DNA of 64,000 nucleotides from Chrysomallon squamiferum (Eukaryota > Animalia > Mollusca), in NCBI GenBank assembly GCA_012295275.1, contig CM022670.1, forward strand, positions 14,756,001-14,820,000. The letters are read 5' to 3'. The notes under the pieces are model-generated. The model was not told the DNA's origin. It saw only the letters and a list, made by a program, of their open reading frames with translations, and did no database searches. Below, piece by piece: positions 1 through 64,000 of this stretch. The first letter of the stretch is position 1. Each line of letters opens with the position of its first letter. The position numbers and the translations under genes were made by a program.

Positions 1-687
1 ATAATAATAATAAAGATAATAACAATTTAACTCTGTTCTACATGGTTATCTATTACATACAGGTTGTTTTTGTTTGTGTTCATTTTTGTGTGTTTGTTGT
101 TGTTTTTAAATATTTTTGCTTTTGCTTTAAGCCATTTAATCTGGTTTGCTTCAGTGAATTAAGGTCAACATTTCTAATTTCTTTTCAGAAAAATGTACAT
201 TAAAACGTTTTCAGTCCTTATATTGGTTGTTGACTTTTTAAAAACATTTTCTTTCTTTTGTTTTCACCTGTTTAATCATCTCCAAAACAAGAATGTGACC
301 AAATAACAACTGAAATTTGTTTTTTAAAATCAACTATCAGTTAGTTTAGATTTGAAAGTAATGAAGATAACAGTGTCCCCAAATGACAGTTTCCTCCCCA
401 CCAATATCTCTGATAGTAGAAAACAGTGACAAGATGTCATTTGTAATAAAAATTGGAAAAGATGATTGATTAGGTTTGTTTTAGAGGATTGCAATTTGTT
501 TTTTAATTAAAATTTTATATCATCAATCAAAATTTAATTTTTTATTTTTATTTATTTTATTTATTTATTATTATTTTTTTTACTGTTATGTAGAACAACT
601 TGACAAAACTTAGGAAAACTCATATTTTTATTTTCTTCAGTTTTAAAAAAAGGGATTTTTACTATTATTTTTTTTTTCTATTTTCAG

Positions 688-2566
688 ATTAAGGATGTGC
701 CACCTGATGAGCAGTTCTCCTTTGATTACAAGGTACATGTTGTTTATGTGTCATTTATTTTAACATCAGCTACTTTATTATTAACAACAACATGTAGCTG
801 CACTCAGTGTTGATACAGAGAAAACAGAATAAAAGAAAGACTGACTCATTGTGAACAGTAGATGATATATTTGTAACATAATATTTTGTCTTTCATTCCT
901 ACAAACAGATATACACAAACACATGTAATACACAGCATATACTCTTATATCTGACATATGTACACACACTAACACAAATTCATACTCTATCATACTTTCA
1001 TATATTTGCATAAAACATACTCTTACATACAGACATGCACACATTTTCTCACATAATATTTCTCTCTCACACACACACACACACACAGAAACACACACAC
1101 ACACATACACACGTATTATTAAATACATACATATTCACACATATGACATACACAGAAAGACATATGTACACACAACAAATACAGATCTAGATATCTGTGC
1201 ACAGAAAAACACTTGAAGTTAGTTGTAAAATTGTATGATCTACATGCCATGTCTAGATAACTGTAATCTGTAAATATTTTTCCTTGTGCAGGACACTGTC
1301 ACAGATTAGTTTGTTTAAAGTCACTCACTATTGCAGTTGTTCCGTTTCAGTGGGATATTGTGTCTAACAAAATCCAGCTCATAGCCATGAGCAGAATTGT
1401 CAAACTGACAGCTGGAAACTGGGAAAGTCTGTCACATCTGACAAATGTGTACACCAAAAAAATCTTCAACATTCCCCAGGTATGGCAATCATTACATAAT
1501 CAATAATTAGAATAGTTATTATCTTCTTTTAATATTAAATTTTTCTTATTTATTTAGTTTCATTATCATCGCATTTTCATTTTAATAGATTTTGATTTGT
1601 TTGATTTCATTATTACCTATTTTAATTTCATTATTTTTTTGTTTATTTAATTTCATTATTAGCTTATTTTAATTTTAATAGATTACGTTTATTTAATTTC
1701 ATTTTTGATAATCTGTAAAAACAGGTTTTTTTATGAATTTTACTTTCATGTAAAAACATGTTGCACTGTTAGTTTTAGTTGACACAGGATACTATCAAAC
1801 AGTAGTTCTGTTCTTTCAGTAATGTGTAATTAAGAACAACACTGAAATAAAGTGAGACATTTTCAAACATTTTACATTGTTGCATCATTCTAATATGTAG
1901 AACTACTGGTTTAGTTTGATATGTTATTCACATTATTACATTGTTCTAATATGTAGGACTACTAGTTTTAGTTTGATATGTTATTCATGTTATTCACATT
2001 GTTACTAGGACTACTGTTTTAGTTTGATATGTTATTCACATTGTTACGTTCATTAATGTAATTTATGAAGAATGCTGAAATAAAGTGAACCATTTTAAAA
2101 GTGTTGACATTGTTGTAGGGTGCAGACAGATGGAGTAATGATCTGTTTTTTGGAAACCAGCGAGTGGCCTGTCTCAACAACTGCATCATTCAACTGTGTA
2201 CAGCCATTCCAGACAAGTAATACATACATTTAACTTCACATTTCACCAGCCAAAATATTTCTAAATAAATAATTATTATATTGCATTTAATTTTAAAAAT
2301 TAAAAGGTGTTCCATAGAATTAATTTTTTGTGATTATTTATATAACACTTACATACATACATACATACATACATACATGTACACACACATATATATATAC
2401 ACACATACATATATACAGCCAGATATACTCACACATACATAAAAATAAACATACATATCAATACATACACATATTAATACATAATATAAATACACTCACA
2501 GACAAACACACACACATATGTACCTGTGTGTCTGTGTGTGTGTGTATACATAAATATAGGTGTTTT

Positions 2567-2597
<31 letters not shown>

Positions 2598-3855
2598 TTG
2601 CACACTATAAAATGACGTGCTAAATGTTTTGTCAGTAGTAATTAAGTATAACGAGTATAATCATGTTGCAGACTGGCAGTTACAGAAGAAATGCTCAAAC
2701 CTCTGCTGGAAGGTCTGAGTCTGGAGCAAGCCATTCAAGACAAACGTTTGTTTATGTGTGACTACGAAATCCTTACTGGAATACCCTGCAAAGAAGACTT
2801 CATTGTAAGCCTGGAGTCATTTCTTAGTAAACTTCATAGAAATAGATCTCTTCAGACCTCGTAGAATATATAGTAATCATATTAAGAGTTGATCATTTCT
2901 AAAGGATTTTATTTTGATAAAAGAGAAATGACGAGTTTTATTCTTGAAATCCAGTTCTTCAGAATAAGATGATTTTTTTTTCATGTTAAGCTGTTAAAAA
3001 TTTTGCACTAATAACAAACAGTTCAAGATAATTCTACAAAATTCATAGGATATATTATAATATTTAAACCACCTGTTACTTCTGTATATCTTTATATTTC
3101 TAAAACATTTATAATAATTAAATAAATCAATCAATCAATAATGATAATAATAATCTTTAAACAATTTATTACTTTGTGTATTACTTTGAATTTGTAGAAT
3201 CTAATAATCATATAATATTGTTTAACATAATACAATATAGTAAGTTATTTAAAGATCTTTGTTCTTACAAAGTAATAATACATACAAACAAATCTTTAAA
3301 TCACTTAATATGTTAAGCAGTTATTTAAACACATGTGTATGTGTGTGTGTCTGTGTATTTGTATGTAGATATTACTGTGTTTAAATAAACATTATGTTTA
3401 GTTGCTGTTTTGTTTTTCTCATCCAGTGTCCCGATCCTCTTGGTCTGTTTTTTCTGAATGGAAACAAGAGACTGGTTCCCATAGCAATCCAACTGTTCCA
3501 GAAACCTTCCCCAGACAACCCTGTATGTATCTCTTCTCAGTTTTAATCACCACATTTTTGATTGAATCATTTTACAATTAAAACCATTACTTTTAACAGA
3601 ACAGAACTATATTTGTATTTAGTGACCAACAGTCTACAAGTTTACTTGGTCACCATAAACTATAAGTTGTGTGTGTCTGTTTGTATGTATATGTATGATT
3701 GTGTATATAATATGTGTATGTAATTATGTACCTGTGTGTGTGTGTGTGTGTGTGTCTATATATATATATAAAGTGTGTGTGTGTGTATATCATATATATG
3801 TGTGTATATGTATTATGTATCTATGTATGTATATATGTAAAAAATGTGTAAGTAT

Positions 3856-3886
<31 letters not shown>

Positions 3887-6310
3887 ACATTAGAGAGAAA
3901 TAATCAGATGACAGAGAATGTGATGTATACTCTTGGGACTTGCATTGATTATCAGCTAATTTCCCAGCTTATCACCACTGTATGAATGCATTAATGTTAA
4001 GTAGATTTTAATTCTAACATTAAGCTGATCATGTGTCCCAGGGCATGTTGATCAAAGTGGATATTTCTCTCAGGGAACAATTAACACAAACTGTGGACTC
4101 ACTTAAACATTAATTTGTAATGGTTTATGAAACCACCAAGTGGCAAATCATTAACATTTATTTTGAAACGAGCATAATGTTAGACATGTACTGGCAAAAC
4201 ATGCATTTATTTTGTTAGCATTTCTTAAAACATGTTTTGAAACAGTTGTTTATTTTGATAGTATTTCTTAGACATATTTTTTTTAAATAAGTTTTAATAG
4301 TGCTAGAGTTTCCAAAAAAATATTTATTTTTAAATAAGTATTTATTATCTTAGTATTTCTAAAACAGTATATTGTGAAACTCTTAAAATGTACTTTGAAA
4401 CAGTCATTGATTATGTTAGCATTTCTTTCCCTGGTAATGTTGGCACAAACTAAATATCAGGATGTTGTTACTGCATCAAGGTAATTTTGTTATCTAGCAC
4501 TGATAGAAAAATTAGGAGTAATTTAATATTGAATATAACAGTTTTCTGCAATTTTATGCAAATTATGACATATAATATTTAAAAACAATTGTTTTAAATT
4601 CAGAAATGAACTGTATTTAATTTGGTATTGAAGAAATTAAATATTGTCAATTTAATGTAAATCCTGACATACTGATTTCATAAACAGTTGTTTTAAGTTC
4701 AGAAATGAATTGTATTTTGTTTAATACTGAAAATAACACAGTTGTGCAGTTTTGATATAAAATTACATCATATTGTATTCATAACTGTTTTAAGTTCACA
4801 AACAAACTGTTTTTTGTATATACGTGTAATAATAACATAACTGTTTTAAGTTCACAAACAAACTGTATATTGTGTTTATATATAATAATAAACAAGATCT
4901 TTTTTATTTTTTTCAGGTTTTCTTGCCAACTGATCCACCGAACACCTGGGCTATAGCTAAAATGTGGTTTAATCTTGCAGACTGTGTTGTCCACCAGTCA
5001 CTCGCTCATTTAGGTTTGTCACTTTTCTTAGTCAGAATATTCACCTACATCTGTAAACAACAGCTGTGTACATCACTTGTATACAACAGCTGTGTACATC
5101 ACTTGTATACAACAGCTGTGTACATCACTTGTATACAATGCAGCTGACATGTCAGAACAAAATGACAGACCATTTGTAATTATGTAACGTGTTCTCCAGT
5201 GAGTTAGAATTTGTATCAGGATCAGTATTTTAATTTGTAACTTTAACCATTTTCAGTTTTCTGGCACTGTTTAGTTTGTCAATACATCTTAGTATTAAAA
5301 AAATTCACCTCAATATTGGTGTTGCTGGCCATAGTAAACCCCAACAAAACTGTGCCTGTCCCACACCAGATTATACCATCATGATTTTTTATTTTTTATT
5401 TTATTAAATTAATCTCTATTTTAATATCTAGAGATCTGTATTCAAACAAAGTCCGTACTAGTCCAAAATATAACCCAGGATATTATAGCTGGGCATGGGC
5501 TATTTTATACTCAGAGGTATACTTTGGACTATACTTTGTAGACAGAATTTTATCTTGAGTTTTTTATGTCTTTTGGGGAATATATATATTAATAAATGTT
5601 TACTTGTGGTAGAATGTAGGAAAGTTTGTTTTATGATTTAGATCAATTTAATAAGCTAAAATGTTATTAAATACAGAATCTAGCTGCCATTTTGGAATTA
5701 TTCAAGTTAGGAAGAATACTGATATGGAAAGAGTCGGCATCTTTTTGTCATAAGTTAACATTTCATTAATTTTGTTTAATTATATATCTATCTTACTAAA
5801 TTATAATTTGTATACAGATCCTCTCAAATGATCGTCAACTTTGCAAGATGTTACATAATAAAAATTATTCAGAAAACATACATATTATTAATGGGTTTTT
5901 TTTAAATTCAGGGTACTGCTTATTTAATTTTGTGATTGTTATAAGAATTATTTGTATTAAAGTTGTAAACTGTCATTTATGTTTATTCTTATTTTCTCAT
6001 TAAATCTATAACTATCATTTTCATTTGATACTTTCTCTATTTTTTTTTTATTTTTTTTTGTATGTGTGTATGTCCTGCATTTACATGTGACTACATATTT
6101 TCTTTAAGTGAAAATGAATATGAGAGGACACCAAGTTAGAAACATTTATTAATTTTGAACTTTTCAAATGCAGGTTATACACACTTGTTGATGGAGGGTG
6201 TAACCGTGGCAACCCACCGAAACTTGTCCCAATCTCATCCAGTTTTCAAATTACTAGCTCCACATTTTCTTTACCTGATTGCTGTTAACAGGTAACATTT
6301 ATATCCGTCC

Positions 6311-6341
<31 letters not shown>

Positions 6342-9300
6342 AGTATATATGTCTGTGTGTGTGTGGGTGTGTGGGTGGGTGGTTGGGTGTGTCTGCATGA
6401 ATGTCCAGAATTTCTCATTGATAAATTTTTATAATTTACTGTTCAAGAATTTTGCATGAAATGAAATATATCCTGCATCACAAGACATATCACACATAAA
6501 CAAAATATACCAGATAATTAAACCTTGATTTCAGTTAAATTAAAAATAGCTGAATGTGTTTTGTTGTTTTTTCAGTCGAGGTCTGCAGACTATTCTTTCA
6601 CCAAATGGCTGGGTGGACAAAGTGATGAACATTGGAAGAAAAGGAATGTTCTATCTAATAAAGAAAGGGTAAACATTTTATTTATTTTCCTTGGATTATA
6701 ATTGATACCTATTTATGAATAGAAATAACAAAAACCAGTGATGATAAATAAATATATACACACACATACATATACAAACACACATATACATAAATATTTA
6801 TAGAGAAAGAAAAATAGATATTTTTATATATGTATATATATGTATCTACACACTCAGTGAGAGGTATAAGATTCATAAATATGTAGTGCCAAGTAATCTA
6901 AACTTTGATTTACTGTTGTTTTTGAAATTTATTTATTTATTTATTTATTCATGAGTATCATTTTATTTTTGTTTATCAATTTCCGTGGAGTTAAAATGTT
7001 TGTTACAAAGGCAACAGTTGTCTCCCCTGTACAATTTTGAGCAATAATATCTCGGTCCATTTTAATAAAAATAGTCTAACAAAGTTTCATGTCTGAGACA
7101 AATGATTGCACTCCAATTGTTTTTATATTTTACTTTATTAATAATTAAAAAAAAAAAAAAGACGAAGAAAAAAAAAAAAAAATAATAATTAAAAAAAAAA
7201 AAAAAAATAATATAATAATATTAACAACAACAACAGTAATAATAATAATAATAATCATCCTTCCTATATATAAATATACAGGGCACTCTCCCAGAGGAAT
7301 ATGAGTGATATGTTAGTAACTGATATTTTTTGGTATGAATATTTCCAAATTCAGTTATAGCACAGAGGTGTGTTAAACTGATTGATAGTGTGAAAAAAAC
7401 AGTTCTTTACAAAGTAAATTACAACAGATCAAACTTCTGTCAACCAACTGATCAGTAGAGTTGTCTAGTATTTTATCAGAAAGGTTATTTGCAGAAAATA
7501 TTAACTTTATTCTTTAAACTTCTTTATTTTACTATACAGTTATCTTTAAATGTTGTCATTTAAAATTTATAAATTTATATATATGAATCTTTTAAAATTT
7601 TTAAATATAATGACTGTTTCAAGAGTAGAAAATGATATTAAACTGTAGTATAACTTTTAAATTATTTGAAATTATAATTGCATAAACAGATGTGTATGTG
7701 AAGTTTAATAACACAGACCAAAGTTTTTCTAGTGTAGGTAGTATTTTCAGGACACTGTTAATTTTTGTAAATAATTATGCTTCTTTGTATTTATAATATT
7801 GATAATGAATTATAAAAATGAATCAATAAAAGATACATTCTATAACATTCACTGACAAACATAAACTGAAAATAATTGCAATCACTTTTTAATAATAAAA
7901 TAATTATTTATTTATTTATTATTTATCTATATTTTATTTAATTTTTTTTATTTTATTTTTGTTTTGTAATTTTAAAAAAGATATATAATTATTATTATTA
8001 TTATTATTTTTAATTTTTTTTTATATTATGTTTTTAGAGGATTCAGCATTCAATGCTTTTGTAATACTATTTCCTTAAACCTCATTAACAATTCTTGGAG
8101 TGTAGAGTTGTCTTTCTTTCTTTTTTTTGAAGATGTATTTTTGATGTGGTGTCTAAACAACAGCAAACATGTACTTAGTTTTTCTTTAAGGAAACACTAG
8201 GAAATAGTAAAATACGTTTATTTGTGGTAGAGCAGTTTTCCAGTGACTCACTATGTTCATTGTTGCAGGTTGGCTCAGTGGAGAGTGGATGTACAGGGCA
8301 CTCTCCCAGAGGAACTGAAAAGTCGTGGAGTAACTTTCATTTACACTAGAACAGAAACCCGATTTAATTTTGATAGTTACATTTGTTTTAAAACAGTACT
8401 AATAAAAATATATTTTATATTTTAAACAGTACTACTAAAAATAAATTTGTATTTTAAAATAGTACTAATAAAACAGTATTTTAAACAGCACTACTAAAAT
8501 ATATATTTGTATTTTAAAATAGTACCAATCACAATACATTTATATTTTAAAATAACTGATAAAAATGCATTTATATTTTAAAAGTATTAACAAAAATATA
8601 TTTATCTTTTAAAATAGTACTAATAGAAATACACTTATATTTTAAAATAACAGACAGAAATATATGTTTTAAAATAACTAATAATAACGCTTTTATTTTT
8701 TTAAATTGTATTAATAAAAATAATTTATATTATAAAATACCTGTAAAAAAATACATTTATATTTTAAAATAGCACTAATATAAATACATTTTTTTTTTTA
8801 AATAGTATTAATTGAAATACATTTATATTTAAAATAATTTAAAAAAATACATTTATAAAATAATGCTAATAAAAATACTTTTATTTTTTAAATTGGTACA
8901 AATAAAAATATATTTATATTTTAAAATAACACTAACATAAATACATTTTTATATATTTTTTAAAATAACTAATAAAAATACCTTTGATTTAAAATAACCA
9001 AAGAAAATTAATATATTTTTTAAAATACATCATAAAAATACTTATCATTAATAAAAATACATTTATCTTTTAAAATAACTAATAAATATATTTTTTTAAA
9101 TAACTAATATAAATACATGTTTATTTATATTTTGATATAGCTAGTAAAGATCCATTTATATTTTTTAATTAATTAATATATATATATATTTTAAAATAAC
9201 TAATAAAATATATTTACATGTGCATTTAAAAAAACTAATAAAAGTTGCATTTATATTTTAAAATAACAAAAATACATTTAACTATTAAAATAGTACAAAT

Positions 9301-12300
9301 AAATATATTTTAAAATAACAAAAATTTGTTATTTAATTCAGTTTTTATAGCATGACTAGGCTTTTATGTATATCTCATAACATTTATCATAATGTTTTAA
9401 TACACAAGGATTGTCAATAATTTTTTGGTTTGAAAGGCATGTAAACAGAATTAGAAATAATTTACAGTTTTATAAAATATTTGTAATTACTGAACATAAC
9501 CTTTTAATAAGTTGTAGCTATTTAAATTAATGTATTTATATCTTGTCCTAGCGAACAGTCTTGTATAAGAAATGAACACTTAATCAGTTTATATCTGTAC
9601 AGAGATCAAATTCAGAGTGTTTGATGATTGGTTTATTTCAGTTTACAGACTCCAGCATTCTGCCAGGATACCATTTCCGTGACGATGCTTTGCTTCTGTT
9701 TGAATGTATTGACAAATACATCAGAAATTACATCAGTCTATATTACAGTAAGAAAATATTTCATACAGTCTGGCAACACATTTTTGACTGGATATAGTTT
9801 TTTTTGAATTGTTGATTATTCTAGTTTGAAACACGTATAACATTCTGTTGAGACAAGAAAGTAAAAGATGGTCATGTGTATAAATGTATAAACATGTTTG
9901 CAACCAGAAGAAATAAAAATATATATATACATATATATATATTTTACAAATATAATTATCTACCCAGAAAATATGGAGAAAATAAAAGTAGAATACGTTG
10001 CAAATTAAAACAATAAAAGGCTTGACTGCCACTAGGATCTTCTCATTTTTTTTGATTTCCCTAAACTTAAAATTGTGAAAAATTCATTCAAAAACTACAA
10101 ACTGCAAGCCAAACTGATTTAGAACAAAGATACAAAATGTGTATCCACTTTTATTGTTTAACAAGTTCTAGACAATTTTTTTTCATGTATTGTTTCAAAT
10201 GAAGAAAACTCTAAGGTAGGTGTAAGTGTACAATACATAAACAGCTGAGTCAAACTGTTATTTATTTAATTTATTCAGAGAAACCTTCGATGATTGAAGG
10301 GGACTGGGAACTACAGGCCTGGGGCAGTGAGCTGGTGCAGGAGAAAGAAAAAGGCGGGGTCGGTTTACTGGTCTGTATTTAATACTTCTTATAACATTTT
10401 TGTTAATGTTCAGTTGAATCGGAATCTAAATATTAGTTTCTCTATAGTGGATTGATACTGGTATATATATTAATATTTTTTATATTTGATGTTTATCACA
10501 AAATTATCACAAAGTAATAATATTTAGCTAATAAATGAATAAATAATATAATAAAAAATAATAAAAATTTGTTATAAATATAAATAAAACTACATAAATA
10601 AATAAATAAATAAATGAAAATAATAATAATAAAATAAAATAAATAATACGTATGTTTTAGGCAAGTTAATGTTACGAATATTAGTAGAAGGTAAGAAATG
10701 CAGATATTAAGAATTAACATCCATGTTTGTTGTTGACTGTTTTTTCATGGCTTTTTGGTAAAAACTAACATTTTACTTCTTCTAATAAGATTGGAATTAG
10801 TTCAAACATGTTTTATCTGAAAACACAGAAAGACAGACAGACAGACACACACACACACACACACTACAGAGAATAACTGATAAGCATGTTTTACTAATTG
10901 CTACAGCTGAGTATGTCTTAACATGTGTTTTAATTTTTACATTATTCTAAAAATTACCTGTAAACTTCATAAATATTAAATGTTAAACATATGTCACAAT
11001 CAAATTTAACTACTGTGATTTGTAAAACTTTTATGAATTTCAAATTAAATAAATGAAAAAAAAAAAATATGATCTTGAATTCAAAGATTTTAACTGACAC
11101 GTATACGTCAAAAATAATAATACATAAAATTACTTCTAAGAATAAATTCAAAAAATAATTTTTTAAATTCAACAAAAAGCCTTCAAATAATTTAAATAAT
11201 AAATAGTAATAACTAGCGTCTCAAATAGGAAAACAACAATCACATTCTGTCTTACTTCATCCATGATATTAATTAGAAGATTTACATGTTTGAAATATTG
11301 TTGGATTGTCTATTGCTAGGCTTTCTAACTAATAAAGATTAACATAATAATTAATATTTTTAAATTATTGAATGATTGCTTACATGTGAATTCAGAACTA
11401 AACATTTGTTTTTAGCTAATTATTTTCTGCTGCAAATACTGTAGATATGATATGCAGTGTTATAATAGTGAGAATTTTAACATTTGCTTAAAAATAACAA
11501 CAAATGTAATAGGATACAATTTTATTATTAGAAATTACAAACAATGTGATTAAAAATAATTTGTTGTTGAATTTGAAATTTTATACTATTAAACTGAGCA
11601 TCCTCTATGGTATTGGATAATAATATCTATATAAATTGTATATGTTTGAAAGAAGGTCATTTCAAAACTGAAAAAAGTTTTGACAGTAAACTGAAACATA
11701 TTGAATTGCACTGAAATGTAACATTCATAAATTGCTTTTGATTTCAGGGAGTACCAAACAATGGGAAGTTTAAGACAGTGGAGGATATAGTGAAGATGTG
11801 CAGAACAATTGTGTACACATGCAGTGTGTCCCATGCCGCATCTAATTTCGCACATTACGAAGAGTACGCATTCCCACCTAACTACCCCACTTACTTGAGA
11901 GGACTGCCACCGAAAGACAAGGTGACACAGACATTAAATGATTTCTGTGGAATGTACCTATCAGAATACAGATCATTTCCACACACACACACACATACAT
12001 TAGTTTCTTTATCTTTTAAAAATATTATTAATCTTTTTGAATATTATTTTTGTTTAATATGTAGGAATGTTTTGTTTTCTAAAAGTCAAAACAGACATAT
12101 TCTAAAATCTAACTCATGAAATAATTGTTTTTTTTTTTCATATGCTTACTAAATTTTGTCTGTGTAAATAATGATCATATTTTATTAATGCTTGTTCTAT
12201 ATGAAGTCTTTATAATTATCTAGCTAAAACAAAACAGAAACAAACACATCTGAATATCTTTTTTATGTGTGTTGAAAATTTGTTTTCTTTTGACAAATTA

Positions 12301-13000
12301 CTAGTTTTTATTTGGAATTATTTCACTGAGTATTGTTTAATGTTTGACTTGGCAGACTGCACTGACAGAACTAGATATCCTAGGCTACCTGCCTGACAAA
12401 CCAACCACTCTGGATGTAATGGTTGTCACCAAGACCCTGAGTGTTCGGGGAACAAAAAGTATCGGAGACTTTGAGGTGCAGTACATCTTTGATCCAAAAG
12501 CAAGGGACACTGTGGATGAGTAAGTTGTTAAAGTTTACTGTGTGTGTAAAACTGTTGTGAGGCCATCAAAAATATTTTAAAACAACTTAAAACCTTAAAT
12601 TATTCTAACAAACAGATTGCATTCTTTGGTTATTTTTATTATTGATTTCAGGATGCATAACTGACAAAACGTTCAGAATCACCCATGTCTTCCCAGAAAT
12701 TGTTTTAAACATGGTTCTTGCTTGTGTTTGAACCTTGAATAATTGATTATTGACATTAGTGATTTATAAAAAAGAAAAAGAATTGGGATTATAAATATGA
12801 GAAATAAATCAGTAAAATGTAAGTAACAATACTGCATGATTATCAGAGTACTCTTATACAGAATTGTTTCTGTACTCAATTTCAGATTTAGAAAAGATCT
12901 TCGCGAAGTTAGCAAGATTATCAAAGAAAGAAACAAGAGCAGGGATCCTCAGTTCCCATACCTGGACCCAGATGTTATTCCCAACTCCATCGGCATTTAA
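688..13000 (+). CDS. Lipoxygenase copy A (animal arachidonate/PUFA LOX family), exons 2-15; PLAT exon 1 lies upstream of the window
   Basis: GT-AG exons 688-732, 1351-1479, 2119-2216, 2672-2804, 3427-3522, 4917-5013, 6174-6291, 6576-6668, 8269-8329, 9642-9747, 10279-10370, 11748-11921, 12356-12519, 12886-13000 join in frame without stops. LOX motifs present: PIAIQL, WAIAKMW, HQSLAHLGYTHL, HPVFKLLAPH, YHFRDD, DWELQAW, HAASNF, C-terminal IPNSIGI* (iron ligands His/His/His/Asn/C-terminal Ile). Confidence 0.95.
5057..5138 (+). repeat. 26-bp tandem repeat, three copies (two at 33722-33777)
   Basis: Unit acaacagctgtgtacatcacttgtat. Confidence 0.85.
8375..9325 (+). repeat. Degenerate ~32-bp AT-rich minisatellite in LOX intron 10 (shorter counterpart 36740-37280)
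   Basis: Recurrent tttatattttaaaatagtactaataaaaataca variants. Confidence 0.75.
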
Positions 13001-13049
13001 CAGTATCCTGAAAATACATGCGCTGCATACTAGTGAGAACAGTGAAATG

Positions 13050-14040
13050 AATAATATACTGAAAATACACAGACATGTATAATATACTGAAAATACACAG
13101 ACATGTATAATATACTGAAAATATAATGACATGTATAATATACTAAAAACACACTAACGTATAATATACTGAAAACACACAGACATGTATAAGATAATAA
13201 AAACACAATGAAATGCATAATATACTGAAAATACACAGACACGTATAATATACTGAAAATACACAGACGTATAATATACTGAAAATACACAGACATGTAT
13301 AATATACTAAAAACACACTAACATGTATAACATACTGAAAACACACAGACATGTATAAGATAATAAAAACACACTGACATGCATAATATACTGAAAATAC
13401 ACAGACATGTATAATATACTGAAAATACACAGACATGTATAATATACTGAAAATACACAGACATGTACACTATACTGAAAACACACAGATGTATAATATA
13501 CTGAAAATACACAGACATGTATAATATACTGAAAATACACAGACACGTATAATATACAGAAAATACACAGACATGTATAATATACTGAAAATATAATGAC
13601 ATGTATAATATACAGAAAATACACAGACACGTATAATATACAGAAAATACACAGACATGTATAATATACTGAAAATATAATGACATGTATAATATACAGA
13701 AAATACACAGACACGTATAATATACAGAAAATACACAGACATGTATAATATACTGAAAAAATACAATGACGTATAATATACAGAAAATACACAGACATGT
13801 ATAATATACAGAAAATACACAGACATGTATAATATACAGAAAATACACAGACATGTATAATATACAGAAAATACACAGACATGTATAATATACTGAAAAC
13901 ACACAAAAATGTACAATATACTGAAAACACACAAAAATGTACAATATACTGAAAACACACACACATGTATAAGATAATAGAAACATACTGACATGTATAA
14001 TGTACTGAAAACGCAGACGTACAATATACTGAAAATCTCA
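13050..14040 (+). repeat. 28-bp minisatellite (~35 units) just downstream of the LOX-A stop codon
   Basis: Unit gtataatatactgaaaatacacagacat; period 28 (e.g. 13383 vs 13411). Confidence 0.95.
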
Positions 14041-14939
14041 AACACAGCTGTATAGCTATTTTTATAGGATTTCTGGGCTTCATTTTTGTTTATTTATTTA
14101 TTCATAATAGGATGACAATTTTTGTTTTAAATTTATATTAGAAAAATATCTCTATACTCTTTCTAATTTTTATATATTTTCAATGCCTGAGTATTATATT
14201 TAATACATTTTTCACGTCGGTAATTTCCACCTTTTAAAAGTCTGATCATTATATGCTGATGTTGCATAATAAGAAATCACTGCCTGTAAAATTGTTAGCT
14301 TTAGTCAAATTTTTAAAATTTAAAGATATTTGTAAATAAAGATGAGTTTTGCATGACACTGTAGCGTGTTAGGGAGAAGAAGAGTTCGAGTGGAAAATTA
14401 TCTTTGTTTATTTCTTACGTTTTTCATTAAATTAGTATTTTCATTTCAGTTTAGTATCTAGTTCACTAGTGCAAACAAAGTTTTTATTTGATTTGATATT
14501 CATTTACTTCTTGTTTTTTTATTTAAGTCTTTTTAGTTTAAATTTTAAATTTTTATTTCTTATATTAAAATAAATAAACACACGCACACACAGGCATGTA
14601 TATATATGTATCTATCTATCTATATTTATATTTAATGCATTATCTTTTAAACTAAAATAATATTACATATTTCCTAAGTAACAATCTTTTAATCAATGGC
14701 TTTTATTTTGCGTGTTACAATCTTATAATTATAGCAGGTATTTTATTTTTATTTTCATTGTTATTCCCTTTTGAAATTATTTTCTAAAATCTGTTACCAA
14801 AACAATACATTTGGCATCTTTCAGAGAGGAAACAGTATTTTTTCTTGTTGTTTTATTTTATTATTTTTCTTTTCTTTTATTATTTTTGTTTTATTTTATT
14901 TTATTTTATTTTATTTATTATTATCATAAAAAGAATATT

Positions 14940-14970
14940 TATTATTTACTCATTTATTTATTTATTTATT

Positions 14971-15043
<73 letters not shown>
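14940..15043. repeat. (ATTT)n/(ATT)n microsatellite; similar tracts at 18838-18903, 19353-19399, 55348-55403
   Basis: Direct reading. Confidence 0.9.
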
Positions 15044-15310
15044 GAACAACAAGTAATTTTTCTGAAGGTCAGGGACAATTGCATATTGGTTTACAAATCA
15101 AAATATATTTATTTTCTCGACATATATTTTTTACTTACATATGTATTTTCTTAATAATTTCTATTTTCTAAACTGTGGTGCATGGGTTGATATAATGCTT
15201 TAAAATTTTAATTGTTTCACAAACCACTAATGACAATACATCTATACTATTATCATGCACATTTATCTTTTAATTAAATAAAATAAAATATATTTAAAAG
15301 TTCATGTTTG

Positions 15311-15342
<32 letters not shown>

Positions 15343-15789
15343 CATTTGCGTATTAAGATTTTTACCTTAATATTTGTTCTTTCTTTTATTAGCAACTAGA
15401 ATTTAGGTGAAAAAAATAAGCTCTGTTTTTCATTTTAGTCATTCATGGGGACTTTAAAAAAGAAAAAATATATATATATATTCGTGGTTTGTTATTGTTA
15501 TACTACTCTGCTCACCATTAAAGTTGTATGGTATCATACCTTGCATGTTAAACTGATGCCAATTTTTCAAAAGAAAAAAAAAAGTATGATTGATTACACT
15601 GAATATAATGAAAACCATACATAAGATCACAGCAAATTTTATAGTTTTCAAATAAATGATAAATGTGATACATGGGTACCAAGCAAAAGTCAAAGAACAT
15701 TTATGTTTTTTTAATCATCTTTATTTATTGCGTTCGTTTCTTATTTCGTTCTTTATTCGTTGTTTTATTCAATATAATTTAAATGAAAA

Positions 15790-16185
15790 AGTGTTTACGC
15801 TGAACCTCACACATTTAGCACGCATGGATACAGTACGTTATAGAACTAACGTCAACCTGAGTTACTCAAACGGTCCCCTTGATTTGGATCTACCTGAACC
15901 GTGGTTTGTTACGAACGAAACCAAGGGAGGGGCTTATTACTATCTGACGCCCGATGTAGTTTTCTTCAGCAATCTGATTGGCTGAAATAAATAAAAGAAT
16001 GTGTAGGCTGTCTCATGCAAATAGGTGTTCCGGAAGTAACTGTGAGAGGTCGTGCGTAATGCGATGCGTGTTATGTCAAATGGATAGGTATGGCACTGGT
16101 GGTAGCTTTCTCAAAGTCTTTGTGTTGAGAAGACAGGGAGTACTTTCTCTCTGCAGCAGATCTCTGTGAAAGTTCGCACCCGAAC
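15790..16185 (+). promoter_or_regulatory. Putative promoter/5' UTR of the FREM2-like gene; near-identical copy at ~43060-43461
   Basis: CpG-richer than its surroundings, with reverse CCAAT (attgg 15977-15981) and ETS-like ccggaagt (16030-16037), directly upstream of the first exon. Confidence 0.55.
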
Positions 16186-17173
16186 ATGCTGGCCAGGCGT
16201 AGAAAAGTTTATCATCGTCAGAGGCAAGTCTTTCACCAAGTGATATTTTACGAGAAAATCGTGGGATAACGGTACCGTTGGGGAGATCTGTTTATGTCAC
16301 TCCCAATGATCTCCTGATTCACGTGCGACAAGGCGACGTGTGCGTAGTTTCAGTACAGGAAAACGACCCGCTGTCAGAGAGACCAGGTAAACTGATGCCA
16401 TCGCATTTTCCTTGCGACTTTGATCTCCAAGATGTGAAATATTCTCACTTCGGATCACGCAACCCGCCGGAAGATAGAATACGTTTGCAAATTCGATACG
16501 ATACACCCAGCGAGACGATTATAATTCCTTTCACGATTAAAGTCGAAGTGTCGTTCGTGCAACTGGAAATTGTGACGCGAAACATGACGATTGAAGTGCC
16601 ACAGCTGATGGGAGTTAGTCAGCCGATTGACGGGTCTGTATAGGAATTTAATTATGATCGAGACACTTTTGACTGCAAGGTTATGGTCTGAGCAAAGCAA
16701 GTGGTCTGCCAAGATACGGTGTCGTCGCTAACGAAACGTCCCAGCTGCAGATGGTGGACTGTGACAGGTTTCTAGATATGGGAGTGCGTTACAAACACAC
16801 TGCAGAAACAGACTCGCCTGACAGAGATTTCCTGCCTTTAGTTGTCGAAGTGATGGGACATGACGACAAAATCTACAAACAAGAATATTTCCAGATAATG
16901 GCAAGAATTAAAGGTGGTATTGAAAACACTCGCCCACAACCAAGTTACCAGGCAATGTTAGTGATGGAATGGATCAGTTCCAAATGACTTCCATTACAAG
17001 TGAAATACTAGCAGCAGAATATTTTTAACATAACAACACCTCTAGGAACTGGTGAGGGACACGTAGTCAGCACTGATGACATGAATAAAACCATCAGCTC
17101 ATTTTACCAAGGAGATGTATAAGATTTGAAAATTGCTTACAAACCTCCACCTGAAGATTCTGATGTTCAGAGG
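16186..17173 (+). pseudogene. FREM2: Disabled first large exon of a FREM2/ECM3-like (FRAS1-related extracellular matrix) gene: N-terminal region plus start of first CSPG repeat
   Basis: NRGITVPLGRSV...RPGKLMPSHFPCDF...VKYSHFGSR...QLEIVTRN...LPRYG...GVRYKHTA...IKGGIENTRPQPS...VSTDD...LKIAYKPPPEDSD resembles vertebrate FREM2 as recalled. Lesions: signal-peptide deletion at ~16210, TAG 16641-16643, frameshifts ~16688 and ~16970, deletion ~17019, TAA 17120-17122. Donor agg|gtaatt at 17173; no further exons seen. Confidence 0.88.
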
Positions 17174-17349
17174 GTAATTGTATATAATCAAAAACACCTA
17201 ATTGTTTTATTTGCTAATGTCAAAATTACTGTTTCGGGTATTGTTGCTTTTGTCCCTGATAATATATGTGTACTATATCTACATTGCATTAGACAATTAT
17301 TTATGTATTTTCAAAACCTTAGCCTTACATACGTATTACATGTATAATG

Positions 17350-17845
17350 TGTTAGACTGTGATCTCTGTATTACATGGATAATACGTTAGACTGATATCT
17401 CTGTATTACATGGACAATACGTTAGACTGATATCTCTGTATTACATGGACAATACGTTAGACTGATATCTATGTATTACATGGACAATACGTTAGACTGA
17501 TATCTCTGTATTACATGGACAATACGTTAGACTGATATCTATGTATTACATGGACAATACGTTAGACTGATATCTATGTATTACATGGACAATACGTTAG
17601 AGACTGATATCTCTGTATTACATGGACAATACGTTAGACTTACATTAGACTGATATCTCTGTATTACATGGACAATACGTTAGACTGATATCTCTGTATT
17701 ACATGGACAATACGTTAGACTGATATCTATGTATTACATGGGCAATACATTAGACTGATATCTCTGTATTACATGTACAATACGTTAGACTGGTATCTGT
17801 GTATGTAATACACAACACGGTATTACATGTCAATAAGTTAGACTG
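17350..17845 (+). repeat. 35-bp minisatellite (~14 units)
   Basis: Unit ttagactgatatctctgtattacatggacaatacg; period 35 (17401 vs 17436). Confidence 0.93.
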
Positions 17846-18836
17846 CTGAGTCTGTTTTGATATATATATCGTTTTGCTACTTTATGTACATTTATGTCCA
17901 TTATATTCATTATTAGCATTATTTGTTTTTGATTTTGTTTTTGTTTTTTGACACAGATATTTTTTTATTTTTTTTTTTTTTTTTTTTACATTCAATTTGT
18001 TATTTTTATTTAATCTTATCTTTTCGTATTTATTTGCGTGTGGGTGTAATTTTATTTATTTATTTATTTATTTATTTATTTGTTTGTTTGTTTGTTTGTT
18101 TGTTTGTTTGTTTCATACATTTTTATCCAAATGCATTTTGAATGGTTTGTCTATAAAAAATATTCTTGTTGATTTGTTAATAACCGTAAGTGTACATAAC
18201 TGAAAATAAAGTGATGTATACTGAGTTTTTAATTTGTTTCTTTCAGAAGAAAAAAAAGAAGCTTATTGACAAAAATTCTTGTTAGTCTGTATATCACAAT
18301 ACAACATATTTTATATTGTTTCTGATTAACTGACACAGTTGTTCCATATAGCTCTCATATATTGTCATAGTTGTTCTTTTTCTTCTGATTATTATTATTA
18401 ATCTGATATTAATCTGAGTTTAATCTGAGTTTCTGAGTATGATTTGTAAATAGTATTACCGTCAAATCAAAGAACTGCTACACAAATTCTGCTTGAGTGT
18501 CAGAATCTTTCCAGATGGTTGTTGTTTTCTTCAGGATCAGAAAAGAATACAGAAAGACGTGGTTCAGTATGGTTTTATTTTTATTGTGTATTTTATAAAT
18601 ATATTTGTAATATGAAGATGACAGTCAGTCGAGTTTTTAACCTTTGACCCTATAAGAATATTTTCAAACAGCTGGTAGTTTTCACTATAGTTAGCAACCA
18701 CAGTTTCATTGTATCAGTACTGAATGTAGAAATAATACATATTTTTGTAGACTTTTTGTTTCTGACAACCAATGACAGAGACAATATTAACAGCATAAAG
18801 GATATTTTCCACTTTTATAGAATCACCAGTTCAAAC

Positions 18837-18903
<67 letters not shown>

Positions 18904-19352
18904 CAAATTGATGGTAGTGATAATAATAAATAGCATAACAATAACGATGATGATGATCATGATGATGATAAATTAATAAATAAACAAAAAGAAATAAAAA
19001 CTAAATCATTGGAAAATTGCCATACCCTTAATCTTTCACTGCTGCTTGTTTTTACATTAGAATTACAAAATTACATGTGATCTTCCAACTAATTTCATCT
19101 GCTTATTTTGCTACCATTTCTGATTAGCAATTATTTACTATTTAAAAATCGTTATAAAACATTTCCTTGCAAATATAAAAAATTAAATAATGGTTGTGGT
19201 ACCAAAACGAAATGAAAAATATTCACTACAAACAAAATAGTCATAAATTTCCAACAATAACTATTTTACCAGCTATGAGAACCAGTGAATACACAATCAT
19301 TTTCTTATACTGAATTGTGTACAAGTTTATAATTAAAGGGTGTAATTATATG

Positions 19353-19403
<51 letters not shown>

Positions 19404-20029
19404 GTGTACAGTTTTAAATTTTAGCATTATTTTTACAAACAATTACAGTAACTAAGATTTTCTTCTCACCTAATTACACATAATCCTCTCTTACTGATGT
19501 AGAATACTGATGCGGTTAAGTATGGATTTACAGGATTTTGTTTTTCATACAGTGGATTACTGCTAGAAAATCATTATTGGAAATCTTTTCTGAAATGCAA
19601 GACAGCTTTGGCAAGCTGAAAAATAAATATGGATTTAGTCTTTTTACCTGACAATGTGTTATTATTAATAATAAAAATACTACGGATTTGTGAAAATATT
19701 GTTACAAATATTACTCACATCTTGTATAATTTAATTTTGCCTTTTATTTCTTTAACAGTATTATTTAATTTTGCCTTATATTTCTTTTATTGTATTATTT
19801 AATTTTGCCTTATATTTCTTTTTAGCATTACTCAATTTGGCAAAATCAACAACAAAAAGATAAGCTTCAAGAGAACTTTAGTATTTGGTATTCTATAGCG
19901 TGTTGTGCAATTATTCTTAATATGGCTCATGAGATACATATTTTTCTGTTGGTCTAAACACATTTCTCTGTTTTATTTACGGATCGGGATAAGTTGAATA
20001 ATTAGATCATTGTTTTTCATATGAGTAAG

Positions 20030-20300
20030 AGAGCTGGAAATAGAGTTTTGTGATAGAGCATCTGCTAAAGATCTGGTTTATTATCAGTTGAATCCTTCTT
20101 GATGGACCCACCAAGTCATTTCTTGTTCAAACCAATGCTGTTTTTCTTCACAAAGGTCATGGTATCCTGACTGTGGGGTGGTTGATATAAAACATCCTTA
20201 ACGCTAATTGAAAAGAGCAGTACATAAAGTGACAGAGTGGGTTTTCTCTTTATCTGAATGGTACAAATATGTGATATGACATAACAACAAATACAATTAT
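20030..20300 (+). mobile_element. Possible old, degenerate tRNA-derived SINE
   Basis: Segments caaaggtcatggtatcctgactgtggggtggttgatataaaacatcctta, ctaattgaaaagagcag and gtgggttttctct resemble, from memory, an abundant gastropod SINE body. Needs a Dfam/RepeatMasker check. Confidence 0.35.
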
Positions 20301-21162
20301 TTTTCTTTCTTTTCTGTCTGATGCAACTGAACATCTTGCTGATTACTCATAACTTGTTGTTTCTGTCAGTATAAAATATATGAAATGAAGCAGTGAAGAT
20401 CAATTCCGAGTTTGCTGTGATGTGATTATTACAGTAAGAAATGAATGAGAAAAAAACAAAACAGTAATTACTTATTCATGACAGTTTCAATACAGTTTAT
20501 TATTTACAAAAATAGGTTACATTAAATGATATTAAATCCTGATTTTTTTATGCATTCTGAACTGTTAAGAATGTTACTCATAAGAAGTATTAAAAATGAA
20601 ACATATAACAATTTTATCACTGTGTGACACTATAACTATACTGATTACCAAAATTCTAAATCTTTCCTTGCAAAAACTGGATACATCCATTCAAAATTTT
20701 ATTACTGTTAATTGCAGAAAGTGGATTTACTCCATATCCTTAAAAAAAAACTTCTTGTTGTACTGCAAAAAAACAGAAACACTGCCCAAGACTCACAAAC
20801 TTCACATCATCCCTCTGAGTGCTGCCATCTGTGGTACTGCTGAATTTCTGGGAGCTGTTTATGATCATTCAGCAGTGAAAGGGTTAAAGTTGTCTATTTT
20901 ACACTGTTCTGAGGTAAAGGTGTCTAACATTATATAAAATTGTATAAAAGTATTTAATATGCAAGCTTTGACTGCAATGTTTTCTTCTGTAGCGTTGTTT
21001 TGCCACTGTTTTTGACTGAAACAAAAACAGTAACACAGTAAAAATGTTAAATAATAAATTAATAAGACTTTCAGATGTAATAAAGAACTGGCATTTTAAA
21101 TTCTACGAATTTGTCGAGAAAAATTAGAGTACTGTTGTGAAAATAAAAGGGAGGTTACTCAC

Positions 21163-22234
21163 GTGGTACACATTTTGGAAGTGCAGTGCTACTCCACTGT
21201 TGGTTGGCTTTGCATCTTGTAACCCTGCGACCAATCATCCTGAAGCCACGATTACAGACATAGGCACAACGTGTCCGAAATGGAACAGTGTCCGAAAGGC
21301 AAGCAATTGGACGAATCTGTCCATTAGCCGGTTGATGTAAACCTTTGCACCTCAGTGCTGTTTTAAAACAAACAAACCTGATTAAAATATACATTATACA
21401 TTTTAAATCATCCGTAAGCCAAATACAATAAGTATTTGCCTGGTTTTAATTCAGAAGATTATATTTATATTTTAAGGAGATTAAGATTGGACTATGATTC
21501 AACAGAAGAATGAATGTATTCCATCTCTTAGAAATAAGTTTGCTTATAAAAGCAGATTACAGTAGCCTAAATTTATAGAGAACACATTAGAATTGTTTCA
21601 GTTATTTTCTGAAATAAGTTAATTTATATTTTCTTTACTGATGAGAAGAAAGAAGAAGGGAATCACATTAATAAATTTAGTTATTTCACAAAAAATTAAT
21701 CTTTTTGTCAACTCATTACAGTTTTAGTATCTATTAGTTTTTTCTAAATTATTCAGGACTTTAGTCATTGCAATTTTTCTTTTTTACACAACCTTTAAGG
21801 ATTTTCTTGATTACAGTAAGTTTGAGAAAGTATGTTATACAGTACTAACCAACACATTTTACATCTTTACCACTCCACGTCCCATTATCCTGACACACCC
21901 GATACTGCTGTCCCTGTAGGTGAAAACCTCTAGAACACCGATAGGAGCAGAGAATCCCTCTCGTCAACTGAACAGACGACTTAGAGTAACACGCCCTTGG
22001 GTATATCTGACCAAACTGAACTCTTTTCAGTGGTGCACAAAATTTCTCTGAAAAAAACGAAAAATACATCTCACTAAAATTTATTTACAAACATATTTTT
22101 AACCAATACTTCCTCAAAATAAATAGAATATTATCTTTAAGGAATTTATAAGTAATTTGCAAAACTTCAGCAAGAGAAATGGGTCACTGATGGATAGAAT
22201 CGGAGGACTATTTTATCTATTAATATTTTAACGT

Positions 22235-22271
<37 letters not shown>

Positions 22272-23389
22272 CAGTAATTTACTGACCGCAGATACATTTA
22301 TAATAGCATCAGTACTGGGGTCCCTGAATTCAATATCTTACAATACAGACCATTTGTAATCAAACAGAAATGATTTTTGTCCTCAACAAAACAAAGAACA
22401 ATTTCAGCAATATTTTAGAAAGTGGCTAATATTTTTACTGTCATTTTAAACCACATGAACAATAAGTTAATTTTTAAATAAACTACTGCATGATTTAGGC
22501 TAATTACATGAGAATACTTGACCACTGTATAGCCTGCTATTTGTTTAGTCAACAGATGTGCCATTATTTGCATATATAGTATAAAAAAAAAAATAATTTA
22601 GTAGTGTTTGTGACTCACTTTTACAAGTTTTTCTGTCATCAAGCAGTGTAAATGGAGGCCTGCATGAACAGGAAAAACCTCCTTCATAGTTGTTTCAGAT
22701 TTGACACAGCCTCCATTGTCCACTGAACACTCATCATAATCTGTTAGAAAGTGTTAAATCAGTGTCTTATGGTTTCAATTATAGGTATTTAACCAGGTTT
22801 GGATATCTACAAATCTCATCATTTTAAATTTCTTTGTTTCAATTACAGGTATTTAACCAGGTTTGGATATCAGCAAATCTCATCATTTCAAAACTTTATT
22901 TCATTATTTTCATCACTTATTTAACCTTATAGGTAACATTATTATATTGTATATTAACAAGTCTCAACATTTTAAAACTTTATTTTATTGTTTTCAGCTT
23001 ATTTTAATTCAGATCTGAATTACTTTACCTCATTTTAGAATTAAAACAGTTTCATTAAGTTGTCAATATCTATTTATATTATTTGGATTATCAACAAAGA
23101 CACCAAAATTAAAATTTTTACAAAATAACAATTACTTGGCTAATGTACAGTATTACAGCACAAAAATCAAAAATACAAAAAACAAACAAGATATTTTAAA
23201 GTGGACAAAATCACAGTGCAATAAAAACTATTTCAAACAGTAATGAATTGATTATCAAAAATATTTCAAACTTACCTACATATTTTCCTTTGCGCTGGAC
23301 ATAGCCAATAGGACATTCACACCTGTATGAGCCAGGTAAATTGTAACACTTGCCTCTGCATACCCCTGGCATCAAACACTCATCAATAT
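21163..23389 (-). pseudogene. Fragment of a modular extracellular protein gene: two calcium-binding EGF exons and two sushi/CCP exons
   Basis: Phase 1-1 exons: 23276-23389 ([30 protein letters not shown], last Cys replaced by Tyr); 22619-22740 (DYDECSVDNGGC..., 122 nt with 1-nt deletion and TGA at a Cys); 21850-22047 (CAPLK...CSYRCSRGF...CQDNGTWSGKDVKC); 21163-21357 (CKGL...CAYVCNRGF...CKANQQWSSTALPKC). No start or terminal exon found. Confidence 0.85.
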
Positions 23390-24606
23390 CTGAAGCAAAG
23401 AAGTTAGTTTATCAAACACTGTATACAAAGCAAAAACAACTTGTGGTGTAAAAACCCACACAGAAGTCAATTACAATAACAGATATTACTTATACAGTTA
23501 AAACTACTTCCAAGAGAAAAAACAACAACACAGAAATCAATTTACAGATGTTATTATACCCACAATTAAAACTCTTTATCATGTACTCTTTCTCGTTCAT
23601 GCATATTCTAATGCTATAGAATAATAACAAAATAAATGCAGTCGGCTTAAGGCACATTCTGTATCTACTGAGAAAACTGTTAGTTCGGAAGTGCTTGAGT
23701 TGCAGAAATGAAAATTACTTAAGCATTAATGCAGTAGTAGTTGGTTGTAGTTTCTCATATTTATTCAGAATTAAATAAAGAAACAAATACAGCATTAGAT
23801 AAAACCATTTCGGGCCCCTAAAACTTTTACAGCTGTTTCCAAAATTTCGTGCACATATCTAAATGTGAAAATGTCTTTTGTTACTGAAAGAAAACCCGCC
23901 GTTTATTCTTTCTGAAATTGGTAATTGTTAATAAGGTCAAAATACATTTTTATATTTGCTTCCAGTTACGAAATCGTCGCAGCAGTTAAATCCTAGTGGG
24001 TTAGCGGGTTTCTTAACTAACCTTTCTCGCCCGATATTGCTATAGACAAAACTTCAATACTTCGACAGCGTGCGATAGACAAGTCATAGTTTTTCTTTAT
24101 TATTACTATTATTATTATTACTTTTTTCTCTTCTTTTTTTTAAACATAAGAAAATAGTGTTAACAATATCAGAATATTCGTTTTTCCTGTGATTTGCTTT
24201 ATACATTAGAGTCACATTCTTTCGTGGTCCACTGCATTTGTGCTGTTGAATTTGTACTTGATTGAAAGTACCAATTAAAGTAGAAATGAATTAATTTTGT
24301 TTGTTACTTTTTGTTTTGTTTTTTACATGCGATAATTATCGAATGAAACAAGAACAACAACAACAAACAAAAATACAACAATAACCAGAAAACAAATACA
24401 AATAACAACAATGGAATCGTTTGAGAAATAAAGAAAAAACTTTCACATTTTCTCTTTTTATAATGTTCATGGATCAGTAATACACTGGATGTTGATTACA
24501 GAATGACATGTTACAATGATATTCAAATTCAGAATTAAGAATTTAAAAAAAAAAAATAAATAAACCAAACAAACAACAAACAAATAAATAAATGCATTTT
24601 AAACAT

Positions 24607-24654
<48 letters not shown>

Positions 24655-24733
24655 AATAAATAAATAAAAACATGAATTTATTTATAAGTATCATTCGGTC
24701 GTGAAAGGTGCGATGCGTGACTCTGCGTGACTC

Positions 24734-24745
24734 TGCGCATGCGCA
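24734..24745. promoter_or_regulatory. NRF1-type palindrome TGCGCATGCGCA ~2.1 kb upstream of LOX-B (GCGCATGCGCA at 56652-56662 upstream of LOX-C)
   Basis: Perfect match to the NRF1/ewg consensus within a CpG-richer patch retained in both units. Confidence 0.55.
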
Positions 24746-25404
24746 ACAAGAACAGGACATAAAATTACCGCCTTTAATTACAAACGACCATTCCAGCGAC
24801 AGTGACTAAGTTCATGTTGTTTCAATCTTTACATGAAAATAATCCTCGTTTTTGTTCATATAGCCTCTATATAGATATGATGGACGAATGTACAGGTGTC
24901 CGTAGCTGGGTATATAAAGTTTCAAAACGATCAAGCTTATTTCAGTATCATATTCAGTTTTAGATGATTAGCCAAATGTTAAATAAATTAATAATCTCAA
25001 ATATAAATCCTATCTATAGACCTTTCTCCAACCAATAAGACAGTAAGAAAATATTCTGACGTTTTCTTGATCTTAAAGAATTTGAAGTGTATGCGCATAT
25101 ACAAGTTACACAATTACAACCACTTACATCACTATTTTACATTTAGAAACTCGCACGCACGCAGTTTGACGTATTGTGAAATTTTACTTGATAATAACTT
25201 GTTTTATTATTCAAATACATCGTCGTTGAGGACCGAGAATTTATCAATATATAGCAGCAATCGGGATAACTGCGAGACTAGAGGAGGAGAAATGGGAACA
25301 ACCAGAATGATATAAACAAACACAGAACAATCGGTCTCTAAATCATTCGAACATTGGCGACATTTTTTTAGTTTGTTTTGTCGAGAGCATAATGTTAGGA
25401 GCAC

Positions 25405-25447
25405 TGCGATTGGTCCAAATTAGAAATCGCGCTATTTATAATAGGAC
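25405..25447 (+). promoter_or_regulatory. Candidate LOX core promoter: reverse CCAAT plus TATA-like tatttataa (copy at ~57912-57955)
   Basis: gcgattggtccaaattagaaatcgcgctatttataa is conserved in both units. A splice-acceptor-like tttcttgcag 30 nt before the ATG suggests an upstream non-coding exon. Confidence 0.4.
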
Positions 25448-26760
25448 ACAGCAACCAAACCTGTAACTGACAATTTAACACGAATAATAAACCGCGCTCA
25501 CATAAAGAGTAATAAAGAATAATACCAACAATAATGATAATATAATAATAATAATAACAACGACGACAGTAATAATAGAAAAATAAATCTTTTCTTTTTC
25601 ATTTATTTATGGACTGTCGCTTTCTGACAGACAATAAATCATTCGAGTACGATCGTGATCGAGACGACTAGAGAACTGATTTCACCTTTTGAAGAGCTCT
25701 AATTTGGACAATGTGAAAACGTAAATCAGGTTCGGTTTTCCAGGTGATACAAATACATCCATATATCATCACTGGCTGTTTGTTGTTTTTTTTTTTTTTT
25801 TTTTTGTTCTTTGTTTTTTCTTCTTCTTCCCCAGCTGATAATTATTTTATCATATAATGATTATATATTTAAGGTATCGTTTTTCCCAAACATAATTATA
25901 TCATACTTTCCTATTTCTGTTTTTGGTTTAAATCTATTTATACTTTTTTTTTCTTCAAAACTTGATATTCTCTTAGTTTAAGGAAGAAATTGCGCCATAA
26001 AGCATTACGTGATTCTCCAGTGAAATGTTACTTACTAGTCATGGCAAAGCAGACTCAACGGTACCACGTTTTTCCCATGACTAGTCAATAAATAGTTTTC
26101 TCATCCTTCTTCTGTAGAATGTATTAATTTTTTTTTATTATATGTGATTTTCAGTATAAAAATACTAAACGATAAAAGTTTTCACCGTTCTAAATCACAT
26201 TCTAGGTTTCACGTCGGAAACTGGTACACGCACACTCTGGCCAGTTTCTCGAAAGGTGGGGGATTGTCTCTTTTATCACATTGGTGTGTTTGCTGTCAAC
26301 AACAACAACAACAACAACAATAACAACAATAATAATAATAATAAAATAATAATAATAATAATAATAACAATAATTTTTAAAAATCACTAAAGAGAAGAGA
26401 TGGAACTAAATTTAACTTCGTATTTCCTGTATGAGAAACGAAAATATTCATGTGTGTCAAAAGAAAATTATATTATTTCCTAACGTTTTCGAATGGAAAG
26501 AAAAGATAAACATTCATCCTCTTTTTAATGTTCACACCTTTACTTATTTCCTTAATTTTCTCACTGTTTCTAATCCCCATTCATATGACTGATGTGGGTA
26601 TTCGTGTATAGGTGGGTTTGTATAGGTCTTGTTGACACTATCCATTACTTGAACAATATTTTCTCGTAATAATAACCAAAATGAACGGAATAACACTGGA
26701 ATACGTAAATCATATTAGTTAGGTCAGATATTAATTATTAAGTGCATGTAGTTTTGTCGG

Positions 26761-26786
26761 TACGTGACTGCCAATTGTCACGTGGC
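26761..26786. promoter_or_regulatory. E-box gtCACGTGg with adjacent tacgtgac, ~75 bp upstream of the LOX ATG (copy at 59434-59459)
   Basis: Motif match conserved in both units; function untested. Confidence 0.35.
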
Positions 26787-26855
26787 TACCAAATATTTAC
26801 ATCGATGAATTAGTGTTTCTTGCAGCAGTACTGGCTGATCTGTGCTGTCGTCAAG

Positions 26856-27630
26856 ATGGGCTGCAGTTCGAGTCGTCTAAACTCGGAATATCTCATTTAC
26901 ATCAGAACAGGCGACAGGAAAAATGCGGGAACCGACGGCAACGTCTACATAATACTCCACGACGACCAGAAAAACACCTCCGACACCATCACGCTGCACA
27001 ACTTTCTGCGAAACGATTTCGAGCAAGGTAGGTTAGACACCTTCACGGTGCCAAAAAGCAAACACTCTTCTCTGGGAAGAGTTGAGAAAATTGAAATCTG
27101 GAGGGACAATGCTGGGTTTGGTAGCGACTGGTATGTTGAAAGAGTTATGGTGGAAAACAGAATGACGAATGACATATCTGTGTTCCCGATATTGCGATGG
27201 ATTAAACCGAATTACCATTACGTGATAAAAAATCTGGACACGTCGCTTCCCCAGGAAGATGACAATTTAGAACAGAGGAACATGGAACTGACGGAAAAGA
27301 AATTACTCTACGAGTATGAACAAAAAATTCCTGGCATGCCCACTCAGGTAATGTTGTGATATTTGTATACAATAATATTGTTTTGATACCCTATTACTGA
27401 AGTTTGAAGATCACACGCAACCACCCACACAGGCATACCCACCCAAGTGTCCCACATTATGAGTTTTACATGTTCACCCTTTCACAGAAAATAGATGAAA
27501 GGAAAACTTTCCAAAATGTACAGATTTTGTTTTTAATTTTTAAAATTAAATATTGTGATAATTTCTCTAGTTGGTGGTTTATGGTTTGAAGTCTTCCACT
27601 TAAAATTATACAGATTACTGTTTTACCATG

Positions 27631-27710
<80 letters not shown>

Positions 27711-27795
27711 TGTGTGTAAGTGTGTGTGAGAGTGTTTGTGTATATGTCTGTGTGTTTGTGTGGGTGGGTTATGGGTGTGTCTGAGAGAGAGAGAG

Positions 27796-27846
<51 letters not shown>

Positions 27847-30800
27847 TAGTTGGTGATAGCTGAATTCAAACAAGACATTTGCTATCACGTATCTGATTTC
27901 CACAGAACATTAATATAACATGTTCTTACAGTTTCATCAGGCCTTTATTTCACATAATCAATTTGTTTTTAATTTGCTGCTTGGACTATTTCCCAGTCCA
28001 CTTAGTGCTCTGTTTCTGACTAATCTATGAAAGGCTGCCTTAAAGGCTTGTTAAAAAAAAAAAAAAATTTTTTTTTTTTTTTTTGTATACTTTTGGTTAA
28101 TTCTGGTTAATTCATAAAATGATATCTAATAAAAATAATGTTATTAACTACTCATTCCTTCAATCAAACAAGATTCATTCAAGTGATTTACATTTTTGAA
28201 ATGCATACACATTGAGTATTTGATACATATTACATCCCTTAAATTGGTTAGTGATATTTTAAATCAAAATACTGCCTTAGTTATATTTACTGTTAAAAAA
28301 ACATTTGATCTTATAAATCCACAATCAAGATTTCGTAGCTTAATATTTTCACCAAATTATAATCAGATGTGGTCTCTCTTATTAAAAATTCTTTATAAAT
28401 GCTGAGTAAACTGGTGAACCATATAAACATGCCTACCAGTTCTGAAAAACATGTCTTTACTTCTGACTGCCAGTTTCAGAAAATGGATAACTTTAAAGAT
28501 AAAATACGTTTCATGTATTTATAACGAAGAAACTATATTAGTAAAACAAATAAATAAATAAAACATAATGTGAAGGACATAGATGAACTTAGCCAGGATT
28601 CAGATAAATGTTGAGACTTTGACATTTTCTCTAGGCTGTTTGTGTGAGTTGATATGCTTTTTACTTTATATACGTTTCTTTATTTTTTTATTTTTTTATT
28701 TTTTTCTTAAGTAGTAGTAGATGCATAGAAAATACATTGTTTTTCTTCTCATTTACTATTGTTATGTTCACATTATATTTCACAGTATAAAAGTTAATTT
28801 ATTTAGGTGTAAAAATCGACATTCAATGCTTTTTTTTATATATAATGAATAAAGGCTGAAGCATAAATTCTTTATAATAATCATTGTTTTATTTTTTTAT
28901 TGTTAATGATTGGTTTTGTTATTGTTTATTTATTTTTATTTTTAATTATTTATTTGTTTTTAACTCTTTTTATTTATAAAGTGTTCACTGACTCAGCAAC
29001 AACAACATCGTTTATAAAACTGTTTGATTCTGCAGTTGATACAACAACAACATCAATAATAAAATATCTTTATTCTTTAATTGATATGATAATAATACTA
29101 GTAATAGTAATAGTAATAGTAGTAATATTAATAATAATAATAATACTAGTAGTAGTAGTAATAATAATAATAAAGATAATAACAATAATATTTTAACTTT
29201 GTTCTACATGGTTATCTATTACATACAGGTTGTTATTGTTGTTTTTGTTTGTATTTGTGTTTATTTTTGTTTGTTTATTGTTCTTTTCTAAGTAAATAAA
29301 ATTCACTCTTTAAATATTTTGCTTTTGTTTTAAGTCATTTAATCTGGTTTGCTTCAGTGAATTAAGGTCAACATTTCTAATTTCTTTTCAGAAAATGTAC
29401 ATTAAAACCTTTTCAGTCCTTATATTGATTGTTGACTTTTTTGAAACATTTTCTTTTCTTTTTTCTTCACTTGTTTAATCATCTCCAAAACAAGAATGTG
29501 ACCAAATAACAACTGAAATTTGCTTTCTGAAATCAACTATCGGTTAGTTTAGATTTGAAAGTAATGAAGATAACAGTGTCCCCAAATGACAGTTTCCCCC
29601 CTCAGAATCTCTGATAGTAGAAAACAGTGACAAGTTGTCATTTGTAATAAAAATTGGAACAGATGATTGATTAGGTTTGTTTTAGAGGATTGCAATTTTT
29701 TCTTAATTAAAATTTTATATCATCAATCAAAATTTATGTTTTTATTTTCATTTATTTATTTTATTTTTTTTTTTTTTTACTGTTGTATAGAACAATTTGA
29801 CAAAACTTAGGAACAGTCATTTTTTTTTTTTTTTTTTTTTTTCTTAAGTTTTCAAAAAAGGTTGTATATCATATTTTCATAATTTATTTTTGTTACTATG
29901 ATTTATTATCAGGTTAAGCAGGTGCCCCCTGATGAGAAGTTCTCCTTTGATTACAAGGTACATGTTGTTTATGTGTCATTTATTTTAACATCAGCTACTT
30001 TATTATTAACAACAACATGTAGCTGCACTCAGTGTTAATACAGAGAAAACAGAATAAAAGAAAGATTGACTCATTGTGAACAGTAGATGATATATTTCTA
30101 ACTAATATTTCTGTCTTTCATTCCTACAAACAGATATACACAAACACATGTAATACACAACATATACTCTTACATCTGACATATGTACACACACTAACAC
30201 AAATACATACTCCATCATACTTTCATATATTTAAATAAAACATACTCATGCATATAGACATCCCATGCACACATTCTCTCACATATACTTTCTCTCATAC
30301 ACAAACACAGAAACACACCCACACATATACACACGTGTTATTAAACACATAAATACATATTCACACATACGACATACACAGAAAGACATATGTACACACA
30401 ACATACAGATCTACATATCTATGCAGAGAAAAACACTTGCAGTTAGTTGTAAAATTGTATGATCTACACGCCATATCTAGATCACTTTAATCCGTTACAC
30501 GTAAATATTTTCCTTGTGCAGTATACTGTCACAGATTAGTTTGTTTAAAGGAAAGTTAGAGTCACTCACTATTGCAGTTTTTCTGTTTCAGTGGGATATT
30601 AAGTGTAAAAAAATGGACCTAATAGCCGTAAGCACAATTGTCAAATTGACGACTGGAAAGTGGGAAAATCTGTCAGATCTGAAAGATGTGTACACCAAAA
30701 AAATCTTCAACATTCCCCAGGTATGGCAATCATTACATAATCAATAATTAGAATAGTTATTATCTTCTTTTAATAATTAAATTTGTATTTAATTTCATTA

Positions 30801-33800
30801 TCATCTCATTTTGATTTTAATAACTTTCATATGTTTAATTTCATTATTACCTTATTTCAGTTTCAGTAGATTTCATTTATTTAATTTTATTATTATCTTA
30901 TTTTAATTTTAATAGATTACATTTTATTAATTTCATTTTTGCTAATCTATAAAAAAAAAATTTATGAATTTTACTTTCCTGTATAAAACATGTTGGACTG
31001 TTTGTTTTAGTTCATGCAAAAATATTTCCAAACACGAGTTCTGTTCTTTCAGTAATTATGAACAACACTGAAATAAAGTGAAACATTTTCAAATATTTCA
31101 CACTGTTATATCGTTCTAATATTTGATCTGTTATTCACACCCCAGATAGTCGGTAATTTTTTATTAACATTAAAAAATTTTCATTAATGTAATTATGAAG
31201 AATGCTGAAATAAAGTGAACCATTTTAAAAGTGTTGACGTTGTTGTAGGGTGCAGACAGATGGAGTAGTGATCTGTTTTTCGGAAACCAGCGAGTGGCCT
31301 GTCTCAACAACTGCATCATTCAACTGTGTACAGCCATTCCAGACAAGTAATACATACATTTAACTTCACATTTCACCAGCCTAAATATTACTAAATAAAT
31401 GACTGTTATATTGAATTTAATTTAGATAACTAATAGGTATGTTCCATAGAAATAATTTTGTTGTGATTATTTCTATAATACTTACATACATACATACATG
31501 CACATATATTCATACATAGATACATACATATACATGCATGTACATACATACACACACACACACACATATATATGCAGCCAGATATACTCACACATACATA
31601 AAAATATACATACATATCAATACATACACATATTATTACATAACATAAATACACTCACAGACATACAAAAAACACATACATAAATGTGTGTATATGTGTA
31701 TGTGCACGTATATATAGGTTGTTTTTTTATGTGTGTGTTATTTTTTGCACACTATAAAATGACGTGCTAAATGTTTTGTCAGTAGTAATTAAGTATAACG
31801 AGTATAATCATGTTGCAGACTGGCGGTTACAGAAGAAATGCTCAAACCTCTGCTGGAAGGTCTGAGTCTGGAGCAAGCTATTCAAGACAAACGTTTGTTT
31901 CTGTGTGACTACGAAATCCTTACTGGAATACCCTGCAAAGAAGACTTCATTGTAAGCTTGGAGTCATTTCTTAGTAAACTTCATAGAGATAGATCTCTTC
32001 AGACTTCGTAGAATATATAGTAAACATATTAAGGGTTGATCATTTCTAAAGGATTTTATTTTGATAAAAGAGAAATGACAAGTTTTATTCTTGAAAAGCA
32101 GTTCTTCATTATAAAATTATTTTCTTTCATTTAAACTGTCAAAAATCTTGCACTGATAACAAACAGTTCAAGACAAATCTACAAAATTAATAGATATTTA
32201 TATTTAAATATCTGTCACTTCTATAACTTTATATTCCTAGAACATTTTTAATAAATAAATAAATAAATAAATGAATAAATAAATAAACAAATAAATGAAT
32301 TATTTAATTAATCAATAATGATAATAATAATCCTTAAACAATTTATAACTTTGCCTATTACTTTGAATTCATAGAATCTAATAATCACATAATATTGTTT
32401 AACATAATACAATATACTAAGTTATTTAAAGATCTTTGTTTTTACAAAGTAATAATACATACAAACAAATCTTTAAATCACTTAATATGTTAAGCAGTTA
32501 TTTAAACACATGTGCATGTGTGTGTGTCTGTATATGTGTATGTAGATATTACTGTGTTTAAATACAAATTATGTTAAGTTGCTGTTTTGTTTTTCTCATC
32601 CAGTGTCCCGATCCTATTGGTCTGTTTTTTCTGAATGGAAACAAGAGACTGGTTCCCATAGCAATCCAGCTGTTCCAGAAACCTTCCCCAGACAACCCTG
32701 TATGTATCTCTTCTCAGTTTTAATCACCACATATTTTTTTATATGTTTATATCTGATTGAATCATTTTACAATTAAAACAGAAATATTTTTAAATAGTGA
32801 CCAACAGTCTAGAAGTTTACTTGGTCACAACAAACTATGAGTTGTGTGTGTCTATGTGTGGGTTTGTATATTTGTATGTATGTGTAAACTATGTACGTAT
32901 GTAAACTATGTATGTATGTATGTATGTATTGGTGTATATTTTTATGTATGTGAATGTATTGTATACGTGTGTATTTATGTATCTGTGAGTGTGTCTGTAT
33001 ATGTATATATATAAATATATTTTGAAACGAGCATTATGTTAAACATGTACTGGCAAAACATGATTTATTTTATTATTATAGCATTTCCTTAGACATATTT
33101 TTTTAAAATACGTTTTGATAGTGCTAGAGTTTCGAAACATATATTTATTTTGAAATAAGTATTTATTATCTTAGTATTTCTAAAACAGTATATTGTGAAA
33201 CTCTTAAAATGTACTTTGAAACAGTCATTGCTTATATTAGCATTTCTTTTTTCCCTGCTAATTTTGCCACAAACTAAATATCAGGATGTTGTTACTGCAT
33301 CAAGGTAATTTTGTTTGTTATCTAGCACTGATAGAAAAATTTGGAGTAATTAATATTGAAAATAACAGTTTTCTGCAATTTTATGCAAATTGTGACATAT
33401 AATATTTAAAAACAATTGTTTTAAATTCAGAAATGAATTTTATTTAGTTCAATACTGAAAATAACAGTGTGGTGCATTTTAATATAAACTTACATCATAT
33501 TGTATCCATATCTGTTTTAAGTTCACAAACAAAAACGACATTTTGTTCATATGTAATAATAAACTTCTCGATTCCTTTCAGGTTTTCTTGCCAACTGATC
33601 CACCGAACACCTGGGCTATAGCTAAAATGTGGTTTAATCTTGCAGACGCTTCTGTCCACCAGTCACTCACTCATTTAGGTTTGTCACTTTTCTTAGTCAG
33701 AATATTCACCTACATCAGTAAACAACAGCTGTGTACATCACTTGTAAACAACAGCTGTGTACATCACTTGTATACAATGCAGCTGACATGTCAGAACAAA

Positions 33801-36800
33801 ACACAGACCATTTGTAATTAGGTAACGTGTTCTCCAGTGAGTTAGAATTTGTATCAGACTCAGTATTTTAATTTGTAACTTTAACCATTTTCTGTTTTCT
33901 GGCACTGTTTAGTTTGTCAATACATCTTAGTATTAAAAAAAAAATTCACCTCAATATTGGTGTTGCTGGCCATAGTAAACCCCAACAAAACTGTGCCTAT
34001 CCCACTCCAGATTATACCACCATGATTTTTTATTTTTTATTTTTTAAATTAATCTCTATTTTAATATCTAGAGATGTGTTTTCAGATATAGTTGGGCATG
34101 GGCTATTTTATACTTAGAGGTATACTTTGGACTCTACTCTGTAGACAGAATTTTATCTTGAGTTGTTTATGTCTGTTGTACGTTTTTTAATAAATCTTTA
34201 CTTGCGGCAGAAAGTAGGAAAGTTTGTTTTATAATTTAGATAAATTTAATTACAAGCTGCCAATTTGAAATTATGCAAGTTAGAAAAAATACACTGATAT
34301 GTAAAGACAGTACTCTGTTTTGGAAAGAATCAGCATCTTTTTGTCATAAGTTAACATTTCACTCATTTTCTTTATATTTATTTTTATTTTCTCATTAAAT
34401 CTATAACTATCATTTTCATTTGATACTTTCTCTGGATCTTTTTTTTTTGTATGTTTGTATGTCCTGCATTTACATATGACTACATATTTTCTTTATGAGA
34501 GCACACCAAGTTACAAACATTTATTAATTTTGAACTTTTCAAATGCAGGTTCTACACATTTGTTGATGGAGGGTGTAACGGTGGCAACCCACCGAAACTT
34601 GTCCCAATCTCATCCTGTTTTCAAATTACTAGCTCCACATTTTCTCTACCTGATTTCCATTAACAGGTAACATTCATATCCTTGTGTGTGTATATGTGTG
34701 TGTTTCTATGTATATATATATATATATATGTATCTGAGTATATATATATATATCAGTGTGTGTTTCTGTGTGTCTCTGTGAGTGTCCAGAATTTCTTGGT
34801 GATAAAGTTTTATAATTTACTTTTCAAGAAAATACATCCAGCATCATAAGATATATCACACATAAATAGCCATTCTGTACGACAAAATATATCAGAGAAT
34901 CAAACCTTCAATTCATTTTATTTCAAAGTTTTCAGTTAAATTAAAAATAGCTGAATATTCCTGAGTTTTGTTGTTTTTCAGTCAAGCTCTGCAGACTCTT
35001 GTTTCACCAAATGGCTGGGTGGACAGAGCGATGAACATTGGAAGAGAAGGAATGTTCTATCTTGTAAAGAAAAGGTAAATATTTTATTTATTTTCCTTGC
35101 ATTATAACTGATACCTATTCATGAAAAAAATAACAAAAACCAGTGATGATAAATAAATATATACACACACATACATATACAGACACACATATACATAAAT
35201 ATTTATAGAGAAGAAAAAAATAGATATTTTGATATATGTAGCTACACACTCATACATTTTGTTTGATTTTTAATTTCTAAAGTAGTCTAAGTGAGAGGTA
35301 TAAGATTCATAAATGTGTAGTGCTTACTAATCTGTGAGAAATATGAAGAAACTTTGATTTGCTGTTGTTTTTTAAATTTATTTATTTATTTATGATATCA
35401 TATTATTTTTGATTAACAGTTTCTGTGGAGTTAAAAAAGTTACGAGTTAAAATGTTTGTTACAAAGGCAACAGTTGTCTCCCCTGTACAATTTTGAGCAA
35501 TAATATCTTAGTCCATTTTAATATTAATAGTCTAACACTGTTTCATGTCTGAGACAAATGATGTTACATCCGACTGTTTTTATATTTGATTTGATTAATA
35601 ATTCATAAAAAAGTAAAAAGAATAAATAAATAATTTTACAAATATATAAATAATATAATAATATTAACAAAAACAACAACGGTAATAATAATAATAATCA
35701 TCCTTCCTAGATATACATGAGTGATAGTTTGGTATGAATATTTCCAAATTCAGTCATAGCATAGAGGTGTGTTAAACTGATTGATAGTGTGAAAAACAGT
35801 TCTTTACAAAGTAAATTACAACAGATCAAACTTCTGTCAACATTCTGATTTAAACAGTTATCAGAAAGGTTATTTGAGGAAAATAATAACTATTCTTTAA
35901 ACATCTTTATTTTCCTATACAGTTTTCTTTATATGTTGTCATTTAAAAACTTTAAATATAAACACTGTTTCAAGAGTGGAAAATCATTTTAAACTGTAGT
36001 ATAACTTTTAAATTATTTGAAATTATAATTGCATAAACAGATGTGTATGTGAAGTTTAATAACACAGACCAAAGTTTTTCTAGTGTAGGTAGTATTTACA
36101 GGACACTGTTACTTTTTATAAAAATCATGTTACTTTGTATTTGTAATATTGATAATGAATTAAAGAAAGAATCAATAAAAGACAGATCCTGTAATATTCA
36201 CTGACAAACATAACTGAAAATAATTGCAATCACTTTTTATAATAAAATAATAATTTATTTATTTATCTATATTTTATTTTATTGTATTTTATGATTATTA
36301 TTTTTATTTTGATATAGTTTTTATTTATATAATTATTGTTATTGTTATTATTATTGTTTTAAATCCTTTTTATGGTTTTTTGGGGGGGCTTAGGGTTTTT
36401 TTCAGCATTCATTGCTTTTGTAATACGTGTTTTCTTAAACCTCATTAACAATTCTTGGAGTATAGAGTTGTCTTTCTTTCTTTTTTTTGAAGATGTATTT
36501 TTGATGTGGTGTCTAAACAACAGCAAACATGTACTTAGTTTTTCTTTAAGGAAACACTAGGAAATAGTAAAATACGTTTATGTGTGGTAGAGCAGTTTTC
36601 CAGTGACTCACTATGTTCATTGTTGCAGGTTGGCTCAGTGGAGAGTGGATGTACAGGGCACTCTCCCAGAGGAACTGAAAAGTCGTGGAGTAAGTTTCAT
36701 TTACACTAGAACAGAAGCCCGCTTTAATTTTGATAGTTAAAAAAAAAATATATTTATAAAAATAAATCTGTTTTAAAATAGTGCTAATAAAACAGTATTT

Positions 36801-38432
36801 TAAAGAGCACTACTAAAATATATATTTGTATTTTGAAATAGTACGAATAACAATACATTCATATTTTAAAATAACAAATAAAAATGCATATATATTTTAA
36901 AAAGATATTACAAAACATTTATTAATATTTTAAAATAGCACTAATATAATACATTTATTTTTTTAAATAGTATTAACTGAAATACATTTATATTTATAAA
37001 TAATTTTAAAAATACATTTATGTTTTAAAAATAACTAATAAAAATACCTTTGATTTAAAATAACCAAAGAAAATAAGTATATTTTTTAAAATACGATAAA
37101 AAACTTATCATTAATAAAAAATACATTTATCTTTTAAAATAACTAATAAAATATATATTTACATGTGCATTTAAATAATAATAATAATAAAAGTTGCATT
37201 TATGTTTTAAAATAACAAAAATACATTTATCTGTTAAAATAACACAAATAAAAATATTTTAAAATAACACAAATACATTTTTTTTATTTGAAAGGCATGT
37301 AAACAGAATTAGAAATAATTTACAGTTTTATAAAATAATTGTAATTACTGAAAATAACCTTTTAATAAGTTCTAGCTATTTAAAATAATGTATTTATATC
37401 TTGTCCTAGAGAACAGTCTTGTATAAGAAATTAACACTTAATCAGTGTATATCTGTACAGAGATAAAATTCAGAGTGTTTGATGATTGGTTTATTTCAGT
37501 TTACAGACTCCAGCATTCTGCCAGGATACCATTTCCGTGATGATGCCTTGCTTCTGTTTGAATGTATTGACAAATATGTCAGAAATTACATCAGTCTATA
37601 TTACAGTAAGAAAATATTTCATACAGTCAGGCAATACATTTTTGACTGGATGTACTTTTTTTTTAATTGTTGACTATTCTAGTTTGAAACACGTATAACA
37701 TTCTGTTGACACAAGAAAGTAGAAGATGGTCATGTATATAAATGTATAAACATGTTTCCAACCAGAAGAAATAATAATATATAGGTTTTTCTTTACAAAT
37801 CTGATTACCTACTCCAAAAATATGGAGAAAATAAAAGTAGAATACGTTGCAAATTAAAACAATAGAAGGCTTGACTGCCACTAGGATCTTCTTATTTTTT
37901 TCGATTTCTCTAAAGAGCAGAACTCTACACTTATTTGGATGTTGTTAAATATGTGCCTGAGATAAATTTTAACATAAAATTACTTTGTTTGTCAAAAAGC
38001 TTAAAGGAACAAAATATGAAATGAACCATTATAATATCAAGAACTTCAACAATTGTTTAAAAATTAGGTTGTAAGTTTACAATACACGAACAGCTGAGTC
38101 AAATCGTTATTTATTTAATTTATTCAGAGAAACCCTCGATGATTGAAGGGGACTGGGAACTGCAGGCCTGGGGCAGTGAGCTGGTGCAGGAGAAAGAAAA
38201 AGGCGGGGTCGGTTTACTGGTCTGTATTTAATACTTCTTATAACATTTTTGTTAATGTTCAGTTGAATCAGAATCTAAATATTGGTTTCTCTATAGTGGA
38301 TTTCTACTGGTGTATATATTAATATTTTTTAAAATTTCATGTTTATCATAAAATTATCCCTTTAATAATATTTGGCTACTAAATAAATAAATAAATAAAC
38401 AAAAAAATGTTATAAATATAAATAAATCTACA

Positions 38433-38479
<47 letters not shown>

Positions 38480-39849
38480 AATAATAATAAAATAAAATAA
38501 ATAATACGTATGTTTTAGGCAAGATAATGTTACGAATAATGGTAGAAAGTAAGAAAGGCATATATTAATAATTAACATCCATGTTTGTTATTGAATGTTT
38601 ATTCTTACATGGCTTTTTGATAAAAACTAACATTTTACTTCTTCTAATAAGATCTAAATTAGTTCAAACATGTTTTGTCTGAAAACACACACACAGAGAA
38701 AGACAGACAGACACACACACACACAAAAATACACACACACATAGAATAACTGTAATAAGCATGTTTTACTGTTACAGCTGAGTACGTCTTAAGATGTGTT
38801 TTAAATTTTTACATTATTCTAAAAGTTACCTGAAAAATTCACTAATATTAAATGTTAAACATATATCACAATCAAATTTAACTATTGCGATTTGTTAAAA
38901 TTCTTATGAATTTCAAATGAAATAAATGAGAAAAACATATTTTTTTTATCTTCAATTTAAATATTTTAACTGACATGGATACATTAAAAAAATAATAATA
39001 CATAAAATTACTTATAAGAAGAAATTGAAAAATAATTTTATAAATTCAACAAAAAGCCTTCAAATAATTTAAATAATAAATAGTAATAACTAGCGTCTCA
39101 AATAGGAAAACAACAATCACATTCTGTTTACTTCATCCATGATATTAATTAGAAGATTTACATGTTTGAAGTATTGTTGGATTGTCTATTGCTAGGCTTT
39201 CTAACTAATAAAGATTAACATAATAATTAATATTTTTAAATTATTGGATGACTGATTACACGCGAATACAGAAACTAGTTCTAAACATTTGTTTTTAGCT
39301 AATTATTTTCTGCAACAATATTTCTGGATATGATATGCAGTGTTATAATATTGAGAATTTTAACATTTGCTTAAAAATAACAATAGGATACAATTTTATT
39401 ATTAGAAATTACAAACAATGTGATTAAAAATAATTTGTTGTTGAATTTGAAGTTTTATATGATAAACTGAGCATCCTGTATTGTATTGGATAATAATATC
39501 TATATAAGTTATATGTGTTTTACTGAAGAGAATTTCAAAACAGAAAAGTTTTGAGAGTAAATTGAAACATATTGACTTGCACTGAAATGTAACATTCATA
39601 AATTGCTTTTGATTTCAGGGAGTACCAAACAATGGGAAGTTTAAGACAGTGGAGGATATAGTGAAGATGTGCAGAACAATTGTGTACACATGCAGTGTGT
39701 CCCATGCCTCAGCTAATTTCCCGCAGTACGAAGAGTACGGGTTCCCACCTAACTATCCCAGTTACTTGAGAGGACTGCCACCCAAAGACAAGGTGACACA
39801 GTCATTAAATGATTTCTGTGGAATATACCTATCAGAATACAGATCATTT

Positions 39850-39885
<36 letters not shown>

Positions 39886-40915
39886 TCATTACTTTCTTTA
39901 TCTTTTAAAAATATTATTAATTTTTTTAGTATTATTTTTGTTTAATATGTTGGGATGTTTTGTTTTCTAAACGTCAAAACAGACATATTCTGAATTCTAA
40001 TTCACGAAGTAAAATTAAAATTTATTTTTACTTACGCTTATTAAATTCTATCCGTGTAAATAATTATCATATATTATTAATGCTTGTTCTGTACGAAGTC
40101 TTTATAATTATCTAGGTAAAACAAAATAAAAACAAACACATCTGAATATCTTTTTTATGTGTGTTGAACATTTTTTCTTTCGACAAATTACTCGTTTTTA
40201 TTTGGAATTATTTCGCTGAGTATTGTTTAATATTTGACTTGGCAGACTGCACTGACAGAACAAGATATTCTAGGCTACCTGCCTGACAAACCAACCACTC
40301 TGGAAGTGATGGTTATTACAAAGATCCTGAGTACTCCAGGAACACAAAGTATCGGGGACTTTGAGGTGCAGTACATCTTTGAGCCAAAAGCCCGAGACAT
40401 TGTGAAAGAGTAAGTGTTAAAATTTACTGTGTGTGTAAAACTGTTGTGAGACAGGCCATCAAAAAACATTTACATCTAAAACAACTTAAAACCTTAAATT
40501 ATTCTAACAAACTGATTGCATTCTTTGGTTATTTTTATTACTGATTTCAGGATGCATAACTCACAAAACATTCAACATCATCAGTATCTTCCCTGAAACT
40601 GTTTTAATCATGGTTCTTGCTTTGGCTTTGAAACTTGAATAATTGATTACTGACATTCACGATTTAAAAAAAAAGAAAGAAAAAGAAAAAGGATTACAAA
40701 TGTCAGAAATAAATCAGTAAAATGTAAGTTAAATACTGCATGATTATCACAGTAATCTTATTGAGCCTCTATACAGAGTTGTTTCTGTACTCAATTTCAG
40801 ATTTAGAAAAGATCTTCGCAAAGTTAGCAACATTATCAAAGAAAGAAACAAGAGCAGGGATCCTCAGTTCCCATACCTGGACCCAGATGTTGTTCCCAAC
40901 TCCATCAGCATTTAA
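26856..40915 (+). CDS. Lipoxygenase copy B, complete 15-exon gene, 670 aa (N-terminal PLAT domain + LOX catalytic domain)
   Basis: Exons 26856-27347, 29913-29957, 30592-30720, 31249-31346, 31819-31951, 32604-32699, 33582-33678, 34549-34666, 34982-35074, 36629-36689, 37500-37605, 38128-38219, 39619-39792, 40246-40409, 40801-40915 sum to 2013 nt. PLAT motifs TGDRKNAGTD, NDFEQG, DWYVERV, FPILRW; catalytic motifs HQSLTHLGSTHL, HASANF, VPNSISI*. Confidence 0.96.
27633..27846. repeat. Compound (TG)n(AG)n microsatellite; expanded counterpart at 61857-62135
   Basis: Direct reading. Confidence 0.9.
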
Positions 40916-40959
40916 CAGTATCCTGAAAATACATGTGCTGCATAGTACTAAGAACAGTG

Positions 40960-41370
40960 AAATGTATAAGATACTGAAAACACACAGACATGTATAAGAT
41001 AATGAAAACAAATGATATGTATAATATACTGAAAATACACAGACAAGTACAATATACTGAAAATACACAGACATGTATAATATACTAAAAACACACTAAC
41101 ATGTATAATATACTGAAAATACACAGAAATGTACAATATAGTCAAAATATAATGACACGTACAATATACTAAAAACACACTAACGTGTATAATATACTGA
41201 AAATACACAGACATGTATAATATACAGAAAATACAAAAACATGAATAATATACAGAAAATACACAGACATGTATAATATACTGAAAACACAAACACATGT
41301 AAAAGATAATAGAAACATACTGACATGTATAATGTACTGAAAACGCAGACGTACAATATACTGAAAATCT
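40960..41370 (+). repeat. Same 28-bp minisatellite (~14 units) downstream of the LOX-B stop codon
   Basis: Same unit and same terminal variant units as 13050-14040. Confidence 0.93.
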
Positions 41371-41754
41371 CAAATACAGCTGTACAGCTATTTTTATCAC
41401 ATTTCTGGGCTTCATTTTTCTTTATTTCTTTATTTATTCATAACAGGATGACAATTTTGGTTTTTTAAATATATTAGAAAAATATCTCTATACTCTTTAT
41501 AATTTTTAGCAATTCTTTGGTTCAGTTTGTTTATAAAACAAAATTTATAAATTATGATTCTTATTTGTAAGAAATGAGTACGAATGATTTGTCATTTTGT
41601 TTGAAATCCAGAATAAATCAGCCGACATGTGTTTGTGTAACTGTTTTCAGTTTTTCTAAATTGTGTATATGTATGTGTTTTTATTTTATTTTATTTTATT
41701 ATTATTATCATAAAAGAATATTTATTTATTTATTTATTATTATATTATTATTAA

Positions 41755-41788
<34 letters not shown>

Positions 41789-43461
41789 TATTGTTTAGAA
41801 CAACAAGTAATTTTTCTGAAGGTCAGGGACAATTGCGTATTAGTTTACAAATCAATTTTTCTTTTTTTTCTCGACATATATTTTTTTACTTACATATGTA
41901 TTTTCTTAATAATTTCTATTTTCTAAACTATGGTGCATGGGTTGAGATAATGAACCCACTGTTGCTTTAAAATTTTAATTGTTTCACAAGGTACTAATGA
42001 CAATACATTTAAATTTTTATCATGCACATTTAGCTTTTAATTGAATAAAATAAAATATATTTAAAAATTCATGTTTTTTTTTGTTGTTGTTGTTGTTTTT
42101 AATCATTTGGGTGTTTTGGGTTGTTTTTTTAATCATTTGGGTATTAAGATTTTTGTCTTAATATTTATTCTTTGTTTGATTAGCAACTAGAATTTAGGTG
42201 AAAAAAATAAGCTCTGTTTTTCATTTTAGTCATTCATGGGTATTTAAAAAAAAAAATTGTTTATATTAGTGATTTGTTATTGTTATACCACTCTGCTCAC
42301 CATTGAAGTTGTATAGTATCATACCTTGCATGTTAAACTGATGCCAATTTTTCAAATGAGGACAAAAAGTATGATTGATTACACTGAATATAATGAAAAC
42401 CATACATAAAATCACAGCAAATTTTATAGTTTTCAAATAAATGATAAATGTAATACATGGGTACCAAGCAAAAGTCAAAGATATCGTTCACAATCGAAAT
42501 TACTAAATCAGAAAATTGATATTTTTCACATTTATGTAATTACAGTTCTTGGCCCTTGATCAGCTGGTGCACAACAGCAATCTAAACTGAGTCAAGAAAG
42601 CTTCGCATTACTTAACAATATGGTATATCTTGGCATAGTAGGAATGTTTTCAAAACTGAATTATTTTTATTACTGTTGTTGATTATCACACACACACACG
42701 CACACACACACACACACAGATATATTTGAAAACAGCAGATAAATAGATGGCCAATAAAGAAGACTGCAAGTTTTGATATATATGCGTTAGTATGTGTGCA
42801 AGTGTGTATGACAATTAGATTAGCTTCATAGTATACAAAATTGTTAATCTAAAAAGGATTATCTTTGGAGAATGCCTTTTCAAAAACAAAATACAAACTG
42901 ATATTTGATAGACAATAATTATAGACAAAACAATGAGAAAATAATAGAGAGAGTTTAATATATATATCTATGTTTTTTTTAAATCATTTTCTTTATTTAT
43001 TTCGTTTGTTTCTATTTTCGTTCTTTATTTGTTGTTTTATTTAATATAATTCTCGTGAAGAAGTGTTTACGCTGAACCTCACACATTTAACACGCATGGA
43101 TACAGTACGTTATACAACTATCTAACGTCAACCTGAGTTACTCAGACGGTCCCCTTGATTTTGATCTACCTGAACCGTGATTTGTTACGAACGAAACCAA
43201 GGGAGGGGCTTATTACTATCTGACGCCCGATGTAGTTTTCTTCAGCAATCTGATTGGCTGAAATAAATAAAAGAATTTGTAGGCTGTCTCGTGCAAATAG
43301 GTGTTCCGGAAGTAACTGTGAGAGGTCGTGCGTACTGCGATGCGTGTTATGTCAAATGGATAGGTATGGCACTGGTGGTAGCTTTCTCAAAGTCTTTGTG
43401 TTGAGAAGACAGGGAGTACTTTCTCTCTGCAGCAGATCTCTGTGAAAGTTCGCACCCGAAC

Positions 43462-43605
43462 ATGCTGGCCAGGCGGACAAAAGTTCCGCAGGTAAGCTCG
43501 ACCAACGCAATGAAACTGGGTGCACTGCTGCACATGGCTATTGTTTTGAGTTTGACAACTTTAGCATCGTCAGAGGCAAGTCTTTCACCAAGTGATATTG
43601 TACGA
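43462..43605 (+). pseudogene. Second FREM2-like remnant: start region and signal peptide only
   Basis: MLARRTKVPQVSSTNA-MKLGALLHMAIVLSLTTLASSEASLSPSDI. Its 3' part matches 16213-16250, then the sequence jumps to the equivalent of ~17887 (deletion of ~1.6 kb relative to unit 1). Confidence 0.8.
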
Positions 43606-46007
43606 CATTTATGTCCATTATATTCATTATTAGCATTATTTGTTTTTGTTTTTGTTTTTTGACACAGACATTTTTTTATTATTATTTATTTGTCTATAAA
43701 AAATATTCTTGTTGATTTGTTAATAACCGAAAGTGTACATAACTGAAAATAAAGTGATGTATACTGAGTTTTTAATTTGTTTCTTTCAGAAAAAAAAGAA
43801 GCTTATTGACAAAAATTCTTGTTAGTCTGTATATCACAATACAACAAACTTTCTGTTGTTTCTGATTAACTGACACAGTTGTTCCATATAGTTCTCATAT
43901 ATTGTCATAGTTGTTCTTTTTCTTCTGATTATTATTAATAATCTGATATTAATCTGAGTTTAATCTGAGTTTCTGAGTATGATTTGCAAATATTATTACC
44001 GTCAAATCAAAGAACTGCTACACAAATTCTGCTTGAGTGTCAGAATCTTTCCAGATGGTTGTTGTTTTCTTCAGGATCAGAAAAGAATACAGAAAGACGT
44101 TGTTCAGTATGGTTTTCTTTTTATTTTGTATTTTATAAATATATATATATATTTGTAATATGAAGATGACAGTCAGTCGAGTTTTTAACCTTTGACTCTA
44201 TAAGAATATTTTCAAACAGCTGGTAGTTTTCACTTCAGTTAGCAACCACAGTTTCAGTGTATCAGTATTGAATGTAGAAATAAAATATATTTTTGTAGAC
44301 TTTTTGTTTCTGACAACCAATGACAGAGACAATATAAACTGCATAAAGGATATTTTCCACTTTTATAGAATCACCAGTTCAAACATATAATAATAATAAT
44401 AATAATAAAATTTTTATTAGTAGTAGTAATAATAATGGTAATAATGACCATGATGGCAGTGATAATAATAAACAGCATAACAATAACAATAATGATGATG
44501 ATGATGATAAATTAATAAAGAAATAAAAAGAAATAAAACTAAATCATTGGAAAACTGCCATACCCTTAATCTTTCAGCGCTGCTTGTGTTTACATTATAT
44601 TTGCAAAATTACGTGTGATCTTCCAACTAACCTCATCAGCTTATTTTGCTGCCATTTTTTATTAGCAAATATTTACTATTTAAAAATCGTTCTAAAACAT
44701 TTCCTTGCAAATATACAAAATTAAATAATAGTGTTGGTACCAAAACGAAATGAAAAATATTCACTACAAACAAAACAGTCATAAATTTTCAACAATAAAT
44801 ATTTTACCAGCTGTGAGAACCAGTGAATATACAATCATTTTTTAATAAACAAAACTTATACTGAATGGTGTACACGTTTATAATAAAAGGGTGTAATTAT
44901 ATGATTGTTGTTGTTGTTACTGGGACTGTTTAGTTTTTTTGTTTATTGTTATTAATATTATTAATATTATTATTACTATTATTATTATTATTATTTATAC
45001 AGTTTTAAATTTTACCATTATTTTTACAAACAATTACAGTAACTAAGATTTTCTTCTCACCTAATTACACATAATCCTCTCATACTGAGTAGAATACTGA
45101 TGCGGTTAAGTATGGATTTACAGATTTTGTTTTTCATACAGTGGATTACTGCTAGAAAATCATTATTGGAAATCTTTTTTGAAACACAAGACAGCTTTGG
45201 CAAGCTGAAAAATAAATATGGATTTAGTCTTTTTACCTGATAATGTGTTATTATTAATAATAAAAATACTACGGATTTGTGAAAATATTGTTACAAATAT
45301 TACTCAATTCTTGTATAATTTAATTTTGCCTTATATTTCTTTAACAGTCTTATTTAATTTTGCCTTATATTTCTTTTATTGTATTATGTTACTCATTCTT
45401 ATTTATTTAATACATAAGAAGTATTAAACATATAACAATTTTATCACTGTGTGACACTATATCTATACTGATTACCAAAATTCTAAATGTTTCCTTGCAA
45501 AAACTGGATACATCCATTCAAAATTTTATTAGTGTTAATTGCAGAAAGTGGATTTACTCCATACCGTTAAAAAAAAACTTTTTGTTGTACTGCAAGAAAC
45601 AGAAACACTGCCCAAGACTCCCAAACTTCATATCACCCCTCTGAGTGCTGCCATCTGTGGGGCAGCAGTGCAACTATGAGTCTTGTTCACTTTCTGGGAG
45701 CTGTTTGTGATCATTCAGCAGTGAAAGGGTTAAAGTTGTCTATTTTACACTGTTCTGAGGTAAAGGTGTCTAACATTATATAAAATTGTATAAAAGTATT
45801 TAATATGCAAGCTTTGACTGCAATGTTTTCTTCTGTAGCGTTCTTTTGCCACTATTTATGACTGAAACAAAAACAGTAACAGTAAAAATGTTAAATAATA
45901 AATTAATAAGACCTTCAGATGTAAGGAAAGAACTGGCATTTTAAATTCTACGAATTTGTCGAGAAAAATTAGAGAACGGTTGTGAAAATAAAAGGGAGGT
46001 TACTCAC

Positions 46008-47900
46008 TTGGTACACATTTTGGAAGTGCAGTGCTACTCCACTGTTGGTTGGCTTTGCATCTTGTAACCCTGCGACCAATCATCCTGAAGCCACGATTAC
46101 AGACATAGGCACAACGTTTCTGCAATACAGCTCGTCCAGCATATCTGATACATTTATCAGTTATACCTTTACAGCTGCGTCCATCACTGGACAGAATGTA
46201 GCCTTGCTTTCTACACTGACATTTGAAAGTGCCATAGCTATTGATACAGTGATCCTCACACGGCTTGTTTCTGTAACATTCATTTATGTCTGAAAAACAA
46301 AACACAGAAGTGAAACAGTTTCAGAAATATTTTAGGAAGTGGCTAATATTTTTACAGTCATTAGAAACAACATGAACAATATGTTAATTTTTAAATAAAA
46401 CCCCTGCATGATTTCAGCCATTTAATAAGTTGGCATGCCAGCTATTTATCCACATGATTATTTTCATATAATATATTACATCATAAACAAATTTCAGCAG
46501 TATTTTGTATTAAAATAATTAAATTACAGACATAAAAGAAAATGGTATACAAATCATATACTTGCGAGGGAGGCTTTGTGGTAGTACAACAACTCAAAGT
46601 CAAAATTCATTTTAAATAAATAATTTTGTTGTTAATGAAATAATTTAGAATGTAAACTAATGAAAAAACATACCAACACACATAGATTTGTTTAGATGGT
46701 AAACTTCAAAACCAGCTACAGTACAGAAACAATGAAAAGAGCCAATAGTGTTTTTACAACCTTGTTCACAACCGCCATTGTTTACCTTGCATTCATCATA
46801 ATCTGAAATAAATAAAATAAAATAAACACGTTACTAAAAACTGAACTCTTTCTACTTTCCTCTGATCATTATCATTGCTTCACTATTTACTTCTCTTTAT
46901 ATTAACAATGGGATTGGTGAACAAGAATAGTAGCCTACATAAAAATCTTGCAATATTTTTATTAACAATGAGTCTGGTCACAAGGCCTAGCCAATACGAA
47001 AAAACTTCCAAGGTTATTGTGTTTAGTCTATCAGGAATATTTTTAAATTGAAGAATCTAACTTTCATATGTGTCATTGGTTCTGTGTTGCAATGATAAAA
47101 TTGAATGATTCAGATATTCAGTGAAACATCTCCAGATTACTGACATTTTTCTATTCTGAACGTATTACAGTTTAGTTCGGGTATGGTTTTCAGATGTTTA
47201 ACTGTATATTCACATTGTTGCAAGTTGCTGTTATATAAACATCATTTACAAGTATTTTTTTCCTCTTTAATATACCAAATATTTAAAAATCTTTATTATG
47301 GTTTCTTCATTTGTAACTTATTATCATCTTTATACTTTAATAAACTTATATTTATGACACCTATCAGATATTTTGAATAAACACGCATATAAATATTACC
47401 CGTTTAATTAAATATCTATAAATAGAAGTTTCAGACTCACCTGTGCAAGTTTTGCCGTCTGCCATTAACTTAAAACCAACGTCACAAATACAATAAGCAC
47501 TTCCTCTCGTGTTGATACATTTGTAGGAACATCCATGATCTCCATTACATTCATCTACATCTAACAAAACAAACTTTCTATTAGTCAAATTAAGTAAGAG
47601 ATGCACAGATGATACCATTATTTCATATGAAGCAGGAGGCAGAGGTTTTACACAGAGAATAAAAATGTTAACTAACCCTCTTGTGTTTTAAGATATTAAA
47701 GTGACGAACAAAACAATATAATAATAATAATAATATAGACATATTGTTACAAATCTATTGGTAACACATTTAGGCAAAACAGTCCAAGATGTATAACTTA
47801 ATTTACTATCTCAGTCATAAGTAGATAAAGCTACATTAATATTTAGATGTTTGCTTTACACAGAGACATACAGACACACACATATATATATATGCATATA

Positions 47901-47951
<51 letters not shown>

Positions 47952-48091
47952 TAACATTATCTTACCAATACAAGAATGTCTATTTGATGCTAATACAAAA
48001 CCCTTTTCATCGCAACTACAAACATATGATTCATCAGTGTTGCTACAGGTTTGATCACAATGATCTCTGTTATCCAAACACTCATCCACGT
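46008..48091 (-). pseudogene. Second fragment of the EGF/sushi gene: four cbEGF exons plus the 3' half of the last sushi exon
   Basis: Exons 47966-48091 (DVDECLDNRDHC), 47441-47560 (DVDECNGDHGC), 46674-46802 ([12 protein letters not shown]), 46167-46289 (DINECYRNKPC), all open with AG/GT ends. 46008-46116 matches 21163-21272. Confidence 0.85.
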
Positions 48092-48979
48092 CTGTTAAAA
48101 CAAGAAATATCATTCAATAAGTACTAGTAAATGATTCAAACTTTCACATATTTAAATTAATACTGGCCACAGGCAATAAACACTGTGATTAAGCCATAAC
48201 TTATTTTTTATTATTTTTATTATAATTATGATAATTATATAATTTGATATCCATTAAGCGCTGTCTAAACTAAATAAATATTCATCTTTCATTGTAATTT
48301 TAAACACATATATGAATGTAATGTTTTGTTTGTAAATTTGCAACTGAAAAAATTATATATGGTAAAAATTAATATAAATTTTCTACAGTTGTTTGAACAT
48401 TTATATAACAGTTTCCCAAAATGACAAATATTTGCCCCAATAACTTATTTACTATTTTCCAGGAGAACATCAAACTTTTCTAACATTCTAGTCAATCAGT
48501 AATTGCTATAGACCTTACGAGACATACGAAGGATCGCCTGTTAGCAAAGGGGTTTGTGTTTCTGTTTATTACTTTAGTATTCTCTTGACAAGATCTTTCA
48601 AATCATTTTTTTTTATTATTGTTGATGTTGTTCTTATTATCATTATTACATTGTTGTTATTATTTATTACTATTATTATTACTATTCTGATCAATGTTTA
48701 ATAATTAATCATTTGATTTCCATAGCCGGTTAGAATTTTTACACACATTTTGGAATATTTTAAATAATAATACTAATAATATTTCTAAAAATTCATAATT
48801 CTCGGAAAGCAGATTTATCTTTCAGAATTATAATCACTTATTTGAAAAATATTCAGTTTCTTAGGTTACTGGAGTTATGAAATGAGTTTTTAAATTTCTT
48901 TCTCCAGATTATTTTTCAAGTGATTTGGTAGAATGACTATTTCATTATTTGCAATGAGAGAGAATGTTTGTATTTACAG

Positions 48980-51870
48980 ATTTTGCAGTTTGACATGTGG
49001 AATGTAAAACCTGTAACACAGCTGGATTGGGCAGGGTTGAAGTCACGCATTGCCAAGTGAGTCACTGCAGATATAAATAAATACAAATATAGAGAGAGAC
49101 ATACACACATACAAACAAACAGACCTTAAATATCTCACAAGAAACAGAAATAGTATGGAGTTAACATTTTGACTCAAGTACAACTACTGTCATTGAATTT
49201 TGGAAAGGATGTCTCATGTTAAGATTTCAAGTACAATGTCTGAGAGCAAATATTTTCTTTTGTTTCTACATTTATTCAAATAAAACATCACAGCTGTGGT
49301 TGTTCTATTTGGTAAACAAAACATCTTAAACAGTTGATGTCATACAGTCTCTGAGTTTATGAATTGGTCACTGTTAAAATGATGAACCAAGTCCAAACTA
49401 TTTTCCCAAAAATTCAGAATGAAATGTTTGTCTGAAACTCACAGTTTAAAACATTTTCTAAACTGATGCTAAATCATAACCACGAAACATCTTTAAAAAA
49501 AGAAAGAAAAGTCTGCGTGTTGAAATTTATCATTTAAAATTGGTTTCCTTTGTTTCAAAAGCATAACAATTACAACCTTCCCAAAATTCTGTTACGTACT
49601 ACTGAGTCTAAATATTAAATTCTTTTTTAATTCAGTTGGAAAGAAAATTTAATTTAATTTTTGTAATAATGTAATCCCGTGTCTATTATTAAAAGAATGT
49701 AATATTTTTCTAGACATGGTGTCCGTATCAGTCTTCTTGTGGCTCCAATGCCAACAGCATCCACTGCTCAGATCCTCGGCAACAACGAGTCCATTGAAGC
49801 CTACACTAGCAACGTCTACACCCGCAGAGTTCTCTCTGGTGAATTCCAGGTAAAGACATGTTTCAGTTTGTTTCCATAGTGTCGTATTAATTTCTTAAAT
49901 ACTGAAATACCATAATAATTATTTTCGTTTTAATATATTCTTTCTCTTCATTTTCTTTTTTCTTTGTTTAATTTTCTTTGCACATATATATATAGTTACA
50001 CACATACATATATATTACATCATATAAGATGTTTCTTCATATAATTGTTTTTATGACAAATAACAAAAACTAGTTCAAATTATTAATACATGTTAGATAG
50101 AAACTTAACAGTAACTTACCACTAGTCTTGTTAATGATTATTATATCTTGTCATTGTGGATTATTTAAAAAAAAAAGAAAAAAGAAGAACTTTTAAAACT
50201 TTTGGTTTTACTTTTAAGATGGGCCATTATGGCTGCACAGTAAACTCTTTTAACTTCCTTTTAAAACTGATTATTAGTGAGAAAGATTTTTGTTGCTGAT
50301 TCAGGTTGTAAATCACCATCTGTTGAAGGATCTGACTGAGAGAGGATTGTGGAATGATGAGATGAAGAACACCTTGATTGCACATGGAGGATCTGTCCAG
50401 GTGAGTGGAAACGTATTTAATCTGCTATCTTTACAGACAGGAATCTTATTCAAATGTGTAAAATATATAACAGATGATTAAAGTTCTAGATCTGTGGAAA
50501 GTATTTGAGATGTTCTGTGTATGAAATAAAAGTATGTCAAATTAAAAGAACTTAGTAAATAAATTTGAAGGTATAAACATATCAAGATTACGACAAACAT
50601 ATTTTATCAAGATTATTTTCTTTTTGTATCTGTCAGCATTCTGTAAAAAAATATGTATTATTATTTTTTTAATTTAAATCTGTCTTAACTAATTAGGTAT
50701 TGTATTTCTAATGCAAATAGAATTGTTAAATAATTTTAAACAAAACAAAATTAAATTGTTTTTTGTTTTTTAAATAAATATTACATACTAAGTTATTATT
50801 TATAACACAAGTACCAGAATATTTATCATTTAATAATTTTACCAAATTAGTTATTACTTTGGTGATAAATTCTGCAAAATGTGTTTATAGTTTAATTATC
50901 TGAATTTTTCTTACAGAATATAGACAGTATTCCTGAGGATTTGAAGATGCTGTATAAAACAGTGTGGGAGTTGTCACAGAAGACAATTATAAAAATGGCT
51001 GCTGATCGGGGAGCATACATTGATCAGAGTCAGTCACTAAATATTCACATCGCAGAACCAAACTATGGAAAACTTACCAGCATGCATTTCTACTCCTGGA
51101 AGATGGTAAGCTGTTTTCATGTTAAGAGTAGTCTGAAAAATGAGAAAAATATCAAATTTGAGCCAGTAAATTTTGTTTGTGGGATTGTTTAAATAAAACT
51201 GTCTATAAATGAAATCTTGTATTTTAAAATTATTAATTTTTGTTATTTAGGGTTTTTTTTGCTCAAAATCAGTGAAATGTTCCTTAGACTGTACACAGAT
51301 TCAGTTCAAAACACAAAAGAGGAGGATGTCCAAAACTTTAGTTTCTGGATTATCTCCCTTGTGCACGTACGCGCTGCAGTGGTTAGGGGCAGTGAATCCC
51401 CTCTAAACAGTGCAGGACACTTTCCACTGAACAGTTCATATCATTGTTATTTACAGATTTTTTTTGTTCTTTCTCAGTTTTGTTTTTTAAAGAAAAAGAA
51501 AAAGTTAATAATGTTTTGTCAGGATCCAAATAAATACTGTAAACAATATGTTGGAGCTTTGAAAAGTTTAAAAGTCCAAATGTAAAAAAAAAAAAATCAC
51601 ATCACAGAATGGCTGTCTAATTAACAGTTTTATTGGTGCCTGTAACCTAATCAAAGTTTTTAACACAAAATGATTTAATTGAACCATTTTACTGTTACGC
51701 AGGGTCTGAAAACTGGAATGTACTACTTGAGAACAAAGCCTGCTGCTGCTGCAATTCAGTTCACCGTTGACAAGAAAAAAGTGAAAGAATCAAACAAAAC
51801 TGATGAAAACTTGGCTGCCATGATGTGTTCCCTGCAGAATCGAGATGAATGTTTGATGTGCAGTTCTTAA
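48980..51870 (+). pseudogene. RRM1: 5'-truncated ribonucleoside-diphosphate reductase large subunit gene: last five exons, 221 codons, frame intact
   Basis: Exons 48980-49056, 49714-49849, 50305-50400, 50917-51105, 51703-51870 encode ILQFDMW...[19 protein letters not shown]...RRVLSGEFQ...[10 protein letters not shown]...IDQSQSLN...[11 protein letters not shown]...[17 protein letters not shown]. No upstream RRM1 exons seen in the window. Pseudogene status is inferred from the truncation. Confidence 0.9.
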
Positions 51871-52819
51871 AGTGCAATTATTTTTCTCTTAAAATCTTTG
51901 AGTCATACTCGATCTTCACCTTCTTATTCTTTGTTTTAATTTATTTATTTTATATTCTTTTTTCTTTCCATTTTTCTTTACATTTCAGTAAATTTTCTTT
52001 TAAAAAGTTTTATATTTCTTTTACTCGACTACCATGCTTCTGTTATAAAGCCTAAATAAATAAAATAGTCATTTGTTTACAATATAACAAATACAACCAA
52101 ATAAACAACAAAACAAAAAACTTAATTATTATGGTAATTGAGAAAAATTGCTAGAGACCGTTAGGTTGGTTTTAAAAAAAATGCAATTAGAAATTATGAA
52201 TTACAGTGCTATGATGGATGAATGAGAATGTCAGAAAGTGAGTCATCTCAATAGTTAAGTTGTTGACATTTTGTTTTGTTCACATTTACATATTACTGAG
52301 GAAAACAGCTGTAATTTACACGTCTGCTAATGTCAAAAGTGTAACCACGTATTTCATCTGACTTTGTCACAGACTGATATGTTTGTAGACATTTTCTTCT
52401 GTAGCAAAATGCTTGATTGCAAAGAAATTTTATATTTTAGTATTTAAATTCTGTAGCAGGATGCTTCATTGCAGATGAAATATTTAATATTTGAATTCTG
52501 TATCAAAACGCTTGGTTGCAAATTCAACATTACATACTTTTTTAAATGTCTATAGGTTTTTGTGTTCTTACAGTAGCTATTTTTTATTTTATTTTCTGTA
52601 TAGTCTAGACACATTAATCAGATTAAGTAATTAAACATTTACATAAACTCAGTGAACCTTGTTATTTATTTATTGCTTTTTATTTTTAATGACAGCCGTG
52701 TTTTCTAACATTTTAAATAATTTAAAGTTAATACTTTTTCTGAAGTGAAATAAAAAGAATGGAGGATTAAAAAAATGGTCTTTGTATATTAGTGGTAGTT
52801 TTATTTAGCTATGTAGTAA

Positions 52820-53480
52820 CAACTGATCTGGTAATGTTATTTTCTTATGCCTGTTCTGTAACTGACGAGCTTAAATGTTTATATCAATGTTTATCTACAA
52901 TAATAAGTCTACGTTTTTATTATTATTATCATCGTATTATGATATTATGATTGTTATTAATGCTATTATCATTATTATTATTTTAAAAATGCTTATTTTT
53001 CTTCATAATGTTCAGCTCTATTGTATTTCATTAAATAACAATGCCTTTTGTCTTGTTAAAAAAATGATCTGTTCAGTCATTATTCATTTCTCTTAATTTT
53101 AATTAATTTTAAAATAAAAATTTGCATATATTTTTTAATGTAACTGATAAGCCAGTTCATCACTGTGTTTTAAAGTGGCAAGAATGAATTTATATTTATA
53201 TTTTGCGGTGAATCTTTTGACAGAATATTTCAGTTACAATTTACGATGTAGCACAAAATAAGAGCTGTTACCTAACTGCAAGATATTACGAATTGAAAAA
53301 GAAGGTTTTCGTGCCGATTTAATTGCGTAAACTCTATCACGTCTAATACCTTGTACAGTTAAATCAGTATTACAAACGATAAATAAAATTATAAATTACG
53401 AGAAAATAATTATTTTCAAATCAGAATTGTTTGAATTTCCAGTTCTTGTCTTTGTCATCTTTTTCGATTTTTCTTTTCTT
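52820..53480 (+). repeat. Older diverged local duplication; second copy ~55180-55865
   Basis: Shared anchors in the same order: ttcttatgcctgtt, ttattcatttctc...aataaaaatttgcatatatt, ttacaaacgata, aattacgagaaaata, gaattgtttgaatttccagttcttgt. Confidence 0.75.
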
Positions 53481-53484
53481 ATTT

Positions 53485-53527
<43 letters not shown>

Positions 53528-54482
53528 TTTTTTTTTTTTTTTTTTTTTTAAACAACAGTCATGTTTTCTAACATTTTATTGCGATCATAAAAAAAAAAAA
53601 AACGTAGGTGTTAGTAGTTAATATCTTTCTGTCGTGAAGTACACGCCTTTTATTCCTAAACATCAACATAATGAAATAAATATTAACATACGTTTTAGTC
53701 CTTTTCTTTAATAAATACAGGATTTAAAAAAAACAAAGGGTTTGCGATGTGTGGTCTTTTATAAATATCACTCTAAAATTCTGTAAAATCCCTATCTTTA
53801 GTATTTTCAAAACAAAATTTAATGAATAAATTTCACGTAATCCAGTATTGTCGTTTTAAAAGAGAAAAGAGGTGCTGATGTACTCAGGTAACAACACTCC
53901 TTACTATAGGTAACAGTATGTAAAAGATGTGTTACCAATAATTATTATTATTTTTTTATTTATTTATCTGCGCTTTGAAATTGAGCATAACACGCACGTT
54001 CAGGTATTATTAATCTATTATTATATATCGATACACATACACATAGCACGCACGTACGCACACAAAATTATTCAGACTGGAACATTTCTGAAATAGAGTA
54101 ACACTGGTACTTGTAAAAATTGAACGATATGTATGTTACTTAAAAGAAAAAGAAATTTTAAAAAAGTATCCACCTGAAACGAATATCCTCCATAAAACTA
54201 CCTTTTAAAAGTTAAAAAAAAATAATGAAAAACAGCTGTGTCAACGTTGATCATGCTAATTAATTCTATTTATTTATTTTATTTTGTTGTTGTTGGGATG
54301 AAACTTAAACTTTCATGTACCAGTGTATAATTTTGAACACAAAGTGGGTGTTTTTCTGTTGGGGTGTCGTTAAACATTCATCCATTCATTAACACAGTAG
54401 ATGTGAGATTGGAAACAATGTCATGATAAATAAATAAATAAATAAATTCTGAAAATTTAAAAAAAAAAAAAAGCTGATAAAT

Positions 54483-54520
<38 letters not shown>

Positions 54521-55046
54521 TTTCTAATTGTGTATGATTTCTGTATTTTCCTTGTATATTTATATCATATTTCATTTTTTTTTTTTTTTTAATTATTATT
54601 TATTCATGATTATTATATTCATTATTTTTTTGTTTTAAACAATTTTTTTAATATTAATTAATTAATTTTTTATACTTACGTATTTATTAATATTATTAAT
54701 TTAATTAATATTTTTTTATGTTATTTTTACAATTACAATAACAATAACAATAACAATAACAACAACAACAACAGCAGCAACAATAATACTCACATTAATA
54801 ACAACAACCATAATAAATGATGATAATAATAATAATAGTAGTAGTACTATATTGACACAGTATTTTCATCCCACTTGTTTCCCCATAGACTAATTACGTT
54901 TTTTGACGAGACCAATTTCTTTATTTCTTTTTTTTTTTTAACTTCATTGAATGAAATGTTGCCTGTCCTGCATATTTTTAAAATTATTATTCAGAACTCA
55001 TTAAAACACGGTCATGAATTCACAACAATGAAAGATAAATAGAGTC

Positions 55047-55080
<34 letters not shown>

Positions 55081-55348
55081 GGATATTTTGCTATATTATA
55101 ACACTCTTTGGCTCACACGAAACGGTCTTGAAAGTATATGCAAAATATATTAAGATTATTTATGTCGTGAATATATTTTAACTGATCTGGTAGCATGATT
55201 TCTTATGCCTGTTTCTTCTGTAATTGGTAAGCTGAAATATTTATATGAACTTATAGCTTCAATCATAATCGTCTTTAAATTATTAATATTAATATTATTA
55301 CTATTATTATTATTATCATCATCATTGTGTTTATGATTATGATTATGC

Positions 55349-55404
<56 letters not shown>

Positions 55405-55704
55405 TCCCAAATTTTATGGGTGGTTTTTTTTTTTCTTTTCTTTTTCTTTTTTCTCGTAATAACTGTTTGTTCAGCACTATTACTTTAATTTTTAATTAAG
55501 TAAGCATGCCCCTGATATTGTTAAATATATATATATATTATATAATAAATATATTTATTATTCATTTCTCTCTTTATTTTAATTAATTTTACAATAAAAA
55601 TTTGCATATATTATTTGATATAACTGACAGCCAATTTATCATTGAGTTTGGATGTTGCAAAATGACGAAACTTTTAATAATGGTTTAAGTTAAATCAGTC
55701 TGTT

Positions 55705-55744
<40 letters not shown>

Positions 55745-56448
55745 ATCGAAATCAATTTAATTACAAACGATAATACAAAAGAAATTACGAGAAAATACTT
55801 TTAAAACTGAATTGTTTGAATTTCCAGTTCTTGTTTTTTCATTTCTTTTTCGATTTTTCTTTATTCTTTATTATTATTACTATTATTATTACTATTATTA
55901 TTATTATCATCATCATTGTGTTTATGATTATTATTATTATTATTATTATTATTATTTCCAAAATTTTATGGGTTTTTTTTTTTTTTTTTTAAACATAAGA
56001 AAATAGTGTTAACAATATCAGAATACACAATCTCAAAATTTTTGTAGAGCTTCGTTTGCTTATACATTAGCGTCAAATGCTCTCCGAATCCACTGCATTT
56101 GTGCTGTCGAATTTGTACGTGATTGAAAATACAAATTAAAGTGACCCTTCCCAGTAGAAATGGATTAAATTTTGTTTGTTTGTTTTTGTTTTTTTTTTTG
56201 CTATTATTATCGAATGATGCTTACAAAACAAAAACAAACAAACAAACAAACAACAATAAAACCAGAAAAAAAAAGTACAAATAACAACAATGGAATCGTT
56301 TGAGAAATAAAAAAGAAAACCTACACATTTTCTCTTTTTATAATGCTCATGGGTCAGTATTAGACTGGATGTTGATTGCAGAATGACACGTTACAATGAT
56401 ATTCAAATTAAGTCTAAGCTGACAACTAAAGGTAAAAATTAAGAATTT

Positions 56449-56489
<41 letters not shown>

Positions 56490-59400
56490 CCATACAAACA
56501 ACAAACAAATAAATAAATGCATTTTAAACATAACAACAATAATAATAAAAATAATAATAATAAACATAACAATAATAATGATAATAATAAATAAAAACAT
56601 GAATTTATTTTTAAGTATCCATCGGTCGTGAAAGATGCGATGGGTGACCAGGCGCATGCGCAACAAGAACAGGACATATAAAATTACCGCCTTTAATTAC
56701 AAACGACCATCCCAGCGACAGTGACTCAGTTTCGTGTTGTTTTAATCTTTACATGAAAATAATCCTCGTTTTTGTTCATATAGCCTATATATAGATATCG
56801 TGGGCAAGGAATTTAAATCTTTGGCCGGTATCCGTAGCTAGGTATATAAAGTTAAAAAAGGTTTATTTCAGTATCATATTCAGTTTTTCTATATATTAAT
56901 AAATTTGAAGACAATCCCAAATAACAATTTGGATGTCTTAATATCCATGCGATTCGACCGCCACTATTAGTACGATAAAAAAAAAAAAATAAAAAAAAAA
57001 AACAGCATGCTGCTTCCAGTTGATCTTTGCGTCATATTGTATATAACACAGAAATCAAATTTTATTACCAGTTTTACTGTTACTGTTATAAGAAGCGCAT
57101 TATCATAATTCGCCACAGTTTGTACCATAGGGTCTGATAGCTGATCCAGCTAAACATGAGTTTTTAAAGATTAGTTGTTAACTGTAATTTTTACCTTTCA
57201 CTAGTTTAATTGTTTGCGAAATGAGTAAATTATAAGAGCCATAGTACATTTTTGTTGTTTATTGTTATTTTTTCTTATATATTCCCTTGGGCAATATTGT
57301 CTGTAAATATAATTTCGTTTTTATATTACATTATTTTATTATCTTCTTTTTTCCTTCACCATTATTATTATTAGTTCTATTTTAATAAATAAGTTAAATT
57401 TTATTTTAAAGTAATTATTTTTATAAATTTTTATTTATATTTGTTTGTTTTTAATTTATGTAAAAAATATGAAGCATCAACAGGAATTTAAATGTTACAG
57501 ATGATTCGAAAATCTCAAAAATAAATAATAATCCCAAATAAAAATCCTATCTATAGACCTTTTTCCAACCCATAAGACAGTGCGCATATATATACAAGTA
57601 CACTGCTTTACATAATTACAACCATTTATATCACTATTTTACATTTAGAAAGTCGCAAACACGCCGCAGTTTGACGTATTGTGAAATTTTACTTGATAAT
57701 AACTTGTTTTATTATTCAAATACATCGTAGTTGAGGACCGAGAATTTATCAATATATATAGCAGCAATCGGGATAATTGCGAGACTAGAGGAGGAGAAAT
57801 GGGAACAACCAGAATGATATAAAAAACACAGAACAATCGGTCTCTAAATCATTCGAACATCGGCGACATTTTGTTTTGTTTGTTTTGTCGCGAACATAAT
57901 GTTAGGAGCACTGCGATTGGTCCAAATTAGAAATCGCGCTATTTATAAATAGGACACCGCAACCAAACCTGTAACTGACAATTTAACACGAATAATAAAC
58001 CGCGCTGACACCACGCATTTGACCTCACTTTATTACTCTTTATCTTTGCCCTAATTGGTGAACTGGAGTTTTGCGGAACTATTATGTCAATTCAGAAAAG
58101 AACTTCCATAAAAAAGAACTTCAGCGTAAAAGTTTAAAATTAATTTGTGAAAAAATATAAATCTAGTTGAGTCTATTTTTTGTATGATGATGATGATGAT
58201 GATGATGATAATAACAACAATAATAACAATAATAATGACACAAAGAATAATAAAGAATAATACCAACAATAATGATAATATAATAATAATAATAATAACA
58301 ACGACGACAGTAATAACAGATAAAAAAATCTTTTCTTTTTCATTTATTTATGGACTGTCGCTCTGACAGACAGTAAATCATTCGAGTACGATCGTGATCG
58401 AGACGATTAGAGAACTGATTTCACCTTTTGAAGAGCTCTAATTTGGACAATGTGAAAACGTAAATCAGGTTCGGTTTTCCAGGTGATACAAATACATCCA
58501 TATATAATCACTGGTTGTTTTTTTTTGGGTTTTTTTTATTCTTCTTCTGCAACTGATAATTATTTTATCATATAATGATTATATATTTAAGGTATCGTTT
58601 TTCTCAAACATAATTATATCATAATTTCCTATTGCTGTTTTTGGTTCAAATTTATGCATGCTTTTTTTTTTTTTTTTTTCAAAACTTGATATTCTCTAAC
58701 TTAGTTTAAGGAAGAAATTGCGTCATAAACCAGTACATGATTCTCCAGTGAAATGTTACTTACTAGTCATGGCATTGCGGACTCAACGGTACAACCCATT
58801 TCCCATGACTAGTCAATAAATAGTTTTCTCATCCTTCTTCTGTAGAATGTATTAAAAATATTTACGTGGTAAATTTGTTTTTATTATATGTGATTTTCAC
58901 TATAAAAATACTAAACGATAAAAGTTTTCACCATTCTAAATCACGTTTCTAGGTTTTACGTCAGAAACTGGTAAACTCACATTCCGGCCAATATCTCGAA
59001 AGGGGGGAGGTATTGTCTCTTTTATCACATTGGCGTGTTTGTTACAACAACATCAGTAATAATAATAATAATAATAATAATTTTTACAAATCACTAAAGA
59101 AAAGAGATGAGTCTAAATTTCATTTCGTATTTAAAAAATTTTTTTTTATTTCCTACCGTTTTCGAATGTATAGAAAATATATACAGTCATCATCTTTTTA
59201 ATATTCACCCCTTGAATTATTTCCTTAATTTTCTCACTGTTTCTAATCCCCATTCATATGACTGATATGGGTATTCGTGTATAGGTGGGTTTGTAGAGGT
59301 CTTGTTGACACTATCCATTAATTGAACAATATTTTCTCGTAATAACCAAAAAAATGAACGGAGTAACACTGGAATACGTAAATGATATTAGTTAGGTCAG

Positions 59401-59528
59401 ATCTTAATTATTATGTGCATGTACTTTTGTCGGTACGTGACTGCCCATTGTCACGTGGCTACCAAATATTTACATCGATGAATTAGTGTTTCTTGCAGCA
59501 GTACTGACTGAGCTGTGCTGTGGTCAAG

Positions 59529-60020
59529 ATGGGCTGCTGTTCGAGTCGTCTAAACTCGGAATATGTCATATACATCAGAACAGGCGACAGGAAAAATGCG
59601 GGAACCAACGCCAACGTCTTCATAATACTCCACGACGACCAGAAAAACAGTTCCGACACCATCACGCTGAACAACTTTCTGCGAAACGATTTCGAGCAAG
59701 GTAGGTTAGACACCTTCACGGTGCCAAAAAGCAAACTCTCTTCTCTGGGAAGAGTTGAGAAAATTGAAATCTGGAGGGACGATGCTGGGTTTGGTAGCGA
59801 CTGGTATGTTGAAAGAGTTATGGTGGAAAACAGAATGACGAATGACATATCTGTGTTCCCGATACTGCGATGGATTAAACCGGATTACCATTACGTGATA
59901 AAACATCTGGACACGTCGCTTCCCCAGGACGATGATAATTCTGGCCAACGAAGCATGGAACTCGCGGAAAAGAAATTACTGTATCAGTTTGAACAGAAAC
60001 TTCCTGGATTACCTGCACAG
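59529..60020 (+). CDS. Lipoxygenase copy C, first coding exon (PLAT domain); remainder presumably beyond the window end
   Basis: 492-nt open exon MGCCSSRLNSEY...KLPGLPAQ|gtaata, same length as exon 1 of copy B. Intron sequence from ~61400 to 64000 aligns with intron 1 of copy B (27350-29160). Confidence 0.93.
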
Positions 60021-60045
60021 GTAATACTTTTTCAAAATGAAATTT

Positions 60046-60175
<130 letters not shown>

Positions 60176-60309
60176 ATTTCGTAAACGTATGCTTTAAATA
60201 AATTTCAAGATATATCAGTTTATAAATTTTTACTGATTAGTGTTTGAAGACTGAAACTAATCCAAAACGCTTAAATAATTATGCAGTAATCAGTTTTATT
60301 GATAATTAC

Positions 60310-60635
60310 AAAACGATTTACATAAAGATATGTTTGAATCATTAAACGACTTACATTAATATATTTTTAAATCACAAAAAGGTTTACATAAAGATATTTT
60401 TAAATTACTTAAAGATTTACATAAAGATATGTTTGAATCACTAAACGACTTACATTAACATATTTTTAAATCACAAAAAGGTTTACATAAAGATATTTTT
60501 AAATTACTTAAAGATTTACATAAAGATATTTTTAAATCACTAAGAGGTTTACACAAAGATATTTTTAAATTACTAAACCATTTTACATAAAGATATTTTT
60601 AAATTACTAAGCGATTTACATAAAGATATTTTTAA
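60310..60635 (+). repeat. ~33-bp AT-rich minisatellite with a ~99-bp three-unit higher-order repeat
   Basis: Unit tttacataaagatatttttaaattactaaaga; block ~60317-60415 repeats at ~60416-60514. Confidence 0.85.
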
Positions 60636-61356
60636 AGGTTATTTACGAATGTAATTGTTTAAGTAATTGTTTTGTGCGGTAAGCACGTTTAACACATACG
60701 AATGAAAATATTTTTTAAAAGTTATGTCATCAAGCACTGTATTTTTTAAAAATTTAATCCATCAACCTGTTCGTATTAATTTATTTATTTGGGTTTTTTT
60801 TTTTTTTCATTCGGAAATAGAAAAACAGATTCATTGTCTCAATTGAGACTTATTAACATATGTGTATAATTATGTTTAAGTATTTATTTTTATTTTATTT
60901 TTTTCCTCGATGATTCATTATGATGGGCCTGTTTTGTAAGATGTTAATTTAAAATGGGATATCAGATTCTCACATCTGAATTTCTGTTCATTTCTTTTTA
61001 ATGTCTCAAAACATCTGCTGTTAAATGAAGTCGAAAGAAAGTCTTCAGATAATGCAATAGGCGTAATGAAAACACCGAGTCAAAAATATTCACACATAGG
61101 TTTTTTTTAAAATAGTTATTTTAATTAATATTATCTTGAAGTATATTACAGTAATTTATACACATTAATGAAGCTTTGTCAAAGCCATTCCATAACTGTA
61201 ACGCAGAGTTTAAAATAACCGGAAAGTTACGACTGAAATTGCAGATCTTCCGGAAAGCATTCGTGACATCTTGAGACTCAATCCCTTTTCATTAACAAAT
61301 ACGACCTAAGTATTTTCTCTCTTCCAATACTTTTGTAACAAGATTCATTATTTAAT

Positions 61357-61395
61357 TACGAGTATGAACAAAAAATTCCTGGCATGCCCATTCAG
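61357..61395 (+). pseudogene. Displaced relic of the copy-B-type exon-1 3' end (YEYEQKIPGMPIQ + donor) inside intron 1 of LOX-C
   Basis: tacgagtatgaacaaaaaattcctggcatgcccattcag|gtaacgttgtgatatttgtatac matches 27309-27370 almost perfectly. The nearest upstream AG (61341-61342) would give a 53-nt, frame-breaking exon. Confidence 0.85.
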
Positions 61396-61445
61396 GTAAC
61401 GTTGTGATATTTGTATACAATAATATTGTTTAAATACCACCATTA

Positions 61446-61490
<45 letters not shown>

Positions 61491-61855
61491 AATACATTAT
61501 ATATCTATATATATATAATGTATTAATAATTTTGTAAAAATAATAGAAAAGTTTGAAGATCACACCCAACCACCCACACAGGCGAACCCACCCATGTATC
61601 CCACATTATGATGAATATAACAACAGTGGGTAGGTGGTGTACCACATTCTATGTAGAATTCTTAGATATGTCGTATTCATTATGAGTTTTACATGTTCAC
61701 CCTTTCACAGAAAATAGATGAAAGGAAAACTTTCCAAAATGTACAGATTTTGTTTTTAATTTTTAAAATTAAATATTGTGATAATTTCTCTAGTTGGTGG
61801 TTTATGGTTTGAAGTCTTCCACTTAAAATTATACAGATTACTGTTTTACAATGTC

Positions 61856-61989
<134 letters not shown>

Positions 61990-64000
61990 GTTTAAGTGTA
62001 TGATAGAATTTGTGTGTCTATTTTTGTGGGTGGGTGTATGAATGTGTGTGTGAGAGAGAGAGAGAGAGTTTGTGTGGGTATGTGTGTGTGTGAGAGAGTT
62101 TGTGTGTGTGTGTGTGTGTGTGTATGTGTGTGCCAGTGGGTGATATATGAATTCAAACAAGACAAAATATTTGCTATCACATATATGATTTCCACCAAAC
62201 ATTAATATAACATGTTCTTAAACACAGTTATTTTTTCACATAATCAGCTTGTTTTTAATTTGCTGCTTGGACTATTTCCCAGTCCACTTAGTGCTCTGTT
62301 TCTAATTAATCTATGAAAGGCTGCCTTAAAGGCTGTTAAAAAAAAAAAATTTTTTTTTGGGGGGGTGTTGTTTACTTTTTTAAAATAAAAATATCCTTCT
62401 GGTTAATTCATAAAATGACATTTAATAAAAATAATGTTATTAAATACTCATTCTTTTAATCTAATAAGATTCATTCAAGTGATTTACATTTTTGAAATGT
62501 GTACACATTGAGTATTTTATACATATTAAATCCCTTAAACTGGTTAGTGAAACTTTAAATCAAATTACTGCCTTACTTGTATTTACTGTTAAAATAACAT
62601 TTGGGCTTATAAATCCACAATCAAGACTCTGTACCTTAATATTTTTACAAAATGTGTAATTAGATGTTTGAAAATTATATTTCAAAATTTATCTTATTAA
62701 AAATTCTTTATATAAATGCTGAGTAAACTGGTGAACCATATAAACAGGCCTACCAGTTCTGAAAAACATGTCTTTACTTCTGACTGCCAGGTTTCAGAAA
62801 ATAGATAACTTTAAAGATAAAATAAATAAATAAAAGATAAGGTGAAGGACATGGATGAACTTACCCAGGATTCAGATAAATGTTGAGACTTTGACATTTT
62901 CTCTAGGCTGTTTGTGTGAGTTGATATGCTGTTTACTTTGTATATGTTTCTTTATTTATTTTTGTTCTTATTTAATTATTTATTTATTTTGTAATTTATT
63001 TTTTAAGTAGTAGTAGATTCTTGTTATCTATTGTTATGTTGACATTATATTTCACAGTATAAAAGTTAATTTATTTAGGTGTAAAAATCGACACTGAAAG
63101 CTTTTTTATATATATTATGATGAATATAGACTGAAGCATAAATTCTTTATAATAATCATTGTTTTTTTTTTTTTTTTATTGTTATGGATTGGTTTTTGTT
63201 GTTGTTGTTTATTTATTTTTATTTATTTATTTATTACTATTTTTATTTTATTTTTTATTTATTTATATACATATATTTTTTTATTATTTATTATTTATTA
63301 TTTTATTTAATTTTTTTTTTTTTTAATTTCTTTTTAATGTTATTATAGTTATTATTATTTTTTTATTTTTTTTTATTTTTTACTTTATTTATTTATTTAG
63401 AAATTAACTGTTTGTTTGTTCTCTCCAGAAAGTGCAGAAATAAATAAAACTTTTACTAGTCTATTTACTACAATGTTTAAAATTGTTAAATTTGAAAGAG
63501 AAAAACATTTATAATTTTTTTCTTTAATTAATCATACCTAACTGTAAAATAGGAGAACACATTTTACTACACATTTACTTCTTTCTGGTTAACTGGGTAA
63601 AGCACTGACCTGTAATGATGCAGTATTTTATACAAGTTTTTAACTTCAGGTAATTAAAGTTTTTTTACATTGAACTCAGGGTCAGAGTACAAATGTTACT
63701 CATTTGTTTGTCACACAATAAGCTTCCTGTCACCTGTACATGCCAACTTTCCCTCTTTTAAAACCACTCAGTCGTATAATAACAACAACAACAACAACAT
63801 CAGTTATAATACTTTCACTGACAACAACATTATTAATAAAGTGTTCACTGACACAGCAACAACAACATCGTTAATAAAACTGTTTGTTTCTGCAGTTGGT
63901 ACAACAACAACATCAATAATAAAATATCTTTATTCTTTAATTGATATGATAATAGTAGTAGTGGTGGTAGTAGTAGTGGTAATTATAGTAGTAGTAGTAA

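What the first reader, a model, noticed from the sequence alone, without database searches (positions are those of the whole stretch)
6580..6582. Adjacent near-identical lipoxygenases differ at the Coffa-Brash R/S stereo-switch (Gly in A, Ala in B)
Seen: spliced exons 8/9 give IAVN-S-R-G-LQTIL in LOX-A (GGT 6580-6582) and ISIN-S-Q-A-LQTLV in LOX-B (GCT 34986-34988). Known: the N+3 residue aligns with human ALOX5 Ala410 (INTKAREQL); Ala is typical of S-LOX and Gly of R-LOX such as coral 8R-LOX and ALOX12B, with some exceptions. Inference: a recent tandem duplication has produced an R/S enzyme pair by a single-nucleotide change, a natural version of the laboratory swap, possibly an uncharacterised invertebrate oxylipin-diversification array.
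Basis: partly seen in the sequence, partly recalled or inferred. Interest (0 to 1): 0.88.

Follow-up and report, generated by a model that had tools for sequence, protein, structure and literature searches.

The report
Tandem snail lipoxygenases, remodelled pockets
Two neighbouring snail lipoxygenase genes that are 89% identical differ at the known Gly/Ala chirality residue and at five other substrate-pocket residues, so they likely make different fatty-acid signal molecules, but a clean R-versus-S split is doubtful and no transcript of the Ala copy was found.

Summary
In detail: GGT 6580-6582 (Gly405, LOX-A) and GCT 34986-34988 (Ala405, LOX-B) align with coral 8R-LOX Gly427 and the ALOX5 Ala. 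The 'single-nucleotide R/S pair' reading is only partly supported. A and B differ at 55 of 506 residues, including 6 of 17 pocket positions against 49 of 489 elsewhere (p 0.006); synonymous changes are not clustered. Gly is ancestral and B's Gln-Ala is derived. A carries the Arg-Gly motif that in bony-fish enzymes gives mostly 12S product despite Gly (PMC10531496). A also has Ile at the 'invariant' O2-shield Leu, which is Leu in 122 of 122 homologues; spliced RNA contigs confirm this. All 6 spliced RNA contigs and all 4 contigs of an intron-bearing run that cover the codon read Gly, so the Ala codon and expression of B are unconfirmed. Gly and Ala paralogues share a contig in 8 other species in my sample. 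Best reading: a young tandem array whose pockets were likely reshaped by selection, probably giving a mixed 12S/8R versus S-only pair. It is a useful natural test system within a known family.

The parts
688..13000 (+). LOX-A, exons 2-15 (688-732, 1351-1479, 2119-2216, 2672-2804, 3427-3522, 4917-5013, 6174-6291, 6576-6668, 8269-8329, 9642-9747, 10279-10370, 11748-11921, 12356-12519, 12886-13000); exon 1 lies before the window start
   Evidence: GT-AG introns, open frame, iron ligands H362/H367/H549/N553/I670 present; Pfam Lipoxygenase on two exons
6577..6582 (+). LOX-A Arg404-Gly405 (CGA GGT): Coffa-Brash site with the ancestral Arg-Gly motif
   Evidence: alignments; Arg-Gly in 68 of 122 homologues; read in RNA contigs
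6592..6594 (+). LOX-A Ile409 (ATT) at the normally invariant O2-shield/clamp Leu (8R-LOX Leu431)
   Evidence: Leu in 122 of 122 homologues; C>A at B position 34998 in RNA contigs of X2, X3, X4 and in one X5 contig
26856..40915 (+). LOX-B, complete gene, 15 exons, 670 aa, PLAT + lipoxygenase domains (26856-27347, 29913-29957, 30592-30720, 31249-31346, 31819-31951, 32604-32699, 33582-33678, 34549-34666, 34982-35074, 36629-36689, 37500-37605, 38128-38219, 39619-39792, 40246-40409, 40801-40915)
34983..34988 (+). LOX-B Gln404-Ala405 (CAA GCT): derived Coffa-Brash site
   Evidence: Gln-Ala in 0 of 122 homologues; Gln seen in one X5 contig as Gln-Gly, Ala in none
30592..30720 (+). LOX-B exon 3 (helix alpha-2 region at the pocket mouth): 19 of 129 nt differ from A, most amino-acid changes B-derived
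40246..40409 (+). LOX-B exon 14 (helix lining the pocket bottom, 8R-LOX 620-627 equivalent): 21 of 164 nt differ from A
59529..60020 (+). LOX-C exon 1 (PLAT domain); the rest of this third copy, including its Coffa codon, lies beyond the window end

Best explanation
LOX-A and LOX-B are tandem duplicates of a conserved molluscan Arg-Gly lipoxygenase whose substrate pockets were likely remodelled by selection, so that A is predicted to give a mixed 12S/8R-type product and B an S-only product, rather than forming a clean one-nucleotide R/S pair. Shown: gene structure, intact iron ligands, the sequence differences, their enrichment at pocket positions, their polarity (B changed Gly to Ala and Arg to Gln; A changed the shield Leu to Ile), and splicing of A-type transcripts. 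Inferred from coral 8R-LOX: the fatty acid would enter tail-first (Lys186 at the Arg182 position, a small Thr/Ser568 at the Ala589 position), hydrogen would be removed at C10, and residue 405 with residue 409 would steer O2 to C8 (R) or C12 (S). Ala405 in B would close the C8 route. Gly405 in A would leave it partly open; the preceding Arg would damp 8R output as in fish enzymes, and Ile409 would shift it in a direction I cannot predict. No activity was measured and B was not seen transcribed.
For: Pocket positions differ at 6 of 17 versus 49 of 489 elsewhere (Fisher p 0.006; 5 of 16 and p 0.02 without the Coffa site), although these positions vary less than average among 25 orthologues (0.10 versus 0.23). 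Within 4 codons of pocket sites pN is 0.147 versus 0.035 elsewhere (p 4e-8), while pS is 0.126 versus 0.091 (p 0.46). Non-synonymous changes cluster (permutation p 0.0002), synonymous ones do not (p 0.52). Both frames are open and outside the pocket pN/pS is about 0.38, which indicates purifying selection. A+B form a clade (0.995) sister to the Gigantopelta Gly enzyme (1.0), and Ala arose in six separate groups within the 64-tip Gly-type clade. Fish Arg-Gly enzymes: 8R:12S 15:85, 21:79, 43:57; Gly-to-Ala gives 7:93, 0:100, 0:100; Arg-to-Ile gives 40:60, 41:59, 51:49 (PMC10531496 section 2.8 and Table 7). The Leu is described as a shield coupled to the switch (PMC13059375 section 7).
Against: pN near the pocket is not significantly above overall pS (p 0.063; p 0.014 against the intron rate), so positive selection is suggested, not shown. 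The Ala codon is in 0 of 6 spliced RNA contigs and 0 of 4 X5 contigs over the site; B's Ser365 codon is also missing from every contig over it. The fish enzymes are distant vertebrate proteins, and I found no characterised mollusc enzyme to anchor the product prediction. The pocket list comes from a docking control and review text on 8R-LOX and was mapped by hand through a sequence alignment; positions 182/186 and 599-606 lie near alignment gaps.
Confidence: 0.5

Rival explanations
1. A clean natural R/S pair: A is an R-lipoxygenase (8R-like), B is an S-lipoxygenase (12S-like), and Gly405Ala is the main cause.
For: The site is the Coffa-Brash position. The rule holds for most LOXs with a few exceptions (PMC13059375). 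The best PDB matches of orthologues are coral 11R- and 8R-LOX. Loss of the shield Leu in A could raise the R product. Ala arose repeatedly in duplicates.
Against: A has Arg-Gly, the motif of the documented Gly-yet-S enzymes. The solved R enzymes have Ile-Gly or Leu-Gly. 54 other residues differ, five of them at pocket positions.
Confidence: 0.2
2. B is a silent or decaying copy, or its Gln-Ala form is a rare allele of a copy-number-variable array; the Ala has no physiological role.
For: No B-type transcript in 4 RNA runs, while A-type and a third Gly type are present. In X5 a contig identical to the 3' part of B exon 9 (34994-35103) has, as its only listed upstream neighbour, an Arg-Gly contig. 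B carries more derived changes than A (32 versus 20) and has changed residues invariant in 25 orthologues, such as A400S, R404Q and I431V. The spacers hold broken gene fragments.
Against: B's frame, splice sites and five iron ligands are intact. Its changes are concentrated near the pocket rather than spread evenly. The RNA runs are one study and are contigs that drop variants. The runs held only 0.34-0.47 of exon 1's sampled words, so they may be other individuals or populations.
Confidence: 0.17
3. The pocket changes alter chain-length preference or oxygenation position (for example AA versus EPA or DHA, C8/12 versus C11/15) while both enzymes keep the same S chirality.
For: Many differences lie in helix alpha-2 and at depth-setting positions 419, 568, 602, 605. 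Fish Arg-Gly enzymes are already mostly S. The Coffa change had only minor effects in several mammalian ALOX15 orthologues (PMC10531496 discussion).
Against: Gly-to-Ala removed most or all of the 8R product in all three fish enzymes, so some chiral shift is expected.
Confidence: 0.09
4. The GCT codon, or the tandem arrangement, is an assembly or consensus artefact (a base error, or two haplotypes placed in series).
For: No contig of 5 runs shows C at 34987. No genome or raw reads were available for the window.
Against: The neighbouring Gln codon is real in X5. B differs from A at 95 coding positions without a frameshift. Introns differ by about 10% with many indels, and the two spacers have different content. 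X5 has four different contigs over the site, more than two alleles of one locus.
Confidence: 0.04

Closest known systems
Molluscan 'allene oxide synthase-lipoxygenase-like' PLAT-LOX orthologues (nearest named: Gigantopelta aegis P0001, 74% identity over exon 1; 76% to A)
   Same: Domain layout, iron ligands, the Arg-Gly motif (in A), length about 670 aa; A and B branch as sister to P0001.
   Different: B has Gln-Ala (0 of 122 homologues); A has Ile at the invariant Leu (0 of 122). The names are automatic: B has no catalase-like AOS domain, and I found no functional data for this clade.
Coral 8R-LOX (Plexaura homomalla, PDB 2FNQ/3FG1/4QWT) and 11R-LOX (PDB 3VF1)
   Same: Best PDB matches of the orthologues (E 1e-109 to 1e-104); Gly at the switch as in A; a basic residue at the Arg182 position and a small residue at the Ala589 position.
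   Different: They have Ile-Gly or Leu-Gly followed by Arg and keep Leu431. A has Arg-Gly-Leu and Ile at the 431 position; B has Ala.
Bony-fish Arg-Gly LOXs (zebrafish LOX1; N. furzeri, P. nyererei, S. formosus enzymes; PMC10531496)
   Same: Arg-Gly motif at the Coffa site as in A. The laboratory mutants Gly410Ala and Arg409Ile hit the same two positions that changed in B.
   Different: They are vertebrate enzymes and were not aligned here. B changes both positions at once (Arg to Gln, not Ile) together with many other pocket residues.
Other invertebrate LOX clusters with Gly and Ala paralogues on one contig (Patella, Lottia, Nucella, Sinanodonta, Bulinus, Ylistrum, Mizuhopecten, Antedon); Gly/Ala/other residues among stony-coral LOXs (PMC5793058)
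   Same: A Gly-type copy is kept and an Ala-type paralogue lies on the same contig.
   Different: Those pairs are older. The closest other G/A pair is 84.6% identical (Antedon) against 90.5% here over residues 170-580. The database is clustered at 90%, so equally young pairs elsewhere would be hidden.

Membership tests
Animal lipoxygenase (PLAT + LOX) | N-terminal PLAT domain followed by a lipoxygenase domain | tested here: met
   Pfam PF01477 on exon 1 of B and C, PF00305 on exons 8 and 13 of A and B; exon 1 of A is outside the window
Animal lipoxygenase (PLAT + LOX) | Iron ligands: three His, an Asn/His/Ser, and the C-terminal Ile | tested here: met
   H362, H367, H549, N553, I670 in both A and B
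Animal lipoxygenase (PLAT + LOX) | Invariant Leu one turn after the Gly/Ala switch (8R-LOX Leu431) | tested here: inconclusive
   Met in B (Leu409); not met in A (Ile409), against Leu in 122 of 122 homologues. The effect on activity is unknown.
Animal lipoxygenase (PLAT + LOX) | Dioxygenase activity on polyunsaturated fatty acids | not testable with these tools
   needs recombinant enzyme
R-lipoxygenase (for LOX-A) | Gly at the Coffa-Brash site | tested here: met
   Gly405 aligns with 8R-LOX Gly427
R-lipoxygenase (for LOX-A) | Aliphatic residue before the Gly, as in the two solved R-LOXs (a context feature, not a formal definition) | tested here: not met
   A has Arg404; 8R- and 11R-LOX have Ile and Leu; Arg-Gly fish enzymes make mostly 12S
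R-lipoxygenase (for LOX-A) | Mainly R-configured hydroperoxide product | not testable with these tools
   needs chiral HPLC
S-lipoxygenase (for LOX-B) | Ala at the Coffa-Brash site | tested here: met
   GCT 34986-34988 in the window; not confirmed by independent contigs
S-lipoxygenase (for LOX-B) | Transcribed and spliced | tested here: inconclusive
   0 of 6 spliced contigs from 4 RNA runs of one study are of the B type; contigs cannot show absence
AOS-LOX fusion protein | N-terminal catalase-like allene oxide synthase domain | tested here: not met
   B's model starts at Met 26856 with the PLAT domain and is 670 aa, like its 660-680 aa orthologues; the coral fusion is 1066 aa. No upstream exon search against an AOS domain was run.
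ALOX12B-like 12R-LOX | Alignment of the switch to the ALOX12B Gly | not tested
   no ALOX12B sequence was returned by any tool; its Gly is recalled only

The most novel reading that the evidence does not exclude
A young, still-evolving lipoxygenase array is exploring the O2-steering pair from both sides: one copy keeps Gly and loses the otherwise invariant shield Leu, the other keeps Leu and swaps Arg-Gly for Gln-Ala, and a Gln-Gly intermediate exists in the species. The copies make oxylipins of opposite chirality, and this is the youngest caught case of a Gly-to-Ala switch that has recurred at least six times in mollusc duplicates.
Probability: 0.25. Interest if true: 0.68.

Novelty: new variant of a known kind. 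Interest (0 to 1): 0.45.

Why it matters
The Ala-versus-Gly rule rests mostly on laboratory mutants and on distant enzymes, and Arg-Gly enzymes break it for reasons that are not understood. A natural pair 89% identical, with Arg-Gly, Gln-Gly and Gln-Ala forms and a Leu-to-Ile change at the coupled shield residue, would let a few expression and mutant assays show which residues evolution uses to redirect O2. It would also give product data for a large molluscan LOX clade for which my searches found none. The mechanism itself is known, so the gain is a test system and a recurrent evolutionary pattern, not a new kind of enzyme.

Tried and rejected
No whole genome is held, so copies outside the window, exon 1 of A and the Coffa codon of C could not be read. 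A search for short protein fragments over the site gave 5 hits among 14 candidates, 57-70% identical to the query and none from this array. Earlier-findings look-ups by place, words and sequence returned nothing. Lack of contig cover for B's Ala codon, Ser365 codon and intron-8 insertion is not taken as absence. In X5 the two contigs starting at 34994 sum to depth 98.5 while the one listed upstream contig has 70.5, which would fit a dropped variant branch; depth is a weak guide. Local mutation-rate or gene-conversion heterogeneity as the cause of clustering was rejected because synonymous changes are not clustered. Two haplotypes in series was rejected on intron divergence and different spacers. 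A branch-site codon test was not possible: only two coding sequences and no outgroup DNA. No fold was predicted, since the spliced window proteins could not be given as references and an orthologue's model would not settle product chirality. The primary papers on the switch and on the 8R-LOX structures (Coffa and Brash 2004; Neau 2009, 2014; Newcomer and Brash 2015; Jansen 2011) are not held; I rely on secondary passages. A possible link between a small residue at 365 and Ala405 (9 Ala versus 1 Gly among homologues with Gly, Ala or Ser at 365) comes almost wholly from one scallop clade and was not pursued.

Full report
Observation. The window is AT-rich animal DNA holding three tandem, same-strand copies of one gene (self-alignment). 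Exon models with GT-AG introns and open frames give LOX-A (exons 2-15, 688-13000), a complete LOX-B (15 exons, 670 aa, 26856-40915) and exon 1 of LOX-C (59529-60020). A search with the B protein found no further LOX exons in the window except a 14-codon repeat of the end of exon 1 at 61357-61398. Pfam gives PLAT for exon 1 and Lipoxygenase for the two exons tested in each copy. All five iron ligands are present in A and B. The reported codons are exact: Arg404-Gly405 (GGT 6580-6582) in A and Gln404-Ala405 (GCT 34986-34988) in B.

The site. I aligned two orthologues with the same numbering to PDB sequences. Position 405 falls on the Gly of coral 8R-LOX (Gly427; the offset was worked out by hand from His384/His389), on the Gly of coral 11R-LOX and on the Ala of ALOX5's INTKAREQL (the number 410 is recalled). 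ALOX12B was not returned by any tool and was not aligned. The nearest named protein is from Gigantopelta aegis (74% over exon 1), so the source is probably a related gastropod (inference).

Not a one-nucleotide pair. A and B differ at 55 of 506 residues and 95 of 1521 nt. dS is 0.104 and dN 0.055; introns differ at 644 of 6740 aligned columns away from gaps. I took 17 pocket residues of 8R-LOX from passages of PMC13059375 and PMC10968607 and mapped them through. Six differ: 405 G/A, 409 I/L, 419 V/A, 568 T/S, 602 V/I, 605 T/I. Elsewhere 49 of 489 differ (p 0.006; 5 of 16 and p 0.02 without site 405). These positions vary less than average among 25 hand-picked Gly-clade orthologues. Within 4 codons of them pN is 28/190 versus 35/993 elsewhere (p 4e-8), while pS does not differ (p 0.46). 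Non-synonymous changes cluster (p 0.0002), synonymous ones do not (p 0.52). Against a firm claim of positive selection: pocket pN exceeds overall pS only at p 0.063, and the intron rate at p 0.014. Polarised against the Gigantopelta protein, or by orthologue majority where that fails and after residue 578, 32 changes are B-derived, 20 A-derived and 3 ambiguous. Both copies have therefore moved.

(i) A's motif is Arg-Gly. Section 2.8 and Table 7 of PMC10531496 report that bony-fish enzymes with this motif make mostly 12S product (8R:12S 15:85, 21:79, 43:57). Gly-to-Ala gave 7:93, 0:100, 0:100, and Arg-to-Ile gave 40:60, 41:59, 51:49. The solved coral R enzymes have Ile-Gly or Leu-Gly. Gly alone therefore does not make A an R enzyme, and B changed both of the positions that were mutated in the fish study. 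(ii) A has Ile409 where 122 of 122 homologues and B have Leu. This Leu is described as invariant, a shield coupled to the Gly/Ala switch (PMC13059375 section 7) and a clamp that positions the substrate (PMC11003420 passages).

Reads. Five runs held part of exon 1 (0.34-0.47 of 47 sampled words; two studies), all as assembled contigs. Spliced contigs of all four RNA runs cover exon 9, and those of X1-X3 join exons 7-8-9 at the predicted GT..AG sites. All 6 spliced contigs over the codon read Arg-Gly. Three match A in exon 9, including Ile409 (X2, X3, X4). Three are a third type with Leu409 and other changes at 35024, 35026, 35029 and 35044 (X1, X2, X4). None carries B's Ala, Ser365, Arg418 or Ala419 codons. 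In X5, which holds introns, all 4 contigs over the codon read Gly, one of them with B's Gln before it. A contig identical to B from 34994 to 35103 is present, but its only listed upstream neighbour is Arg-Gly. The Ala codon is thus seen only in the window, and B's transcription is not shown. Contigs drop variants and the RNA is one study, so this is not evidence of absence.

Comparative picture. Of 122 homologues (the best 120 of 374 plus two; isoforms not removed) 70 have Gly and 52 Ala; 68 of the 70 are Arg-Gly and none is Gln-Ala. A FastTree tree built without residues 398-425 and rooted at the midpoint needs 11 G/A changes on 124 tips. A and B group together (0.995) beside Gigantopelta (1.0), inside a 64-tip clade (0.903) with 50 Gly and 14 Ala tips. 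The Ala tips fall in six separate groups, one of them weakly supported (0.32). Judged by shared contig length and locus tags, Gly and Ala paralogues share a contig in Patella, Lottia, Nucella, Sinanodonta, Bulinus, Ylistrum, Mizuhopecten and Antedon; the tags are adjacent in Nucella and Sinanodonta. I did not read their positions. The window's pair is the closest G/A pair in the sample (90.5% over residues 170-580; next 84.6%), but the database is clustered at 90% and would hide equally close pairs.

Mechanism. Shown: duplication, intact enzymes on paper, pocket-centred divergence, its polarity, and A-type transcripts. Inferred: tail-first binding with hydrogen removal at C10, as in 8R-LOX (Lys186 at the Arg182 position, Thr/Ser568 at the Ala589 position; PMC13059375 Fig. 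8 legend), so that O2 reaches C8 (R) or C12 (S). Ala405 would close the C8 route in B. A would keep a partial 8R output, modified by Ile409 in an unknown direction. I put this at 0.5, a clean R/S pair at 0.2, a silent or rare B at 0.17, same chirality with changed substrate or position at 0.09, and an artefact at 0.04.

Literature seen. PMC10531496: section 2.8 whole, Table 7 and passages. PMC13059375: section 7 whole, passages and legends. PMC10968607, PMC5793058, PMC11003420, PMC3840004, PMC9787790: passages only. Coffa and Brash 2004, Neau 2009 and 2014, Newcomer and Brash 2015, Jansen 2011: reference entries and second-hand statements only. No supplements were read; the alignment figure S6 of PMC10531496 could bear on the Arg-Gly comparison. 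Searches listed no paper describing this array or a recombinant mollusc LOX; only the top 12-25 hits of each were seen, and subscription journals are mostly not covered.

Verdict. A real and correctly placed difference inside a known family and a known rule. It is more complex than a one-base switch and not yet shown to be an expressed R/S pair. Its value is as a compact natural test of Arg/Gln404, Gly/Ala405 and Leu/Ile409. Novelty: new variant of a known kind; interest 0.45.

Noticed in passing
window 6592-6594: LOX-A has Ile at the 'invariant' shield Leu (Leu in 122 of 122 homologues); confirmed in spliced RNA contigs of three runs. A also changed P555, Q556 and I401, each invariant in 25 orthologues.
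   Followed up: partly
window 59960-60020 and 61357-61398: The 3' end of LOX-C exon 1 occurs twice: a divergent version in frame (25 of 135 nt differ from B in codons 120-164, against 13 of 357 before), then about 1.3 kb later a B-like remnant with its donor site followed by B-like intron 1. This suggests recombination between paralogues.
   Followed up: partly
window 16040-17170 and 43320-43600: Intronless, stop- and frameshift-broken FREM-like fragment (Pfam Frem_N, E 1e-56) in the A-B spacer; a shorter related piece lies in the B-C spacer.
   Followed up: partly
window 48980-51870 (+): Five exons of the 3' part of a ribonucleotide reductase large subunit (Pfam Ribonuc_red_lgC on two exons), open in frame, only in the B-C spacer. 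I saw no 5' exons upstream by eye; possibly a truncated duplicate.
   Followed up: partly
window 21180-23400 and 46000-48100 (-): Calcium-binding EGF and Sushi exons of a minus-strand gene in both spacers, with largely different exons retained in each; possibly fragments of one duplicated EGF/Sushi gene.
   Followed up: partly
runs X1, X2, X4, X5 laid on window 34979-35076: At least one further expressed Gly-type copy or allele that matches neither A nor B, and a Gln-Gly form in X5, so the array is larger or more polymorphic than the window shows.
   Followed up: partly
window 13040-14040 and 40919-41370: Tandem repeat of roughly 28-nt units just after the stop codon of both copies, about 1 kb long in A and 0.45 kb in B.
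   Followed up: no
P0001 (Gigantopelta aegis protein), after residue 578: Its C-terminus does not align with any homologue and lacks the terminal Ile; the public gene model is probably wrong there.
   Followed up: no
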